A stretch of 64,000 nt of DNA from Candidatus Eiseniibacteriota bacterium. GTDB lineage: Bacteria > Eisenbacteria > RBG-16-71-46. The notes under the pieces are model-generated. The model ran no database searches. It had not been told where the DNA came from and was given only the letters and a program-made list of their open reading frames with translations. The stretch is from positions 2,592,001 through 2,656,000 of the forward strand of contig OY970342.1 in assembly GCA_963717505.1 (NCBI GenBank), in the 5' to 3' direction. Of this stretch, positions 1 through 64,000 are shown piece by piece. Every line of letters starts with the position of its first letter. Positions within the stretch are counted from its first letter, which is position 1. The position numbers and the translations under genes are program-made.

Positions 1-494
1 ACACGACGGATTCGCTCGTAGGGACCATAGGGACCTCCCGCCTGCGGATTGCGCAGCAGGGCGATCGCGGTCGTCAGGTCTCGTCGATCGTAGGCCTCGA
101 GCCCGGAGATCAGGTTCGAATCCGCGACGCCTCCGCGCAGGACCGTGAGGTCGTTCGCCGCGGGGAGCCAGCCGATTTCGGGTGTCGGCTGAGGTTTCCG
201 AGCGAACGGCAGCAGGGCCGCGAAGGCCACCAGAGCGACCGCCGCGGCGGCGGCGATCGGGATCCACCTCGTGGCCCGGGGTTTCGCGGGACGCTCCAGC
301 GCATAGGTTGCTGCACGCAGGCGCTCGAGCTCCGCCGCCCGCTGGCGCACCGCCTCCTCGCACGCGTGGCAACGCCGCAGATGATCGAATGCAGCGTCTT
401 GCGCGGCAAAGGTCAGATACCCCTGCACCAGGTCGGTGCAGGCGTCGTCGTCGAGGTGTGGGCCAAGTCCGCGAACGCCCATGCCCGGCTTCAT
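1..494 (-). CDS. Anti-sigma factor with zf-HC2 zinc finger and TM helix (partial, runs off window start)
   Basis: My translation from ATG 494: MKPGMGVRGLGPHLDDDACTDLVQG...FDHLRRCHACEEAV (HxxxCxxC), then hydrophobic WIPIAAAAVALVAFAALLPF. ATGA overlap with the sigma factor stop at 491-493. Not in the ORF track because it is open at the edge. Confidence 0.8.
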   Translation of the reverse strand, partial: MKPGMGVRGLGPHLDDDACTDLVQGYLTFAAQDAAFDHLRRCHACEEAVRQRAAELERLRAATYALERPAKPRATRWIPIAAAAAVALVAFAALLPFARKPQPTPEIGWLPAANDLTVLRGGVADSNLISGLEAYDRRDLTTAIALLRNPQAGGPYGPYERIRR

Positions 495-1231
495 GAAGTC
501 CCTCGCTCGCTCGGCTCGATTCGAAATACGCGGAGCAGCTCGGCGAACGTTCCCGCGGGCATGTCTTTCGCGAAATGACCCTTGTCCGCCATGCAGCGCG
601 TGATGTGCTCGCGCGCGCGTTGCAGGACCACATCGACGTGACCGGGGTTCAATCCGACCTCCGGATGGTTCGCGATTTCCTTGGTCGACATCTCGTAGAA
701 CACGCGAAAGAACCAGATGCGCCGGGTGCGCGGTTTGAGACCTTCCGCGCACGCGCAGAGCGCCGCGGCGAACTCGTTGCACTCGACCGCCCGGTTCGGA
801 TCCCCGTCCGGGCCCGAGATCAGGTCGAGATGGACCGAATGGCCGTTCCTCGGCTCGTAGGCATCGAGCGGCACCAGCCGACCGGTGCGCCGCAGGTGGT
901 CGACCAGTCCGTTACGGGCGATGGTCGACAGGAATCCCGGAATTTCATCGCAGCGTCGCGCCAGCGCCCCGGATGCACCGGACTCGGCCTTGCGGATCAG
1001 ATCCAACGCCTTGGCGGCCGCGATGTCCTCGACGTCGGAGGCGGGGACGCAACCGAGCCGCGAGGCATGGAGCCGCAAGTAGCGCCTGAGATTGATGTTG
1101 AGCAGTACCCAGGCTTCGCCGCAGGCCCGATCCCGTGCCGCCGGCGTCGGGGCTCGCCCGAGGAGCGCGCACAGCTCGCTCAGGCGGGCGGGCCATTGGG
1201 GATCGGATACGGCCGTGTCGAGCTGAATCAT
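491..1231 (-). CDS. ECF-type RNA polymerase sigma factor
   Basis: Region 2 (DVEDIAA...FLSTIARNGLVDHLRR) and region 4 (LKPRTRRIWFFRVFYEMSTKEIA...VDVVLQRAREHI). Start placed at ATG 1231; the ORF track extends to 1543. Confidence 0.85.
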   Translation of the reverse strand: MIQLDTAVSDPQWPARLSELCALLGRAPTPAARDRACGEAWVLLNINLRRYLRLHASRLGCVPASDVEDIAAAKALDLIRKAESGASGALARRCDEIPGFLSTIARNGLVDHLRRTGRLVPLDAYEPRNGHSVHLDLISGPDGDPNRAVECNEFAAALCACAEGLKPRTRRIWFFRVFYEMSTKEIANHPEVGLNPGHVDVVLQRAREHITRCMADKGHFAKDMPAGTFAELLRVFRIEPSERGTS

Positions 1232-1453
1232 CGAGGGCACCTGTCCCGGAACCACAGAGGTGGCCCTCCCGTGGTGCGGGAGGCAGGCGCCCCTGCGGCA
1301 TGGTCGCAAAAGGATAGAACAGGCCGGGGTGCAGTCCAATGGACTTCCCGGCGCCGCCCCGGTCATAGTCGGCAGGCCTTTGAAGTCGAATCCTGCCGTC
1401 GAGGACCCCGGTTCCCCAGCCCGGGTCCAACCGGCGGCCCCGAGGTAACGCCC

Positions 1454-2458
1454 GTGCCGACACGCATACTTTCGCGGACTGACGTCGAGCGCCTGCTGCC
1501 GATGTCCGAGTGCATCGAGGTCATGGCGGCAGCCCTGAAGCATCTGGCGCAGGGTGATGCGGTGCTGCCATTGCGCAGCATGGTCTGGCTGCCCGACCGC
1601 TCGGGGCTACTCGGCTTGATGCCTGGCTATCTCGGCTCTCCACGCAGTTTCGGGCTCAAAGTGGTGAGTGTGATGCCCGGTAACCACGGCACCGAGTTCG
1701 ATTCGCATCAGGGGGTCGTCCTGTTGTTCAGCGTCGAGCACGGGGAGCCGATTGCCGTTCTCGACGCGAGCAGCATCACCGCGATTCGCACCGCCGCGGT
1801 GAGCGGGGTCGCGACCCGGGCGCTGGCCCTGAAGGACGCCGGTGATCTGGCGATCCTCGGTTCGGGCGTCCAGGCTGCGAGCCACCTCGCGGCCATGGCC
1901 GCGGTACGTCGTCTGCGACGGGTCCGGGTCTGGAGCCGCAACCCGTCGCATGCCGAGCGCTTCGCCGTGCGCGAGGGAGCGAGACACGCAGTCCCGATCG
2001 AGGTTTCGGCTACGGCGCGCGAGGCGGTGGCGGGCGCCGATCTCGTGTGCACGACGACCGCGGCCCGCGAGCCGGTATTGCACGGCGACTGGCTGTCGCC
2101 CGGGGTCCACGTCAACGCTGTTGGCGCCTGTTTCGCCTCGGCGCGCGAGCTCGATGCCGAGGCGGTGCGTCGCAGTCGTCTTTACGTGGACCGCCGCGAA
2201 TCGGCCCTCGCGGAAGCCGGCGACTTCCTGATCGCCAAGGCCGAGGGCGCGGTCGGGGACGGCCACATCGTGGCCGAGTTGGGGGATCTCTTGCTGGATC
2301 GAGCCCCCGGCCGGGAGGACTCGGGCCAGGTCACCTTGTTCGAGTCCCTGGGAATCGCGATCGAGGACCTGGCGGCAGCCCACCACGTTCTGGTTTCGGC
2401 TCAGCGGTCCGGCGCCGGGGTCGAGGTCGAACTCGGCGGGAGGCACGTACACGTCTGA
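1454..2458 (+). CDS. Ornithine cyclodeaminase / mu-crystallin family protein
   Basis: GLKVVSVMPGN, ITAIRTAAVSGVAT, ILGSGVQA Rossmann motif, FESLGIAIEDLAAA. GTG start at 1454 after GAGGT RBS. Confidence 0.92.
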   Translation: MPTRILSRTDVERLLPMSECIEVMAAALKHLAQGDAVLPLRSMVWLPDRSGLLGLMPGYLGSPRSFGLKVVSVMPGNHGTEFDSHQGVVLLFSVEHGEPIAVLDASSITAIRTAAVSGVATRALALKDAGDLAILGSGVQAASHLAAMAAVRRLRRVRVWSRNPSHAERFAVREGARHAVPIEVSATAREAVAGADLVCTTTAAREPVLHGDWLSPGVHVNAVGACFASARELDAEAVRRSRLYVDRRESALAEAGDFLIAKAEGAVGDGHIVAELGDLLLDRAPGREDSGQVTLFESLGIAIEDLAAAHHVLVSAQRSGAGVEVELGGRHVHV

Positions 2459-2677
2459 AATCCCCCCTTCAAGGGGAACGTCGAGCCGTGGTAAACTCCT
2501 GCCACGCATGAGGCGCCCCCCTTCGCGCCGGCTGCCGCAACCGGCTGCGTCTCCTGCCCTCTGGGAACGGAACCGGATCGACCCACAACATCAGGTCCGC
2601 GTCGCGTCCATCCTCGTGCTTGGGACTCATCGCCCCAGCGTGCGCAGGCGGGGCCCGCCGTGAGACAGGAGACATCC

Positions 2678-4402
2678 ATGCGGAGTATCCCCCGTCCCAT
2701 GGCGCCGGTGTCCGTCGCCCTCCCTCTGCTCCTGATCGGCTGTCTCGCGGTCGCTCCAGCCCTGGCCGGCCCGAACCGGGGCAGTCTCGAGCCCAAGGCC
2801 AAGCCCAAGTCGGAGGACACTTCACCGGCCGCGGCGACCCCCTGGGAGACCCAGGCGCCGCCGGCCAACGACACCTGCGCTGGGGCGACCCTGATCGCCT
2901 GTGGCACGTTCGACATCAGCGGTACGACCGCCGAAGCCCTCGACCACTACACCTTCTCGCACGACACGCTGTCCTGTACGGGATTCGTGACCCCGGGACG
3001 CGACGTGGTCTACAAGTTCAACGCCGTCCCCGGCGACAGTATCTGGGTCGATCTCACGACCCCGGGTTGGGATGGCGCGCTCTACTTGATCACCGATTGC
3101 GCGCATGAGGACACCACCTGCTACAACGGCGAGGACGACGCGGGTGTCGGTGGCACCGAGTTCCTGCGCGAAGGAATCGTCGAGGCCGGGACCTACTACC
3201 TGGTCGTCGACACCTTCGAGCCCAATGGGGGCGGACCTTTCACGCTCCAGGGTCAGTTCCGTTGCGCCGGAACGCCGCCGCCGCCGTCCAACGACCGTTG
3301 CGACTTCCCGGCGCTCATCGCCTGCGGGCCGGTTTCGTTCAGCGGAACCACGCAGTACGCGAACAACAACTATCAGTTCCCGTCGACTGCGAACTGCACC
3401 GGCGTGATCTCGGCCGGGAGGGACATCGTCTACGTCATGAACGTGGTGGCCGGCGACAGCCTGTCGGCGAACTATCAGTCGACCGCGAACGGTGTCGCCT
3501 ACATCGTCCACGACTGCACCAATCTGGTGGGCACCTGCATCCGCGGCGTGAACGCGGTCGGCGCCGGCGGAACCGAGCTGATTCGCCACCAGTTCCTGTT
3601 CAGCGGCACGTACTACCTGATCCTCGATTCGGAGGGGTCGAATTCGTTCGGGACCTGGTCCTTGACCGGCGAATACCATTGTCCGAAGCCGCCGTCCAAC
3701 GACATCTGCGAAGGCGCCATCCCACTGCCTTGCGGCCCGTTCGAGCGCAGCGGCAGCACAGTCGCCGCGGTCAACAACTACAATCTGGTGGATTCGCTCT
3801 CGTGCACCGGCTATCGCGCCAGCGGGCGCGACGTCGTTTACAAGGTCTACGCGACCGCCGGGGACAGCCTGTGGCTGGACTACGCGATGCTCGGCGCCGA
3901 TGGCTCGGTCTACGTCGCCACCAACTGCAATGACGTCACCTATTCGTGTGTCGCGGGCGCCGACAACGTCGGTTTCAACGAAACCGAAATGCTCCGCTAC
4001 CGCTTCCTCAGCACCGGGGTCTATTACATCTTCATCGACAACTTCGGCACGGACGCCGGCAGCCACTACACGATCTCAGGCTGGATGGACTGCGCGAACA
4101 CCGCCGTCGGCTCGAACCCCGCGCGGGGTCTCTCGCTCGGCGCGCTCCATCCGAATCCGTTCCGCAATCAGACGACGATCCCGTTCGCGCTACCGGCCGC
4201 GGCCCACGTGAAGCTGGTCCTGGTCGATTTGCAGGGCCGGGTGGTCCGCACCCTCTACGACCGCACCCTGGCGGCGGGCTCGCACCAGACCACCTGGGAC
4301 GCCCGCGACGACGATGGCCATCCGGTCCATGCCGGGGTGTATTTCCTCAAGCTCTCCGGCCTCGACGGTGAGTCGGTTCGCCGCGCCATCGTCGTGAGGT
4401 GA
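2678..4402 (+). CDS. Secreted protein with three Cys-rich tandem repeats and C-terminal FlgD-Ig/T9SS-like domain
   Basis: Signal peptide, 3x PP(A/S)NDxC..A..(I/L)xCG...GRD(V/I)VY...G(T/V)YY repeats, C-terminal HPNPFRN...DLQGRVVRTL...WDARDDDG...AGVYFLKL. RBS CAGGAG before ATG 2678. Confidence 0.8.
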   Translation: MRSIPRPMAPVSVALPLLLIGCLAVAPALAGPNRGSLEPKAKPKSEDTSPAAATPWETQAPPANDTCAGATLIACGTFDISGTTAEALDHYTFSHDTLSCTGFVTPGRDVVYKFNAVPGDSIWVDLTTPGWDGALYLITDCAHEDTTCYNGEDDAGVGGTEFLREGIVEAGTYYLVVDTFEPNGGGPFTLQGQFRCAGTPPPPSNDRCDFPALIACGPVSFSGTTQYANNNYQFPSTANCTGVISAGRDIVYVMNVVAGDSLSANYQSTANGVAYIVHDCTNLVGTCIRGVNAVGAGGTELIRHQFLFSGTYYLILDSEGSNSFGTWSLTGEYHCPKPPSNDICEGAIPLPCGPFERSGSTVAAVNNYNLVDSLSCTGYRASGRDVVYKVYATAGDSLWLDYAMLGADGSVYVATNCNDVTYSCVAGADNVGFNETEMLRYRFLSTGVYYIFIDNFGTDAGSHYTISGWMDCANTAVGSNPARGLSLGALHPNPFRNQTTIPFALPAAAHVKLVLVDLQGRVVRTLYDRTLAAGSHQTTWDARDDDGHPVHAGVYFLKLSGLDGESVRRAIVVR

Positions 4403-4463
4403 TCGCGGGCTTCCGCGCCCCGTCGGCGAACCTGGGAGCGAGGTCGCGGATCGAGAGGATCCT

Positions 4464-5711
4464 GTGACTCGGATCGTCCTGTTGGCCGCGACGAAGACCT
4501 ACCGGGCCGGTGCGTTCCTGGAAGCCGCCCAGGGCCTCGGAGTCGACGTGACCGTGGGCTCGGACCGCCCGCAAGCCCTCGAAGCGCTGAATCCGGCCGG
4601 GCATCTGCTGCTGAATCCGGGGGACGCTGCGGCTTCCGGCCGAAGCGTGGCCGCATGGGGTCGCACGCATCGGGTGGCGGCCGTGCTCGCTGCCGATGAC
4701 GACCTGGCGCTGGTGGCGGCCCATGCGGCCGCCGAATTGGGATTGCCCCACCATTCGGTCCGCGCGGTGAGCACGGCAAGAGACAAACGGCTGATGCGCG
4801 GGGTGCTCGCGCGCGCCGGCCGGCCGGGTCCCTGGTATCGCGGCTTCGAGCTCGATCACGATCCGGCCGACGCGGCGCGCCGCGTCGACTACCCATGCGT
4901 GATCAAGCCCGTGGATCTGGGGGCCAGTCGAGGCGTGATTCGCGCGAATCATCCGGGGGAGTTTGAGGCCGCCTTCACGCGATGCGTGCGGATTGCCGCC
5001 GATTCGGGTTCCCTCGGCCTGCTCGCCGAACAGTACCTGCCCGGCGACGAGGTGGCGCTCGAGGGGTTCGTTCACCACGGACGGCTCGAGGTCCTCGCGC
5101 TCTTCGACAAGCCCGATCCGCTGGCGGGCCCGTTCTTCGAAGAGTCGATCTACGTGACGCCCTCGCGGCATCCGGATCGGATCGTGAGCGAGGTGGTGGC
5201 AGAGGCGACAGCGTGTGTGACCGCACTCGGTCTCGATCACGGGCCGGTGCACGCCGAACTGCGGATCGACCAGGGGGTCGCCACGCTGGTGGAGATTGCT
5301 CCGCGTTCGATCGGGGGGTTATGCTCGCGAGCGCTGCGGTTCGCGGGTGGTCTTTCACTGGAGTCGGCCCTGCTGCGTTACCTGCTGGGGGCGGCCCCCG
5401 GTTCGCTGTCCCGCGAGGCGCTGGCGGCGGGCGTGATGATGATCCCGGTGCCGGCCTCAGGAACCCTGAAGACCGTGCGCGGCGTCGAGCAGGCGCGGCG
5501 GGTCGATGGGATCGAGGACATTCGGATCACGATTCCGGTCGGCGACGAGGTCGTGGCGCTGCCCGAAGGCTCCCGCTATCTCGGGTTCGTCTTCGCGCGC
5601 GGCGACCACCCGGATCTGGTGGAAGCGGCCTTGCGGGCGGCGCACGCACGGCTCGAGTTCGACATACGGCCGATCGATGCGTCACCTGCGGTCGCCATGA
5701 GGACCAAATGA
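4464..5711 (+). CDS. ATP-grasp domain protein (L-amino-acid ligase-like)
   Basis: RDKRLMR, YPCVIKPVDLGASRGVIRA, EQYLPGDEVALEG, HAELRI...EIAPRSIGG and a C-terminal LAL-type domain (RYLGFVFARG). Confidence 0.9.
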   Translation: MTRIVLLAATKTYRAGAFLEAAQGLGVDVTVGSDRPQALEALNPAGHLLLNPGDAAASGRSVAAWGRTHRVAAVLAADDDLALVAAHAAAELGLPHHSVRAVSTARDKRLMRGVLARAGRPGPWYRGFELDHDPADAARRVDYPCVIKPVDLGASRGVIRANHPGEFEAAFTRCVRIAADSGSLGLLAEQYLPGDEVALEGFVHHGRLEVLALFDKPDPLAGPFFEESIYVTPSRHPDRIVSEVVAEATACVTALGLDHGPVHAELRIDQGVATLVEIAPRSIGGLCSRALRFAGGLSLESALLRYLLGAAPGSLSREALAAGVMMIPVPASGTLKTVRGVEQARRVDGIEDIRITIPVGDEVVALPEGSRYLGFVFARGDHPDLVEAALRAAHARLEFDIRPIDASPAVAMRTK

Positions 5712-6304
5712 TCACGATCACCGAGTTGGCTCAGGAGAGAATCGCCGCGTTCATGAAGGCCGAGAACCGCCCCAATCTCGCGCTGCGCTTCGCGGTCGAG
5801 GGACGAGGTCCGGGCGGATTCATGTATCGGCTCGCCTTCGTCGATGCCGCCGAACAGGCCGCCGACGATCGGGTGGTCGACGTCGGTCCGTTCCAGGTCC
5901 TGGTCGATGCGCGGAGCGTCGAGAGCCTCACGGGAGTGACGCTCGATTTCGTCGAGGGTCCGAACCAGAGCGGTTTCCGCATCGACAACCCGAACCCGCT
6001 GTGGACCGACTCGGTGGCGCTCGCGGTTCAGAAGGTGTTGGACGAGGAGATCAACCCGGCCGTGGCCACGCACGGGGGCTGGGTGGCGCTGCTCGAGGTC
6101 CGCGACGGAGTCGCCTACGTCCAGCTCGGCGGCGGCTGCCAGGGCTGCGGCATGGTCGACGTGACCCTGCGCCAGGGCATCGAGGTTCGGTTGCGCGAAG
6201 TGGTTCCCCAGGTGCGCGAGGTGGTGGACACCACCGATCATGCGGGGGGCGCCAACCCCTACTATCGACCGTCCAAGGGCGGCGGCGCGTCGCCGTACTC
6301 ATGA
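5708..6304 (+). CDS. nfuA: Fe-S cluster carrier NfuA (degenerate IscA-like domain + NifU C-terminal domain)
   Basis: MITITELAQERI...GFRIDNPN, then INPAVATHGGWVALL...LGGGCQGCGMVDVTLRQGIE...DTTDHAGGANPYY. ATGA overlaps at both ends. Confidence 0.92.
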   Translation: MITITELAQERIAAFMKAENRPNLALRFAVEGRGPGGFMYRLAFVDAAEQAADDRVVDVGPFQVLVDARSVESLTGVTLDFVEGPNQSGFRIDNPNPLWTDSVALAVQKVLDEEINPAVATHGGWVALLEVRDGVAYVQLGGGCQGCGMVDVTLRQGIEVRLREVVPQVREVVDTTDHAGGANPYYRPSKGGGASPYS

Positions 6305-7803
6305 ACGTCGAAGCGCCGGCCGCGGTTGCCGGCGCGACACGCCGGGTCCGGGTCGTTCTGCTCTCGACCTACGACCTGGGCCGCGCCCCGTTCGGCCTGG
6401 CATCACCTGCGGCCTGGCTGACCGACGCCGATTGCGATGTGCGAGTGAACGATCTCGCGGTCGAAGCCCTCGACGAAGAGGCGGTGCGATCGGCCGACCT
6501 GATCGCGTTCCATCTGCCGATGCACACGGCGACCCGTCTGGCGGTCGCGCGGCTGCCGCACCTCAAGGAGTTGAATCCACGGGCGCGTCTGTGTGCCTAT
6601 GGACTGTACGCGGCACTCAACGAAGAGCACCTTCGCTCGCTCGGCGTGGCGGACGTGCTGGGCGGCGAATTCGAAGCCAGCCTGGTCGAAGTGGCGCGCC
6701 AGCTCGGTGCGCCGGGCCTCGAGGACTCCGTCGCCGAGGGGGCGAGGGACCTGCCATCCGCTCCTCCGAGCCCCGGCGCGGACTCCGCCGCGCCGGCCAT
6801 GCCTCGCCTCCGTTTTCGGGCGCCCGCCCGCCACCTGCTGCCTTCGCCCGAAGCCTACGCACATCTGCATCTGCCGGATGGTACGCAACGTGTGGTGGGC
6901 TACACCGAGTCGACTCGTGGATGTCGCCATCGTTGCCGCCACTGCCCGGTGGTTCCGGTCTACCAGGGGCGAGTGCGCGTGGTTCAGCGGGAGGTGGTGC
7001 TCGAAGATGTGCGCCGCCAGGTCGCACGCGGGGCCCGCCATGTGACGTTTGGCGATCCCGATTTCCTGAACGGTCCGGGACATACGCTGCCTCTGGTCCG
7101 CGCGCTGCACGCCGAGCATCCGGACGTGAGCTGGGACGCGACGATCAAGATCGAACACCTGGTGCGACACGCCGCACTCCTGCCGGAGCTGGCGGCTCTC
7201 GGCTGCATCCTGATCACCAGTGCCGCGGAGTCCGTGGACGATCGGATCCTCGCGCGTCTCGAAAAGGGCCACACGCGTGCTGACTTCGAAAACGCCGCGC
7301 GACAGGTGCGGAACGCCGGGATCACGCTCCAGCCGACCTTCGTCGCCTTTACGCCGTGGACCACTCCCGAAGGGTGGTCGTCGCTGCTTGCCGCGATCGC
7401 CGATATGGATCTGGTCGAGCACGTCGCGCCGATCCAGCTTGCGATCCGTCTGCTGATTCCCGCGCGGTCACGACTGCTCGAGCTGGATGAGGTTCGCCGG
7501 CTGGCGGGGGCCTTCGACGGCGAGGCGCTGGTGTACCGGTGGCAGCATCCCGACCCGCGGGTGGACGCTCTGCAGCGGGACGCCGAGTCTCTGGCGGGTG
7601 AGCTGGCGCGGGAGCGCGCCCCTCGAACCGAGTCGTACGCTCGGTTGTGGGCGCTGGCCGAGCGCTTCGCGACGGCCGAGGATCGCGACCGCGTGGCGCG
7701 CGCGGCGTCGTATCGGCGGCCGCCGGTGCCCCACCTGACCGAGCCCTGGTACTGCTGAGCGGAGCCTCTCGTGGAGCCGGCGGCTCCGCTCGGGTCGATC
7801 TAG
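6301..7803 (+). CDS. CUAEP-tail radical SAM protein with B12-binding-like N-terminal domain; probable selenoprotein (UGA 7756-7758 = Sec)
   Basis: TRGCRHRCRHCP (CxxxCxxC). C-terminus PHLTEPWYC-TGA-AEPLVEPAAPLGSI-TAG(7801-7803) matches the known CUAEP/CCAEP-tail family motif. Without readthrough the CDS ends at 7758. Confidence 0.88.
7757..7791 (+). promoter_or_regulatory. Candidate bacterial SECIS hairpin immediately 3' of the in-frame UGA
   Basis: GAGCGGAGCC (7757-7766) is the reverse complement of GGCTCCGCTC (7782-7791). The inner CTC-GTG-GAG mini-stem places GU in the apical loop. Confidence 0.65.
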
Positions 7804-10800
7804 AAGCCCGGCTGGAAGCTGAACTGCCAGTACCAGCCCTTCTGCGGGCGGTCGTTGGGATGAACCAGATCCATCTCGGCGATCAGGAAGCCGAACAAGT
7901 TCATACGCATCGCGACTCCGTGGCTGCTGACGACGTTCTGCTGGCCGTTCCGATAGGTCGGATCGTCGCCCATGCCCCATGCCGAACCGACATCGAAGAA
8001 CGCCGCCAGTTCGACCGGCGGCATCATCGCGCTGCGCAGCACCCCGAGCGGGCCGAACACCGGCAGTCGGGCCTCGACGTTGGCCACGGCCAAGCGGCTG
8101 CCGAACAGGCGATCCCACGACTCGCACGGACCGAACCCGGTCGGGTCCTCGCACTCGCTGACCCGGAAGGACTCCTGGTCGTATCCGCGCACCAGGCTCG
8201 GGTAGCCGAGGAACAGGGAGCTCATCAGCGGGGACTCCGCGTCGGGACCATAACGGCCAAAGGTCAGAGCCCTGCCCGCCAGGGTCAGCGGCCGCATCGG
8301 CATCACGTAGTGCCGAAGGTCGAGCAGGAAGCTGTTGTAGACCAGGTCGCCGGCATAGACATCGAGCTCGATGCGCCCGCGGCTGCCGAGGACCGGGCTC
8401 GTGCCGCCAAACAACGAATTGTCGTGGACCAGGGCAACGATCCCGACCCCCATGTCGAGCGCCTCCGGATCGGCGTAGAAGCCGCCGGTGGTCTCGCTGA
8501 CCAGACGGCCGGAGCCGTCGTAGAGGCGCGTCGTCAACTCGCTCTCGAACCCGACACTGCGGAATCCGCCGGCGAACTCGATGCGCCGAATGCGGTCGAA
8601 GGGATAGGCCACGGTCCCGAGCGCGCGACGCTCGACCTGCCAGATGAGCGCGACGTCCTCCTGGGTGCCCTGCGAGCCATCGGGAAGCTGGACGACGTTG
8701 TACTCCAGGCCTCGGGTCAGATACGGGACCTGGCTCAACTCGACGCCCCAGTTCCAGCGCCGCCTCAGATTCCGATAGTCGAGGACCGCGGCGACGTTGT
8801 TCAGGAAGTTGCCGCCGTCCGAACTGATCTCCAGATAGGTGGCGAGATTGTGATCGCCGAGCATGTCGCTCCAGTAGAGTGTGGCGCCGCCGCCGCCCGA
8901 CACGCTGCCGCCACCGACGCCAAAGCCGATGCCCACCTGGGACACCTTGTCGAGTGACAGCGAGGGGCGATAACCCGTCTGCTCGAATCCGGTGGTGTCG
9001 ACCAGTCCCTCTTCGGGGTCTTCGAGCATTGATTGGACCTCCCCGCGCTCCGAAGTGATCGGCTGCATCCGGGTGCGGAAGTCCACGGTGTCGGTAGGCG
9101 CACTACGCGCATACGAGGGCGATCCGGCGAACGGCGGATCCTGGACGTCGTTCGGATCATTGAGGGCCTGCTCGCCGGCCGGCGGCAGGCCGATGTCCAG
9201 CGATTCGGGGAGGGCGCGAACGGTATTGGTCACCGCGAAATCGGGATAGTCGGGTGGCAGGATCCAGGCGGCCAGCGAGTCCGCTCCGAACACCAGCGGC
9301 TGACCTCTGGTCGACAACGAGTCCAGGGCGAAGATCGAATAGGCCCCGTTCTCGTAGGCCGCGAATACCATCCGATCGCCGGTGCGCGACACCGAGATGG
9401 CCGGGCTGGTGGCGGTCAGGCCGCTGACGCCGGTGCCGACGTTCGTGATCTGCGTCCAGGTCTGCGACTCGAGTTCGAGCCGGACCAGGTTCGGGATCCC
9501 GCCCGGCGCGGCGATGCAGTAGAGCGCGCGGCCGTCGGGCGACCACTGCGGGTTCAGGTGCTTGGAATTCGGCAACGACGGCAGCAGATGGACCGAACCA
9601 TCGGGAATGTCGAGCAAGGCCAGTCGCAGGTGGCCATGCGACAGGTTCTCAATCGGAGCGAATCGCTCGGTGATGAACGCGATGCTCTTGCCGTCCGGCG
9701 ACCAGGCCGGTTGCAGGTCGGCGGGCAGGTCGTTCGTCCACCGACGCACGCTTCCGGAGTGCAGATCGATCGAGAACAAGTCGGTGTGACCGCCCGCGAG
9801 TGCCGAGAACGCGATGGAACGGCCGTCGGGCGACCACGACAGCGTCCAGATCTCGCCGATTTCGCGCACGGAATATTGGCGGCGCGTCTGACCCGAGGCC
9901 ACGTCGATCACCTGGATCGCCGACCGCCCGTTGCGGACGGTCGCGAACGCGAACTGGCGGTTGTCGGGGCTCCATGAACCCGCGCCGCTGACGAACTGAA
10001 GGCTCTGCAGGTGGGGATCCACCGCGGTGCGCGTCACGCGCCTGCTGATTCGGCCGGTGTGCGCGTCGGCGAGATACAACTCGATCGAGAACAGATCCCG
10101 CTCCGAGAGGAACATCACCTGACGTCCGTCGGGGCTGAGCGAGGGCGCCAGGTTGTACACGCCGCGATCGCCGGTGGAGCCGATCAGGGGCTTGACCAGC
10201 GCGGTCGGCGGCTGCCCACCGACACGGTCGGACTGGGCGCGCAGCGCCCGATGCCAGTCCCGAGCCAGCGAATCGGTCGGCACCCCGAGGACTGCCGAGA
10301 AGGCCTGTTCCATCTCGATGCCCCTCGAGACCGCCTTGAGCAGTTCTCCGATCGCGCGATCGCCCCAGCGCTCGCCGACGTAGGACCACAGGGAGTGGCC
10401 CCAGCGATACGGGAAGTAGCGGTACTCGGCCAGGTGCGCGAGGTCGGGCAGTTCCTTGCCGCTGCGCACGGCGTCGCGCATCCACATCGAGGTGTGCGGA
10501 TCGATCGGGCCAATGGTCAGGTACTCCGCCATGCCTTCGATGAACCACAACGGCATGCGCATCGCGACCGATCCGCCGACCCGCGAACGACCCATGATGT
10601 CGTACTGGAACGCATGAACCAGCTCGTGGCCGACGACGTGGTCGGTCTCGGCCAGCGAACCCGAGAAGGGCAGCACGATGCGCCGCTTGACCGACTCGGT
10701 GACACCGCCGGTGCTCTCGTCCAGGTCGCCCTGAATCGCGTTGGTCTGTTCGAAGTGCGGGTGGCTGGCATACATGATCAGCGGCTGCCGCCCGGCCAGC

Positions 10801-11051
10801 TCGTGATTCAGCACTCGGGACAGGCGCGTGTACCAGCGTTCGGCCATCCGTGCGGCGGTCGGGATGGCGTCCGACTCCTCGCTGTAGTAGTAGACGTCGA
10901 AGTGTTCGGTCTTGAGGATGTCGAAATCGAAGGTCCGGTAGTTGACCTTGTTCCGGCCGAAATACTGGGCCGAGGCCGGGTTCGATCCGAGCACGAGCAA
11001 GACGGCGGCTGTCGCCAGCGGCCCGAGCTTGCGTGGCTGGCAAAAGGACAT
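7800..11051 (-). CDS. Outer-membrane protein: gluzincin-like peptidase domain + TolB/PD40 beta-propeller + Omp85/BamA-type barrel
   Basis: Signal peptide ending ASA-QYFGRNKV, HELVH...WFIEGMAEY, several (W)SPDG repeats, LVRGY barrel motif, AFFDVGSAW, terminal Phe. Confidence 0.85.
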   Translation of the reverse strand: MSFCQPRKLGPLATAAVLLVLGSNPASAQYFGRNKVNYRTFDFDILKTEHFDVYYYSEESDAIPTAARMAERWYTRLSRVLNHELAGRQPLIMYASHPHFEQTNAIQGDLDESTGGVTESVKRRIVLPFSGSLAETDHVVGHELVHAFQYDIMGRSRVGGSVAMRMPLWFIEGMAEYLTIGPIDPHTSMWMRDAVRSGKELPDLAHLAEYRYFPYRWGHSLWSYVGERWGDRAIGELLKAVSRGIEMEQAFSAVLGVPTDSLARDWHRALRAQSDRVGGQPPTALVKPLIGSTGDRGVYNLAPSLSPDGRQVMFLSERDLFSIELYLADAHTGRISRRVTRTAVDPHLQSLQFVSGAGSWSPDNRQFAFATVRNGRSAIQVIDVASGQTRRQYSVREIGEIWTLSWSPDGRSIAFSALAGGHTDLFSIDLHSGSVRRWTNDLPADLQPAWSPDGKSIAFITERFAPIENLSHGHLRLALLDIPDGSVHLLPSLPNSKHLNPQWSPDGRALYCIAAPGGIPNLVRLELESQTWTQITNVGTGVSGLTATSPAISVSRTGDRMVFAAYENGAYSIFALDSLSTRGQPLVFGADSLAAWILPPDYPDFAVTNTVRALPESLDIGLPPAGEQALNDPNDVQDPPFAGSPSYARSAPTDTVDFRTRMQPITSERGEVQSMLEDPEEGLVDTTGFEQTGYRPSLSLDKVSQVGIGFGVGGGSVSGGGGATLYWSDMLGDHNLATYLEISSDGGNFLNNVAAVLDYRNLRRRWNWGVELSQVPYLTRGLEYNVVQLPDGSQGTQEDVALIWQVERRALGTVAYPFDRIRRIEFAGGFRSVGFESELTTRLYDGSGRLVSETTGGFYADPEALDMGVGIVALVHDNSLFGGTSPVLGSRGRIELDVYAGDLVYNSFLLDLRHYVMPMRPLTLAGRALTFGRYGPDAESPLMSSLFLGYPSLVRGYDQESFRVSECEDPTGFGPCESWDRLFGSRLAVANVEARLPVFGPLGVLRSAMMPPVELAAFFDVGSAWGMGDDPTYRNGQQNVVSSHGVAMRMNLFGFLIAEMDLVHPNDRPQKGWYWQFSFQPGF

Positions 11052-11183
11052 GCGATTCCTCAGTAATCGACGCGCCCGGCCCCGAGTGGAATTTTTACGT
11101 CGGTTCCAGGCCGCCGGCCGCGCCTTTGGATTCCGCCGCTCCCGAAGAGGCTCTGGTATTGTAACTCGCGGGATGTCATCTCG

Positions 11184-11981
11184 ATGACAATGATGCCAGC
11201 ATCGGGGCCGGGAGGCGAGCCGGCCGCCGGTGACGCGCCGGCCCTGGAGTTTTCGGCAGTTCGCAAGCGCTTCGGCACGTTCGTCGCGGTCGACGGCGTC
11301 ACGTTCGAAGTGCCGGCGGGCCGGTGTACGGCGCTGCTCGGCCCGAGCGGCTGTGGCAAGTCGACCCTGCTTCGCCTGGCCCTCGGGCTCCTCAAGCCGG
11401 ACGAGGGTGCCGTGCGATTCGCAGGCCGCGACACGAGTGAACCCGGAATGCGAACGCGAATGGGCTACGTCATTCAGGACGGTGGCCTGTTCCCTCACCT
11501 GACCGCCGCCCAGAATCTCGGCCTCAAGACGCGAGACCTAGGCTGGCCGGCGGCGCGGATCGCACGGCGTATCGACGAAGTCGCCGGGATCGCCCGATTC
11601 GCCCGCGAGCTGCTCGGTCGCTATCCGCTGCAGCTCTCGGGCGGGCAGCGGCAGCGCGTCGGCCTGATGCGCGCCCTGATGCTGGATCCCGAGCTGCTGC
11701 TGCTCGACGAGCCGCTCGCAGCACTCGATCCGATCGTCCGCGCGGGCCTCCAAGAGGAGTTGCGGCGCATCTTTCGAGAGTTGAGGAAGACCGTGGTGTT
11801 CGTGACTCACGACCTGGTCGAGGCCGCCTACGTCGCCGACGAGATCGTGCTGCTCCGTGCCGGCCGGCTGGTGCAGCGCGGGCGGTGGCGGGACTTGAAG
11901 GACCAGCCGGCGGAGGATTTCGTTCGCGAGTTCGTCCGCGCCCAGCGCACGCTGCACGACGTCGAGGGAATCCCACAGTGA
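11184..11981 (+). CDS. Osmoprotectant/betaine-type ABC transporter ATP-binding protein
   Basis: GPSGCGKST, MGYVIQDGGLFPHLT, LSGGQRQRV, LLLDEP, FVTHD. Confidence 0.9.
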   Translation: MTMMPASGPGGEPAAGDAPALEFSAVRKRFGTFVAVDGVTFEVPAGRCTALLGPSGCGKSTLLRLALGLLKPDEGAVRFAGRDTSEPGMRTRMGYVIQDGGLFPHLTAAQNLGLKTRDLGWPAARIARRIDEVAGIARFARELLGRYPLQLSGGQRQRVGLMRALMLDPELLLLDEPLAALDPIVRAGLQEELRRIFRELRKTVVFVTHDLVEAAYVADEIVLLRAGRLVQRGRWRDLKDQPAEDFVREFVRAQRTLHDVEGIPQ

Positions 11982-13513
11982 GGGGCCGTCGCGCCGGGTT
12001 CCTGGCCGCGATTCTCGTGTTGGCCGGACTCCTGGGCGCCGGCCCGGCGCCGCGAACGCTGGTCATCGGCTCCAAGGCGTTCCCGGAATCGTGGATCCTG
12101 GGCGAGAGCATGGCGACGCTGGCTCGATCCTCCGGTCCTTCGGTCGAGCACCGCGCCAACCTGGGCGGGACCGAGATCGTTTACGCGGCGTTGTTGAGCG
12201 GCGCTGTCGACGCGTATCCCGAGTACACGGGAACCATTGCCGAAGTGATCCTCAAGAGCCCGGGCCGTCCCTCGTTGGCGGAGCTGAGAACCGGGCTCGC
12301 ACCGCAGGGGATCGGGGTGTCCGAGCCTCTGGGCTTCAACGACGGGTACGCCCTGGCGGTGACCGCGAGGACCCGGGATCGGCTGAATCTGCGCACGATC
12401 TCCGATCTCGCACGCCACCCGGAACTCGAGCTCGGGGTCACCCACGAGTTCCTGGGCCGACGCGACGGTTGGCCCGGTCTGGCCCCGGCGTACGGTCTTG
12501 GTGCGCACGCGGTGCGTGGCATCCAGCACGAGCTGGCCTACGAGGCCCTGGCGTCGGGTCGAGTGGACGTGATCGACATCTACACGACCGATGCGCAGAT
12601 CGAGCGAATGAAGCTCGCGGTGCTCGAGGACGACCTCGGCTTCTTTCCGCGCTACGACGCCGTCATCCTCTACCGCCTCGACCTCGAGCGCGAAGCAGCG
12701 TCCGCACTGTCCAGCATCCGACAGCTGGAAGGCCGGATCGACGAGAAGCGGATGATTCGCGCGAACGCGTGCGTGGTCCTCGAGGGGCAACCGACGTCCT
12801 CGGCGGCGGCCGGGCTGTTGGCCGATATCGGGCTCGTGGGTGAGCCGCCCACGGGAGAGGACACTCCCGGACTCGGAGAGCGAACGACGGTCGAGGTCAT
12901 CACCGCCAACACGGTTCAGCATCTGAAGCTGGTCGCGATCTCGCTCACCGGCGCGGTGCTCGCGGGCGTCCCGCTCGGGATCCTCGCGACTCGTGCTCCC
13001 TGGCTCGCGACACTGACGCTCGCGGGCGCCGGGATGCTGCAGACCATTCCGTCGCTGGCGCTGCTCGCATTCCTCATCCCATGGCTCGGGGTCGGTGCAG
13101 GTCCCGCGCTGGTGGCACTCTTCCTCTACAGCCTTCTGCCGATCGTGCGGAACACGTTCGTCGGCCTGACGTCGATCTCTCCCGGACTCGAGGAATCGGC
13201 GCGAGCCCTGGCGCTTCGCTGGCGCACCGATCTCTGGGGCGTGCGCTTGCCATTGGCCTCGCCCGCGATCATGGCGGGAATCAAGATCAGCGCCGTGATC
13301 AACGTCGGCACGGCCACGTTGGCAGCGCTCATCGGCGCGGGGGGCCTCGGGGATCCGATCCTGGCCGGAATTCAGCTCCGGCGGCCGGACCTCATCCTAC
13401 AGGGCGCGGTCCCGGCGGCGGCGCTTGCACTTGTGATCCAATGGGGGTTCGATGCCCTCGACCGGCTCGTCATCCCGCGCGGGCTCAGGCTGCCGCCGGA
13501 GCCGGGGGCATGA
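11978..13513 (+). CDS. Fused betaine-type ABC substrate-binding protein + permease (OsmF/OpuAC domain, then ProW-like domain)
   Basis: IGSKAFPESWILGE, YPEYTGT, LGFNDGYALAV, DIYTTDA, FFPRYDAV, then TM region QTIPSLALLA...ESARAL. GTG start overlaps the ATPase stop. Confidence 0.9.
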   Translation: MRGRRAGFLAAILVLAGLLGAGPAPRTLVIGSKAFPESWILGESMATLARSSGPSVEHRANLGGTEIVYAALLSGAVDAYPEYTGTIAEVILKSPGRPSLAELRTGLAPQGIGVSEPLGFNDGYALAVTARTRDRLNLRTISDLARHPELELGVTHEFLGRRDGWPGLAPAYGLGAHAVRGIQHELAYEALASGRVDVIDIYTTDAQIERMKLAVLEDDLGFFPRYDAVILYRLDLEREAASALSSIRQLEGRIDEKRMIRANACVVLEGQPTSSAAAGLLADIGLVGEPPTGEDTPGLGERTTVEVITANTVQHLKLVAISLTGAVLAGVPLGILATRAPWLATLTLAGAGMLQTIPSLALLAFLIPWLGVGAGPALVALFLYSLLPIVRNTFVGLTSISPGLEESARALALRWRTDLWGVRLPLASPAIMAGIKISAVINVGTATLAALIGAGGLGDPILAGIQLRRPDLILQGAVPAAALALVIQWGFDALDRLVIPRGLRLPPEPGA

Positions 13514-13636
13514 TGCGTCGGACTCGAGGTGGCGGAAGGGACCGCCGAGAACGAGCGGGCCCGGGGCGCTCGGAACCCTTCCGGTTCGCGGTCTGCCGCG
13601 AATCGGTTCGGGCATGGAATACCTGAGGAGCGACAC

Positions 13637-15643
13637 ATGAGACGGACGATCGCGTTGATTTGCCTGGCCGGGTTACTCACGGCGCGCGGGGTGCCGGCCG
13701 CCGAAACGGCGGCGGGCGACAGCGTGGCGATGACGGTTCCCGAAGTGGTCGTCAACGCCCTGCGCGGCAGGGACGTGCTGCGCAACGTTCCGGCGCCGGC
13801 CTTCGTCGTCTCGCGTGCCGACCTGACGCGGTCCGGCGCCGAGCGCGTCGCCACGGTGCTCGGCCGGCTCCCCGGGCTCCACGGCTACGGACAGTCGGGG
13901 ATCGGCGAGGCGCGGGTTCTGGATCCCCGCGGTTTCACCGCGAACGGCGAGAGCTCCTACCTCAAGCTGCTGGTGAACGGCCAGGACGTCCGCGGCGTCG
14001 AGAACGGCGACGTGGACTGGGACTGGGTGATGACCGACGACGTCGAGCGCCTCGAGATCGTCCAGGGTTCCGGCGCCTGGCTTTACGGCGACGGCACTGA
14101 GGGCGGGGTGGTCAACGTCGTGCGGCGCGACCCGGCGTCGGGCTTCCAGTCGGATGGCATGCTGAGGGCCGGCAGCTTCGGCCTCGTCTCCGGCAACCTG
14201 CAAGCTTCCGGCGGCGGGGAGGCGTTCAGGGGCGGCGTCCGCGGCAGCCTCCGCAACGCCGACGGCTATCGGGACCGCAGCCAGGAGACGGTGGTCTCCG
14301 GCGGCGCCGACGGCACCTGGAACCTGTCGGATCGGACCCGGCTCACGCTCGACGTCAGCGTGCTCGACACCCGGCACGAGGAACCCGGGGCGTTGACCGC
14401 GGACCAGCTGCGCACCGATCGCGACCAGGCCGACACGCAGACCGATTACGTCCACGCGCGCCGCATGGCGACGGGCCTCCACCTGGTGCATCACACGGAG
14501 GCGGAGGCGGAGTGGCTGTTCATGCCCTACGTGCGCACCGAGGACGTGGACCAGATCCGGACGCTCTACATTCCCGACTTCTCGGGTGGGTTCTTCCCCG
14601 AGACCAAGTCGCATCCGACGGAGGCCGTGACGTTCGGGGCCGAGGCCGGGTGGCGGGGACTCATGCGCGCGGTCGCGCTCAGCGCCGGGATCCAGGCCGA
14701 GCGGGCGCGGCTGCAGAGCGACCACCGGAGCACGGCCGACGGCACGCTCGAGGCGAGCGGCACCGGGTGGCGCGACGCCTGGTCGGGGTTCGCCAGCGCG
14801 CGCGTGCCGGTGGGCGGGCGCGCGAGCTTCAGGCTCGGCCTGCGCGGCGACGTCATCCGGGTCGGGCCGCTCGAGATCCCGGGGGCGAACGGGATCCCGT
14901 CCCGCACCCTGTCGGCCGCGAGCCCCTTCGTGGCGCTGAGCCGCGAGGTCGGCGAACGCGGCACGGTCTGGGCCAGCTTCAGCACGGCGTTCCGGGTGCC
15001 GACGCTGAACCAGCTGTTCGATCAGCGGGCGCTCGGCGGGGCGGTCGTGATCTCGAATCCGAGCCTCGATCCGCAGCGCTCGCTCAACTTCGAGGTCGGC
15101 GGACGGTGGGGTGGCGCGGGCGGCCGCTCGGCCACGGTCGCCGTCTACTCCTCGCAGGTCACGGACGAGATCGACTTCGACCTCGGGACGTTCCAGTACG
15201 CCAACATCGGCGAGAGTTGGCATCGCGGCGTCGAGGCGTCCGTCGTTCAGCCGCTGGGCCGCCAGTTGACGGCGACAGCGACCGGCGCGTGGACCCCGAC
15301 CACGATCGAGGGCGGCGCCGACGACGGCAACCAGATCAACGCCGTGCCCGAGGGCATGGCCTATGGGGCGCTGCGCTGGGCGCCCGGGGACCGCTGGTCG
15401 CTGGAGGGCGGCGTGCGGTACACCGGCCGGCAGTTCCTCGACAAGGCGAACCAGAGCACGCTTCCGGACTACGCGACCCTCGAGCTGGCGGGATCGGTCC
15501 GGGCGGCACGCGCACGGCTCACGCTACGGATCGCGAACCTGCTCGACAACGAGTACCAGGAATCCGGTTACATCGACCCGCGGGGTGCCGAGTACTTCCC
15601 GGCGGCGGGGCGGTCGGCGTCGCTCGGGCTGTCGCTCGACTAG
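13637..15643 (+). CDS. TonB-dependent receptor
   Basis: TonB box EVVVNA, plug ERLEIVQGSGAWLYGDGTEGGVVNVV, FRVPTLNQLF, NPSLDPQRS, IANLLDNEY...GRSASLGLSLD. RBS GAGGAG. Confidence 0.9.
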   Translation: MRRTIALICLAGLLTARGVPAAETAAGDSVAMTVPEVVVNALRGRDVLRNVPAPAFVVSRADLTRSGAERVATVLGRLPGLHGYGQSGIGEARVLDPRGFTANGESSYLKLLVNGQDVRGVENGDVDWDWVMTDDVERLEIVQGSGAWLYGDGTEGGVVNVVRRDPASGFQSDGMLRAGSFGLVSGNLQASGGGEAFRGGVRGSLRNADGYRDRSQETVVSGGADGTWNLSDRTRLTLDVSVLDTRHEEPGALTADQLRTDRDQADTQTDYVHARRMATGLHLVHHTEAEAEWLFMPYVRTEDVDQIRTLYIPDFSGGFFPETKSHPTEAVTFGAEAGWRGLMRAVALSAGIQAERARLQSDHRSTADGTLEASGTGWRDAWSGFASARVPVGGRASFRLGLRGDVIRVGPLEIPGANGIPSRTLSAASPFVALSREVGERGTVWASFSTAFRVPTLNQLFDQRALGGAVVISNPSLDPQRSLNFEVGGRWGGAGGRSATVAVYSSQVTDEIDFDLGTFQYANIGESWHRGVEASVVQPLGRQLTATATGAWTPTTIEGGADDGNQINAVPEGMAYGALRWAPGDRWSLEGGVRYTGRQFLDKANQSTLPDYATLELAGSVRAARARLTLRIANLLDNEYQESGYIDPRGAEYFPAAGRSASLGLSLD

Positions 15644-15694
15644 ACCGGCACGATCGCGGGAGAACGGTGTCGCGGGGCGCCGTGACGAGCGGGC

Positions 15695-16669
15695 TCACTC
15701 CGCCACGTAGAGCGTTTGGGCGAACGACCACTCCGCATCCAGCCACTGCCCCTCGATCCGGAACGCCAATCGTTCAGCGAAGCCGGCGAGGTCGGAGTCG
15801 CGGAACTTGTGCGAGCTTTCGGTCCAGATCGTCTCGCCCTCGTCGAATTCGACGACCTGTCGTGCGGCCGGGACGCGCACCGTCTGGTGTTGGAGCGATG
15901 CGAGATGCATCTCGATTCGGCGCTCGTGCGCGTTCCAGCGGACCACGTGCCGGAAGCGGGACAGGATGAAGTCGCCGCCCAGCTCGCGATTGATGCGTAC
16001 CAGCAGATTGCGGTTGAAGGCCGCGGTGACCCCGGCCGGGTCGTCGTAGGCCAGGACTAGGCGCTCGACCTCCTTCTCCATGTCGGTGGCCAGGAGCAGG
16101 CGATCCCCGGGTTGCAGCAACCGCCGCACTTCGCCCAGGAACGCGGAGCCCGCCTCGCGGTCGAAATTGCCGATCGTGCTGCCGAGGAAGAGAACGAGCA
16201 GGGCCTGATCCGGCTGCCGGCGCGCGACCGCCGCGCGCAGGCCGTCGAGGTACTCGGCCTCGAAGCCGACGATGGTCACCGAATCGATGCGATCCAGCTC
16301 GCGTCCGGCCTGGGTCAGCGCCGACATCGAGATGTCGATCGGGCAATAGGTCACGGGACCGCGCCGCGCCAGGACCTCGAGCAGCGTGCGGGTGTTTCGC
16401 GCGCTGCCGCTCCCCAGCTCGGCCACGACTGCGGACCCGGGGACCGGGCTCAGGATCTCTTCGGCGTGGCGGTGAATCAGACGCTCGCCAGCCCGGGTCA
16501 GACCGTACTCCGGCAGGAACGTGATCGCCTCGAACAGCGCCGACCCGACCGCGTCGTACAGATACTTGCTCGGTAGCTCCTTCTGGCCGGCGCGGGTCAG
16601 ACCTGCGCGGACGTCGTCGGCGAAGCGCACCGAGGGCGCACTGGCGTCGAGCGAGATGGTGAGCGCCAC
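15695..16669 (-). CDS. egtD: L-histidine N-alpha-methyltransferase EgtD
   Basis: QKELPSKYLYDAVGSALFEAITFLPEYGLTR, ELGSGS, FLGSTIGNF, AYDDPAGVTAAFNRN, RIEMHL, IWTESSHKF. Confidence 0.95.
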   Translation of the reverse strand: MALTISLDASAPSVRFADDVRAGLTRAGQKELPSKYLYDAVGSALFEAITFLPEYGLTRAGERLIHRHAEEILSPVPGSAVVAELGSGSARNTRTLLEVLARRGPVTYCPIDISMSALTQAGRELDRIDSVTIVGFEAEYLDGLRAAVARRQPDQALLVLFLGSTIGNFDREAGSAFLGEVRRLLQPGDRLLLATDMEKEVERLVLAYDDPAGVTAAFNRNLLVRINRELGGDFILSRFRHVVRWNAHERRIEMHLASLQHQTVRVPAARQVVEFDEGETIWTESSHKFRDSDLAGFAERLAFRIEGQWLDAEWSFAQTLYVAE

Positions 16670-16672
16670 GGT

Positions 16673-17977
16673 CTAGCGCTCCACCACCCGGAACTTGGCG
16701 TAGACGAACGGATAGTGCGGTTGGAACCAGTTGCGGAAGGAACGGCGCAACATGCAGGCGGCGGTGCGCGGGGAGCCGCCCTTCATGACGTAGTGTTTGC
16801 CATCGAAGAAGTTCGCCGAATACCCGGGGTAGAAGGCGTAGGGCTGGAATCCGGCAAACGGAGCGAACACGGTTTCGGTCCACTCCCAGCCGTTGCCCAC
16901 CAGGTCGGCCACCCCGAACGCACTGTCCCCGGCCGGATAGGCCCCGACCGGAGCCGGATCCCAGTGCGCGAAATCGAAGTTCCCTCGCGACCGATCGGGC
17001 GGCTGCTCACCCCACGGGAACTCGCGCTCGGTCCCTTCCGGGGTTCCGAACGCCGCTCGGTGGTACTCGGCTTCGGTCGGCAGGGAGCCGCCGCGCCAGC
17101 GGACGAATGCTCGCGCCTCGGCGTGGCTCGAATAGACGGGTTCGTCCGGAGCGAGCGGGCGATCGCCGAACATTCCCTGCCAGAGCCAGCCCGAGCCGCT
17201 CGGCTTCCAAAAGCGTGGATAAGTTATCCGCTGCCGTTCGCGCCACGCCCAGGCCTCGTCGTCCCATAGCTCGGAACGGGAGTAGCCGCCGTCCTCTATG
17301 AACGCCAGGTACTCGCCATTCGAGACACTGTCGGCATCGATGACGAACGCCGGCACGTCGACCGAGTGCTCGAGGAACTCGTTGTCCCATCCGAACCCCT
17401 CGCCGCGACCACGGCCCAGAGTCGCCGCTCCGGCCGGAATGCGCACTGCGGGTCGCCGGGTGCGCCCCGAGGGTATCGAGGTCTCGACCTGCGCGTGCTT
17501 CCGGTCGGCCGGCATCTGATGAAGCATGTAGGCGAGTGTTTCGACGTGCATCAATCGGTGCTCGATCGCGGTTTCGAGCCGGACGGCCGATTCCGGGTTC
17601 GCGCCGGTGTCGTCACCGACGCATTCGTCGATCCTGCGTCGAACCGTCGCCCGGTAGTCGTACACGATGGACAAGTCGGGCCAGGCGGAGGGCGGATCCG
17701 AAGGCAGCGCGCCATCGACCGGATCGATTCCGAACGCGAACAACCGGTCGAGGGCGTCGTCGAACGGCTCGACCCGGAATCCGTCGCGGGCGATCAGGTT
17801 CCAGTCGAAGGCCTCGAGATGACCGATGTAGAAAACGATGCGGTGCCGCTCCGGGATCGGGCGCTCGTAGAGCGCTTCGCGACGCACGCACTGAAAGAGC
17901 CGGTCGGAGGACTCGCGGGCCTCGGCCAGTCGGCCCGCGAGCGCGGCTGGGGGTTCGGTGGAGCGGACAACGGTCAT
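16673..17977 (-). CDS. egtB: Sulfoxide synthase, EgtB/OvoA family (DinB-like + FGE-sulfatase domains)
   Basis: ERPIPERHRIVFYIGHLEAF, iron motif HRLMHVETL, LPTEAEY, DLVGNGWEWT...FQPYAFYPGYSANFFDGKHYVMKGGS...RRSFRNWF. Adjacent to egtD. Confidence 0.85.
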   Translation of the reverse strand: MTVVRSTEPPAALAGRLAEARESSDRLFQCVRREALYERPIPERHRIVFYIGHLEAFDWNLIARDGFRVEPFDDALDRLFAFGIDPVDGALPSDPPSAWPDLSIVYDYRATVRRRIDECVGDDTGANPESAVRLETAIEHRLMHVETLAYMLHQMPADRKHAQVETSIPSGRTRRPAVRIPAGAATLGRGRGEGFGWDNEFLEHSVDVPAFVIDADSVSNGEYLAFIEDGGYSRSELWDDEAWAWRERQRITYPRFWKPSGSGWLWQGMFGDRPLAPDEPVYSSHAEARAFVRWRGGSLPTEAEYHRAAFGTPEGTEREFPWGEQPPDRSRGNFDFAHWDPAPVGAYPAGDSAFGVADLVGNGWEWTETVFAPFAGFQPYAFYPGYSANFFDGKHYVMKGGSPRTAACMLRRSFRNWFQPHYPFVYAKFRVVER

Positions 17978-18110
17978 CGCAGGGCCCCCTTCATCGGCTC
18001 GGTCGTACGCCGGTGCCATTGCGGCTCGAACGAGCCGGAGATGGTCCGGATGGCCAGAAGCGCCTGAAGCCTACCACCCGATCCCGGGAGCGGGGAGGGT
18101 GCTGGACGAA

Positions 18111-18142
18111 CGGCCACCCTCGCCCAGCGGCGGGGGTGGCCG
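18111..18142. terminator. GC-rich hairpin between the protease gene and egtB
   Basis: CGGCCACCC...GGGTGGCCG inverted repeat with an inner CGCC/GGCG stem; no U-tract. Confidence 0.35.
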
Positions 18143-18166
18143 TCGAATGCCTGCGGGAGGTGGAGC

Positions 18167-21091
18167 CTAGCGGACGACCAACACGGCTTCCGAGGCTCGT
18201 GCGCCCGCCTGGGACAACCGGGCGAAGTAGGGTCCGTTGGGAACCAGTCGACCGCGGTCGTCCCGGCCATCCCACACCGCTGTGTGTTCGCCGGGCTCGA
18301 CCTCGGCATCGATCACCGAGCGGATCGAGCGTCCCTGGATGTCGAAGATGGTCAGCTCCACGCGGCCGCGCTCCGCCACGCGGTAGCGCAGCGACGTCGA
18401 GGACCGGAGTGGATTCGGAGACGGACGCGCGAGCGCGAAGGTGCCGGTGGCGGCCGGGTCTTCGACCGACACGGTCGGATCGAACCCGTAGATGGCGAAG
18501 TCGTCGACCAGCGCTTCGACCAGAGACCCCAGCAGCTTGTCGGTCGCGATGAAGCGGACCTTCATGTTGGCGGTCGGCGTCACGTAGTCGTGAATGAAGA
18601 ACATGGATCGGTACCACGACCGGTCGGCGAGCAGCGTGTTCTCGACCGTGGTCCAGCTGGTGCCACCGTTGCTCGAGATCTGAACGATCCACAGATCGTC
18701 CTCGATCGGATTGTCGCCGCCGTTGTTGGTGTACCAGCGATGGAAGCTCACGACCGGCCGCACGAGGCCGCCGGCCACGCCGCTGAAGGTCGCGGAAGTC
18801 AGCGTGGTATTGCCGCCGTCGACGTCGTATGTGCCGGGGTAGAAGCTGGTGCGGTGGTCGGTGACGTAACACAGGGTCCCGCCCGGGGAATGATCAGCGG
18901 AGGGTTGGATGTTCGTGAGTTCCGGAGCGGCCCGTTCCCAGACGCCACTGGTCGCACTGTCGGTCGGGGCGCCCACGGTCCAGCCCTGGTTGGTCTCGAA
19001 GTTGTTCTCGAGCATCAACGAGTACAGCCCACCCAGGAACTTGTGATTCCGGGTTGGCGCGCCCCACGGCTCGATCTGGACGCCACCGTCCTCGGTCCTG
19101 GCCTGCACGTAGTAGCGAATGATTGCCGAGGCCTGCTGCGGCACCTGGGCGCCGTACTCGTCTGGATTCCCGGTCGGGAACATCGGGAACGAGTTGAAGG
19201 GGCTGCCATTGACCGAGTAGTAGAAGACCGGCGAGAACGTGTCGAGCGCACCGATCGGTCCGTTGTAGGTGATCACGGCGTTGACCGGGAACGGGCCGAT
19301 GCTGTTCTCGTCGGCCGCGGTGACGTCGATGTCGATGAAGAAATTCGTGCCGATGCCGTGGGCATTGAACGCGTTGACGATCGTCGTGTAGTGCGGTGTA
19401 CCGTTCGCCAGGTTGCCATCGGTGTCGTCCGCGACCAGGACCTCGATGAAGTACTCGCTGAGCGCGACGCCGTCATTGAGATCGTCGGGGGTGCCGTACT
19501 TCGCGAAGTGAGCGAGGCGGCGAGCGGTGGTCAGCCCCAGGGCTACCCGGATGTCCCACATGGCCCCGGCCACGATCAGGCCGGTCTCGTGGGCCGAGAC
19601 CGGGTTCTGCTTGTCCGGGTAGCGATACGTGTTGTTCACGGAACGGACGAAGGTGCCGGGTCCGAAGATGCCCTTGCCGAACGTGGGATTGTCCTGAAAG
19701 AGGGTGGCGTTGATATCGGCTGTTCCCTCCTGCAGGGCGTAGTTGTCCATGCCGCCTGAGATGCCTTGTGAGAAGTAGAGGTTGTCGTTGATGGCGTGCC
19801 CGTACTCGTGGTAGAGGAAGTCGGGCATTGTCGCGGTGGCCGGACAGCCGTCGCCGGCCGACAGGAACTGCAGCGCGAAACCGTCCCAGAACGCATTGCA
19901 GTGGTCGTCGTGGTCGACGTAGCAGAGGATGCTGTAGTCGGTGGCCGTGAACGCGGGATCGACCGATTTGACGAAATCGCGCGCGAGGTTCAGGTGGTAG
20001 AAGGCGTCGCGCTCCGAGTCCGTCGAATTGGAGATGGTCCAGCCGATGTTGACGGTCGCCGGGTTGGCCGCGGACTGGGCAAAGAACGCCTCGTTGCTCG
20101 GGCAGATGTCGAGCACGCAACGCTCGACGTCGAGATAGGGACCGCGGATTCCGGCCTGAACCTGCTGGGTTCCTATGACGTTGGCAGTGTACACGCCGGC
20201 GGCGTTGGTGGTGTCGGTCACCGCGCCGACCGTGACCAGCGCGTTGCCGAACGACCGTGTGGTCAGCGCGTCGGTCGGCAAGTTGAGATGGACTTGACCG
20301 TTCACCGTGCCGCCGATCGCCGCGAAGATGCGATTGCGGCGCATCAGGATCTCGCCGGTATGCGCGTCGACCAGCGTCTTCCAATTGCCGATGGGCTTCA
20401 CCGTGCGCACCCAGACTTCGTATACCAGGCGATACTCGAGGCCTTCGCTCCCGGAGTAGGGAAGAATGTAGAGGTCGCCGCCCTCGATGCGGTCGCGGGT
20501 GGCATCGAACGCGAGTCCGTTGCGCGCCGCTTCGCGCGCGACCGCGAACGGAATGCGCGGGGACGTCACGAGCGACGAACTGGGCTCGTGGGCATCCGCC
20601 CCGAACAACATGAGCCCACCGTTGGCACCGACGCGGAACTCCCAATCGGAGTAGAGCACCGGGATGCCGGCCACGGTCTGCCGATAGCGGACGTACCAGA
20701 GGTCGTTGACCCGCGTCGCCTTGGCTAGCTCGAGGTTGGGGCGGCCGCCGAACAGATCGGGGTTCTGTGTGATGAAGCCGCGAACCGCGCGATCGGCGCC
20801 GACCTCATCGTTCTGGAAGTTCGCCAGCGCGACCGGCGGGCCGTACGCGCGATGCGGAGTCCGCGTGACTTCGTTCCAGACGGCTCTCCATGCGCCGTAC
20901 CGCGAACGAAAGCCCGTCCATTCGACCCCGCGGGACAGCTCCTGCTGGATCTTGGCGCGGCGCGCTTCGGGAATTCCTCGGAGTTCGATGGTCCCTTCGC
21001 TGGGAGCGGTCGGGACCGCGGCCTGAACGATGGGGGCGGCGAGGGCAAGCAGGACGGGAGCCGTCCACGCCAGTCTTCTCAGCGACGGCAT
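18167..21091 (-). CDS. Secreted M4/M36-like zinc metalloprotease with FTP/PepSY-like propeptide and C-terminal FlgD-Ig domain
   Basis: YVRYRQTVAGIPV, LVDAHTGEIL, CNAFWDG, YHEYGH...LQEGTAD, and C-terminal SPNPLRS...WDGRDDRG...GPYFARL. RBS GGAGGTG before ATG 21091. Confidence 0.85.
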   Translation of the reverse strand: MPSLRRLAWTAPVLLALAAPIVQAAVPTAPSEGTIELRGIPEARRAKIQQELSRGVEWTGFRSRYGAWRAVWNEVTRTPHRAYGPPVALANFQNDEVGADRAVRGFITQNPDLFGGRPNLELAKATRVNDLWYVRYRQTVAGIPVLYSDWEFRVGANGGLMLFGADAHEPSSSLVTSPRIPFAVAREAARNGLAFDATRDRIEGGDLYILPYSGSEGLEYRLVYEVWVRTVKPIGNWKTLVDAHTGEILMRRNRIFAAIGGTVNGQVHLNLPTDALTTRSFGNALVTVGAVTDTTNAAGVYTANVIGTQQVQAGIRGPYLDVERCVLDICPSNEAFFAQSAANPATVNIGWTISNSTDSERDAFYHLNLARDFVKSVDPAFTATDYSILCYVDHDDHCNAFWDGFALQFLSAGDGCPATATMPDFLYHEYGHAINDNLYFSQGISGGMDNYALQEGTADINATLFQDNPTFGKGIFGPGTFVRSVNNTYRYPDKQNPVSAHETGLIVAGAMWDIRVALGLTTARRLAHFAKYGTPDDLNDGVALSEYFIEVLVADDTDGNLANGTPHYTTIVNAFNAHGIGTNFFIDIDVTAADENSIGPFPVNAVITYNGPIGALDTFSPVFYYSVNGSPFNSFPMFPTGNPDEYGAQVPQQASAIIRYYVQARTEDGGVQIEPWGAPTRNHKFLGGLYSLMLENNFETNQGWTVGAPTDSATSGVWERAAPELTNIQPSADHSPGGTLCYVTDHRTSFYPGTYDVDGGNTTLTSATFSGVAGGLVRPVVSFHRWYTNNGGDNPIEDDLWIVQISSNGGTSWTTVENTLLADRSWYRSMFFIHDYVTPTANMKVRFIATDKLLGSLVEALVDDFAIYGFDPTVSVEDPAATGTFALARPSPNPLRSSTSLRYRVAERGRVELTIFDIQGRSIRSVIDAEVEPGEHTAVWDGRDDRGRLVPNGPYFARLSQAGARASEAVLVVR

Positions 21092-21423
21092 GACACCTCC
21101 TAGGGGGGCTACACGCAAGCCGTAGATGGGTGTTCCCGGCGCGACCGTGAACAAAGAGGATGAGGGCACAATCAACAACAACCACCGCGTCGAAGGGGTG
21201 ACGGGGATGGCGGTGTTTCAGGGCGGCAAGACTATCTCACGAACGGGCCCGACGCGACAACCCCTTTGTGCAGGGCAAGGCGTTGGCCCATGCAGTATTG
21301 CAAGCCTTCGCCGGTCCGGACTTCCGGGGGTTGCACTCCCTACGGGAGGGGGGGCATCCTGCCCCGGATTCGACGGCCCGGGCGGCTCCCCGGTCCCCGG
21401 CACTCGCTCGACGGAGGCGGCTC

Positions 21424-21825
21424 ATGCTCAAAGAGTTCAAGGAGTTCCTGCTCAAGACCAACGCTCTGGCTTTGGCGGTTGGTGTCATCATCGGCGCGGC
21501 CGTCGGCAAGGTGGTGAGCTCCCTGGTCAGCGACATCCTTATGCCGCTGATCGGCGTGGCGCTACCGGGGGGCGCGTGGCGGGAACAGAAGCTGGTCCTG
21601 AGCGCCAACCCCGACGGCAGTGCGGCGAACGCCATCACCTATGGGGCATTCCTTGGGAATATCGTGGACTTCGTGATCGTCGCGTTCGTCGTGTTCATGA
21701 TCACGAAGGCCATGCTCAAGCCGGCCCCGGCGCCTCCGGGCGCTCCGACCAAATCGTGCCCGGCCTGTCTGGAGACGATTCCCCAGGCCGCCACCCGCTG
21801 CCGGGCCTGCACGAGTCCGGTGTAG
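21424..21825 (+). CDS. mscL: Large-conductance mechanosensitive channel with C-terminal CxxC..CxxC tail
   Basis: MLKEFKEFLLKTNALALAVGVIIGAAVGKVVSSLVSDILMPLIG...YGAFLGNIVDFVIVAF. RBS GGAGG. Confidence 0.93.
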   Translation: MLKEFKEFLLKTNALALAVGVIIGAAVGKVVSSLVSDILMPLIGVALPGGAWREQKLVLSANPDGSAANAITYGAFLGNIVDFVIVAFVVFMITKAMLKPAPAPPGAPTKSCPACLETIPQAATRCRACTSPV

Positions 21826-21935
21826 CTTTCCGGATCGGGTCGCGGGGCTGGAAGGGTTTTCCTTCGAGCCGATCGGGCAAAACGAGACGGGCGGCGCTTA
21901 CGCGCCGCCCGTTACGGTGAGGCGGTTCCCCGGGC

Positions 21936-22139
21936 CTACGACGACCGGCGGACGTTGCCTGCCTGCAGTCCCTTCGGACCGCGGCTGACTTCGAATTCAA
22001 CCGTATCGCCCTCGGCCAGCGTGCGGAATCCATCGCCCTGGATCGCCGAATAGTGAACGAACACGTCGTCACCACCATCCTGCGAAATGAAGCCGAAGCC
22101 CTTCGTCTCGTTGAACCACTTCACCCGACCGGTTGCCAC
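21936..22139 (-). CDS. Cold-shock protein (CspA family)
   Basis: [15 protein letters not shown]...[20 protein letters not shown]...GPKGLQA. Confidence 0.97.
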
Positions 22140-22242
22140 GTTGAATACTCCTTGCGATTTCCTGCGGACTCTCGCCCGCGACTACTGCCGTCCAGACGCG
22201 ACGGCGACGCCCGGTCCCTGTGACCGGGTCTCGGCGCGGCTC

Positions 22243-22270
22243 AAAGAAAAGCCGCCAGGTTCCTGGCGGC
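22243..22270 (-). terminator. Intrinsic terminator within the csp leader
   Basis: Minus strand GCCGCCAG-GAAC-CTGGCGGC followed by TTTTCTTT. Confidence 0.7.
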
Positions 22271-22307
22271 TGCTGGCCTCATATGGCGCCCCACCGAAGA
22301 CGGCCGG

Positions 22308-22336
22308 AGTATCGGCACGCCCGAGCGTTCAGTCAA
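22308..22336 (-). promoter_or_regulatory. Sigma70-like promoter for csp
   Basis: TTGACT-17 nt-GATACT on the minus strand. Confidence 0.55.
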
Positions 22337-22493
22337 GGCCTGTCTGGAAACGGCAAAGCCGGCCGCGCGTTCCGCACCCAAGGTCGTCGCCGCAAATGCC
22401 GAAGAATCCAACGGATCCGCGCGTTCCCCGACTCCGGCCCGAGTCGGTTTTCGTGATAACCTCCGCGCCCACGTTCCGGCCCTCGAGGATCTC

Positions 22494-25271
22494 GTGACCG
22501 ACCCGCTCGACGCCATCCACCAGGCCAACGCGGCCTACATCGACCGCCTTTACGACCGCTTTCGGGAGGATCCGACCTCGGTCCCGCCCGACTGGGCCGT
22601 GTTCTTTGCCGGCTTCGAGTTGGGCGGCGCACGCGGGCTCGCTCCTGTCGCCGGCGTAACCACCGGCGGCGTCATCGGGCTCGTGCACGCGTACCGGGAA
22701 TTCGGCCACCGGATCGCCCGGATCGACCCGCTGAGCGAGCCCCCGCCCGAGCGCAGGCAGCTCGATCCCGCGGCCCATGGCCTGTCCCCGGCCGACCTGG
22801 ACCGGCCGCTGGGGAACCACCCGTTCCGCGGGCCCGTGAACGGTGTGGTGCGCGACTTGATCACGGCCCTGCGCGACACCTACTGCGGCTCGATCGGCGT
22901 CGAGTTCATGGGGATCCCCGAGCGCGAGCGACGCGAATGGCTCCAGGAGCGCATGGAGTCGGTCCGCAACCGTCCCGTCTTCGAGCCCGCGGCGCGTGTC
23001 AACCTGCTGCAGGGACTGCGGGTCGCCGACGCCTTCGAGCAGTTCCTGCACGTGAAGTACGTAGGACAGAAACGATTCTCGCTCGAAGGCGCCGCCACGC
23101 TGATTCCGATGCTCGAGACTCTGGTCGACGCGGCCGCGGCGATCGGAGTCCAGCAGATCGTGATCGGAATGCCCCATCGTGGCCGGCTCAACGTCCTGGC
23201 CAACGTCCTGCACAAGCCACTCGATGTGATCTTCGGCGAGTTCGAGGCGAATTTCGCGCCCGGTGATGTGCAGGGCCACGGGGACGTAAAGTACCACCTC
23301 GGCTATTCGACGCTGCGCACCACCGCCGACGGCCGCGCGATCGATCTGGATCTCAACTTCAATCCCAGCCACCTCGAGTTCGTGAATCCGGTGGTCCTCG
23401 GCTCGATGCGCGCGCGCCAGGACCACATGGGGGATTCGCGAGCGATCGCGCGGTATTCCGGTGCTGATCCATGGCGACGCCGCCTTCTCGGGCGAGGGCA
23501 TCGTGCCCGAGACCCTGGTGCTCGCTCAGCTGCCCGCCTATCGCACCGGCGGAACCATTCACATCCTGGTCAACAACCAGATCGGCTTCACCACCTCGCC
23601 CTCGGACGTCCGCGCCTACGCGCTACTGCACCGACATGGCCCGCGCGATCGACGCCCCGGTGTTCCACGTCAATGGCGACGATCCCGAAGCCGCGGTCCA
23701 TGCCGTGCGTCTGGCGGTCGCGTATCGCGACCAATTCAAATCGGACGCGATCGTGGATCTGATCTGCTATCGCAAACACGGCCACAACGAGATGGACGAT
23801 CCGACCTTCACCCAGCCGGTGATGTATCGAGCCATTGCGAGCCATGCCCCGGCATCGCGCCGCTACGCCGAGCGCCTGCAGGCCGAGGGCGTCCTCGAGC
23901 CGGCCACGCTCGAGGCGATGGATTCGGAGATCGACGAGCGGCTCCAGGCGGCGCATCGCCGAGCGCGCGCCACGCCGGGCACCAGCGAAGTGCCGCTGGG
24001 CGGAGCCTGGAACGGCCTCGAATGGGCCGGAGACGATTGGACGGCCGACACCTCGGTGGCTCGCGATCGGATCCACTCGGTGCTCGCCGGCATCACCCGG
24101 GTCCCCGAGGGTTTTCACGTCCATCCGCGCGCGGCGCGATTGCTCGAAGAGCGCGCCGCGATGGTGGCCCAGGACCGGATCGACTGGGGCTGCGGCGAGG
24201 CGCTGGCGCTCGGAACGCTGCTGATGGACGGATACAACGTGCGCCTGAGCGGGCAGGACACGGGACGCGGCACGTTCAGTCACCGCCATGCGGTCCTGCA
24301 CGACCACGAGAACGGGGCGCGCTGGGTGCCGCTCCAGCACCTGTCCGCCAACCAGGGCCGATTCGAGATCATCGACACCATGCTGAGCGAGGCGGCGGTC
24401 CTCGGGTTCGAATACGGCTACACGACCGCCGATCCCAACACGCTGGTGCTGTGGGAGGCTCAGTTCGGCGACTTCACCAACGTGGCTCAGGTGATCGTCG
24501 ACCAGTTTCTCGCCAGCGCCGAGTCGAAGTGGCGGCGGATGTCGGGTCTGGTGCTCCTGCTGCCCCACGGCTACGAGGGCCAGGGGCCTGAGCACTCGAG
24601 CGCCCGACTCGAGCGGTTCCTCGAGCTGTGCGCCGACGGCAATCTCCAGGTGTGCAATCTGACCACGCCGGCGCAGTTGTTCCACGCGCTGCGGCGCCAG
24701 CATACACCGCCGGTTCCGCAAGCCGCTGGTGCTGATGAGCCCGAAGAGCCTGCTGCGGCACAAGCGCGCGGTCTCGCCGGTCGCCGAGTTCATCGGCGGC
24801 AGCTTCCGCAACCTGATCGACGATGCCGGCGTCGGGGATCCGGAGTCGGTGCGCTCCGTGCTCCTGGTGTCCGGGAAGCTCTACTACGCGCTCGAGGAGG
24901 CACGCGAAGAGTCGGGCGTCCAGGGAGGCGGCGATCGTCCGGGTCGAGCAGCTCTATCCGTTCCCGCGACAGGAGCTGGCGAACCTGCTCAAACGCTACC
25001 CGCGTGCGCGCGAGGTGCGCTGGGTGCAGGAGGAGCCGGCCAACATGGGCGGATGGCGCAGTCTGCGCCACCGCATCGAATCGATCGTGCCGGCGGGGAT
25101 GTCCCTCAAGCTGGTCTCGCGTCCGGCGTCGCCGACGCCGGCGACCGGGTACTATCCCCGGCACGTCGAGGAGGAGCGATTGGTGATCGAACGGGCTCTG
25201 GCTGCGTCAGATGTGCACGCCGTCACCCCTGCGTCCCGGCGCGCCGGCCGGCCAACGGAGTGGGCGGATGA
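22494..25271 (+). CDS. sucA: 2-oxoglutarate dehydrogenase E1, broken by at least 4 frameshifts (probably sequencing indels; 3' end approximate)
   Basis: Consecutive fragments in shifting frames: [82 protein letters not shown]. Confidence 0.9.
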
Positions 25272-26613
25272 TGGTCGACGTCCAGGTTCCGCGACTTGCC
25301 GAGTCGATCTCCGAGGCCGTGCTGGTCGAGTGGCTGCAGCCTGACGGGGCCACCGTCCGCGCCGACGAGCCGATCGCCACACTCGAAACCGACAAGGCGG
25401 CGGTGGAAATCGCGGCGAGTTCCGCCGGCGTTCTGCGCCACGCTCGCAAGGTGGGCGAACGCGTGACGGTGGGCGATGTGCTGGCGCGGATCGAGGCCGG
25501 AGGGCCGGCCGAAGCCACGACTCAGGCCGGGCGGGCGCGCACCGGTGCCGCGTCCGCGGGAGCGGGCACGAGTCCGACGGTCGCCCCACCTGCACCCGCG
25601 CGCGAGGCGACCGCCCCCGCGTTGCCCGCGCGTCGCGACGCCTCGAGCAGCGGCAACGGCGGAACGCCGCCACTGTCCCCGGCGGTGCGGCGCCTGGTCG
25701 AGGAACACGGACTCGAACCCGGAGCCGTGCCCGGCACCGGCCAAGGCGGACGGTTGCTCAAGGAGGACGTGCTTCGCCATCTGGCGTCCGCCACTCCCGA
25801 ATCGGCTTCCGGGCCCGTGGCGCCTGCGGCTTCGACTCCCGTGATGCCGGCGGCCCCGGCCGCGACTCCGGCTTCGGCACGTGTCCCGGCGCCGGTATCG
25901 GCGGCCGGCGAAGAGGACGACGAAGTCGTGCCGATGAGCCGTATCCGGCAGCGCATCGCCGAGCGACTGGTGCAGGCGCAGCACACCGCCGCGATCCTGA
26001 CCACGTTCAACGAGATCGACATGACCGCGGTTCTGGATCTGCGCGCGCGCTATCGGAGCGGTTCGAGAAACAGCACGGCGTGCGCCTCGGGTTCATGAGC
26101 TTCTTCACGCGTGCCTGCGTCCTGGCGTTTCAGGACGTCCCCGCGCTCAATGCCGAGATCCGCGGCACCGACCTCGTGTTGCATCGCCGGGTTCACATGG
26201 GGGTCGCGGTCGGCACCGACCGCGAGGCCTGGTGGTGCCGGTGGTCCGCGACGCGCACCGGCGGACGTTCGCCGGGATCGAGCGCGAGGTCGAGCGGCTC
26301 GCGAGCCGGGCGCGCGACGGTTCCGCTGACCCTCGACGAGCTGACCGGCGGCACCTTCACGATCTCGAACGGTGGTGTCTACGGCTCGCTGCTCTCGACG
26401 CCGATCCTGAATCCGCCGCAGAGCGGGATCCTCGGCATGCACAAGATCGAGAAGCGCCCGATCGCGGTGAACGACGAGGTCGTGGTGCGGCCGATGATGT
26501 ACGTCGCGTTGTCGTACGACCACCGGATCGTGGACGGCGAGCAGGCGGTGACGTTCCTGGTGCGCGTCAAGGAGCGCCTCGAGGATCCCGAGCGGATGCT
26601 GTTCGAATTGTGA
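25268..26613 (+). CDS. sucB: Dihydrolipoyllysine succinyltransferase E2 (frameshifted)
   Basis: Lipoyl motif [21 protein letters not shown]...[12 protein letters not shown], catalytic [25 protein letters not shown]...SYDHRIVDG. About 3 frame changes near 26055-26320. Confidence 0.92.
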
Positions 26614-28034
26614 GCCCCCAGAACGATCCAGTCCGCGAGTCCGGGCCGTTCGACCTGGTCGTGATCGGCTCCGGCCCCGGGGGCTACGTCGCCGCGATCC
26701 GCGCGGCGCAGCTCGGGCTGCTCGACCGCCTGCGTCGAGAAGCTATCCGTCGCTCGGCGGCACCTGCCTCAACGTCGGCTGCATTCCGAGCAAGGCGCTG
26801 CTCGACTCGAGCGAGCACTTCGCGCACGCGCGCCACGGACTCGCGGCCCACGGCGTCAAAGCCACGGTCGAGCTCGACCTGGCGCGCATGATGGCGCGCA
26901 AGGACGAAGTGGTGCGGGACCTGACCCGCGGGGTCGAAGGCTTGTTCCGCAAGCACGGAGTCACCTGGCTTCGCGGCAACGCGCGGATCGCGGCGGCCGG
27001 CCAGGTCGAGGTCACGGGCGCCGAGGGGGCTCGGACGCATTCCACGCGACGCATCCTGATCGCCACCGGGAGCAAGCCGATCGCCCTGCCGGGAATCGCG
27101 TACGACGATCGGCGGATCGTGCACTCGACCGACGCGCTCGCGCTGCCCGAGGTGCCGCCGCGGCTCGCTGGTCATCGGCGCCGGCGCGATCGGGCTCGAG
27201 CTGGGCTCGGTGTGGCTGCGGCTCGGCAGCGAGGTGACCGTCTACGAGCTGGCCGATCGCATCGTGCCCGGAATGGATGCCGCTTCGGGCAAGATCCTCC
27301 ACCGAGTGCTGGCGAAACAGGGCATGAAGTTCGTGCTGGGCGCCGCGGCGAAAGGCGCGAGGGACGCAGGCAGGGTCGTCCGCTTCACCTACGAGCAGGG
27401 GGGTGCGGCGCACGAGGTCGAGGCCGACGTCCTGCTGGTCGCGGTCGGTCGCCGGCCGTACACCGACGGCCTGGGCGCCGCCGAGGTCGGGGTTGCGTTC
27501 GACGAACGCGGCCGGGTCCGCGTCGACGAGCACTATCGCACCAGCGTTCCCGGGATCTGCGCGATCGGCGACGTCATCGCCGGCCCGATGCTGGCGCACA
27601 AGGCCGAGGAGGAAGGCATCGCCGCGGTCGAGCGCATGGCGGGCCAAGCCGGGCACGTCGCCTACGAATGCATCCCCAACGTCGTCTACACGTGGCCGGA
27701 GTTCGCGAGCGTGGGATGGTCGGCCGAGCAGGCGCGCGAGCGCGGGCACACGGTGACGGTCGGGATCTTTCCGTTCGCGGCCAACGGTCGCGCGCGGGCG
27801 ATGGAAGAGAAGGATGGACAGGTGTCGATCGTGGCCGACGCCGCCACCGACCGCATTCTGGGCGCCCACATCGTCGGGCCGCGCGCGAGCGACCTGATCG
27901 CCGAATTGGCGGTGGCCATGGAGTTCGGCGCGAGCGCCGAGGACATCGCCCGCTCGGTGCACGCGCACCCGACTTTGGCCGAAGCCGTGAAGGAGGCGGC
28001 GCTGGCGGTGGCCAAGCGCACGATTCATGTCTGA
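26610..28034 (+). CDS. lpdA: Dihydrolipoyl dehydrogenase E3 (frameshifted)
   Basis: [35 protein letters not shown] (in a shifted frame), [20 protein letters not shown]. Confidence 0.92.
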
Positions 28035-28953
28035 CCGTTTCGTGTTGACGCTGGGTGGCTGGACCGTTCGCGCGGTCGAGACCGGGTACCTATGGCTCGA
28101 CGGCGGCTCGATGTTCGGCTCGGTGCCGAAGCCCCTGTGGAGCCGCGTGCATCCGGCCGACGCGCGCAACCGCATCCGTCTCGCCATGCGTTGCCTGCTG
28201 GCCGAGGGTCACGGGCGCCGCGTGCTGGTCGATGACGGGATTGGGGACAAACTCACCCCCAAGCTGGTGGACATCTACGGAGTGGAATCCGCTCCGACGC
28301 TCGAACAGTCGCTGGTGGCTCTCGGTCTCGAAACCGCCGACATCACCGACGTCGTGCTCACGCACCTGCACTTCGACCATGCCGGCGGCTCGACCCGCGC
28401 CGAGGGCGGCCGGCTGGTCCCGCGCCTTCCGCGCGCCCGCTACCACGTCCAGCGCCGGAACTGGGAGAACGCGTTGCGGCCGAATCCCAGGGAGCGCGCC
28501 TCCTATATGGTCGAGAACTTCGTTCCTCTCGACGAGGCCTCAGTCCTGAAGCTGTCGGAAGGAACGAATTCCCCCTGGCCGGGCTTCGACCTGGTGCTCG
28601 CCGATGGCCACACACGCGGCCAGCAGTTGCCGCGCATCTCTGGCCCCGAAGGTGCGGTCTACTTCGTCGCCGACCTGATTCCGACCGCGGCTCACGTCCG
28701 GATTCCCTTCGTCATGGGTTACGACATTGCCGCGATCGAAACCATGACCGAGAAACGCGCCTTGCTCGAGCGGGCGGTGGCCGAGGGCGCGTGGATCTGC
28801 CTCGAACACGATCCAGTCCACGCCTGGGGGCGGCCTCGGGCCGAGGGCGAGGACTTTGGCTGGGCGGAGCTGGTGGCGAGTGACGCCCCAACCGCCGGCT
28901 ACGGTGTTCCGTCCGCCGCTGGCGTCGAAGCTCGAGCCGGGAGCGCGCGCTGA
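28027..28953 (+). CDS. MBL-fold metallo-hydrolase (YtnP-like)
   Basis: LDGGSMFGSVPKPLW, THLHFDHAGG, GHTRGQQ, ADLIPT, MGYD, EHDP. Confidence 0.9.
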   Translation: MSDRFVLTLGGWTVRAVETGYLWLDGGSMFGSVPKPLWSRVHPADARNRIRLAMRCLLAEGHGRRVLVDDGIGDKLTPKLVDIYGVESAPTLEQSLVALGLETADITDVVLTHLHFDHAGGSTRAEGGRLVPRLPRARYHVQRRNWENALRPNPRERASYMVENFVPLDEASVLKLSEGTNSPWPGFDLVLADGHTRGQQLPRISGPEGAVYFVADLIPTAAHVRIPFVMGYDIAAIETMTEKRALLERAVAEGAWICLEHDPVHAWGRPRAEGEDFGWAELVASDAPTAGYGVPSAAGVEARAGSAR

Positions 28954-29612
28954 TGCTGCACGAACTGTTCGCGCTCTGGTTTCGCCTGACGCTCGAGTGG
29001 GGTTACGCCGGGGTCTTCGCGCTGATGGCGGTCGAATCGACCGTGTTTCCCTTGCCGAGCGAAGTGGTCATTCCGCCGGCGGCCTATTGGGCCGGCCAGG
29101 GCAAGCTCAACTTCTGGGGCGTGGTGGTCGCGGCCACCCTCGGGTCGTGGGCGGGATCGGCGGTGTCGTACGGCGTGGCTGCGTGGCTCGGCCGCCCGCT
29201 GATTCTCAAGTACGGCAAGTACGTGTTCGTGCCCGAGCGCAAATGGCTGCTGGCCGAACGCTGGATTCACCGCTACTCCGCGGCCGGGATCTTCTTCGCG
29301 CGCCTCTTGCCGGTGGTCCGGCACCTGGTGTCGCTGCCGGCGGGGGCGGCCCGCATGCCGTTCGCGACCTTCAGCGCCATGACGCTGCTCGGCTCGTTCG
29401 TCTGGAGCTGGGTGCTGGCCTGGTTCGGCGCCCGCGTCTTGGCGGATCAGCCTCGGTTGCTCGAGGACCCGGAAGCAATGGTCCACGTGCTCAAGGACAA
29501 GCTGCTGTGGTTCGCCGCCGCCGCCGCGATCCTGCTCGCGCTCTACATCTTCGTCGACCTGATGGGGCGCAAGCTCAGGCGCGAGGGCCAGGGCCCCAAC
29601 ATCGAGGCCTAG
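28953..29612 (+). CDS. DedA family membrane protein
   Basis: MAVESTVFPLPSEVVIPPA, FFARLLPVVRHLVSLPAG. Confidence 0.92.
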   Translation: MLHELFALWFRLTLEWGYAGVFALMAVESTVFPLPSEVVIPPAAYWAGQGKLNFWGVVVAATLGSWAGSAVSYGVAAWLGRPLILKYGKYVFVPERKWLLAERWIHRYSAAGIFFARLLPVVRHLVSLPAGAARMPFATFSAMTLLGSFVWSWVLAWFGARVLADQPRLLEDPEAMVHVLKDKLLWFAAAAAILLALYIFVDLMGRKLRREGQGPNIEA

Positions 29613-29621
29613 CCGAGCGCC

Positions 29622-30230
29622 TCACCACAAGTAGACATGCAGGCCGACCTCGGTCAGGTTGCCGCCGCGCGTCGTGAGCACGTTGGTCACGTCTTCCTCG
29701 CTGTCGAAGGTTCCGTCGCTATCGTCGTCGAGCTTCAACGTCTCTTTCTGATAGGCGATGCCATAGCTGGCGGAGAGGCTGACGTTGGCGACCAGGAACA
29801 GCTCGACCTCGAAGTCGAGCGCAGCGGTCCACGACGTGCGCTCCCCGAGGGCGCCGATGCCGAGGAAGAAGGTCTCGGCATCGTCCTCGGAGCGGTAGAC
29901 GAAGCCCGGGCGGGCGATACAGTGCACGCGCGACCACTGCTTGAGGCAGATCGGCGCGCCGACGTCGACCGTCCAGGTCACGAGCGTGCCTTCGATGTCC
30001 TGGCCGCTGTTCAAGTCGAGGGTGACAGCCTTCTCGGACGAGAACCCGAACCCGGCGTCGACGCCGAACATCGGGCTGATCCACCAGCGCACGCCGATCG
30101 GGGCCTGGATCGAGCGGAAGCCGAGTCCGATGGTCGCGGGGGCCGGGTCGTCGGCCGCGAGTGCAGAGGTGGCCGGCGCGAGAGCTGCGGCGACCAAGAA
30201 CGCCATCCTCCAACGAAAGCTGCGAAGCAT
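29622..30230 (-). CDS. Small outer-membrane beta-barrel protein
   Basis: Signal peptide (ALA-AD), alternating beta-strand pattern, terminal GLHVYLW. RBS GGAGG. Confidence 0.7.
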   Translation of the reverse strand: MLRSFRWRMAFLVAAALAPATSALAADDPAPATIGLGFRSIQAPIGVRWWISPMFGVDAGFGFSSEKAVTLDLNSGQDIEGTLVTWTVDVGAPICLKQWSRVHCIARPGFVYRSEDDAETFFLGIGALGERTSWTAALDFEVELFLVANVSLSASYGIAYQKETLKLDDDSDGTFDSEEDVTNVLTTRGGNLTEVGLHVYLW

Positions 30231-30276
30231 GAATCCTCCCTCGACAAAGGTGTGCGCGCGGCGCGAATCGGCCCGC

Positions 30277-30360
30277 ATCGTTCGCGGTGACGCCAGGCAT
30301 GTCAAGTGAGTGGTCCCCGGCGACTTTCTGCTTGACGGCGGAACCCGTCGTGTCGATAGT
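30277..30360. promoter_or_regulatory. Back-to-back sigma70-like promoters
   Basis: Minus: TTGACA(30305-30300)-17-AACGAT. Plus: TTGACG(30332-30337)-17-GATAGT. Confidence 0.5.
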
Positions 30361-30659
30361 CGGTTCACGGCCGAGCGTTGGGCGCCATCCTCCGGCGCCG
30401 TGTGCATGCCGCCGGCAACCCACTCCTCCTTAAGAACGGCATTCGCCTCGCCCGACTTCATGCCTGCCGTTCCATCCGACCAGAATTGCGACCGGGTTCG
30501 ATTTCGTCCGACCGGGAGGCTCCGGAGATGTGCGGTTTCACCGGGGTCGACGTTGGAACGTTTGTGCGCTCAGCGCGCAAACGGGCCTCGCCCGAATCCT
30601 GACGACCTGTTCGCCGGCGGGGCCCGAGTTCGGTTCCAGGTCGAGGAAGCAGGTGGGCA

Positions 30660-33359
30660 ATGTCGAGGATCGGAATCATCGCGACCCTGGCCGCTCTGGC
30701 GGGCGGCATCCCCCTCGAGTCCGCACACGGAGTCACCGCCCCAACGCCGACCGGATCGATCGTGGGGCGCGTGGTCGAGCAGAATCGAACGCCGGTGCCC
30801 TACGCGAGCGTCACGGTGCGCACGCTGGGTCGGGGCGTGGCAACCGACGAGGCCGGGCGGTTCGTTCTCTCCGGGGTTCCTCCGGGGAGCCATGTCGTCC
30901 ACGTGCAGCAAACCGGATTCGAGAGCGAGGGGGTGGAGGTCGTGGTCCGCGCCGGCGAGGCCGCGGCCCTCACGGTCATTCTCGAGCCTCGGGTCACCGA
31001 GGTGCCCGAGATCGAGGTCGTCGGGCGCAAGCCGATCGACGTCAAGACTTCGCAGACCACTCAGGTCATGCCGGGCGCCAGGCTGCAGGAACTTCCGGTC
31101 GAGGGCCTGATGGATGCCGTCGGAACCATGGCTGGTGTCGTGGTGCGCGGCGAGGACGTGCACGTCCGCGGTGGCCGGCCGGACGAGGTGAAGGTGCGTA
31201 TCGATGGCGCCGAGGCCTCGGATCCTCTGCTCGACCGCAATGCCACGGTCGCGACTCTGGCAGTCGAGAACTTCGAACTGATCTCCGGAGGCTTCGACGC
31301 CGAGCACGGCAACGCGCTGTCCGCCATCGTGAACGTGACGACGCGGGAAGGCGGCGAACGCTTCGGCGGCACCGTACGCTGGGACACCGATCGGTACGGG
31401 GATCCGACCAAGACCTTCGACAACTACGACCGTTTCACGTTCGGATTCGGAGGGCCCACGCCGGTTCGCAATCTGACCTACTTCGCGACCTACGAGGGCA
31501 CGTTCCAGGACACGTACCTGCCTTCGTCGTGGACCCAGCCATCGGCGACCCTCGTCGATTTCATTTCGACCGGCAACCGGCAATCGAACGCCATCAACAC
31601 CAACTTGAAGCTCGCCTACCGGGCCGACTCCAGAAACAAGTTGACGTTCGAGGCGATCCGCAACCGAACGATCGTGACTCCCTACGACCACATGTGGAGC
31701 CGGAAGGGCTACGTGCAGGTGGCGCTCGATACCCTGCGCCGGGAGGGATTCCCCGATCAGTATCGGCCCGTCTACGGCGCCTGGTCGGCGACCGCGATCG
31801 ACAGCACCTACCAGCCGATGAACATGCCCGACCACGTGCCGACCACCGACGACGCCTACCGCCAACTCTCGGCCTCGTGGACCCATCAGGCTTCGAAGCA
31901 CACCGTGCTGACCACGCGTCTGTCGGCCATCCAGTTCGAGACCCTGCAGTCGATCGGCCGCAAACAGCCGTGGGAGTTCGACACTCAGAGCCCACAGTTT
32001 TGGTCGGGGAACGTCGGGGCCGGGGAGGACAACCCTTATTTCGCGACCCACGGGGACTATCCGATCTACTCGCGCCGAGACGCGCGGACGTGGGGGCTGA
32101 GGTCCGATCTGGCGACTCGACGGTGGAAACTGCACTCGATCAAGACGGGCATCGAGGCGCGCTACAACCGCATCCAGAACCTGTCGCTGTCGTCACCGAA
32201 CACGGAGACCAACGGTCTTCCGGGGACCACCCGCTCGGACTACACGAACTTCAATCCCGAGGGCTCGGCCTACGTCCAGGATCGCTGGGAGTACGAGGGG
32301 CTGGTCCTGAACGCCGGCATCCGCTACGACTTCTTCACTCCCGGCGACCAGATCTCCGACGCGGATCTGCCGAGCGGGCGTCGCTACAAACAGCAGTTCA
32401 GCCCGCGACTGGGCGTCGCGCATCCGATCTCGGACAAGGACGCGCTCAGCTTCCACTACGGCTGGACCTATCAGGTTCCGGCCCGCCGCTACGTCTTCGA
32501 GAATCGTGACGCCGGCGCGAACGTCCCGGCGCGCGGCAACCCCGACCTCGAACCCGAGACCAACGTCGCGTACCAGGCCAGCATCCAGCACCTGTTCTCC
32601 CGTGACGTGTCGGGGCAGTTCTCCGTGTTCTTTCGAGACATCTTCGGCCTGGTGACGGCGCGCGCGGCCATCGATGCGTACGGCAACCCGGTCGCCGTCT
32701 ACAGCAACGGCGACTACGCCAGCTCGCGGGGATTCGAAGCCAGCATCGCGAAGGCGTTCAGCCACAAGTTCTCGGCCAGCGTCAATTACACCTTTGCACT
32801 CGCCAGCGGGGTGGCCTCGGATCCGATTCAGGCGCTCCAATTCATCAACGGCAATCAACTCTACCTGCCGATCTCGGAGCAATCGCTCGAGTGGGACCAG
32901 CGCCACACGCTCAGCTTCTCGGCCACGGTGCGTGATCCGGCGTGGGGCTTTCGGGTCCTATGGGAATACGGTTCCGGCCTGCCGTTCACCCCGGCGTTCC
33001 TGAACGACCGGCGCCCCGACCCGAGACTGACCAACGCGGAACGCCTGCCTTCCAGCTCCAATCTGACGATCAACGCCGACAAGTTCTTTCGGATGTGGGG
33101 TCAGAGCGTCCGTCTGTTCGTGGACGCGCGCAACATCCTGGACGCGCGCAACATCGCCGCCCTCGAGCAGGGAACGTTCCCCAACCCCTACGTGAGCGGC
33201 GGCGACTACGCGATCTACTACTCGCAGACCGGGCGGGCGGGCGGTGCCTATCAGCAGGACACGAATGGCGACCATGTGCTCGACTGGGTTCCGCTCAACG
33301 ATCCACGCGTCTTCGAGGAGGGCAGGACGGTGCGATTGGGGGCCGCAATGACGTTCTGA
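30660..33359 (+). CDS. TonB-dependent receptor with N-terminal carboxypeptidase-regulatory-like domain
   Basis: GSIVGRV...PVPYASV...TDEAGRF, VHVRGGR, SGGFDAEHGNALSAIVNVTTREG, FSPRLG, GNPDLEPE, terminal Phe. Confidence 0.9.
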   Translation: MSRIGIIATLAALAGGIPLESAHGVTAPTPTGSIVGRVVEQNRTPVPYASVTVRTLGRGVATDEAGRFVLSGVPPGSHVVHVQQTGFESEGVEVVVRAGEAAALTVILEPRVTEVPEIEVVGRKPIDVKTSQTTQVMPGARLQELPVEGLMDAVGTMAGVVVRGEDVHVRGGRPDEVKVRIDGAEASDPLLDRNATVATLAVENFELISGGFDAEHGNALSAIVNVTTREGGERFGGTVRWDTDRYGDPTKTFDNYDRFTFGFGGPTPVRNLTYFATYEGTFQDTYLPSSWTQPSATLVDFISTGNRQSNAINTNLKLAYRADSRNKLTFEAIRNRTIVTPYDHMWSRKGYVQVALDTLRREGFPDQYRPVYGAWSATAIDSTYQPMNMPDHVPTTDDAYRQLSASWTHQASKHTVLTTRLSAIQFETLQSIGRKQPWEFDTQSPQFWSGNVGAGEDNPYFATHGDYPIYSRRDARTWGLRSDLATRRWKLHSIKTGIEARYNRIQNLSLSSPNTETNGLPGTTRSDYTNFNPEGSAYVQDRWEYEGLVLNAGIRYDFFTPGDQISDADLPSGRRYKQQFSPRLGVAHPISDKDALSFHYGWTYQVPARRYVFENRDAGANVPARGNPDLEPETNVAYQASIQHLFSRDVSGQFSVFFRDIFGLVTARAAIDAYGNPVAVYSNGDYASSRGFEASIAKAFSHKFSASVNYTFALASGVASDPIQALQFINGNQLYLPISEQSLEWDQRHTLSFSATVRDPAWGFRVLWEYGSGLPFTPAFLNDRRPDPRLTNAERLPSSSNLTINADKFFRMWGQSVRLFVDARNILDARNIAALEQGTFPNPYVSGGDYAIYYSQTGRAGGAYQQDTNGDHVLDWVPLNDPRVFEEGRTVRLGAAMTF

Positions 33360-33424
33360 CCCGTTGGATGAACCGGGCCCGCATGCAGTAGCTTCCACCG
33401 ATCCGCGATTCACAGGGAGGGCGC

Positions 33425-34534
33425 ATGCCCGGAGTCGGGCTCAAGGACGTGAGCAAGGTCTACGCGCGCGGCCAGCGCGCGGTGGACAACATTCGCCTCG
33501 AGATCGCCGACGGCGAGTTCCTGGTGCTGGTCGGGCCCTCCGGCTGTGGCAAGTCCACCGTGCTCCGCATGATCGCCGGACTCGAAGAGGTCTCGCAGGG
33601 CGAGATCCGGATCGGCGAGCGGGTGGTGAACCAAGTGCCGCCCCGCGACCGGGACATCGCGATGGTATTCCAGAACTACGCGCTCTACCCGCACATGAGC
33701 GTGTTCGACAACATGGCGTTCGGCCTCCGTCGCCGGAAGACCCCGGCGCCCGAGGTCGACCGCCGCGTTCGAGAAACCGCGGCGATGCTCGGCCTCGATG
33801 TCTACCTGACGCGGCTGCCGCGCGAGTTGTCGGGCGGCGAGCGCCAGCGGGTCGCACTCGGGCGCGCGATGGTCCGCGATCCCAAGGTGTTTCTGTTCGA
33901 CGAGCCGCTGTCGAACCTGGACGCCAAGCTGCGCGTCCAGATGCGGGCCGAGATCAAGCGCCTCCACCAGCGGGTGCGGGCGACCATGATCTACGTCACC
34001 CACGATCAGGTCGAGGCGATGACGCTCGGCGACCGGATTGCGGTCATGCGCAAGGGGCTGCTGCAGCAGGTCGCCGATCCATTCACGCTCTACGACCGTC
34101 CCGCGAACCAGTTCGTGGCCGGCTTCATCGGCAGCCCGCCGATCAACTTTTTCGCCGCGCAGGTGAGCCCGGCCGGCGCGCCGCTCTCGCTACAGGCGGG
34201 GGAGGTGCGTTTCGACCTGCCGCAGGCGCTGGCCGAGCGACTCGAGTCGGTGCGCGGTACTGCGGTCACGGTTGGGGTTCGTCCCGAGGACCTCTCGCTG
34301 GTGGCGGCCCCGGGCTCGGGATCGCTCGAGGCGCGCGTGGAAGTCCGCGAGCCGCTGGGGAACGAAGTCCTGGTTCACTGGACCTCGGCGGTGGGCGAAC
34401 TGCTGTCGCGCGTGCCGGGTCACGGAGCGCCGGCGGTGGGCGAGCGCGCGCGTCTGCACGTGGCGCCCGATCGCCTGCACTTCTTCGATCCCAGGAGCGA
34501 ACTCGCGCTCGACCCGGTGGCCGCGGCCGTTTAG
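33425..34534 (+). CDS. Carbohydrate ABC transporter ATPase (MalK/UgpC/MsmX type) with TOBE domain
   Basis: GPSGCGKST, AMVFQNYALYPHM, LSGGERQRVALGR, DEPLSNLDAKLR, VTHDQVEAMT, GVRPED. Confidence 0.93.
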   Translation: MPGVGLKDVSKVYARGQRAVDNIRLEIADGEFLVLVGPSGCGKSTVLRMIAGLEEVSQGEIRIGERVVNQVPPRDRDIAMVFQNYALYPHMSVFDNMAFGLRRRKTPAPEVDRRVRETAAMLGLDVYLTRLPRELSGGERQRVALGRAMVRDPKVFLFDEPLSNLDAKLRVQMRAEIKRLHQRVRATMIYVTHDQVEAMTLGDRIAVMRKGLLQQVADPFTLYDRPANQFVAGFIGSPPINFFAAQVSPAGAPLSLQAGEVRFDLPQALAERLESVRGTAVTVGVRPEDLSLVAAPGSGSLEARVEVREPLGNEVLVHWTSAVGELLSRVPGHGAPAVGERARLHVAPDRLHFFDPRSELALDPVAAAV

Positions 34535-34550
34535 GTCCGCTGGGGGCGGA

Positions 34551-35672
34551 TCAATCGCCCTTGCGCAGCTCCCAGGCCACGAGCGGATCGAACCACACCG
34601 AGAAACCGTGGTGGTGGCGATGGTCGAGGCCGCCCGCCTGCGGTGCCCACGCCGACTCGTAGCGCAGCCCGCCCACGCGACCCACCGGAATCCCGAGACC
34701 GAAGCCCCACGTGGCATCCTCGATTCCGCCATCGGAATCGCGACGGTGCCCGATACGAACCGCGAGCACGTTCGCCACGGCCAGTTCGAGACCCTGCCCC
34801 GACACTTCATGGGTCGACCCCGGCAGGCTGCCACTCATCTCGGACCAGTCGGCGGTCGCGCCCACCGAAATCAGCGGGAAGAGTCCGGCGAACAGCCAAC
34901 CCTCGGGTGCTTCCTCGAGCAACGTCAGCCACTCCGGATGGATCGCCAGTCGCGCCGAGATGCCGTGGCGGATGTGGCGAGTGACGCGCGATCCGTAGAC
35001 CTCGGCGTCGTCGTTGCCGCTCAACACCGAGTAGCCGTACGCCGTGTCGAGTCGATAGCCTGCGCCGGTCTCGGGATCCTCGGGCAGGATGGGCGTGACG
35101 CGCACCAGCGCGCCCCAATCCTCGGCCGAAGTGCGCTCGATGGACCCGGGTGCCTGCGAAACTTCCACCTCCTTGAAGTTCATCCCGAAGCCGACGTCCA
35201 CGCGTTGTCCCAGAGTCGGGGACACGATCCCGAGGCCGCCGGTCGCGGCGGCCAACAGTCTGGCGGCGCTGACGCCAAAGCCCCACGATTCGATTTCCTC
35301 GAACCCCGTCGGTCCGAGAACGTCGCCGTAGATCACCTCGACCCCGCTCGGGAACGGCGTCCCGGACATCACCACCCCGACTCCATGCAGGCCGACCTTG
35401 GCGACCTGGCTCTGGAAGACCGTATTGGGCGTCGAAGCGGGAATCAGTTGTGCGCGCCCGTATTCGTAGCGAATGCCGCGGACGAATCCGGTCAGCGCCG
35501 GATTGCCCCAGTGGTTCATCTCGTCGCCCCAGAACAGCGCGTTCGACGCGCCGCCCATCCCGATCGAGCGCACCGAGACGTCGAAGTCCATCGATACTGC
35601 CGTGCCCTGAGCCTCGGCCCGTGGAGCCAGGACAAGCAGGAGCACGAGCGGGAATCCGCGGAGCCAGGACAT
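34551..35672 (-). CDS. PorV/PorQ (FadL-like) family outer-membrane protein
   Basis: Signal peptide, SVRSIGMGGA...HWGNPAL N-terminal motif, beta-strand-rich body. RBS GGAGG. Confidence 0.65.
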   Translation of the reverse strand: MSWLRGFPLVLLLVLAPRAEAQGTAVSMDFDVSVRSIGMGGASNALFWGDEMNHWGNPALTGFVRGIRYEYGRAQLIPASTPNTVFQSQVAKVGLHGVGVVMSGTPFPSGVEVIYGDVLGPTGFEEIESWGFGVSAARLLAAATGGLGIVSPTLGQRVDVGFGMNFKEVEVSQAPGSIERTSAEDWGALVRVTPILPEDPETGAGYRLDTAYGYSVLSGNDDAEVYGSRVTRHIRHGISARLAIHPEWLTLLEEAPEGWLFAGLFPLISVGATADWSEMSGSLPGSTHEVSGQGLELAVANVLAVRIGHRRDSDGGIEDATWGFGLGIPVGRVGGLRYESAWAPQAGGLDHRHHHGFSVWFDPLVAWELRKGD

Positions 35673-36048
35673 GCTTCCTCCCTGAAAACGAGCGAGCCGG
35701 AAAGATGGATGCTGGAAACCGCATACGCTTCCGCACTCGGCCGGGCGAGTGGGCATCCTGCCCCCGGGGCTCGGTTCTGCGCAACAACTGCCGAGGGGCC
35801 CGTTGCGGCCCCGCAGAGCCCACACCGGCGGGCGGCGGTTTGTCGAAGGATGCTCTTGCGGAGGGGGAAAGATTCGGCGGAGGGGAAGACACGAGACGCC
35901 CGAAGCCGGCACGTTTTCGAGCCCGGAGAGACTCGAACCGTGCCGGCTTCAATGAAGTGGGCGATCGGGTGCGGCCCCATGGTAAGAACGGGGAGAATCG
36001 CCAAACCGGTCGCGTCCAATGTGGGACGTAGCCGGATCGGAGTGGACC

Positions 36049-37869
36049 CTAGTTCTCCCGATTCAAGAGCACCATCTGCCACACCCAAACGTCTCCGGTA
36101 GCTCCGGCCGGTAGCTTGCCAAGCACATCCGCCAGTCGTCCGGGGGGTGACGATTCAGTGCTCAGGGCTTCCATCATGCCGCCGATCCCGCGCAGGGACG
36201 CCATGGCCTCGGGGCTCACCGAGTGGTAGCTGATGGGGGCGTCGACCTGTGTCTTGGGGAACGACTCGATTTCGTCCTCGAGTTCGACCAGCGGTTTACG
36301 CGAGGCCAGCACGATCACGGTCTCGGAGCCACCCACACTGGTCACCTGCCAGTTCACAGCCCGGTCCCGGTAGTGGCCGGGCAGGCGGTGAACCACCCCC
36401 GGAGGGAGCGGGTTCACCGGGGTGAGGTCAGGGGCGGGGTAGAGCACGAACACTTGGCCCTGCTGGTCTTCGCTGAGGATGTAGGCATGTATGCGCTCGG
36501 GGCACTGGAGCTCGAGGTAGAGGCCGTCGCCGGGAGCGACGGGATCGCTCTGGCCCAATAGGGTCGCCGTCCCCGCGCGCACACGGTGCAACGTGGCCGT
36601 GGCCACGATGGGTGCCGTCGGCGAACCGGCGGGAACACGTTCGGAGTCTTCGATCCGCCGGCTCGCATCCTCCGCGTCGCGCGCGGTACCGGGAGCAACG
36701 GGTTGGCTCGGGCTCACAGACATCCCGCCATCGCTGAGGGTCGTCGGATGCCATGGGTTCATGCGAACCCCGACGACCGCCAGAGCGATGAGCACAATGG
36801 CGGTCAACGCCAGTAGCAGCGCGTTGGGGCGTGACGACGGGGGGCTGATCGCCTGGACCAGGGCCCGCTCGAGGGCTCCCGCACTCGAGTTGCGGCGATC
36901 CGGGTCTGGATCCATGGCCTGCTCGATCACGCGGACCAGCCCCGTTGGCAGCTCCGGGCGCGCGTCGCGGAGTAGGACCTCCGGGCCGCGTTCAACCTTG
37001 CTCAAGAGGTCGGCCGCCGGGGTGGTCGTATGCGGGTATCGCCCCGTAAGCAACCGATAGAGCAAGACGCCGAGGCTATACAGGTCCGATCGGGTATCGC
37101 CGCGATCGCCGCGCAAGCGCTCCGGCGGCATGGCCGCCAAGGTTCCAAATGCCGCGAGTGGCTCGGGACCCTGCGCCTCGCTGCTGGCGCCAAAATCCAT
37201 CAGGACGATACGGCCGCCGTTCTCACGCATCACGTTGTTGGTCGTCACGTCGCCGTGGACGATGCCCGCGGCATGCAGGGCGGCCAGCGCGCGGCACAGA
37301 TCGACGCCGATGCCTGCCGCTTCATTGGCGCTCAGGGGGCCGCGTTCCCCGAGCATCTGCTCCAGAGTCTGCCCGGCAATTCGATCGCTCCAGATACCGA
37401 TTCGGCCCTCGAAACGCCCCACGCCATGAACGATCACAACATTGGGGTGCCGCACTCGCGCCAGCCGTTGGGCTTCGTCGAGGAAGCGATCCTCGGCGAA
37501 GAGGGGCAGACGGCGGTCTCGCCGAAGCACTTTGAGGGCGACCTCGCGTTTGAGACCGGTGTCGAACGCTACGTACACGTCGGCGTAACTTCCCTGGCCG
37601 AGAACCCCGCGGATCTGCAGCGGCCCCCAGGCTCCGCTCGGGAATGCCGCGAGGATCTCCGGCGGGAGGGGCCCGATCTCGCCCCCGGCTGCCGGATTCG
37701 GCCCAACCTCCTGAACGCGATAGGCAGCGGCGATCTGCTCCACGACCCGCAGCTCTTCCACCACTTCCGCGGGTTCTGTCCGCGCCCGCTCGGACTGCCA
37801 ATCCACGGGCGTGCCGTCGGCCACCGCCCCACACAGCTCATCGAGGTGATCCTCATTGCGCTCGTTCAC
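36049..37869 (-). CDS. Membrane Ser/Thr protein kinase with C-terminal DUF4384-like ectodomain
   Basis: LGQGSYADVY, VALKVL, HPNVV, HGDVTTNN, LMDFG, SDLYSLGV, TM ALLLALTAIVLIALAVVGV, then GDGLYLEL...HAYIL...VLYP...LPG...GSETVIVLAS. Confidence 0.9.
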   Translation of the reverse strand: MNERNEDHLDELCGAVADGTPVDWQSERARTEPAEVVEELRVVEQIAAAYRVQEVGPNPAAGGEIGPLPPEILAAFPSGAWGPLQIRGVLGQGSYADVYVAFDTGLKREVALKVLRRDRRLPLFAEDRFLDEAQRLARVRHPNVVIVHGVGRFEGRIGIWSDRIAGQTLEQMLGERGPLSANEAAGIGVDLCRALAALHAAGIVHGDVTTNNVMRENGGRIVLMDFGASSEAQGPEPLAAFGTLAAMPPERLRGDRGDTRSDLYSLGVLLYRLLTGRYPHTTTPAADLLSKVERGPEVLLRDARPELPTGLVRVIEQAMDPDPDRRNSSAGALERALVQAISPPSSRPNALLLALTAIVLIALAVVGVRMNPWHPTTLSDGGMSVSPSQPVAPGTARDAEDASRRIEDSERVPAGSPTAPIVATATLHRVRAGTATLLGQSDPVAPGDGLYLELQCPERIHAYILSEDQQGQVFVLYPAPDLTPVNPLPPGVVHRLPGHYRDRAVNWQVTSVGGSETVIVLASRKPLVELEDEIESFPKTQVDAPISYHSVSPEAMASLRGIGGMMEALSTESSPPGRLADVLGKLPAGATGDVWVWQMVLLNREN

Positions 37870-38446
37870 GCTTCATCTCCTCGGCGAGTTTCTTGAGGGA
37901 TCGCTTGATGAGCTGGCGCGCCGCCTCGGGTGAGATCATGTTCGTGGCGCGGGCGATGTCGTCATAGGTGAGGCCGTACTCGATGCGCAAGACGATTGCT
38001 TCTTGGGCATGTCGGGGCAGACCCGCCAGGGCGCTTTCGTAGCGCTCCAGTGCCTCATGACCGATCGCATCCTCCAGCGGCGAGGGTTGCGGATCGGAGA
38101 GATTGTCATTCAACGCCTCCTGCGCCGGGCGGCGCGAGTGCTTGCGGGCTTGGTCTCGAACCTCGTTGAGCAAGATCTGGCGCAGGTACGCGAGAAAGGA
38201 ACCATCGCCTCGGTAATCAAAGGTCGCTATGTGCTCAAACGCCTTCTTGAGGGTGACCTGGACGAGATCATCGGTGTCGCCGATGCCTCGGGCACATCTG
38301 GGCAGTCGGCCATGAGCCAGACGCCGCAAGATCGGAAGGAATCGGGCGAAAAGGCGGTCGCGGGCGCGCGGGTCGCCTGAGCGAAACAGTGTCAAGAGAT
38401 CGGCGGTGGATTCATCCGGGAGCGGCTCGCCCCGTAACTCGGCCAT
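37853..38446 (-). CDS. ECF sigma factor
   Basis: ARDRLFARFLPILRRLA, DTDDLVQ, FLAYLRQILLNEVRD, region 4 AIVLRIEYGLTYDDIA...EAARQLIKRSL. Start could be 38488 or 38494. Confidence 0.92.
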   Translation of the reverse strand: MAELRGEPLPDESTADLLTLFRSGDPRARDRLFARFLPILRRLAHGRLPRCARGIGDTDDLVQVTLKKAFEHIATFDYRGDGSFLAYLRQILLNEVRDQARKHSRRPAQEALNDNLSDPQPSPLEDAIGHEALERYESALAGLPRHAQEAIVLRIEYGLTYDDIARATNMISPEAARQLIKRSLKKLAEEMKRERAQ

Positions 38447-38534
38447 GGGGTCCTCGTTTGCCAGACTCGACGTGTTGCTAGCGGACATTCCCAAACAGAT
38501 CGTCGTTCCGGCGAGTGTTACGATTCAGAGCAAC

Positions 38535-41500
38535 TCACTCCCATCTTCCGGCACCGACGAATGCAGCCCAGTAGAACGGGTGAGTGCTTTCGCCCTGCCG
38601 GCGATGCTCTTTGAGCAAGCTCCGGCTCGCCTGCTGTATGGCGGCGGCCGTTCCCTTGTGCTGCTCAATTCTGGCCTCGTAGAGCGACTTCATCCATGCT
38701 CTCGTCGCCTCGTCTTCCACCGACCACAAGCTCATGATCACGGTTTTCGCTCCGGCCACCCGGAACGCACGGCGAAGGCCGAACACGCCCTCGCCGGCCC
38801 TGACGACCCCCACCCCGGTTTCGCAAGCCGACAGCACCGCCCACTCCGTTCCGGACAGGTCGAGCGTCGCGATCTCCTCGGCAGTGAGGATCCCGTCTTC
38901 ATTGTGATCTTCTGTCCGGCCATGCTGATTCGCCCCGGCGAGCACAAGGCCAGAGAGCTGCAGCGGATTCTCGCCCATCTGCGCCGATGGCTTAGGCTCG
39001 GTCGAGTCGCCTCCCGATACAAGCCCTCCAATTCCCCGAGGTGTGCGATCGAACGCAGACGGGCACTCGGAGCCCAGGAAGAAGCCGTGAGTTGCCAAGT
39101 GTAGAACACGTTGGTGGGGTGCACCGGACTTGAACGCCGGCTCGCTCGCTTGAGCGCCCACAAGTTCACGGCCGCTGCCACCGCTCTTCCTCCAAAGTCC
39201 CGCAACTTCTTGGACTTCACGGGCGGTCCCAGGAAGCCTTGGCCAGTGTGACTCGGTGAACGCCCTGCAACCCGAGCGACTTCCTCGATAGCTGGCCCCG
39301 CCAGCTGGATCATCACGAGACGTCTCGGCGACGGCTGTCGCCGGTACGGTCGTCTCAACCACATCGTAGTCGGGGTCGCCAACCACCAGGAGGCCGTTCT
39401 GGTTCAAGATGCTCGGGCCGCGAATCACATCGCGCTCGGCGCCCAAATAGTGGAGGACCGGGTCCTGTTCCAGCAGATAGCGGGTATCCGAGGTCGGTAG
39501 GGCGGCAAAGCCGACGAGGTTCAGGGCTCCGTCGGGAACCAACAACGCCAACTTCGCCGCGACGAACGGCGCGATCGGATCCCAGACCTTGCGCTTCAAG
39601 GACCCGGCCACCGAGCGATAGCGGGATTCGGCATGTGCCCGGGGATCAGGCGAGGGCGGTTTCCCAGCCTGGCTGCGCCATTCGGAGACCAGCGAGTCGA
39701 TGGTGGCTGCATCACCCAAGCGGACCAGAATCCCATGCCCGGTCCCGCCGCGAAGTACGAACGCCAGGTAGCGAGGCTCGGCCTCGGCATTGGGTAGGCG
39801 CGGCTGTTGATGAAGGTAGCGAGCATACGCGACGAGAACGCTGCCTTTGGGCAGCGCTGCTCGCACTTCGCTGAGCCCCGCGTGTTCTACGGCCCGCGCC
39901 TCGCGAAAAGATGCGCTGCTGGCGGCCATGCGTTCTTCGGCCACTTCGCACTCGGCACTCGCACTACGCAGGGTCGCTCGATAGCGTTCGGGATTCTCGC
40001 CCCCGATGCCCCGCACCATCAGATTTGCGACCCGCTGGCGCGAGGAAGCCCAAGTGGCTGCCAACGACACCAAAGCAGTGTCGCCGGCCTCGACAACCAC
40101 ACGGTGACGAGCCGCCATCTCGTCCAGCACCGCCGCTCGAGAGCGGATTACGGCTTCCCAAGCACGATCGTTGGCCGACGGATCCGACGAACCAAACTCG
40201 GAAGCCAGCGTCAGGATGAGGTCCAATCCCGCATCCCGGGCGCAATAGTTGAGAGCCTGGCGCTCAGGCAAACTGCGGCTCGCCAGATGCAGGTGCTGGT
40301 TGATAATTCGATTTCCCTCGAGCGCCGTGTCGAACGCCGCTGCCGACTGCCCAAGGGCCGCGAGTGCGAATGCCAAGCTAATCAAACTCTTCCCGACGTC
40401 GGGATGGTCTAGCCCAAGAGCCTTCCTACGTATCGCGGCCGATCGTTCAAACAGCGTCTCGGCCGAATCCGCGCTCCCAGTTCTCCATTGCACCGTGCCG
40501 ACGTTGTCGAGGTAGGGCGGCAGCAGGGCGTGATCCGGGCCGAAGGCCGTTTCGGCGATGGCCAGGGCACGATCGTAGAGCGCTCGGACTGCAACAAAGT
40601 CTCCGGTCCTCTCCAGGAGATAGCCAAGGCTGGTGGCGCACTCGGCAACGTCCGGGTGATTGGCCCCCAGCACGCGATCGCGAATCGCCAGGGCGCGCTC
40701 CAGATCGGAACGGGCGCCTGAAAACTCGCCGAGAGAACCCAGCAAGTTACCGCGGTTGTTGAGCGAGGATGCCAGCTGTGGATGGTCCGAGCCGAGCGTC
40801 GCTTCCTCGATGACAATGGCGCGGTCGTAGAGAGGTCGGGCCTCCTCCAGATCACCCATCTCCTGAAGCTGCAACGCCAGGTTGTGAAGGCTCTCCGCCA
40901 CCAAAGGGTGATCCGGTCCCAGCTGTTTTTCGCGGATCGCCAGAGCGCGTCCGCTCAACCTACGGGCTTCAGCGACCTCCCCCATGGAACGGAGCACATT
41001 GGCCAGATTGTTGGACGATGCCCCTTCCCGCGGATGGTCTGGCCCGAGCGCCGTCCGGTGGATCTCGATCGCTCGTTCATAGAGAACCCTCGCTTCAGGG
41101 TATTCCGCCATGTCCTGATGGATCAGTGCCAGATTGTGAAGACTGACACCTACGTCTGCATGATTCGGACCGAGCGAACCTTCTCGGATGGTCAGTGCCC
41201 GCTGATGACACTCTCGGGCCTCGGCAAACTCACCGCGTGCGCGACGTATGTTCCCGAGCACCGACAAGCTCCTGGCGAGGTCTGGGTGGCTGGGTCCTTG
41301 AATCCGTTGCCTGAGAGCGACCCCCTGCTCGGCGGATTCAATCGCGGCTGGCTGGTTGGACTTGCCTTCGCGCATGAGCGCTTCAGCCCGCAGGTCGAGG
41401 AGCCCCGCACGCTGAAGCGAGTCGATTGTCGTTGGTGGCCCAGGTTCGAGGAGTGCGCGAGCTCGGCTCTCGGCGTCCGAGTATTTCCCCAGGTTCATCA

Positions 41501-41660
41501 GCTCGCGGATCTTGGCGATTTCGGTATCGCCATGATTCGTGACCGTTTGTTGCGCTCTTGCGGTGGTGTCAGACGAAACCGAGGCCCAAAGCGGAGGGAT
41601 GCTGGGAAACCCCGCCAAGAGCGCAGGGATCAGGGCGTATCGCGGCCAAACTCGGTTCAT
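38535..41660 (-). CDS. Secreted TPR-repeat CHAT (caspase-like) protease 1
   Basis: Signal peptide, about 8 LGPxHP-type TPRs, catalytic HLATHG and VLSACETG, GEGVFGLRRAF, HPFYWAAF. Confidence 0.93.
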   Translation of the reverse strand: MNRVWPRYALIPALLAGFPSIPPLWASVSSDTTARAQQTVTNHGDTEIAKIRELMNLGKYSDAESRARALLEPGPPTTIDSLQRAGLLDLRAEALMREGKSNQPAAIESAEQGVALRQRIQGPSHPDLARSLSVLGNIRRARGEFAEARECHQRALTIREGSLGPNHADVGVSLHNLALIHQDMAEYPEARVLYERAIEIHRTALGPDHPREGASSNNLANVLRSMGEVAEARRLSGRALAIREKQLGPDHPLVAESLHNLALQLQEMGDLEEARPLYDRAIVIEEATLGSDHPQLASSLNNRGNLLGSLGEFSGARSDLERALAIRDRVLGANHPDVAECATSLGYLLERTGDFVAVRALYDRALAIAETAFGPDHALLPPYLDNVGTVQWRTGSADSAETLFERSAAIRRKALGLDHPDVGKSLISLAFALAALGQSAAAFDTALEGNRIINQHLHLASRSLPERQALNYCARDAGLDLILTLASEFGSSDPSANDRAWEAVIRSRAAVLDEMAARHRVVVEAGDTALVSLAATWASSRQRVANLMVRGIGGENPERYRATLRSASAECEVAEERMAASSASFREARAVEHAGLSEVRAALPKGSVLVAYARYLHQQPRLPNAEAEPRYLAFVLRGGTGHGILVRLGDAATIDSLVSEWRSQAGKPPSPDPRAHAESRYRSVAGSLKRKVWDPIAPFVAAKLALLVPDGALNLVGFAALPTSDTRYLLEQDPVLHYLGAERDVIRGPSILNQNGLLVVGDPDYDVVETTVPATAVAETSRDDPAGGASYRGSRSGCRAFTESHWPRLPGTAREVQEVAGLWRKSGGSGRELVGAQASEPAFKSGAPHQRVLHLATHGFFLGSECPSAFDRTPRGIGGLVSGGDSTEPKPSAQMGENPLQLSGLVLAGANQHGRTEDHNEDGILTAEEIATLDLSGTEWAVLSACETGVGVVRAGEGVFGLRRAFRVAGAKTVIMSLWSVEDEATRAWMKSLYEARIEQHKGTAAAIQQASRSLLKEHRRQGESTHPFYWAAFVGAGRWE

Positions 41661-41788
41661 ACGCTGATGAGCACTCGCGCGTCACTGAAGTCGTGGGGTG
41701 AGGACGCATTAGTCTAGCACTGGAAGGGCCGCGCTCAACCCTCGTGCTCCTTGGCCTCTCGCGAGGCCGAAACAACCCGGGGATTCGC

Positions 41789-44700
41789 CTAGCGCCAGTC
41801 CCCCACGGCTACGAATCCACCCCAGACGAACGGATGTGTGCTGGCGCCGGTGCGGCGCAGATCCTGTAGGACTTTGAGTTGCGCTTGGTTCACGGACTCT
41901 GCCGTGCCCAAACCGCGGACGAGTCGCGCCTCGTAGAGGGCCGTCATCCAGGCCCTCGTGGCTTCGTCGTCGACAGCCCACAGGCTCATGATCGTGGTGC
42001 GGGCGCCGGCGACCCGCAGCGCGCGTCGAAGTCCGACCACGCCTTCCTGCCTGCGAATCGTCCCGAGACCGGTCTCGCATGCCGAGAGAACCGCCCACTC
42101 GACGCTCGAGAGGTCGAGCGCGGCGATCTCGTCGGCCGTGAGGATGCCGTCGTCGTTGTTGAGTGGGGCGTCCTCTCGGTGGTTGGCGCCGGCCATCGCC
42201 AGGCCGGCGAGGAGCAGGGGGCTCTCGTTCGCGGGAGGTGGTTTGAGCACGCTATCGGCCGCGACCATGCCGCCAATTCCCCGATCCCCTGGCGGTTGGT
42301 GCCGGCAGGTGCCGTCGACGAAGAAGCCGTGGGTGGCCAGGTGGAGCACGCGGCAGCCCGGAGCCCGCCGTTTGAATTCGGTCTCGGTTGCACGCGCCCC
42401 GATCAGCACGTAGGCGGGTTCTTCTCGAATCGTATCAGCCCCGGTGGCCGCGTCGGTCCAGCTTTGCGAATGGCTCCGCCACAATCGGCCGATGGACTGG
42501 ACCTCCTGAGATGCGGCCGGCAGGGACGCAAAGCGGATGTCCCTGAACTCGCCGCAACTCGAGCGCGGGCCGCGGTAGACGGGATCGGAATCCGCCGAGG
42601 GCGGCGTTTCTGCATCGGCAACGCGCAGCCCGAGCTCGGCGTCGAAGTCCGGTGCCCCGACCGCGAGCAGCCCTCGGCCCCAGGAAGCAATCGTGACCCC
42701 GAGCGCCAGATCTCGTTCGGCAGAGAGCAGGTGAGGAATCGGGGCGCGCTCGACCAGATACTCCGATTTCCCTACCGGCAGCGTCGCCAGATTGACCAAG
42801 TGGAGCGTGCCATCCGGAACCACGAGAACTCGATCCGCGCCCGCCAATCGCGCTGCGATCGGATCCCAAATCGCCGCCCGCAGCCGCGCAGCTTCCCGAC
42901 GATACTCACGCTCCCGCTCCGGCTCCGAGTGCATTGAAGCGGGACGTTGAACGAGAGCCTGCCAGCCAAGGACCAGCGAATCGACCATGCCCGACCCGCC
43001 GAGGGCAATCAGCTCGGGATGATCCGAATGCGCCCCGAGGACGAATGCCACGTAGCGTGCGGGCAGCGTGTCCCTGGGCGGCAAGCCATAGGCGTACGGT
43101 TCGAGTCGAGCGTACGCGACCAGCGCGGTTCGTGGCGGCAGGGCGGAACCCAGGTCCGCGAATCCGAACCTGCTTCGCTCCTGCACGGTGCGCCACCGCC
43201 CGCTGTGCGCAGCCAGGTCGCGCTCGGCTTGGTCGCGTTCGCGCTGCGCCGCCTGCCAGCGATTCAGGAACTGTGCGGGATCGTCGCCCGGAACCCCGCG
43301 GACCTCCAGGTTCGAGAGCCGCCGGACGGTGGCCTCGAAGCGCTCGAGATGGTTGCGTGCGTCAGCATCGGCCGCGACCGCCAGCATGCCGCGCCGTGCC
43401 GCGAGGACGTCGAGAATGATCGCGCGCGATCGGATCACGGCGTCCCACGCCGCCTCCCGGATCTCGGCATCCGACGACAACGGCCCGCATGCCAGTTGCA
43501 GCAGGAGGTTCAAGCCCTCGCCACGCAGGCTGTTCCAGCTCGTGGCCAACAGGAAGCTCTGGCGCTCCGACATTGCCTGTACGTTCCGCCTCAGATGTTC
43601 ACGGCGAATGGCATCGGCGCGCGCGGCGGTGGCGAATGCCTCCCGAGGCCTACCCATTCTCAAGTGATGGTCGCTCAGCCAGCGACGCGCCATCGCGGTC
43701 TCTGTGTGATCAGGACCGCGAACTCCTTCGAAGACCTGGGCACATTGCTCGAACGTTGCGGTCGCGTCGCGAACGTGCCCCGTCACCTCGTATATCCGTG
43801 CGAGCAAGTACAGTCCCCATCCCAGATCCGAACTCATCGGGCCGCGGAGTTGTCGCCACAGATTGTTGGACTGCAGCACTAGGCGCAGCGCCTCAGCGTG
43901 GTCCCCGCGGTAGTTGCGAACTTCCGCGAGCAGCCCCAAACCTCGGGCCGCCCGGTAGCTGGTGGGCCCCGCGGCGTTGATGAGAATTTCGGCGGCTTCC
44001 TCCATCAGGCGGTAGCGGTTCTCGATCCCTGGAGTCACGGTCGACAATCGCGACAAGGACTCGCCGATGGCTCCTGAACCAGGGGGCAGGCGTCTGCGTC
44101 GGATGTGCAGCGACCGCTGGTAGGCGGCCAGGGCCCGGCCAGCCTCGCCCGAGGCGGCGTAGTGCTGACCCAGCATGTCCAGGCCCAGCGCCAGCAACAG
44201 GTCATCAGCCGGCAGCACCGCCTCCATGATCGAGATCGACTCCTCGAGCATGGCTCGAGCCTCGGCCTCGTTGCCCAAACGGGAGACCAAGTCGCCGAGG
44301 TCGAGCAGGACCTTGGCGACGTCGCGATGGTTCCTTCCGACGACGCTCCTGGCCATCGCAAGATTGCGCTCGAACACCGGCACTGCGCGTTCGAAGTCGC
44401 CAGCCCAGACGTAATTGACGCCCAGCGCGTTCAGCGTTCGCGCGGTGAGGAGGTTCTCGCCCAGCGCGCGTTCGTGAATTGCGAGCGCCCGCTCGATGAG
44501 CTGACGGGCCTCTTCGAACCGGAACTGACTGCGGATCGCGATCGCATAGGCGACCAGCCGTTCGGCGAGAATCGGATGCTCCGGCCCCAACGCCGTCTCG
44601 GTGAGCGCGATCGCCCGCCGATACAGGGAATCGTCGAGACGTCCCTGGGTTGTGCTCATCATTGCCCGTCCGAACATGCTCTCGGCCAGATCGGGATGGC

Positions 44701-45322
44701 CGGGCGCGAGTCCGCGTTCCCGAATGGCTGCTGCCCGCCGAATCAGGGAATCCGCGGCGGCGTCCTGAAAGAGGTCGTATTGCTGAAGTCCCAGCCAGTG
44801 CATTGAGCGGGCGACCTCCAGGTGGTCGTCCCCCAGTGTTCGCCGGCGAATCTCGAGTGATCGGGTGAAGGCCGCGGCCGCTACCGAATCTCGGCGGCGG
44901 TCCCCCAGCAGCCGCTCGGTCCCGGTGCGCACGGCCAGGCCGACCACGAACCAGCTGCTGGCAACGTCCGGATGATCTGGACCCAGCGCGCGTTCGCGAA
45001 TCGCGACCGAACGCTGAGCCGCTTCGAGCGCGCGTGGGTGCCAGAAGCGACCGCCCATGACCATGGCCTCGGCAATCAACTCGAGGGCACGAGCAGCGCG
45101 CAGGGAGTCCGGAGGCGAAGACGACTCTGCCGCGACTGCGATCGACGACGCCAAAGACTCGGCCTTGGCATACTGGCCGCGATCGATCAGCGTGCGGGCG
45201 ACGGTGAACTCAGACGGGGCGGGCGCGCCCCGAGTGGAGCCCGCGACGCCGGCCCGCGGGAGGAACAACGCGGCGAGAAAGAGGAGTACGGCGAAGCGCC
45301 GTCGCGGCCTACAGGGGAGCAT
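41789..45322 (-). CDS. Secreted TPR-repeat CHAT (caspase-like) protease 2
   Basis: Signal peptide, LGPDHP-type TPRs, HLATHG, VLSACETG, HPFVWGGF. Paralog of the adjacent CHAT gene. Confidence 0.93.
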   Translation of the reverse strand: MLPCRPRRRFAVLLFLAALFLPRAGVAGSTRGAPAPSEFTVARTLIDRGQYAKAESLASSIAVAAESSSPPDSLRAARALELIAEAMVMGGRFWHPRALEAAQRSVAIRERALGPDHPDVASSWFVVGLAVRTGTERLLGDRRRDSVAAAAFTRSLEIRRRTLGDDHLEVARSMHWLGLQQYDLFQDAAADSLIRRAAAIRERGLAPGHPDLAESMFGRAMMSTTQGRLDDSLYRRAIALTETALGPEHPILAERLVAYAIAIRSQFRFEEARQLIERALAIHERALGENLLTARTLNALGVNYVWAGDFERAVPVFERNLAMARSVVGRNHRDVAKVLLDLGDLVSRLGNEAEARAMLEESISIMEAVLPADDLLLALGLDMLGQHYAASGEAGRALAAYQRSLHIRRRRLPPGSGAIGESLSRLSTVTPGIENRYRLMEEAAEILINAAGPTSYRAARGLGLLAEVRNYRGDHAEALRLVLQSNNLWRQLRGPMSSDLGWGLYLLARIYEVTGHVRDATATFEQCAQVFEGVRGPDHTETAMARRWLSDHHLRMGRPREAFATAARADAIRREHLRRNVQAMSERQSFLLATSWNSLRGEGLNLLLQLACGPLSSDAEIREAAWDAVIRSRAIILDVLAARRGMLAVAADADARNHLERFEATVRRLSNLEVRGVPGDDPAQFLNRWQAAQRERDQAERDLAAHSGRWRTVQERSRFGFADLGSALPPRTALVAYARLEPYAYGLPPRDTLPARYVAFVLGAHSDHPELIALGGSGMVDSLVLGWQALVQRPASMHSEPEREREYRREAARLRAAIWDPIAARLAGADRVLVVPDGTLHLVNLATLPVGKSEYLVERAPIPHLLSAERDLALGVTIASWGRGLLAVGAPDFDAELGLRVADAETPPSADSDPVYRGPRSSCGEFRDIRFASLPAASQEVQSIGRLWRSHSQSWTDAATGADTIREEPAYVLIGARATETEFKRRAPGCRVLHLATHGFFVDGTCRHQPPGDRGIGGMVAADSVLKPPPANESPLLLAGLAMAGANHREDAPLNNDDGILTADEIAALDLSSVEWAVLSACETGLGTIRRQEGVVGLRRALRVAGARTTIMSLWAVDDEATRAWMTALYEARLVRGLGTAESVNQAQLKVLQDLRRTGASTHPFVWGGFVAVGDWR

Positions 45323-45376
45323 GGACCAAGGCTAGAGGCGCTCGCCGAGCCCTACCAGCAGAAACTTCGCAAGCTC

Positions 45377-45410
45377 GAGCGCCCCGGTTTCTGGTGGAAC
45401 CGGGGCGCTC
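45377..45410. terminator. Hairpin terminator downstream of the 45446-46399 gene
   Basis: GAGCGCCCCGGTT / AACCGGGGCGCTC 13-bp stem. Confidence 0.55.
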
Positions 45411-45445
45411 CAAGGTCCTTGGCTGGCTACGAGTACCTGCTGCGA

Positions 45446-46399
45446 CTAGCGATAGCGCAGCTTGAGCCCTCCCCAAGTGGTTGCAGGGGCCGCTGCGGAC
45501 GACTCCGTCGGATTCGCACCGGACGCTGCCTTCTTGAGACTGGTGCCGACTGCGGTCGTTCCCGATGAGCCGCCGCCGCCCAACGGGACCGCGGCCGTGT
45601 GCCACTCGAACCTCGAGACGACGTTGATGTTGTAGGTCACATCGAGCGAGAAGCCAAACGCAGACACGCCACCGGTGAAGCGGATCGTATGCTGGCCCCG
45701 GCGTAGCGGCGGCAGCATGATCCAGTAGCCGTCGGAGGCAGCGTTCTGTTCGGTGCCGGTAACGCAGGGATCCCATGCGCTCAGGCTGGGGTCCCCCGTA
45801 AACGTGATCGGTCCCGACGCACCCCGATAGCGAAACGGATCGCTCACGGCCTTGCCGTCGATCTCCACCGACAACTGATCGACCTGGTCGATGATGTCTT
45901 TGGCGGACTGAGTCAGGAATTCGTCTAGGTCCTGTCCGGGTGCGGGTTCGAACCCGAACTCGGGCGGGCAAGGGTAATCGGCGAGATAGTTGAGAACCGG
46001 AAAGAAAATGACCTTGCCGAAGGGAATCGTGCAGCTGCGCGTCACGACGCTGCCACTGGAGCCGGCGAGGAACCAGACCGGTCCCGACTGTTCGACGCTG
46101 CACGAAGCGCCGGTCTCGTCCAAGATCGGGTTCGATCCGAACGGAATCGACATCGCCCAGCGCCACCACTCCGCTCCCCATTCCCCGTAGGACTTCCCGA
46201 ACAGTCGGAGCCAGGGCGGGATCACAATGGCACCGTGGTCATGACCTCCGTCGGTGACCACCGACACCTGTTCGTCGATCGGGTTGGCTTCGGGCAACTC
46301 CAACGGATCCGCGAACAGGGGGAGCGCGGTGATCGAGGATCCGATCCACAGAGCCACGATCAACGCCGACTTGCGAACAATCCTGGTCCAATCGGTCAT
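45446..46399 (-). CDS. Secreted hypothetical protein with C-terminal TWGxxKxxYR tail
   Basis: Signal peptide, core YGEWGAEWWRWAMSIP...GPVWFLAG...SDGYWIMLPPL, Ser/Thr/Ala linker, ends TTWGGLKLRYR. RBS GGAG. Confidence 0.75.
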   Translation of the reverse strand: MTDWTRIVRKSALIVALWIGSSITALPLFADPLELPEANPIDEQVSVVTDGGHDHGAIVIPPWLRLFGKSYGEWGAEWWRWAMSIPFGSNPILDETGASCSVEQSGPVWFLAGSSGSVVTRSCTIPFGKVIFFPVLNYLADYPCPPEFGFEPAPGQDLDEFLTQSAKDIIDQVDQLSVEIDGKAVSDPFRYRGASGPITFTGDPSLSAWDPCVTGTEQNAASDGYWIMLPPLRRGQHTIRFTGGVSAFGFSLDVTYNINVVSRFEWHTAAVPLGGGGSSGTTAVGTSLKKAASGANPTESSAAAPATTWGGLKLRYR

Positions 46400-46815
46400 G
46401 GTGGATCTCCTTGCCTGCGGGGCCGCGACCACCCGTACGGCGGAAGTCGTGGCAGGGCGCGGCCCGCGGCCCTGCCCACTCTGGTCTCCCGCTGGTTCTT
46501 GTGAGGCGCCTTCATCGCTCCGGGACAGGCCTCGCCTCAAGCTCCGAGGGGTGGTTCCGGCCATCCTGGAAGGGTGCGGCCCCTGGGGGAGAAACGAGGA
46601 CGCATCGCAGTCCGGTCGTCAATTTCGCGGACAGCCACGCCCCATCCACCATCGCCGGGAGGACCGGGGTCGCATGATGCAAGTCACGTCGTGGTACCCG
46701 GGCGTGGGGATCATGGTCTGGTCTCCGCGCCGGCCTCGATATCGCGACCGACCTGGGTGGATCGGACGTTCCTCCTTGAGGGAGTGGACGAGTCCACAGT
46801 CCCGGAGGCAACGTC

Positions 46816-49104
46816 ATGAGATCTTCTGCGATCCTGCTTGTCCTTCTTCAATTCACGCTGGTTCAGACTCCGAGTTGGTCGGCGGAGACGCGGCCGGTGG
46901 TTCCGACCTCCGCTGAGGACGGCCAATGGCGGGCCCTGGGAGGACCCTCGGGGCGCTATGGCCACGCGGCCGTGTATGACCCGATGCGCGGCCGGCTGAT
47001 CATCTTCGGCGGCGAAGACAACGCAATGCTCCGCCAGGACGTCTGGACGCTGTCCCTCACAGGGACTCCGGAGTGGACGTCGCTCGTCGCCACGGGGACG
47101 CCGCCCTCGCCACGACGCGGACACTCGATGATCTACGACCCGGTGCGCGACCGGGTCATCGTGTTCGGGGGCTGGGATGGCGCCCGGCGCAACGATGTCT
47201 GGGAGCTGGCGCTTTCACCGACCCCGTCGTGGACCCTGCTCACACCTACCGGGGTCATATCCGCGCGCGATGGTCACAGCGCCATCTACGACCCGGTGCG
47301 CGATCGTATGATCGTCTTCGGCGGAGCGATATCGGCGACAGTCCTGCGCAATGATGTCGTGGCGCTGGCGCTCTCCGGGACACCCACTTGGTCGACGCTG
47401 ACCACTGGAGGTCCACAGCCTGCCGCTCGAACCGACCACAGCGTGGTCTACGATCCGGGCCGTGATCGCATGGTGATCTTCGGGGGCGCGGGGGCCACCA
47501 GCCTGCTCAGTGACGCTCGTGGACTTTCCCTTTCCGGAACCCCTACCTGGGGTGTAATCGTCGCGGGTACACCTCCCTCCGCGCGACGCGGGCACGCCGC
47601 CATCTTTGATCCGATTCGCGACCGGATGGTCGTGGCTTGCGGAAACGACGGCTCACCCCGCGACGATCTGTGGGAGCTGGCGTTCACCGGTTCTCCCGCC
47701 TGGCACGCTTTGAGTCCTACGGGGCTGACTGCCGAGCGGTCGGAACACACGGCGACCTACGATGCGGCTGGAGATCGCATGGTGACCTTCGGCGGAGATC
47801 TCGGAGCCGGTGCCCCAGCCTATTATGGCCTCGTCCACGAGCTCACCCTCGGGACGCCGGCCTGGAATTTCGTGACCGGTTGGGTCGATCTGCCCGGGAG
47901 GCACCATCACACGGCGATCCGCGATCCGATCCGCGACCGGATATTGGTCTACGGAGGGGATGACAACATCACCCTCTTCAATGAAGTCCTGGCGGCATCG
48001 CTGGCCGGAAGCCTGGATTGGAGCTTTATTGGCGATCAGGGGCCGGCACGAAGTGGGCATGTGATGGTCTACGATCCGGTCCGCGACCGGATGCTCGTGT
48101 TTGGCGGCTATGGCGAGGGGAACTACACCAACGACGTCTGGGTGATGTCACTCGGTGTGGTCCCAAGCTGGTCTCTGCTCGGCCCGATCGGAGCGCCACC
48201 GGATCCGCGCGTTTATCACTCGGCGATCTATGACCCCGTGCGTGACCGGGTCATCGTCTATGGCGGGTTGACGTCGCAGGGGATCGACCTTGGGGATCTG
48301 TGGGAGCTTTCGTTGGCGGGGACTCCAATGTGGAGCCCGATCCTGGCGTCGGGCACACCGCCTTCGGCTCGCGCGAATGCGACGGTTGTCTATGATCCCG
48401 AGGGGGACCGGATGCTCCTGTTCGGCGGAGAAGATTCTGCACCGACGAACGACGTCTGGGAGCTCTCGCTCTCTGGAAGCCCCGCATGGAGTGCACTCTC
48501 CCCGACAGGCGGGCCACCTGCTGCTCGAAGCCGCCACACTGCGTTCTACGACGCCGTTCGCAAACGGATGGTGGTGTTCGGTGGATTGAACACTGGGCAA
48601 GTGTTCAACGACGTTTGGAGCCTCTCCTTGTCCGGGCCCCTGAGCTGGACTCCAATGATCCCTGACGGGACCAAGCCCCCAGGTCGATATGGCCATGCGG
48701 CAATCTACGATGTGGTTCGCAATCGCATGTTGGTTGTCGGTGGAGCGTTCAACGGCCATGTCGATCTTGGGGACACCTGGGAGCTGGTATGGCCACCGCT
48801 GGTAGGTGTCGAGGGCGGGGCTCGGGAAGGCGGCCGTATGGTTCTGGTGCATCCCAACCCCTTCCGAACCGATGTTGCGTTCGAATTCGAGCTGCCGTCC
48901 CGGACGAGGTTGGTGCTCGACGTCTACGACCTCAACGGCCGTAGGGTGAAGCGCATCGTCGATGCCGTTGTCGAGGCCGGCCGGCACCCGTTCACCTGGC
49001 GGGGGGACGACGAGTCGGGGCGGTCCATGGGGCCTGGCGTCTATTTCGTACGCGCGGTAACGCCGGGATGGACCTCCGCTCAAAGGATCGTGCGGGTGGA
49101 GTAG
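46816..49104 (+). CDS. Secreted Kelch-repeat protein with C-terminal FlgD-Ig domain
   Basis: About 12 repeats of R.GH.A.YDP.RDR..VFGG...NDVW.L.L.G.P.W, C-terminal HPNPFRT...WRGDDESG...PGVYFVR. RBS GGAGG. Confidence 0.9.
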   Translation: MRSSAILLVLLQFTLVQTPSWSAETRPVVPTSAEDGQWRALGGPSGRYGHAAVYDPMRGRLIIFGGEDNAMLRQDVWTLSLTGTPEWTSLVATGTPPSPRRGHSMIYDPVRDRVIVFGGWDGARRNDVWELALSPTPSWTLLTPTGVISARDGHSAIYDPVRDRMIVFGGAISATVLRNDVVALALSGTPTWSTLTTGGPQPAARTDHSVVYDPGRDRMVIFGGAGATSLLSDARGLSLSGTPTWGVIVAGTPPSARRGHAAIFDPIRDRMVVACGNDGSPRDDLWELAFTGSPAWHALSPTGLTAERSEHTATYDAAGDRMVTFGGDLGAGAPAYYGLVHELTLGTPAWNFVTGWVDLPGRHHHTAIRDPIRDRILVYGGDDNITLFNEVLAASLAGSLDWSFIGDQGPARSGHVMVYDPVRDRMLVFGGYGEGNYTNDVWVMSLGVVPSWSLLGPIGAPPDPRVYHSAIYDPVRDRVIVYGGLTSQGIDLGDLWELSLAGTPMWSPILASGTPPSARANATVVYDPEGDRMLLFGGEDSAPTNDVWELSLSGSPAWSALSPTGGPPAARSRHTAFYDAVRKRMVVFGGLNTGQVFNDVWSLSLSGPLSWTPMIPDGTKPPGRYGHAAIYDVVRNRMLVVGGAFNGHVDLGDTWELVWPPLVGVEGGAREGGRMVLVHPNPFRTDVAFEFELPSRTRLVLDVYDLNGRRVKRIVDAVVEAGRHPFTWRGDDESGRSMGPGVYFVRAVTPGWTSAQRIVRVE

Positions 49105-49151
49105 GGCGGTTCGCCGGCGGCCGATCCCGACCCATGTCAGCCTAGACACGA

Positions 49152-49181
49152 AGGCCCCGGATCCTCGCGGAGCCGGGGCCT
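49152..49181. terminator. Bidirectional hairpin between convergent genes
   Basis: AGGCCCCGG...CCGGGGCCT inverted repeat. Confidence 0.5.
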
Positions 49182-49205
49182 CGAGTCGAACGAAACGCGG
49201 GTGCG

Positions 49206-49826
49206 CTACCGCCCCATCTTGAACGGCCACATGACGCGCGCGTTCACGCTGTAGAAGTCGGTGTCGAGCGGGGCACCGCCGCTGGTCACCTCGGAACCCT
49301 TGTTGCGCAGTATGTGGTACGCGAAGCCGACGCCGAAGGTCATCGAGCTCTGGATCGGGAAGTCGGCGCCGCCGCCGAACGACATGCCGAGCACGCCGTC
49401 CGAAGCCTCGGCGTCTCCGAGTGGGCTCGTCACCTTCATGCTCGGGCCGTACCAGCCGGCCCCGATCTTGGCGTACGGCGTCGCTCTCTGCATCGGCAGC
49501 GCCCAGATACCGTAGGTGCCGACCTGCCAGGCGTTCATGCTGGCTTCGGTTCCGGACGGCAGGCCGGCGTCGCTCGACGCGCCCCAGCCGTGGTACTTGA
49601 CCTCCGCTCCGACGCCGAAGTTGCCTGAGGTGCCGAGGCCGAGATTGCCCATCATGAACTGGTAGAAGCCACCGATGTTGTAGCCGGCCGATGCGGCATC
49701 ACCGAAGTCGCCCGACGGCAGGCTGGTGCCACCGTCGAGTCCGAATTGGTGTTCGCCGGCGGCGAACGCGGAACCGGACAGCAGCAGGGTGGCAGACGCA
49801 ATGAGCGCGAGTGAGAAAGACTTCAT
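49206..49826 (-). CDS. Outer-membrane 8-strand beta-barrel protein (OmpA-like TM domain)
   Basis: Signal peptide, PSGDFGDAASAG, TPYAKIGAG, GMSFGGGADF pattern. Confidence 0.8.
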   Translation of the reverse strand: MKSFSLALIASATLLLSGSAFAAGEHQFGLDGGTSLPSGDFGDAASAGYNIGGFYQFMMGNLGLGTSGNFGVGAEVKYHGWGASSDAGLPSGTEASMNAWQVGTYGIWALPMQRATPYAKIGAGWYGPSMKVTSPLGDAEASDGVLGMSFGGGADFPIQSSMTFGVGFAYHILRNKGSEVTSGGAPLDTDFYSVNARVMWPFKMGR

Positions 49827-49970
49827 GGAGGTCCTCCTTGCGAACGAGCCGACCAGGTCCGGCGGGGGAACTCCAATAGAATCGGCGGGATAGGTCGGTT
49901 TCTTGAGGGGGTCCCTGAAGCCGGCGGGAGGCGCCGGGAGCCGCCTGGGAAGCGGCGAAAACGACTTTGG

Positions 49971-52900
49971 CTAGGCCCCGGGCGCGCCCGTGGGACGGGC
50001 GGTGTGCGCCATGGCCGGCTCCACCCCGGGTGCTGGGGTCCCGCGCTCGCGCGCCGCGACCTTCGCCGGGTCCCCGGCGAACCGGGCGAGCAGCGTGTAG
50101 ACGACCGGGACCACGATCAGCGTCAGCAGGGTCGAGAAGATCAGTCCGCCGACCACCGCGGCCCCGAGCGGCTTGCGCGACTCGGCGCCGGCGCCCAGGC
50201 CGAGCGCGATCGGCAGGATGCCGACGATCGTGGTCAGCGTGGTCATCAGGATCGGGCGCAGGCGGATCAGCGAGGCGCCGACCACGGCCTCGTAGAGTTC
50301 CATCGCCGCGTGCGCGTCGCTGGTTCGCGTACTCGACGATCAGGATCGCGTTCTTGGTCACCAGCCCGATCAGCATGATCAGGCCGATCTGGGAGTAGAT
50401 GTTGAGCGACATCCGGAACACGAACAGCGTGACCAGCGCCCCGAACACCGCGAGCGGCACCGAGAACAGGATGGTGAGCGGGTGGACGAAGCTCTCGAAC
50501 TGGGCCGCCAGCACCAGGAAGATGAACACCAGCGCGATCACGAACAGGAAGTAGAGGCCGCCGCTCGACTCGTCGAACTCGCGCGACTCGCCCGCCAGGT
50601 CGGTGCGGATGCCCGCCGGCAGCGACTGCGCGCGCGATCCGGTCGAGGTCGGTGAGCGCCTGGCCGAGGGTCACGCCGGGCGCCAGGTTGGCGGCGAGTG
50701 TCGCGGAGCGCACGCGGTTGAAGTGGTTGAGTTCGCGCGGCGACACGGTCTCGTCCACCTGGACCACGTTGGCCATCTGCACCAGGCCGTCGCGTGCCGC
50801 GCACGTAGAGCCGTCGATCATGGCCGGGCTCGAGCGGTCCGCTCGACGGCACCTGGAGCATCACGTCGTACTGGCGGTTGCCGAGCTTGAACGTGCTCGA
50901 CCTCGCGGCCGCCGAGCAGCGTCTGCAGCGTGCTGCCGATCTCCTGCACCGACACGCCCAGCTCCGCGGCGCGGTCGCGGTCGATCTGGATTTCGAGCTG
51001 CGGCTTGTTGAGCTTGAGGTCGCTGTCCATGTTGACCAGGTAGCCGAGCTTCTGCGCCTCCATCATCATCACGCCCATCGCCTCTTCGAGCGTCGTCGTA
51101 GTTCTCGGCCTGGAGCACGAACTGGACCGGCCGGCCGAAGCCGCCGCCCAGGCTGGGCGGGTTGATCGGGATCGCGAGCACGCCGGGGATCGACATCATC
51201 TGCGGGAACAGCGAGCGGACGATCTCCTGCTGGCTGCGCTTGCGTTCGTGATAGGGCTTGAGGCGCACGAACATGAAGCCGTCGGTGACGCGGCCCGGAG
51301 CGCCGAAGCCGAGGCCGACCGCGGTGAACATGCGATCGACTTCAGGCACGTTCTGGTAGATCGCCTCCGCCTGGCGCACGTAGCGGTCGGTGTACTCGAG
51401 CGTCGAGCCCTCGGGCGCCAGCACCAGGTTGAAGATCAGGCCGCGGTCCTCGGTCGGCACCAGCTCGGAAGGCAGGACGCGGAACAATCCGACCATGGCC
51501 GCGATCAGGCCGAGACCGCTGAGCATGACCATTCCGCGCCGGCGCAGGGAGAAGCGCAGGATGCGCTCGTAGCCACGGGTGAAGGCGGCCAGGCCGCGGT
51601 TGAACGTGCCACGCCAGCCCCGAGCCTCGGCGCCGGGTCCGCTGGCCGGCCCGCCGCCCTCGCCGGGCGAGGAATGCGGCGCGCCCCTGAGCAGGCGCGA
51701 GCACAGCATCGGGGTCAGCGTCAGGGCGACGAAGCCCGAGATCAGCACCGACACCGCCACCGCGATGCCGAACTCGTTGAACAGCCGGCCGACCCGGCCG
51801 GTCAGGAAGGCCACCGGAACGAACACGGCGACCAGCGCCAGGGTGGTGGCGATGATCGCGAAGCCGATCTCGCGAGGCGCCGTCGAGGGCGGCGCGCATC
51901 CGACTCTTGCCCATCTCCAGGTGCCGGTAGACGTTCTCGAGCATGACGATGGCGTCGTCGACCACCAGTCCGATCGCCAGCACCAGCGCGAGCAGCGTCA
52001 GGATGTTGAGGCTGAAGCCGAGGAAGTAGGTGACGGTGAACGTGCCGATGATCGAGATCGGGATCGCGATCGCCGGAATCAGCGTGGCGCGGAAGCTGCC
52101 GAGGAACACGAAGATCACCAAGATCACCAGCACGAAGGCCACGAGCAGCGAGATCACGACCTCGTGGATCGAGTCCTCGATGAAGATCGACGAGTCGTAG
52201 GCGATTTCGAGGTTCATACCGGGGGGCACGTCGCGCGCGCAGCTCGCTCGAGCGCCGCGCGCATCCGGCGGGCGACGTCGACGGTGCTCGCCTTCTGTTG
52301 CTTGACGATGCCGAGCCCGACCGACGGCACGCCGTTGAAGCGGCCGATGCTGCGCTCGTCCTCGGCGCCGAGTTCGACCGTGGCGACGTCGCGCAGGCGC
52401 ACCGACTCGGCCTTCGCGTTCGGACAGGACCAGGCTCGAGAACTCCTCGGCCTCGACCAGGTCGCCGCGCGTGCGCACCGAGAACTCGCGGCCGCGGCCC
52501 TCGACGCGGCCCGAGGGGATCTCGGCGTTCTCGTCGCGCAGCGCCGCGTCGACGTCGGCGACCGTCAGGCCGTGGCGGCCAGCCGCTGCGGATCGAGCCA
52601 GATCCGCATCGCGTAGCGGCGGGCCGCGCCGACGAACACCGCGCCCACGCCCTCGATGCGCTGGAGGCGCTCGGACAGCACGTTCTCGGCGACGTCGGTC
52701 AGCTCGAGCGGGCTGACACCCTGGCCGTTGAGCGACAGCCAGATGATCGGCTGCGCGTTGACGTCCTGCTTGGCGACGATCGGATCTTCGGCGTCGCGTG
52801 GGCAGCTGGCCGCGCACGCGCGCGACGCGGTCGCGCACGTCGTTGGCGGCTTCGTCGACGTCGCGGCGCAGGTTGAACTCGACCGTGATGCGCGACACCT

Positions 52901-53159
52901 GCTCCTGCGAGGACGAGGTGATGAGCTTGACGCCCTCGATGGTCGAGAGCTGCTCTTCGAGCACGTCGGTGATCTCGGTCTCGACCACCTGGGCGCTGGC
53001 GCCGCGGTAGATCGTGGTGACCGTGACGATCGGCGAGTCGATGTCCGGGTACTCGCGCACCGGCAGGAACGAGAGCGAGAGCAGGCCGAACAGCAACAGC
53101 GTCAGGCTCATCACCGTGGCGAGGACCGGCCGCTGGATCGAGATCTCGCTGAGCTTCAT
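49971..53159 (-). CDS. RND efflux permease (AcrB/MdtB family), about 10 frameshifts
   Basis: [12 protein letters not shown]...[66 protein letters not shown], spread over several frames. Confidence 0.9.
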
Positions 53160-53171
53160 TGGTCGCTCGGG

Positions 53172-54377
53172 CTAGTTGGTGTCCGCATGGGCCGCGCCCG
53201 AGGTCTTCTTCTCGGTGGGTAGTGCCGCGCCGGGTGCTCCCTGAGGCGGGCCGCCGGCCATCGCGGCGCTCGAAACCGGCAGGACGCGTGCTCCCGCGAA
53301 CAGCTTCTGGTGCCCGGCCTTGACCACGACCGCGCCCGGCTCGAGCCCGGCGATCACCTCGACGAACGCGGAGTCACGCGCTCCCAGGTGGACCGCGGTT
53401 CGCGCCACGGTGCTGTCCGGGTTCACCTGGTAGACGAAGTTCTGCGTGCCCTCGGCGAATACGGCCTCGTCCGGGACCACCAGCGCCATCGGGCGTTCGG
53501 CGAAGGTCACCGTGACGTTGGCCGACATGCCGGGCCGCAGCCGGCGTCCGGGATTCGACAGCCACGCCACCAGCTGAACGGTGCGGGTTTGCGGATCGAT
53601 GATCGGGTCGACCACGGTGACCCGGCCGTCGAACGTCTCGCCGGGATACGCCGGCGTCCAGACCGTGACCGGGATCCCGGCCTTGAGCTGACCCGCATAA
53701 CGCTCCGGGGCGGCGAACGCCACCTTCATCTCGTCGACGCGCGCGAGTTCGGTGATCGGATCACCCGGCGACAGCCACGCTCCCGGCGACACACGGCGTC
53801 GTCCGATCAATCCCGGCCAGGGCGCGCGAATGCGCGTCTTGTCGAGGCGCGCCTCGGCGTAGGCCTCGTTGGCCTCCGCCACCTTGAGGGCGGTGCTGGC
53901 GTTGTCGAGCTCCTGCTCGGAGACGACGTTTTGGTCCTTGAGCTTGACCGAGCGCTCGTAGTTGAGGCGCGCCTGTTCGTGCTGGGCGCGGGCGCGCTCG
54001 GCCTCGGCCTTCAGCTCGCGGGCATCCATCAGGACCAGGACGTCACCCTTCTCCGCGGAGCCTCCCTCCTCGAACACGATCTCTTCGACCTTGGCGCTGA
54101 CTTCGGCCACGACCGTGAGGATCTCTCGGGCCTCCAGGGTTCCCAGGGCGCGGAACTGATCGCGCGCAACCCGCGGGTGCACTTCGGAAACCTCGACCGG
54201 CATCGGCGGCATTTGGAATCCCGCGCCACCCGGTCCGCCCGACTTCGCGCAGCCGCCCAGCAACGCGGCAGTCAGCATCGATGCCGCCAGCATCAGAGGC
54301 TGGAGGCGACCGTAAGAGACGAGGCGAGCCGGAGCCGAAGGGGAGGCGCCGGCCCAAAGCGGGGCAGGGGCGTGCAT
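53172..54377 (-). CDS. RND efflux periplasmic adaptor (MFP)
   Basis: Lipobox LLGGC, GDVLVLMD, IRAPWPG, IDPQTRTV, LRPGMSA, LVVPDEAV. Start may be 54293. Confidence 0.9.
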   Translation of the reverse strand: MHAPAPLWAGASPSAPARLVSYGRLQPLMLAASMLTAALLGGCAKSGGPGGAGFQMPPMPVEVSEVHPRVARDQFRALGTLEAREILTVVAEVSAKVEEIVFEEGGSAEKGDVLVLMDARELKAEAERARAQHEQARLNYERSVKLKDQNVVSEQELDNASTALKVAEANEAYAEARLDKTRIRAPWPGLIGRRRVSPGAWLSPGDPITELARVDEMKVAFAAPERYAGQLKAGIPVTVWTPAYPGETFDGRVTVVDPIIDPQTRTVQLVAWLSNPGRRLRPGMSANVTVTFAERPMALVVPDEAVFAEGTQNFVYQVNPDSTVARTAVHLGARDSAFVEVIAGLEPGAVVVKAGHQKLFAGARVLPVSSAAMAGGPPQGAPGAALPTEKKTSGAAHADTN

Positions 54378-54478
54378 GCGAGGCGCAGCATACGATGCCA
54401 CTCGGGTGGAGCGAAAATCCGGCGACGAGCGCCGACGTCGGCGCGACGAGCGCGAAGGCGTGACCAACTCGTGACGTA

Positions 54479-55393
54479 TCAGGGCGAACTCCGATCCGAT
54501 GTGGTTGGAGCGATGCGGGCGAAGGTCAACGAAGCCCAATGGCTGTCCCAGTCGGCGGCGCGCGGTTGCGGGCAGCGAACCATGTGCACCGAGCTGACCA
54601 ACCACTCGCCTTCGCCTTCCAGGTTGAGCACGACGATGCCGCCGGATCCCGAACGCGCTTCGACCGTCATCGCGACGGAGTCGCGCCCGGCCGCGTTCAC
54701 GGGGGTCGTGCCGCTCGCCAGGGGGCGGCGCCACGCCCGCACCAGTGCCCCGGTCAGCGGCGAGTTTCGATAGAGCAGACGAAGCTGCAGGGGCCCGGGT
54801 CGCGACGGATCGCTGAGCGGCACCATTTCGAAGGTCAGACCCAGAGAACCAAAGACGCGCCGCGCGTCAGGCTTGGCCCCCGCGACCCAGGTCTTGGAGC
54901 AGCGGGCGTAGCGTTCACGAACCGGATCGAGGCTCGGCTTGCGCGCTCGTTCGGCCATTGGCCCGTCGAGCCCCTCGAGCGCGAGGTAGCGATCGAACTC
55001 GTCGGCGGCGAACCCGATCGGATAGAACGTGGACTCGTAGACGATCATCATTCCGCCATCGTCCGGGGCCGTCAGCCTCGCAAACACCGGCGCGTTGTCG
55101 ACTCCGGCGCTGCGCAGGTCCAGGTCCGCAGGCCCGCGCACCGCGAGTCGAACGGTGCGGCTCGGTTGAAAGGTCTTGAGCTCGCCGCGAAACCCGGTTC
55201 CGACGAACGCCGACACGTAGACCGAATCCCCGGGGGCGGCGTGATAGGTCGATGGAGCGAGCCAGTATTCATGGGCATGGACCTGAGCAGGGAACGGGAT
55301 GGCGCCTGCCAGAACCGCGAACAGCGCGATTCGGGCAGGATTCGGCGGAGTTCGACGGAACGAACACGCCCGCCGGTGGATCACGTCACTCAT
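54479..55393 (-). CDS. DUF4198-like periplasmic protein (metal-transport associated)
   Basis: Signal peptide cleaved before HEYWLAP, FDRYLALEGL, ERYARCSKT, GLTFEMVPL, GEWLVSSVHM, WDSHWASLTF. Confidence 0.8.
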   Translation of the reverse strand: MSDVIHRRACSFRRTPPNPARIALFAVLAGAIPFPAQVHAHEYWLAPSTYHAAPGDSVYVSAFVGTGFRGELKTFQPSRTVRLAVRGPADLDLRSAGVDNAPVFARLTAPDDGGMMIVYESTFYPIGFAADEFDRYLALEGLDGPMAERARKPSLDPVRERYARCSKTWVAGAKPDARRVFGSLGLTFEMVPLSDPSRPGPLQLRLLYRNSPLTGALVRAWRRPLASGTTPVNAAGRDSVAMTVEARSGSGGIVVLNLEGEGEWLVSSVHMVRCPQPRAADWDSHWASLTFARIAPTTSDRSSP

Positions 55394-55440
55394 GCTGGGT
55401 CCCGGTTCGGCCAGGGGTCGATGCTGGATTTCGGCTTGGA

Positions 55441-56310
55441 TCAGGGATGGCCCTTGCGGGCCAGCAGCCGGGCGGTCCACGGACCTCCCGGCGGAGACGT
55501 TTCATGGTATTCCATCACGTCCAGTCCTGGGAATGCCCGTTCCAGTTCGCCCGACTCGAGCAGGAAGCGCCGGCGACGGGGCCGTCCGAAACGCTCCTGC
55601 CCGCGCCGATAGGTCTCGTAGACCAACCAGCCCCCCGGTGCGAGCGACCGTTCGATGGCCGGGAACAAGGGGCGGTGCAGGAAACGAAAGCAGACCACGA
55701 GATCGTATCGTTCGACTGGCACCGCGATGGCCCGCGCCTCGAGATCGCACGGCTTGATCTCGACCTGGACGCCGTGGCGCTTCGCCAGGTTCTGGGCCTG
55801 GCCGAGCGCGAATGGGTCGGCGTCCCAGCCCTCGACCGCGAACCCCTGGAGCGCGAGAAACACGGCCTCGCGGCCCGATCCGCAAGCCAGGTCGGCCGCT
55901 CGGGGCGCCGGCCGCGCGGCCAGGCCCCGCTGAATCCCGGGCAGAACGGACTCGAGGTAAGGGGCGGGCCGCCAGATTCGCGCCGGCGCTCCGGTCGCCC
56001 ATCCGGCTTGGCGGAGTGCCTCCGTAGATGCCGCCAGGAACGACACCGGGCGCCCGGCCCGCACGGCCAGCCACTCCGCCGCCCGTTCGGCCGCCTCGGG
56101 TTCCTCGGCGACGACCAGCAGGTCCGCGTCACGCGGAGGAAGCTCGGTGATCCTCTCCGGCAGCTCGGACCACGGCAGGTTCCCGCTCCCCGGAAGGTGT
56201 CCCGCCGCGAAGCGCTCGGCATCGCGCACGTCGAGGATCACGCGATCGCCGAGGGTTGCGAGTGCCGAGGCGGGGTCGAGGCCCCGCGATCGCGGAGCGA
56301 ACTCGGTCAC
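55441..56310 (-). CDS. Rhodanese-like domain fused to TehB-like class I SAM methyltransferase
   Basis: ILDVRDAERFAAGHLPGSGNLP, then DLACGSGREAVFLA...YDLVVCFRFLHR...LAPGGWLVYET. GTG start overlaps the upstream stop. Confidence 0.85.
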   Translation of the reverse strand: MTEFAPRSRGLDPASALATLGDRVILDVRDAERFAAGHLPGSGNLPWSELPERITELPPRDADLLVVAEEPEAAERAAEWLAVRAGRPVSFLAASTEALRQAGWATGAPARIWRPAPYLESVLPGIQRGLAARPAPRAADLACGSGREAVFLALQGFAVEGWDADPFALGQAQNLAKRHGVQVEIKPCDLEARAIAVPVERYDLVVCFRFLHRPLFPAIERSLAPGGWLVYETYRRGQERFGRPRRRRFLLESGELERAFPGLDVMEYHETSPPGGPWTARLLARKGHP

Positions 56311-57392
56311 GGGATGATCGGCAGCTCGCAACAGTCGCCCGCGGGGATCGGCCGTCCGTGGGGACAGTGGCGCGGGTGACTGAGGAACGTGCAGATGCTG
56401 TCGGTGACCTCGGGGTCGATGATGTGCTCCATCCGGCACGCCGCGAGCTCGACCTCGGGTTCGGGCAGGTGCATCGCCGACGTGAACAACACTTCCGCGA
56501 GCCGGCGGCGACGCACCAGGTCGCGCGCCAGCGCGCGCCCGCGGGTCGTGAAGTCGAGCGTTCCGTCGTGGAGCAGAACCAGGCCGCTCTCGACCATCCC
56601 GCGGATGGTTCCGCGGTTGTCGACCACGTCCGGGATCCGGACACGATCGGCCTGCGGCGGCCGGCTCTCCTCGACCAGCGACCACATCTGCACCAGGACT
56701 TCGTCGTAGCGACGTTCGATTTCGCCGCTCGGCACGGTGAGGTCGGCGATCCGGCCGTGGTTGAGCTCGATCCGGCGGTCCGCGAGGTTTCCCACCTTGG
56801 GCGCGTGGGTCACGGTCACCAGGGTGTGGCCTTCGGCGTGCAGATCCCGCAGCAGCCCGAGCACGCGGTCCTCGTTCTCGGCGTCGAGGTTGCCGGTCGG
56901 CTCGTCCGCGAGGAGCAGGGCCGGCGCGTTGACCAGGGCGCGCGCGACACACACTCGCTGCTGCTCGCCGCCCGAGAGCTGCGCCGGGCGGTGGTCGGCG
57001 CGCGCCGCGAGGTCGACCCGCACGAGCGCCGCACGCGCTTCGGCGGGGTCGACCATCGAGTGATAGTGCTGAGCGACCATCACGTTCTCGAGCGCGGTCA
57101 GGTACGGCAGCAGGTGGAACTGCTGGAAGATGATGCCGACCTTCTCGCGCCGGTAGCGCACGCGCCCGGCTTCGCCGAGCTGGGCGATCTCGACGCCGTC
57201 GACCACGATCCGCCCTGCCGTCGGCCGGTCGAGGGCGGCGAGCAGGTTGATCAGCGTGCTCTTGCCCGATCCGGAGGGTCCCATCACCGCGAGCCATTCG
57301 CCGCGCGCGATGTCGAGGTCGACTCCGTCCAGGGCGCGCACGTTCTCGAAGTGGCGCGAGACCCCGCGGAGCTGGACCAGCTTCTCGGCCAC
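56307..57392 (-). CDS. LolD/MacB-type ABC ATPase fused to a DtxR/MntR-like metal-regulator domain
   Basis: GPSGSGKST, LSGGEQQRV, ADEPTGNLD, then FTTRGRALARDLVRRRRLAEVLF...AACRMEHII...HPRHCPHGRPIP. Confidence 0.88.
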   Translation of the reverse strand: MAEKLVQLRGVSRHFENVRALDGVDLDIARGEWLAVMGPSGSGKSTLINLLAALDRPTAGRIVVDGVEIAQLGEAGRVRYRREKVGIIFQQFHLLPYLTALENVMVAQHYHSMVDPAEARAALVRVDLAARADHRPAQLSGGEQQRVCVARALVNAPALLLADEPTGNLDAENEDRVLGLLRDLHAEGHTLVTVTHAPKVGNLADRRIELNHGRIADLTVPSGEIERRYDEVLVQMWSLVEESRPPQADRVRIPDVVDNRGTIRGMVESGLVLLHDGTLDFTTRGRALARDLVRRRRLAEVLFTSAMHLPEPEVELAACRMEHIIDPEVTDSICTFLSHPRHCPHGRPIPAGDCCELPIIP

Positions 57393-57393
57393 C

Positions 57394-58500
57394 TCAGTCT
57401 CCTTTGAGCGCTACGGCCGGCTCGACGCGCAGCGCCAGCCGCACCGGGCCGAAACTCGCGAGTGTCGCAACCGCGAGCGAGAGCGCAATCACGATCACCG
57501 GCACGTTCCATTGCGCGGTCACGCTCGAGTGGAAGACCTCGCGGCCGATGACCTCGGCCATGATCAGGCCGAACAGCCAGCCCGCGGTTCCGCCCAGAAC
57601 TCCGATCGCCACGGCTTCGGCGGCGAACTGGCGCACCACCTGGCCGGGGGTTGCGCCCAGCGCCTTGAGCAATGCGATCTCGCGCCGGCGCTCGAGCGCC
57701 AGGTCGGTGAGCGAGCCGAACGCGCACAGTCCGGCGGCGAGCATGGCGGCCACCGTCACCAGCGCCATCAGGCGCCGCATGCGATCGAGCAGACGCGCCT
57801 CGACGGCAGTCAACGAATGGAGCGGACGCGCGCTCAGGGTGCCGCCGGCTTCGAGTCGATCGCCCAGCGTTCGCGCGGCGACGCCGTCGCCAGCGATCCG
57901 GACCTGAACCAGGCTCAACCGACCTTCGAGGCCACTCAGCGCCTGCGCGTCGGCCAGAGGAATCCACCACGCTTCGTCATCGGGACCGCCTGCATCGAGA
58001 ACGCCGCCGATCGTCAGATCAAGCGTCTGGTCTCGACCCGGGAACGTGATCTCGAGCCGGTCTCCCGGCTGGACACCCAACCGGCGAAGGAGACGGACTC
58101 CCATCCAGGTCGGCGCCGACGCAACGTCCCATCCCGTCGCCGGCGTCAGGGTCCAGGACGGATGGAGCTGCTGCGCGCGCTCGAGGTCGGCGCCGATCAC
58201 CGGCACGGTTCGCCCCGCCGACGCGGTGACGACATAGAGGAGTGGTGCTCCTTCGACCCCGGCCGCGGCCAGCCGCGAGCGTGCATCGGATTCGTCGAGG
58301 AATCGATCTCCGTCCCGGGCCGGCAGCACCAGCAGGTTGGGCCCCAGGGATCGCAACTCGCGCGTGAGTTTGCGCGAGACGTCACTCGACACGTGGAGCA
58401 GAGCCGAAGCGACCGATGCCCCGATCGCCACCGCCAGCATCGCGAGTCCCGAGATGCCGCGCCGCTGCCAGAGGGCGCCGCGCAGCAGCCGGAGATTCAT
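57394..58500 (-). CDS. MacB/FtsX-like ABC permease
   Basis: TM1, RELRSLGPNLLV, ERRREIALLKALGA, RVEPAVALKGD. Confidence 0.9.
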   Translation of the reverse strand: MNLRLLRGALWQRRGISGLAMLAVAIGASVASALLHVSSDVSRKLTRELRSLGPNLLVLPARDGDRFLDESDARSRLAAAGVEGAPLLYVVTASAGRTVPVIGADLERAQQLHPSWTLTPATGWDVASAPTWMGVRLLRRLGVQPGDRLEITFPGRDQTLDLTIGGVLDAGGPDDEAWWIPLADAQALSGLEGRLSLVQVRIAGDGVAARTLGDRLEAGGTLSARPLHSLTAVEARLLDRMRRLMALVTVAAMLAAGLCAFGSLTDLALERRREIALLKALGATPGQVVRQFAAEAVAIGVLGGTAGWLFGLIMAEVIGREVFHSSVTAQWNVPVIVIALSLAVATLASFGPVRLALRVEPAVALKGD

Positions 58501-58513
58501 CCGTGTCCGGCCC

Positions 58514-59770
58514 TCAGCCACGCAGCACCTCCGCGGCATCGAGCTGGAGCGCCCTGCGCAAGGGCCCGAGCGTGCCCACCGCCGAAACCGCGAACGCCAG
58601 CGCGACCGCGAGCGGCAGGAGCAGCGGCGTCGGCGAGAACTCGGTGCCGAAGGTGTCGCCACGAATCAAGCGGGCGCCGGCGACACCCAGGGTCCAACCC
58701 GCCAAGCCGCCCGCGGTCGCGACCAGTAGCGTCTCGCTGAGGAGCAGAACGGCGATCTGCCGCGGCGCCGCACCGATCGCGCGCAACAACCCGAGCTCCG
58801 TGCGGCGTTCGACCACGGTCGCGGTGCTGGTCGCGAGCAGGCCGAGGACCGAAGCGGTCAGGGCCGCGAGCGCGAGCAGGATCATCAGCAGATTCAGCCG
58901 GTGGACCACTGCGCCTTCGCCGGCGACGACTTCGGTCCTCGCCAACACCTCGGCCCCCGGGATCGCACCCGTGAGGTCGCGCGCGACGACATCGGGATAG
59001 GCGGTGCACAGGTGGCGCTCGAAGCCCACGGGATCGGCCTTGGGATCCGGCGGTGGCTTTCGCGCCGGGGGCAGGACCAAGGCACTCAACCACACGCGAT
59101 CCACCTCGTGGCCGCGCCCAGAAAGCTCGCCCACGAGCTCGAGTGGCGCCCAGGCCCGCAGGGCGGCTCCGGGGTCGGCGTGCACGATGCCGGTCACCGA
59201 CAAGCGCCGCTCGCCTCCGGGACCCGACACCGCCAGATGGTCCCCGACTCCAGCGCCGATGGTCGCGGCCAATGATTGTCCGAGCGCGATTTCGTCCGCG
59301 TTCTCGAAGGGCCACCGGCCATCGACCCGCCACGCCGGGCGGAGTCGCGGCAGGCCGGTGCGCCAGACGCCGTCGGCCACCGGAACCTCGTGGTCGAACC
59401 AGGTGCCGAGCACCACCACCTTGGCCCCCTCGACGCGGAGCGTGGTTTCGAGTTCGGGTGCCGCCTCGAGCACGTTGTTGCGCCAGAACGTCCGCTTGAG
59501 TGCAGCCACGGAGCCAGGATCGAGGGTCGCGCCGGCGCGCGCCGGCTCGATTTCGGCGCCGCCCAGGTCCAGCGGCCAGCGCGCTCCGGCCGGCATCACG
59601 ACGAAGTTCGGTCCCGACGCGCGCAGCGTGCGCGCGAAATCGTCGCCGACCTGGAGCGCCAGAGCGGCGAGCGCGATCGACACCGCGACGCCGAGGGTGA
59701 TCGCGAGCAGCGCCAGCACCAGTCGTGCGCGCCGTGCGCGCAGCGCAGCCCACACCAACCGCGCCGTCAC
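58514..59770 (-). CDS. MacB/FtsX-like ABC permease
   Basis: GTG 59770 start, LRASGPNFVV, LKRTFWRNNV, ERRTELGLLRAIGA, DAAEVLRG. Confidence 0.9.
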   Translation of the reverse strand: MTARLVWAALRARRARLVLALLAITLGVAVSIALAALALQVGDDFARTLRASGPNFVVMPAGARWPLDLGGAEIEPARAGATLDPGSVAALKRTFWRNNVLEAAPELETTLRVEGAKVVVLGTWFDHEVPVADGVWRTGLPRLRPAWRVDGRWPFENADEIALGQSLAATIGAGVGDHLAVSGPGGERRLSVTGIVHADPGAALRAWAPLELVGELSGRGHEVDRVWLSALVLPPARKPPPDPKADPVGFERHLCTAYPDVVARDLTGAIPGAEVLARTEVVAGEGAVVHRLNLLMILLALAALTASVLGLLATSTATVVERRTELGLLRAIGAAPRQIAVLLLSETLLVATAGGLAGWTLGVAGARLIRGDTFGTEFSPTPLLLPLAVALAFAVSAVGTLGPLRRALQLDAAEVLRG

Positions 59771-61023
59771 TTCCCCTCGATGTGGGCCAGGACCGCGCGC
59801 AGGTCGGACTCGGCGATCACCAGCGTATCCGCCTCGCGGCGATGCGGCAGCGGGATCGGATTGCAGCCGCCGGTGCGCCCGAGGGAAATCATGGCGATCG
59901 GGGAGGTGCAGTTGCGGCACACGGCCGCGCCGGCGTCCTCGAAGTAGCCGATGTCGCCGCAGATCTCGCACGCGTCGAAGCAGGTGTGGATCTGATCGCC
60001 GACCTGGACCGCGAAGAAGCGGATCGGGCGCTCGGGGAGCGCCACTTCGAAGAAGTGCAGGTGACCGTCGCCGATCGCCGAGGCGTTCAACGTGACGGCG
60101 CCATCGGCACTCGGCAGGACTTCGGCCGGCGGGCGATCCGGGACGCGCGATCCGAGCGCGAACGCGGTGGTCAGCACGCCGACCACCAGCAGCCCGACCA
60201 TGCCGAGGGCCCGGCGTCCGCCGGCTACGCGCGCGCGCGCCGCGCGCTCGAGACGCCCCTGCGGCCCGGACGCGGTGGGAGCGGGTGCCGGACTGGCTCC
60301 GGAGCCGAACAGCAGCCAGCCCGCGGCCAGCGCCAGGGTGAGCGTGAAGATCAGCAGCTCGTTCTTGACGAGCGGGCCGATGATCGCCATCTCGGTGCGG
60401 CTGGCCGGCAGGACTTCGGCCTCGGACAGCTCGTGCAGCCCACCGATCACCAGTCGCACCGCCAGCAGCAGGAGCACCGCCGTGGTCAGCGCGAAGAAGG
60501 TCTTGAGCGGGACGCGCACGCTGCCGCGCACGAACAAGATCCCGAAGGCGATCGCGAGCAGCAGCCCGACGCCGGCCCCGACCCAGAGCGCCAGTCCCTC
60601 GCTGTTGAACGAGGCGGCCGACAGGAAGATCGCGGTCTCGACGCCTTCGCGGAACACCATGCCGAATGCAAAGAGGACGAGGCCGAGTGCGTTGCCGGCG
60701 CCGCCTGCGCCTGTGACTCGAGCCACGCCCGACTCGATCTCCTGCTTCATGTGCGGTGCCGCGCGCCACATCCACCAGACCAGGCTTCCGACCAGCGCCG
60801 CGCCGACCAGCATGACGATGCCCTCGGCCAGCTCCTCGTTCCAGGTCAGTCGCGTGGCCAGTGCCACCACCGCCACCGACGCGGCCAGCGCGAGCCCGGT
60901 GCCGAGTGCGAGCGCCCACTTGAGGTGTCCGAACCCGCGCCGATGGAGCAGGGCCGAGGCCACGCCGAGCACCAGAGCGGCTTCGACTCCTTCACGCAGG
61001 GTGATGACGAGCGCGTCGAACAT
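59767..61023 (-). CDS. FTR1 iron permease fused to DUF2318-like Cys-rich domain
   Basis: Two REGVE motifs (ITLREGVEA, VFREGVET), C-terminal DACEIC...VCRNC...GGCNPIPL. Confidence 0.92.
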   Translation of the reverse strand: MFDALVITLREGVEAALVLGVASALLHRRGFGHLKWALALGTGLALAASVAVVALATRLTWNEELAEGIVMLVGAALVGSLVWWMWRAAPHMKQEIESGVARVTGAGGAGNALGLVLFAFGMVFREGVETAIFLSAASFNSEGLALWVGAGVGLLLAIAFGILFVRGSVRVPLKTFFALTTAVLLLLAVRLVIGGLHELSEAEVLPASRTEMAIIGPLVKNELLIFTLTLALAAGWLLFGSGASPAPAPTASGPQGRLERAARARVAGGRRALGMVGLLVVGVLTTAFALGSRVPDRPPAEVLPSADGAVTLNASAIGDGHLHFFEVALPERPIRFFAVQVGDQIHTCFDACEICGDIGYFEDAGAAVCRNCTSPIAMISLGRTGGCNPIPLPHRREADTLVIAESDLRAVLAHIEGK

Positions 61024-61217
61024 GATCAGTACGATGTCTCATGCATGTATGCCCAGACTGGCCGAGGCCGGGACCCGAGTCAACCGGCTCGGGCGCGGTT
61101 CCGCAGGGGTTCCGCGCGGTTGAATTCCGACTGGCGATGCCTTGTATCCTCCGGCCGGCGCCTCGCGAGCGCGTTGGCCACGGAATCGAAGCGCGGGGCC
61201 GTCCGGAGGAGTGCGGC

Positions 61218-62591
61218 ATGAGTTCGCCATGGATGTTGCTGATCCTGTTGCTGGCGGCGAATCGCGCGGGCGATGCCCAGGTCACGCTCGACGCGGAACG
61301 CGTGCTCGCGATCGATCGCGAAGTGGCGCGCATTGCCCACCAGCAGACGTTGTGGCCCGGATTCGACCCGATCTCGATTCCGCTCGCGGCGTACGACGGA
61401 CGGCGCACCTATCTGTTCCGCCATCCGGCCCCGCCCGACGGGTTCTCGCCGCTCCCGGGCTCGGATCCGCCGGCGCACGTCTTCGAGGGACGCCATCCCG
61501 CGGTGACTTCGAACTCGAGCGTCGAGATCGGGGGTCGGGTCACGGCGACGCTGCGCGCGGACGGTACAGCCGAGCGGTCGCCGACCGAATCGGCCGCGGT
61601 TGCGCTGCACGAGTCCTTTCACGTCTTCCAGCGCTCGCGCCATCCGTCGTGGCAGGGTAACGAAGGGGACCTCCTCCTCTATCCGGCCGAGGACGCGCGC
61701 CTGCTCGCGCTGCGCCGCCAGGAAACCGAGGCGTTCCGGCGCGCCCTGGCGACTCAGGACCTCGAGTCGCGGTGTTGGTCGACCTGGGCGCTCCGCCTTC
61801 GGCGCGAGCGATTCGCCGCAATGGACTCGATCTTCTCCGACTACGAGTGGCGCTCGGAGCTGAACGAGGGGCTGGCCCAGTACATTCAGGAGCGCGCCGC
61901 CGACCACACGACGGTCGTATTTCCCGAGTCCGGCTTCGCGCCCGCGCAGGTGCGTCACCGCAGCTACGCGGTCGGCGCGGCCATGGCGCTGCTGCTCGAC
62001 CGCCTGGATCCGGATTGGAAGATCAAGCTGGAAGCCGACGATCGCCAAAGCCTGCACCAGCTTCTGTCGGCGGCTCTGGGTGGGCCGTACACCCAGCCAC
62101 CGGGAGCTTGCGGATTTTCGTCCGAGGAGGTCGCGGGCATTCGAGCCCGGGCGAAGCAGGATGCGGCCGCGGTCGGCGTCAAGCGCACCGAACGCCGCGC
62201 GGCATTCGATGCCGCCGCGGGTTGGCGGATCGAGGTGGTGGCCGCGGAAGGTGCTCCGCTCTGGCCCAAAGGATTCGATCCGCTCAACGTCGAGCGGGTC
62301 GACGGCGGTTTGCTGCATAGCCGATTCCTCGGGCTGGGGAACGACTCCGGCGAGCTGACGATGGTCGACGAGGCGGGCGCCGATCTCGAATCCCTCACCG
62401 AAGGCGCAGGATCCCACCCGCTGTTCAACGGTGTGCACCGAGCGGTGGTCGTCCTCGCGCAGTTGCCGGAAGTCGAGGTTCAGGGTGAACGGGTTACCGT
62501 GCGGGCCCCCGGTTTCACTGCCCGGTTCGAGCCTGCGAGCAGCCGGATGGACGGGAAGCGGATTCGCATCGAACTCGGGAGTGGGCCTTGA
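61218..62591 (+). CDS. Secreted hypothetical protein, putative HExxH zinc peptidase
   Basis: Signal peptide, ALHESFHVFQ and downstream ELNEGLAQY. RBS GGAGGAG. Confidence 0.7.
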   Translation: MSSPWMLLILLLAANRAGDAQVTLDAERVLAIDREVARIAHQQTLWPGFDPISIPLAAYDGRRTYLFRHPAPPDGFSPLPGSDPPAHVFEGRHPAVTSNSSVEIGGRVTATLRADGTAERSPTESAAVALHESFHVFQRSRHPSWQGNEGDLLLYPAEDARLLALRRQETEAFRRALATQDLESRCWSTWALRLRRERFAAMDSIFSDYEWRSELNEGLAQYIQERAADHTTVVFPESGFAPAQVRHRSYAVGAAMALLLDRLDPDWKIKLEADDRQSLHQLLSAALGGPYTQPPGACGFSSEEVAGIRARAKQDAAAVGVKRTERRAAFDAAAGWRIEVVAAEGAPLWPKGFDPLNVERVDGGLLHSRFLGLGNDSGELTMVDEAGADLESLTEGAGSHPLFNGVHRAVVVLAQLPEVEVQGERVTVRAPGFTARFEPASSRMDGKRIRIELGSGP

Positions 62592-62679
62592 GCAGCGCCC
62601 AGGAAGTCGAGTCTTGACGGCTTCGGTGGGGCACAGGAAGATCGTGGCATTCGCACCGGGAAGGACGGTACCGAATCCC

Positions 62680-64000
62680 ATGAGCCACTCCGACCGCGTC
62701 CGGGAAACGCTGGTCGTGGCTGCGCTGGCGCTCGCGCTCAGCGGGGCTACTCCGGCGTACGCCGATAGCAAGGCGGACGCCGAAGCCGCGCGCAAAGCGG
62801 GAGCCCAGGCGCTGGTTGAGCGCGCGCAGTCCATGCTCGCGCGCGGCAACATCGAGGGCCGGCGCGAGGCGATTCAGGACCTCGAGCAGGCGACCCTGCT
62901 CGACCCGGGCAATCCGAACTACGAGCTGTTGCTCGCCCGGACCTACTATCGCGTCGGGTTCCTCAAGAACGCTCGCGACCGGTTCGAGCGGGTGGCGAGG
63001 CTCGCGCCCGCTGATCCCGAGAGCCGCTACGGGCTCGGTCAGGCCTGGCGTCGGGACTGGCTCAAGTACCTCGACCGAACGTCGCTTGCGCGCGCGATCG
63101 AGAACCTGTCGGCGTGCTGCCGGCTGCGCCCCGACCATACCGAGGGCTGGTTGCTCATGGTGCCGCTGCTGGTCGAGCAGGGGGACGACCGGGCGGCGTT
63201 GAGTGCCGCGCTACGTGCGCTCGAGTCCGCCGATCGGCCCGAGTGCCACCTCGCGGTCGCGTACACCGCCTACCGCAACGGGCAGGTCGATCGTGCCGCG
63301 CGCAGCTTCGATCGAGCGATCCCGGAACTGGATCCGGTGGTGGCCGAGCGCTTCACCGACCTGGCGCCGGTGGCCAGCGAGTCCGACACGTCCTACTTCA
63401 ATGGTTTGTCCCGGGTCGAGCAGGCCGAGTTCACGCGGCGGTTCTGGAAGGATCTCGACCCCGACCTGGCCACCGAAGTCAACGAAGCCGAGCTCGAATA
63501 CCATGCCCGGGTCGCGCACGCGTTCTTCCTGTTCTACGACGCGCGCCTCAAGTCCTGGGATCAACGGGGCGAGATCTACGTGCGCTACGGCGCGCCCGGG
63601 ACGGTGGTCTACAACCCGGTCGGCATCAATCTGAACCTCACGCGAATCACCTATGGCCGCACCAGCTACACGATGAACTTTCCGGCCAACGTACTGCATT
63701 GGCACTATCCGGAACTGGGCATGACCGTCGAGATGCAGGACCGCACGCTCAACGAGCGCTACCTCTTGCCGATCACCATGGAGTACGGCAACGACCCGGT
63801 GCCCAACCCCGAGGCGATCGCCGCGAACCCGGACCGGTTCATGGCTCGCAGTGGCCGGGGCGTGTTCCCGCGCCTGCCCCCGAAGACCACGCCGATTCCG
63901 GTGCGGGGCACGGTCGCCCGCTTCGAAACCGATCGCGGACTGCAGCTGTTCGGAGGAATCGAGGCCGACGGACAGCCGGCGGACAGCCTGTGGGCGGAGT
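62680..64000 (+). CDS. TPR + GWxTD-domain protein (partial, runs off window end)
   Basis: My translation: signal peptide, TPRs (LLDPGNPNY, LAPADPESRYGLG), then FWKDLDPDLATEVNEAELEYHARVAHA...SWDQRGEIYVRYGAP. Confidence 0.85.
   Translation, partial: MSHSDRVRETLVVAALALALSGATPAYADSKADAEAARKAGAQALVERAQSMLARGNIEGRREAIQDLEQATLLDPGNPNYELLLARTYYRVGFLKNARDRFERVARLAPADPESRYGLGQAWRRDWLKYLDRTSLARAIENLSACCRLRPDHTEGWLLMVPLLVEQGDDRAALSAALRALESADRPECHLAVAYTAYRNGQVDRAARSFDRAIPELDPVVAERFTDLAPVASESDTSYFNGLSRVEQAEFTRRFWKDLDPDLATEVNEAELEYHARVAHAFFLFYDARLKSWDQRGEIYVRYGAPGTVVYNPVGINLNLTRITYGRTSYTMNFPANVLHWHYPELGMTVEMQDRTLNERYLLPITMEYGNDPVPNPEAIAANPDRFMARSGRGVFPRLPPKTTPIPVRGTVARFETDRGLQLFGGIEADGQPADSLWAE

Follow-up and report, generated by a model that had tools for sequence, protein, structure and literature searches.

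A CUAEP-tail radical SAM gene with a very probable selenocysteine codon, a conserved SECIS-like hairpin, and kinship to ArsL

The locus described here raises two linked questions: whether a TGA near the 3' end of a radical SAM gene terminates the protein or encodes selenocysteine (Sec), and what such an enzyme might do with the Cys-Sec pair that readthrough would place in its tail. The gene occupies 6301..7803 on the forward strand of the window, the whole 64,000-nucleotide stretch of DNA analysed. Its frame runs from ATG 6301 through PWYC (ending at 7755) to TGA 7756-7758, continues as AEPLVEPAAPLGSI, and closes with TAG 7801-7803, for a predicted selenoprotein of 500 aa with Sec at residue 486. 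The domain order is a Rossmann-type N-domain, a radical SAM barrel, a helical C-domain, and the EPWYC-U-AEP tail. The [4Fe-4S] motif CxxxCxxC (C208-C212-C215, 6922..6945, forward strand) contains a family-specific residue, His214, and the vicinal pair Cys485 (TGC) and Sec486 (TGA) is encoded at 7753..7758 on the same strand. As the initial annotation stated, the final TAG lies within a CTAG (7800..7803) that also holds the stop of a convergent TolB-like/Omp85 gene (7800-11498, reverse strand). Truncation by gene callers, likewise claimed there, is seen in the protein-collection copy (P0002), which has 485 aa and ends at the UGA.

Sequence comparison assigns the gene to the catalogued family NF040546 of NCBIfam (CUAEP/CCAEP-tail radical SAM (seleno)protein), a sister family of ArsL, with a score of 616 bits over residues 18-494, the cutoff being 500. 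The tail, scored with C in place of U, raises the total by 17 bits from 599, and both elements of the family signature, the C-(C/U)-A-E-P tail and the CxxxCxxC motif, are present. The runner-up is the ArsL model NF040542 with 270 bits (cutoff 450); all remaining families score 43 bits or less. The initial annotation had named a family in which Cys and Sec alternate at this position, and the homologue alignment proposed there bears it out. Among 49 GTDB loci taken, 47 extend to the motif (two are cut by contig ends); the codon is TGC in 29, TGT in 13 and TGA in 5 (42 TGY in all), and AEP comes next in 47 of 47. At E 1e-20 or better the family numbers at least 8000 members. Among the best 119 other homologues of the 8000 scored, 10 continue CCAEP and 109 stop right after W(Y/F)C; the latter are known as proteins alone, so that a TGA at their ends is not shown. 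The 150 listed representatives of 50% clusters divide into 41 with CC, 38 whose last residue is C, 68 devoid of the motif, many of them fragments, and 3 spurious matches. Only C208, C212, C215, C485 and position 486 are invariant as Cys or Sec. A quick tree puts the protein in a group, with support 95, with four database proteins, of which one is labelled Candidatus Eisenbacteria; ArsL has only a provisional position there, on a long branch. Two loci labelled Halobacteria (L002:3265-4653 and L003:10007-11395) group at 100% with the gammaproteobacterial L004 and have the same neighbours, and are probably mis-binned contigs.

The TGA at 7756-7758 is very probably read through as a Sec codon, as the initial annotation proposed. 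AEP continues after the codon in every motif locus, TGA followed by AEP is rare (2 of 1282 TGA triplets in the 64-kb window), and a conserved hairpin follows the UGA. A genome-wide change of code (4/25) is not the explanation, since TGA is the ordinary stop of 30 of the 47 genes or gene fragments predicted for the window, a count that includes the radical SAM gene and its ATGA-coupled neighbours. Within the 64-kb window, no selA, selB, selC or selD was found.

The hairpin lies at 7771..7789 on the forward strand, with an 8-bp stem (7771-7778 with 7782-7789), a GGC loop at 7779-7781 and a folding energy of -14.4 kcal/mol. It begins 12 nt past the UGA, a spacing of 20 nt as the bSECIS criterion counts it. 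Counting the U of UGA as +1, the stem pairs +16..+23 with +27..+34. In six of six UGA genes it keeps 6-8 of 8 pairs, an invariant G at +24 and energies from -11.3 to -14.4 kcal/mol; the same register in 42 Cys genes averages -2.9 kcal/mol (best -8.8), with four pairs or fewer in 39 of the 42. This register ranks first of 609 scanned. Among the six UGA genes both sides change in 6 of 8 pairs, and no shuffle of 500 matches the covariation score, although the stem was derived from the same six sequences used to score it, and the Cys set comes mostly from two clades. An independent seventh UGA gene, found later in Thermomicrobium roseum, reads TGA-AEP and has 6 of 8 pairs, with a GUC loop at +24. 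The accessible text of PMC13188914 gives the bSECIS criteria as a loop of 3-9 nt, a stem of 4-16 bp, G(G/U) at the loop start, a distance of 16-37 nt from the UGA and an MFE of -7.5 or lower (PMC13188914). The hairpin agrees with each of them (3-nt GGC loop, 8 bp, 20 nt, -14.4 kcal/mol). Rfam returns no match across the window. Comparison among homologues thus establishes the hairpin as the element predicted to serve the UGA as a Sec codon.

The initial annotation had placed the signal in another structure, a 10-bp stem that starts at the UGA (7757..7791, forward strand) and uses the same 3' arm. That stem does fold, and there its claim ends: its folding does not exceed that of shuffled sequences (z -1.4, 21/200), it has no covariation among the six UGA genes (181 of 500 shuffles reach its score), and its GU stands 12 nt past the UGA, below the 16-37 nt consensus in the accessible text of PMC13188914. 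The conserved stem is the one at 7771-7789. On naked RNA the stem that starts at the UGA is the stabler of the two (-20.8 vs -14.4 kcal/mol) because GGAGCC is present twice in window positions 7759-7789, which lets the 3' arm pair either with the codons just past the UGA or inside the SECIS. With the first 9-15 nt masked, as they presumably would be by a ribosome on the UGA, that stem is lost and the conserved stem becomes the optimal fold, so the two alternative pairings could be a ribosome-dependent switch. A weaker alternative pairing occurs in other UGA genes also, and is partly forced by the AEP codons.

The closest guide to function is ArsL. ArsL and the window protein share 32% identity over 417 aligned positions (E 2e-73). 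The family alignment has 64 columns with conservation in 90 or more of 100 rows, and at 47 of these both of the ArsL-type proteins compared carry the family residue; the 17 unlike ArsL include H75, H214, H324, E481 and W483, and they count against an ArsL-like model. Past a 45-residue insert, the terminal CCLKC of ArsL aligns with C-U-A-E-P, its CC standing opposite C485-U486. A search of plasmids matched 37 records; among the 30 listed, one is annotated as the CUAEP/CCAEP family, and the remaining 29, at 31-34% identity, go by the names ArsL or RCCLKC-tail or, in one case, radical SAM domain protein. ArsL splits SAM into methylthioadenosine and an ACP radical; its tail holds no auxiliary cluster, and deletion of the tail keeps the Fe/S content and SAM cleavage and abolishes C-As formation (10.1101/2024.02.01.577332). 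A later study, in its accessible text, finds arsenic bound by the tail and proposes an electrophilic Fe-ACP species; citing Mauger et al., it also reports that changing single cysteines to Ala inactivates ArsL (10.64898/2026.04.29.721666). A review, in the part available, describes an 'MCCA' mutant as the most efficient with methylarsenic (PMC13598754); MCCA probably denotes Cys-Cys-Ala, i.e. loss of the third cysteine. The available parts of the cited ArsL texts do not define the residues that set C-gamma cleavage, and the 47 of 64 shared positions suggest that the window protein would also cleave the C-gamma-S bond of SAM for ACP transfer. The initial annotation proposed that the Cys-Sec pair binds a metal, metalloid or auxiliary cluster, a choice that narrows once the tails are aligned: the matching CC of ArsL binds arsenic and carries no auxiliary cluster. 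Arsenite itself is not established as the ligand, because the third ArsL cysteine is missing and no ars genes are recognised nearby.

The neighbourhood supplies further clues. Two forward-strand genes precede the radical SAM gene, and the three overlap in series at ATGA junctions. The first (4464..5711) encodes an ATP-grasp enzyme of L-amino-acid ligase type (ATPgrasp_N, ATP-grasp_4 and LAL_C2 domains; PDB 3vot, E 4e-33), and the second (5708..6304) an NfuA-type Fe-S carrier with A-type and NifU domains (best NCBIfam match NfuA, 117 bits, cutoff 269). An ATP-grasp partner accompanies the gene at 23 of the 49 loci, which come from Acidobacteriota, Chloroflexota and Pseudomonadota, and at 21 it lies no more than 300 nt downstream. 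The other 26 lack it (18 Arenicellales loci, L002-L004, L044, and four that end at a contig edge), as does the Thermomicrobium roseum locus within 8 kb. Besides NfuA in the window, an Fe-S-related gene is near 45 of the 49 loci, although these are not independent (about five lineages), two lie more than 5 kb away, and the figure is a raw one, uncorrected for background. In 18 loci an iscR-sufBCDSU-sufT operon ends with the gene, in 22 a GBBH_N protein precedes it, and YggX is near in 4 and SufE in 1. GBBH_N is PF06155, formerly DUF971, and may be linked to the Fe-S scaffold HCF101.

A scan of one representative from each of the 270 clusters that hold 787 predicted neighbour genes recognised no ArsM, ArsC, ArsR, Acr3/ArsB, ArsH or ArsI, whether at the 49 loci or in the window. 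Two sorts of candidate were rejected: a phosphatase at L039 scores as Wzb-type, not ArsC, and two glyoxalase-fold proteins have no ArsI match. Three apparent fusions of radical SAM and ATP-grasp proteins (P0123, P0125 and P0126) lack an in-frame WYC, and their junction peptides, when back-translated, yield a W-(Y/F)-C-(C/U)-A-E tail out of frame. They are therefore frameshift artefacts that support adjacency, not fusion, a check that covered three of six long matches (P0122 and P0124 were viewed only). The pairwise identities of the two partner proteins correlate with rho 0.88, which we do not take as co-evolution because most rows are close kin. An ATP-grasp enzyme common to ArsL-type and CUAEP loci was considered and dropped: the Priestia ArsL-type neighbour is only 22% identical, and the two plasmid ATP-grasp matches inspected are situated in unrelated clusters. 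No relevant match was found in the literature searched for arsinothricin together with ATP-grasp. The Priestia locus in question (L052:1471-2694, RCCLKC tail) has no annotated arsM within 5 kb and has a distantly related ATP-grasp gene of its own, at 22% to that of the window, a hint of possible ligation of ACP-arsenicals at that locus as well. In 18 betaproteobacterial loci the ATP-grasp gene is followed by a lineage-specific gene of the fructosamine-kinase family (in L008, at 12683-13561).

Elsewhere in the window, an EgtB-like gene (16673-18019, reverse strand) matches the OvoA, SenA (selenoneine synthase) and EgtB models at 242-247 bits, all below cutoff, and adjoins egtD, an OpuAC-type ABC transporter and a TonB receptor; the region 11190-18019 appears to be an ergothioneine-like synthesis and uptake cluster of ambiguous type. 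A cluster at 55441-61038 contains an FTR1 iron permease, two FtsX/MacB permeases, a rhodanese-methyltransferase fusion, and an ABC ATPase fused to an iron-repressor dimerisation domain. The genes sucA, sucB, lpdA and an RND permease (22494-28034 and 49699-53159) are each split across reading frames, probably by assembly indels (or as pseudogenes).

The proposal that we put forward, and to which we give about even weight, combines ArsL-like transfer of the ACP group to a soft atom held on Cys485-Sec486 with ATP-grasp amide ligation and cluster supply by NfuA. Its chemical steps, which we infer from a readthrough and a homology established by comparison, would run as follows. SAM would be cleaved in the fashion of ArsL, into methylthioadenosine and the ACP group; methylthioadenosine rather than 5'-deoxyadenosine is predicted because ArsL, the only close characterised relative, is described as the sole CxxxCxxC enzyme to release the ACP group. 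The C-terminal Cys-Sec pair would hold a soft acceptor atom and present it for formation of a C-X bond. This acceptor may be an organometalloid of the methylarsenite type or a sulfur or selenium atom, which we weigh about equally; with two ligands in place of the three of ArsL it would most likely be two-coordinate, and the neighbourhood argues against plain arsenite. The product would be an ACP-X amino acid, to which the neighbouring ATP-grasp ligase would probably join another amino acid, and NfuA would supply or repair the cluster of the radical SAM enzyme. Besides the 17 differing columns, several observations weigh against this model: no ars genes were recognised in the scan described above, Pro replaces the third arsenic-binding cysteine while single Cys-to-Ala changes reportedly inactivate ArsL, 26 of 49 loci lack the ATP-grasp gene, the Priestia ATP-grasp is only 22% identical, and the window shows no selABCD.

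NfuA also rebuilds the auxiliary cluster of LipA. The enzyme might instead insert sulfur or selenium as LipA, BioB or MiaB do, with a 5'-deoxyadenosyl radical and a Cys-Sec pair (with non-Cys ligands) that holds a sacrificial auxiliary cluster or persulfide, rebuilt by NfuA/Suf. We regard this as unlikely, though with a real chance of being right. The Fe-S genes near 45 loci (SufT, GBBH_N, YggX and SufE in the numbers given above) and NfuA in the window speak for it, as do five different Fe-S genes across about five lineages and the structural matches of the AlphaFold model (pLDDT 92.4; mean 74 in the block 481-490) to MiaB and RimO at Z 21-22. These two are only 14-18% identical, however, against 32% for ArsL, and the invariant Cys/Sec residues are limited to the CxxxCxxC motif and positions 485 and 486. 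The homologous ArsL tail, moreover, binds no cluster (10.1101/2024.02.01.577332), and the Fe-S loci carry the limits of independence, distance and background already stated.

A cobalamin-dependent radical SAM enzyme, methyltransferase or other, whose substrate is bound by the Cys-Sec tail, is improbable. It would fit a weak PF02310 match (23 bits, below the cutoff of 32), a family-specific PMH motif (M74, H75) of the Rossmann domain that ArsL replaces with L-F, and fold matches to OxsB, MgmA, TsrM and CysS (Z 23-24, rmsd 3.1-4.5 over 356-437 residues). The protein is only 13-19% identical to the cobalamin enzymes, however, no conserved cobalamin-gene neighbours are recognised at the loci, and ArsL, which shares the N-terminal domain, was reconstituted in vitro with cobalamin unmentioned (10.1101/2024.02.01.577332). 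Quite improbable, too, is a function identical to that of ArsL, a direct arsenite enzyme (hydroxyarsinothricin synthase) in which Sec offsets the lost third cysteine: the two are sister families with core and tail position in common, but 42 of 47 loci have a plain Cys-Cys with no third cysteine, arsM and other ars genes are not recognised nearby, and the NF040542 score falls far below its cutoff. Finally, that the UGA is a true stop or a sequencing error for TGC, and the hairpin a terminator between convergent genes, is highly improbable: several window genes lie in frameshifted pieces, Sec machinery is not seen in the 64-kb window and the long hairpin is the most stable naked-RNA fold, but the closest relatives (73% and 60% identical) likewise end at WYC, AEP is conserved past TGA and TGY alike, no terminator is called at the hairpin, and the hairpin tracks the UGA rather than gene orientation (in L006, which has the hairpin, the gene that begins at the hairpin edge runs in the same direction).

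NCBI already records the selenoprotein status of the family, so the gene alone is not new. Haft and Gwadz 2022 name the family once in the text available, as uncharacterised (10.1101/2022.07.06.499078), in agreement with the initial annotation, which knew of no characterised reaction. This was the sole mention of CUAEP or CCAEP found in a literature search that mostly excluded subscription journals. In the accessible portion of the 2026 selenoproteome review (PMC13188914), neither the accession NF040546 nor the motif name was found. The literature searched yielded nothing that joins ACP, selenocysteine, radical SAM and arsenic, and a protein atlas search gave nothing beyond the CUAEP/CCAEP family itself. 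New against the literature found are the SECIS position, now supported by covariation for an uncharacterised family, the homology of the tail to that of ArsL, and the ligase and Fe-S context; together they make the proposed reaction directly testable. More tentatively, the CUAEP/CCAEP proteins may be a large and widespread sister group of ArsL that performs the non-canonical ACP chemistry on a non-arsenic acceptor (for instance sulfur or selenium, by way of Fe-S/Suf and the Cys-Sec arm) and, with ATP-grasp, makes a small, so far undescribed ACP-chalcogen peptide connected with Fe-S assembly or repair, the arsenic chemistry of ArsL being a specialisation. Were the predicted release of methylthioadenosine borne out, non-canonical SAM cleavage would be far commoner than known, a new metabolite would await discovery, and most Sec-form database entries would lack their catalytic tail.

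Among characterised systems, ArsL is the nearest. The window protein resembles it in domain order, in overall identity, in the conserved positions counted above and in a vicinal pair at the aligned C-terminal site, and by inference works like it, yet its score, tail and context keep it out of the ArsL family. It scores 270 bits against the 450 of the NF040542 cutoff; where the RCCLKC tail of ArsL has three cysteines it has Sec for the second and Pro for the third; it carries the 45-residue insert ahead of the tail, and has His214 in the place of an ArsL Tyr. Both of the ArsL-type loci inspected have ars genes around them, as does the founding arsinothricin cluster in the accessible text of PMC8552651, whereas no arsM, arsQ or ars operon is recognised at the window locus, which has Fe-S and ATP-grasp neighbours instead. 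The family has a natural two-ligand form of the three-cysteine ArsL arm, and its ligase and Fe-S context recurs. Searches of the PDB turned up no structure of ArsL or of the CUAEP/CCAEP family. The best PDB sequence match is AprD4, which also matches the model in fold (Z 25.6, rmsd 3.8, 412 residues), and the Rossmann-domain radical SAM enzymes AprD4, OxsB, MgmA and TsrM are alike in overall fold but only 15-19% identical. By hand count AprD4 retains 12 of 28 family-conserved columns within residues 201-352, and lacks the other 16 of these ArsL/CUAEP signature residues. The ATP-grasp partner has the architecture of the L-amino acid ligases BL00235 and BacD but falls below every NCBIfam cutoff. 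From NF040546 itself the protein has no family-level difference; the NfuA gene beside it in the window was not seen at the other 49 loci.

What the first reader, a model, noticed from the sequence alone, without database searches (positions are those of the whole stretch)
36049..45322. Candidate extracytoplasmic caspase-like signalling system: two secreted TPR-CHAT proteases, an ECF sigma and a receptor kinase sharing an RGIGG(M/L) peptide
Seen: four co-oriented genes (CHAT2, CHAT1, sigma, kinase), with sigma and kinase overlapping by 17 nt. The hexapeptide RGIGG(M/L) occurs in the kinase ectodomain (SLRGIGGMM, 36175-36192), CHAT1 (TPRGIGGLV, 39021-39038) and CHAT2 (GDRGIGGMV, 42266-42283). 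In both proteases it lies in the otherwise divergent loop between the catalytic His (HLATHG) and Cys (SACETG). The kinase ectodomain is not homologous to CHAT, so paralogy does not explain the shared motif. Both proteases have signal peptides, and the kinase motif lies after its TM helix, so all three copies would be in the same compartment. Known: CHAT domains are clan CD His-Cys proteases, several clan CD members cut after Arg, and some ECF groups are controlled by neighbouring Ser/Thr kinases. Inference: RG|IGG or R|GIGG is a cleavage or docking site used for protease self- or cross-activation and for processing the receptor kinase, relaying a TPR-sensed signal to the ECF regulon.
Basis: partly seen in the sequence, partly recalled or inferred. 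Interest (0 to 1): 0.85.

Follow-up and report, generated by a model that had tools for sequence, protein, structure and literature searches.

The report
Protease and receptor kinase share motif
A secreted caspase-like protease and the outer part of the membrane kinase encoded beside it carry the same short peptide, and that peptide changes in step in both proteins across many bacteria, which points to a protease-operated switch for a stress sigma factor.

Summary
RGIGG(M/L) lies exactly at the stated coordinates in the kinase ectodomain tail and in the His-Cys loop of both TPR-CHAT proteins. ECF sigma, a DUF4384 receptor Ser/Thr kinase and a TPR-CHAT protease form a conserved module. Of 42 kinase loci, 39 had the sigma gene and 30 had a CHAT gene. 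The kinase Arg is invariant in 38 of 38 sequences. Among 150 cluster representatives, 109 carry RG[ILVM]GG and 147 a loose form. In the CHAT proteins the Arg lies 15-18 residues after the catalytic His. The two copies co-vary within a locus: 4.55 of 8 positions identical against 3.21±0.17 for shuffled pairs, 0 of 20000 shuffles. Rare variants such as RSIGGL, RGAG and RGVGELADA are shared by partners. Codon identity shows no excess, so gene conversion is unlikely. Both copies sit in low-confidence loops of AF2 models. Other DUF4384 proteins lack the motif. Cleavage or binding is not shown. The scissile bond and the sigma output are inferred. Closest known systems: Craspase Csx29-Csx30-RpoE and DdvA-DdvS.

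The parts
36049..37869 (-). Receptor Ser/Thr kinase: cytoplasmic kinase domain, one TM helix, extracytoplasmic DUF4384 beta-sandwich and a C-terminal tail
   Evidence: Pkinase 3.4e-35; DUF4384 40 bits against cut-off 27. Catalytic loop reads HGDVTTNN, DFG is kept.
36766..36822 (-). Predicted transmembrane helix of the kinase (aa 350-368)
   Evidence: Hydrophobic stretch ALLLALTAIVLIALAVVGV read from the translation. No TM predictor was run.
36292..36537 (-). DUF4384 domain (aa 445-526)
   Evidence: Pfam. In the AF2 model the beta-sandwich core has pLDDT above 90.
36175..36192 (-). Kinase copy of the motif, RGIGGM (aa 560-565), in the loop between the DUF4384 sandwich and the last beta-strand
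   Evidence: Arg invariant in 38/38. Block-mean pLDDT 39-54 in the loop that holds it, ectodomain residues about 171-200. 109/150 representatives carry the strict motif.
37853..38494 (-). ECF-type sigma factor; its 3' end overlaps the kinase start by 17 nt
   Evidence: TIGR02937 83.5 bits, cut-off 42.9. A sigma gene lies next to the kinase in 39/42 loci.
38535..41660 (-). CHAT1: N-terminal hydrophobic leader, TPR_12 array, helical middle domain, CHAT protease domain
   Evidence: AF2 of aa 462-1041 gives pLDDT 84.8. Best fold matches are Craspase Csx29, separase and DdvA.
39021..39038 (-). CHAT1 copy of the motif, RGIGGL (aa 875-880), 17 residues after the catalytic His
   Evidence: It lies in the pLDDT<50 segment 407-435 of the 580-aa model.
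39084..39101 (-). CHAT1 catalytic His motif HLATHG (aa 854-859)
   Evidence: Both His are invariant in A4, 47/47.
38814..38831 (-). CHAT1 catalytic Cys motif SACETG (aa 944-949)
   Evidence: The Cys is invariant in A4, 47/47.
41789..45322 (-). CHAT2: signal-peptide-like N-terminus, TPR array, CHAT protease domain
42266..42283 (-). CHAT2 copy of the motif, RGIGGM (aa 1014-1019), in the His-Cys loop
   Evidence: Of the two proteases it is the closer match to the kinase: 7 of 11 window positions identical, against 5 of 11 for CHAT1.
42326..42343 (-). CHAT2 catalytic His motif HLATHG (aa 994-999)
42068..42085 (-). CHAT2 catalytic Cys motif SACETG (aa 1080-1085)

Best explanation
The four genes are one copy of a conserved three-part signalling module: an ECF sigma factor, a single-pass receptor Ser/Thr kinase whose outer part is a DUF4384 beta-sandwich, and one or two secreted TPR-CHAT (separase/craspase-type) cysteine proteases. 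The peptide R-G-[IV]-G-G-[LMV]-x-x-x is a short linear motif read by a component of the module itself, most likely the substrate cleft of the CHAT protease. In the protease it sits in a roughly 45-residue flexible insert that starts just after the catalytic His. There it would act as a self- or cross-processing site, a zymogen-type control. In the kinase it sits in a flexible loop between the DUF4384 sandwich and the last strand that returns to it. Cutting there would nick or unfold the ectodomain, change kinase activity, and so change the activity of the sigma factor encoded by the overlapping gene. Because protease and substrate must fit the same cleft, the two copies drift together, and paralogous modules in one genome carry different matched versions, which would keep them insulated. 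Shown here: the module, the conservation of the motif, its co-variation at protein but not codon level, its placement in low-confidence loops, and the intact catalytic dyad.
For: Module: of 42 loci with this kinase ectodomain (40 from 22 related genomes, 2 in the window's own genome), 39 have the sigma gene and 30 a CHAT gene. Three more have a TPR ORF cut by a contig end. Kinase motif: the Arg is invariant in 38/38. Of the 150 best of 813 cluster representatives (E<=1e-30), 109 have RG[ILVM]GG and 147 a loose form; the other 3 read RGIEG, RGTGG, RGVGD. CHAT motif: it aligns at one site, with the Arg 15-18 residues after the catalytic His in 30/30 pairs measured. Co-variation over 31 linked pairs: mean identity over the 8 positions after Arg is 4.55 against 3.21±0.17 for shuffled pairs, 0 of 20000 shuffles as high. 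It is strongest at +2 (23 observed, 11.1 expected) and +5 (17 against 7.4), and absent at -1 and -2. Within genomes that hold several modules, cognate pairs score 4.65 (n=23) and non-cognate 2.82 (n=38). Rare states are shared by partners: RSIGGL/RSIGGL, RGAG/RGAG, RGVGELADA/RGVGELADA, RGM/RGM. By my hand count on that listing, 4 of 16 rare kinase residues are matched, where 0.65 would be expected. In named MAGs of other lineages: RAVGGL/RAVGGL, RSVGGL/RSIGGL, LRSIQLRK/TRGIHLRQ, TRKLTQG/TRNLTHG. Unlinked partners: a genome with 2 kinases has exactly 2 motif-bearing CHATs on other contigs, one sharing RGVGGMAPA with one kinase. Protein-level selection: identical residues use identical codons in 94/223 cognate comparisons (42%) against 46.5% in non-cognate ones. 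The window's kinase and CHAT1 share 0 codons across the motif. Accessibility: both copies are in low-pLDDT loops flanked by confident structure. Active enzyme: His and Cys are invariant in 47/47. The fold matches Craspase Csx29 (E about 1e-11), separase, DdvA and gingipain R. Specificity: in the own genome, the 3 CHATs of the two kinase modules carry RG[IL]GG and the 5 other CHATs do not. Among 80 named CHAT loci, 7 have strict motif and kinase, 8 motif only, 5 kinase without strict motif and 60 neither. 0 of 10 non-kinase DUF4384 proteins have the motif after the domain. Compartment: 26/29 CHATs have signal-peptide-like N-termini, and a Cys pair flanking the start of the loop is present together in 36, absent together in 10 and single in 1 of 47. 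Precedent (passages read): Csx29 TPR-CHAT cuts Csx30, an ECF-sigma binder, in a flexible linker, and some Csx30 C-terminal domains are DUF4384 (bioRxiv 10.1101/2022.08.17.504292). DdvA is a periplasmic TPR-CHAT anti-sigma proposed to cut itself in trans (PMC11506125, abstract and sections 8, 9).
Against: No result shows binding or cleavage. Phylogenetically independent contrasts on a kinase tree are too few to reach significance. At +2 there are 5 pairs with 3.7 moving the same way and 0 the other (median p 0.125). At +5 there are 4 pairs with 2.4 the same way. At +1 there are 2 pairs and at +4 there are 3 pairs. The shuffle test therefore overstates, because related loci are not independent. 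The residues before the Arg differ systematically (Leu in 26/31 kinases, mostly Thr in CHATs). That is odd for a clan CD enzyme if Arg is P1, since such enzymes usually read the non-prime side. Known CHAT enzymes differ in P1: Arg for separase, Met or Leu for craspases (PMC11506125, section 8). The cut site is therefore open. 8 of 80 named CHAT loci have the motif without a kinase within 10 kb, and 9 of 42 kinase loci have no CHAT in the stretch fetched, though several reach contig ends and unlinked partners exist. The sigma keeps D-T-x-D in region 2.2 in 39/39, so dependence on phosphorylation is not evident. The window's kinase lacks the catalytic-loop Lys (HGDVTTNN). Cutting between the catalytic His and Cys has no precedent that I know of (recalled).
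Confidence: 0.45

Rival explanations
1. Docking or pseudosubstrate motif that is not cut. The kinase tail occupies the CHAT cleft or an exosite as a tether or inhibitor, as securin does on separase, and the protease's own loop copy is an autoinhibitory mimic that competes with it. Signalling would go through binding and release rather than proteolysis of the kinase.
For: The same co-variation, loop exposure and module-specific matching fit a shared binding site as well as a shared cleavage site. The co-varying stretch of about 9 residues is a normal footprint for an extended bound peptide. Securin inhibits separase and lies bound in its active site, and DdvA rests with a misaligned dyad (PMC11506125, section 8).
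Against: The catalytic dyad is invariant in 47/47, so something is cut. No other candidate substrate is conserved in the module. Nothing tested here separates this from the cleavage model.
Confidence: 0.25
2. The reader is on the kinase side, or the two copies pair with each other. Either the DUF4384 sandwich binds its own tail motif and the CHAT loop mimics it to dock on the kinase, or the two copies form a homotypic in-register contact, as in the amyloid signalling motifs shared by adjacent NLR and effector genes (recalled).
For: Co-variation is of the identity type: the same residue appears in both partners, which is what homotypic stacking or mimicry predicts. DUF4384 is described as often fused to protease domains (bioRxiv 10.1101/2022.08.17.504292, passage), so it may be a protease-docking domain.
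Against: The AF2 model of the ectodomain does not dock the motif on the sandwich (block-mean pLDDT 39-54 there). The motif is only about 9 residues, Gly-rich and internal in both proteins, unlike terminal amyloid motifs of roughly 20-25 residues (recalled). The co-varying positions (+2, +5, +7, +8) do not alternate as in a beta-strand.
Confidence: 0.12
3. A protein outside the module, such as a housekeeping protease, sortase-like enzyme or chaperone, recognises the motif in both proteins.
For: Both proteins appear to be extracytoplasmic. Gly-Gly motifs are used by several processing enzymes (recalled).
Against: Paralogous modules in one genome carry different variants that are matched within each module. 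One genome holds RGVT/RGVS, RGVGE/RGVGE and RGM/RGM; another holds RSIGGL/RSIGGL, RGAG/RGAG and RGIGGL/RGIGGV. A single shared reader would hold them all to one form. No fourth gene is conserved: the only recurrent neighbour family is joined by a C-terminal FlgD_ig-like domain that occurs 126 times in the own genome, about one per 33 kb, which accounts for 22/42 loci by chance. No TM segment follows the GG, so it is not a GlyGly-CTERM-type signal.
Confidence: 0.05
4. No function: the resemblance comes from chance, gene conversion, or a DNA-level element.
For: A hexapeptide shared by two unrelated proteins will turn up now and then in a scan of very many windows.
Against: The motif is conserved at homologous sites in 38/38 kinases and across CHAT loops, with matched rare variants. 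Codon identity shows no excess (42% against 46.5%). Flanking nucleotide identity is 0.23-0.58, with no homologous flanks to support conversion.
Confidence: 0.02

Closest known systems
Type III-E CRISPR Craspase: Csx29 (TPR-CHAT), Csx30, Csx31, RpoE/CASP-sigma
   Same: A TPR-CHAT protease is encoded with an ECF-type sigma factor and a sigma-regulating protein that is cut in a flexible linker. Some Csx30 C-terminal domains are DUF4384 (bioRxiv 10.1101/2022.08.17.504292, passages). Csx29 chains are the best fold matches of CHAT1, E about 1e-11.
   Different: No Cas7-11, Csx30 or Csx31 was seen among the genes scanned here. The proteases carry signal-peptide-like leaders. The DUF4384 protein is a receptor kinase, not an anti-sigma-like binder. 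The protease itself carries a copy of the partner's motif. Sequence identity to Csx29 is only 13-15%.
DdvA-DdvS of Myxococcus xanthus (transmembrane anti-sigma with periplasmic TPR-CHAT, plus ECF sigma)
   Same: An extracytoplasmic TPR-CHAT is coupled to an ECF sigma, and self-cleavage in trans in a flexible linker has been proposed (PMC11506125, abstract and sections 8, 9). PDB 8rot is a fold match at 8.8e-9.
   Different: In DdvA the CHAT is fused to the anti-sigma domain through a TM helix. Here the CHAT is a separate secreted protein and the membrane partner is a kinase. No shared motif is described for DdvA in the parts I read.
ECF sigma factors controlled by Hanks-type kinases (ECF43: EcfP-PknT, EcfK-PknS; also ECF59-62, 217, 267, 283)
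   Same: The sigma gene is next to or overlaps a single-pass receptor Ser/Thr kinase with a variable outer domain, and no anti-sigma gene is seen (PMC13147305 and PMC7826278, passages).
   Different: The sigma here keeps the acidic D-T-x-D of region 2.2 in 39/39, unlike the uncharged ECF43 consensus. 'CHAT' does not occur in the main text of either paper. Supplements, which may list genomic context by group, were closed.
Separase with securin and its autocleavage; caspase zymogens
   Same: Clan CD proteases whose own chain, or an inhibitor, carries a substrate-like sequence. Separase cuts after Arg in an unstructured motif (PMC11506125, section 8). Separase chains are fold matches at 1e-10.
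   Different: Here the substrate-like copy lies between the catalytic His and Cys, not in an inter-subunit linker (recalled for caspases). The system is bacterial and extracytoplasmic.
SAVED-CHAT / PCaspase cluster of Haliangium ochraceum, with PCc-sigma and the kinase PCk
   Same: CHAT and caspase-like proteases are encoded with a sigma factor and a Ser/Thr kinase. Cleavage of the kinase is hypothesised there but not shown (bioRxiv 10.1101/2023.06.23.546230, passages).
   Different: That system is cytoplasmic, driven by cyclic oligoadenylate and linked to CRISPR. It has no DUF4384 and no shared motif is described. The SAVED-CHAT chain matches only weakly (1.8e-3).

Membership tests
CHAT domain proteases (Pfam PF12770; separase/craspase fold, clan CD) | Match to the family profile above the curated cut-off | tested here: met
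   CHAT1 212 bits and CHAT2 201.9 bits against a cut-off of 24.
CHAT domain proteases (Pfam PF12770; separase/craspase fold, clan CD) | Catalytic His and Cys present | tested here: met
   HLATHG and SACETG are present in both proteins. His and Cys are invariant in 47/47 module CHATs.
CHAT domain proteases (Pfam PF12770; separase/craspase fold, clan CD) | Fold resembles solved CHAT proteases | tested here: met
   AF2 model has pLDDT 84.8. Foldseek matches: Csx29 at 2.4e-11, separase at 1e-10, DdvA at 8.8e-9, gingipain R at 1.2e-5.
Type III-E Craspase system | CHAT gene lies beside Cas7-11/gRAMP, csx30 and csx31 | tested here: not met
   Pfam scans of the four genes and of the flanking ORFs between 30.6 and 49.1 kb gave a TonB-dependent receptor, an ABC ATPase, a Kelch protein and unknowns, and no cas genes. 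The rest of the window was not scanned for cas genes.
DdvA-type anti-sigma factors | TPR-CHAT fused to an N-terminal cytoplasmic anti-sigma domain through a TM helix | tested here: not met
   CHAT1 and CHAT2 begin with a short hydrophobic leader followed directly by TPRs. No anti-sigma domain appears in Pfam.
ECF sigma factors | Sigma-70 regions 2 and 4 only; match to the ECF superfamily model | tested here: met
   TIGR02937 scores 83.5 bits against a cut-off of 42.9. Sigma70_r2 and r4_2 are found.
ECF43 (kinase-activated ECF) | Co-encoded Hanks-type kinase | tested here: met
   17-nt overlap with the kinase gene. A sigma gene lies beside the kinase in 39/42 loci.
ECF43 (kinase-activated ECF) | Loss of the acidic DxxD of region 2.2, with a phospho-acceptor Thr (QTTA consensus, as cited in PMC13147305) | tested here: not met
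   D/E-T-x-D-[LIVM]-[VAI]-Q is kept in 39/39 module sigmas. The window's sigma reads DTDDLVQ. A Thr is invariant at the second position.
Hanks-type Ser/Thr kinases | Pkinase profile match; catalytic Asp and Asn; DFG | tested here: met
   Pkinase 122 bits. HGD...N and DFG are present. The Arg of HRD is Gly in 20 of 29 family members matched, and the catalytic-loop Lys is Thr in the window's kinase, so activity is likely but not certain.
DUF4384 (PF14326) | Profile match above the cut-off | tested here: met
   40 bits against a cut-off of 27. AF2 gives a confident beta-sandwich. No solved structure matches at E<=1e-3.
Amyloid signalling motifs shared by adjacent genes (BASS/RHIM-like; features recalled) | Motif of roughly 20-25 residues at a protein terminus, paired between an NLR-type protein and an effector | tested here: not met
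   The motif is about 9 residues and internal in both proteins: 45-54 aa from the kinase C-terminus in 125/147, and 15-18 aa after the catalytic His. No NB-ARC or NACHT domain is found.
Known anti-phage defence systems (PADLOC-DB) | Specific match of module proteins to a defence-system model | tested here: not met
   Only generic kinase-domain matches and one weak TPR match; none for the sigma or CHAT2.

The most novel reading that the evidence does not exclude
An extracytoplasmic caspase-like cascade with a built-in address code. Each secreted TPR-CHAT zymogen carries, next to its catalytic His, a copy of the cleavage motif of its own receptor kinase. A signal sensed by the TPR array triggers self- or cross-processing at that copy (two CHATs in this window would be an initiator and an executioner). 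The kinase's DUF4384 ectodomain is then clipped at the matched copy, which switches on the kinase and its ECF sigma. In this reading a protease-kinase pair replaces the usual anti-sigma proteolysis, and the matched motif variants keep up to four or five paralogous modules in one cell from cross-talking.
Probability: 0.33. Interest if true: 0.85.

Novelty: new variant of a known kind. Interest (0 to 1): 0.78.

Why it matters
Protease-gated control of ECF sigma factors is known for anti-sigma factors (site-1/site-2 proteolysis, Craspase-Csx30, DdvA). Kinase-gated control is known for ECF43. This module joins the two on the outer side of the membrane, and it offers a sequence handle that is rare for bacterial proteases: a short motif that names the likely substrate site and co-evolves with the enzyme. 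That makes several open questions directly testable. What do bacterial CHAT proteases outside CRISPR systems cut? What is DUF4384 for, given that it recurs beside caspase-like proteases? How are receptor Ser/Thr kinases of ECF systems switched on? How are paralogous modules insulated from each other? The family is not small: 813 cluster representatives at E<=1e-30. It was seen in MAGs labelled Candidatus Eisenbacteria, Vicinamibacteria, Blastocatellia and other Acidobacteriota. In four literature searches I found no description of the triad or of the motif.

Tried and rejected
Complex prediction: CHAT1 aa 462-1041 (alignment A4) with ectodomain aa 50-235 (alignment A1) gave ipSAE 0.01 and 0.01. 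The verdict was 'no answer' and the controls were not run. I do not use this for or against binding.

With the single ectodomain it found no relative. I then used the CHAT alignment A3.

Solved structures: a profile of A4 found no PDB sequence. The ectodomain model had no fold match at E<=1e-3, only weak Ig-like sandwiches such as the Wzt carbohydrate-binding domain and RhoGDI.

Gene conversion or a DNA element: rejected on codon usage and unrelated flanks.

Promoter hunt: spaced k-mer pairs upstream of 39 sigma genes gave only GC-rich noise, so nothing can be said about the regulon.

Fourth module gene: clustering all other ORFs of the 42 loci gave shadow-frame artefacts and one family present in 22 loci. 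That family is joined only by a C-terminal FlgD_ig-like domain, which occurs 126 times in the own genome, so it is explained by base rate.

Defence-system libraries: nothing specific.

Sigma-kinase fusions: the long family members turned out to carry TPRs between the TM helix and DUF4384, not a sigma domain.

Independent-contrast test: underpowered, p 0.125 to 1.

The second RGIGG of CHAT1 is not a conserved site.

Supplements of the ECF classification paper and of the ECF43 papers could not be read. They may list CHAT or DUF4384 neighbours for some ECF group.

Full report
WHAT IS THERE. The region holds four co-oriented genes on the minus strand. They are a 606-aa kinase (36049-37869), a 213-aa ECF-type sigma factor (37853-38494, overlapping the kinase start by 17 nt), and two TPR-CHAT proteins: CHAT1 (38535-41660, 1041 aa) and CHAT2 (41789-45322, 1177 aa). 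Pfam gives Pkinase (aa 87-334) and DUF4384 (aa 445-526) in the kinase, sigma-70 regions 2 and 4 in the sigma, and TPR_12 arrays followed by a CHAT domain in both large proteins. NCBIfam places the sigma in the ECF superfamily (83.5 bits, cut-off 42.9). The kinase has one hydrophobic helix (aa 350-368) between kinase domain and DUF4384, so the DUF4384 part should lie outside the membrane.

In both proteases the motif lies between HLATHG and SACETG. A fourth RGIGG, in the middle domain of CHAT1 (39996-40013), was not reported. Only 1 of 47 homologues has the full motif at that site, so I treat it as coincidence built on a semi-conserved VRG.

IS IT MORE THAN CHANCE? Counts within the genome already hint so. 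There are 4 RGIGG in all six frames of the window, all in these genes. The whole 4.16-Mb genome's six-frame ORFs hold 6 RGIGG[ML], 3 of them here. The window's genome also holds a second, paralogous module (CHAT, sigma, kinase at G000:C1:217673-228368). Its CHAT loop reads RGLGGVEP. Its kinase is interrupted by at least two frame changes, but reads RGVGGVEE in the shifted frame at the equivalent place. The five other CHAT proteins of the genome, none beside such a kinase, have no such motif in the loop.

THE MODULE IS CONSERVED. The ectodomain (aa 372-606) finds relatives in 24 of 61 related genomes searched, the window's own included. I fetched up to 20 kb around 40 hits in 22 of them, leaving out one genome flagged as unpublished, and added the two own loci. 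Of these 42 loci, 39 have the sigma gene next to the kinase and 30 have a CHAT gene. The CHAT gene is downstream on the same strand in 23 cases, upstream on the same strand in 5 and on the other strand in 4. Three more loci have a TPR ORF cut by a contig end, and 9 have no CHAT in the stretch fetched.

In five genomes with such 'orphan' kinases I searched for CHAT genes and found motif-bearing ones on other contigs. In one genome there are two kinases and exactly two motif-bearing CHATs, and one pair shares RGVGGMAPA. A scan of named genome records with a CHAT alignment shows the same triad in MAGs labelled Candidatus Eisenbacteria, Vicinamibacterales or Vicinamibacteria, Blastocatellia and other Acidobacteriota. 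The best named CHAT matches are from these groups, so the window's genome probably belongs near them.

THE MOTIF IS A FAMILY FEATURE OF BOTH PROTEINS. In the kinases the Arg is invariant (38 of 38) and the following Gly is at least 90% conserved. The consensus is L-R-G-[VI]-G-G-[VLM]. A profile search of 1.84 billion cluster representatives finds 813 at E<=1e-30. Of the best 150, 109 have RG[ILVM]GG in the last 100 residues and 147 have a loose form. The other three read RGIEG, RGTGG and RGVGD. In 125 of the 147 the motif lies 45-54 residues from the C-terminus.

In the CHATs the motif aligns at one site in an insert that follows the catalytic His, with the Arg 15-18 residues after that His in 30 of 30 pairs. 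It is not a general DUF4384 feature. The third DUF4384 protein of the own genome and 9 non-kinase DUF4384 proteins in five related genomes have no such motif after the domain. It is not a general CHAT feature either. Among 80 named CHAT loci, 60 have neither the strict motif nor the kinase, 7 have both and 8 have the motif alone (several on short contigs). Five have the kinase without the strict motif: one is frameshifted in the loop, three carry divergent but matched variants, and one reads RGVGR.

THE TWO COPIES CHANGE TOGETHER. For 31 linked kinase-CHAT pairs the mean identity over the eight positions after the Arg is 4.55. Shuffled pairings give 3.21±0.17, and none of 20000 shuffles reached the observed value. 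The signal is at +2 (23 identical, 11.1 expected), +5 (17 against 7.4) and +6 to +8, and is absent at -1 and -2. In genomes with several modules, cognate pairs score 4.65 (n=23) and non-cognate pairs 2.82 (n=38).

The most telling cases are rare states found in both partners of one locus: RSIGGL/RSIGGL, RGAG(A/E)I, RGVGELADA/RGVGELADA and RGM/RGM. By my own count on that listing, 4 of 16 rare kinase residues at +1 to +4 are matched in the partner, where 0.65 would be expected. In other lineages the partners read RAVGGL/RAVGGL, RSVGGL/RSIGGL, LRSIQLRKAQPT/TRGIHLRQRRPT and TRKLTQG/TRNLTHG.

The caveat is relatedness. On a kinase tree only 2-5 phylogenetically independent contrasts exist per position. 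They go the same way (3.7 of 5 at +2, 2.4 of 4 at +5, 1.2 of 3 at +4) and almost never the opposite way, but no single test reaches p<0.05.

SELECTION ACTS ON THE PROTEIN. Where partners have the same residue they use the same codon in 94 of 223 cases (42%). That is no more than non-cognate comparisons (2447 of 5257, 46.5%). The window's kinase and CHAT1 share none of the motif codons, and flanking DNA is unrelated. Gene conversion or a DNA-level element is therefore unlikely.

STRUCTURE. AF2 with the family alignment folds the ectodomain as a confident beta-sandwich (pLDDT above 90). After it comes a loop of low confidence, with block-mean pLDDT 39-54 over ectodomain residues about 171-200. 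This loop holds the motif. A short helix follows, then a last strand with block-mean pLDDT 92 that returns to the sandwich. No solved structure matches at E<=1e-3.

CHAT1 aa 462-1041 folds with pLDDT 84.8 and pTM 0.86. The segment that holds the motif has pLDDT below 50. The fold matches Craspase Csx29 (2.4e-11), separase (1e-10), DdvA (8.8e-9) and gingipain R (1.2e-5). Both motif copies are therefore predicted to sit in exposed flexible loops whose two ends are anchored in folded domains.

His and Cys are invariant in 47 of 47. A Cys eight residues after the catalytic His and a second Cys about 70 residues upstream occur together in 36, are both absent in 10 and occur singly in 1 of 47 sequences. 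That pattern fits a disulfide and an oxidising compartment. Signal-peptide-like N-termini are found in 26 of 29 full-length module CHATs by a simple hydrophobicity rule.

HOW IT MOST LIKELY WORKS. Paralogous modules in one genome carry different, internally matched variants. The reader of the motif must therefore be encoded in the module, and no fourth gene is conserved. The simplest reader is the CHAT substrate cleft, since one copy lies within reach of the catalytic His. I therefore favour a shared recognition site that is cut, at 0.45. In the protease it would serve self- or cross-processing, and two CHATs here would allow a two-step cascade. In the kinase, clipping the ectodomain loop would alter kinase output to the overlapping sigma gene.

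The cut could be after the invariant Arg, as in separase, gingipain R and metacaspases. It could instead be after the hydrophobic residue at +5, preceded by Gly, as in the craspase site VGM|KK quoted in PMC11506125. That second option would place the strongly co-varying +2 and +5 at P4 and P1. I cannot decide between the two.

A non-cut pseudosubstrate or docking role (0.25), a kinase-side reader or homotypic contact (0.12), an outside reader (0.05) and chance or gene conversion (0.02) are the rivals.

Kinase-to-sigma signalling is inferred from the gene overlap, from the absence of an anti-sigma gene, and from precedent (PMC13147305 and PMC7826278, passages). The sigma keeps D-T-x-D in region 2.2 in 39 of 39, so it is not a typical ECF43 member. 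Most family kinases are non-RD (HGD in 20 of 29), and the window's kinase also lacks the catalytic-loop Lys.

COMPARISON WITH WHAT IS KNOWN. The nearest systems are Craspase (Csx29 cuts the sigma-binding Csx30 in a flexible linker, and some Csx30 C-terminal domains are DUF4384; bioRxiv 10.1101/2022.08.17.504292, passages) and DdvA-DdvS (periplasmic TPR-CHAT fused to an anti-sigma; PMC11506125, abstract and sections 8-9). A CHAT/caspase/sigma/kinase cluster in Haliangium is also described, with kinase cleavage only hypothesised (bioRxiv 10.1101/2023.06.23.546230, passages). The present module differs in four respects: a separate secreted protease, a receptor kinase as the DUF4384 partner, no CRISPR link, and the matched motif in enzyme and partner.

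Searches for DUF4384 (7 papers), 'CHAT domain'+ECF+kinase+'sigma factor' (3 papers), TPR-CHAT+kinase+periplasmic (1 paper) and 'CHAT domain'+autoprocessing+'cleavage site'+bacterial (0 papers) turned up no description of the triad or the motif. Supplements were closed.

VERDICT. I class it as a new variant of protease-gated ECF signalling and score interest at 0.78.

Noticed in passing
The site is a semi-conserved L-x-V-R-G, but only 1 of 47 homologues has the full motif there.
   Followed up: yes
G000:C1:217673-228368 (outside the window): A paralogous module in the same genome: CHAT with RGLGGVEP in the loop, an ECF sigma, and a DUF4384 kinase broken by at least two frame changes that still reads RGVGGVEE in the shifted frame. 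It could be a pseudogene or assembly errors in a single-contig genome of 86.7% completeness.
   Followed up: partly
window 36049-37869 (-), kinase catalytic loop: The family is mostly non-RD: HGD in 20, HRD in 8 and HCD in 1 of 29 matched. The window's kinase reads HGDVTTNN, so it also lacks the catalytic-loop Lys. DFG is kept.
   Followed up: partly
window 37853-38494 (-), sigma region 2.2: D-T-x-D-L-V-Q, with an invariant Thr after the first acidic residue, occurs in 39 of 39 module sigmas. It is a possible phospho-acceptor, but the acidic residues that ECF43 lacks are kept.
   Followed up: partly
window 38535-41660 (-), CHAT1 Cys798 and Cys866 (A4 positions 337 and 405): A coupled Cys pair (both present in 36, both absent in 10, one alone in 1 of 47) brackets the start of the motif-bearing loop. 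It is likely a disulfide tethering the loop next to the catalytic His.
   Followed up: partly
proteins P0026, P0047, P0149, P0080, P0136 (representative library): Some members of the kinase family carry TPR repeats between the TM helix and DUF4384. In three of them (P0026, P0047, P0149) they are of the TPR_12/TPR_10 type found in the CHAT proteins.
   Followed up: no
G000:C1:487225-488913 and loci L180, L181, L183, L185: A separate conserved family of secreted DUF4384 proteins, with a Cys- and aromatic-rich tail (Y-P-R-Y-L-C-x-D-C-H) and no kinase or motif. It was seen in the own genome and in 4 of the 5 related genomes examined.
   Followed up: partly
window 45446-46564 (-): A 372-aa ORF with a signal-peptide-like start and no Pfam match lies 123 nt upstream of CHAT2 on the same strand. 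It was not seen as a conserved module partner in other loci.
   Followed up: partly
window 46816-49104 (+) and genome-wide: A Kelch beta-propeller protein ends in a FlgD_ig-like domain. That C-terminal domain occurs 126 times in the genome, about one per 33 kb, and looks like a lineage-wide secretion or sorting tag.
   Followed up: partly
window 30660-33359 (+) and 33425-34534 (+): A TonB-dependent receptor with a CarboxypepD_reg domain and a MalK-type ABC ATPase lie downstream of the module. No link to it is evident.
   Followed up: no
G000:C1:2589178-2590992 (just upstream of the window): Another CHAT protein (605-aa open frame) without the motif and without TPRs lies about 1 kb before the window start.
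   Followed up: no
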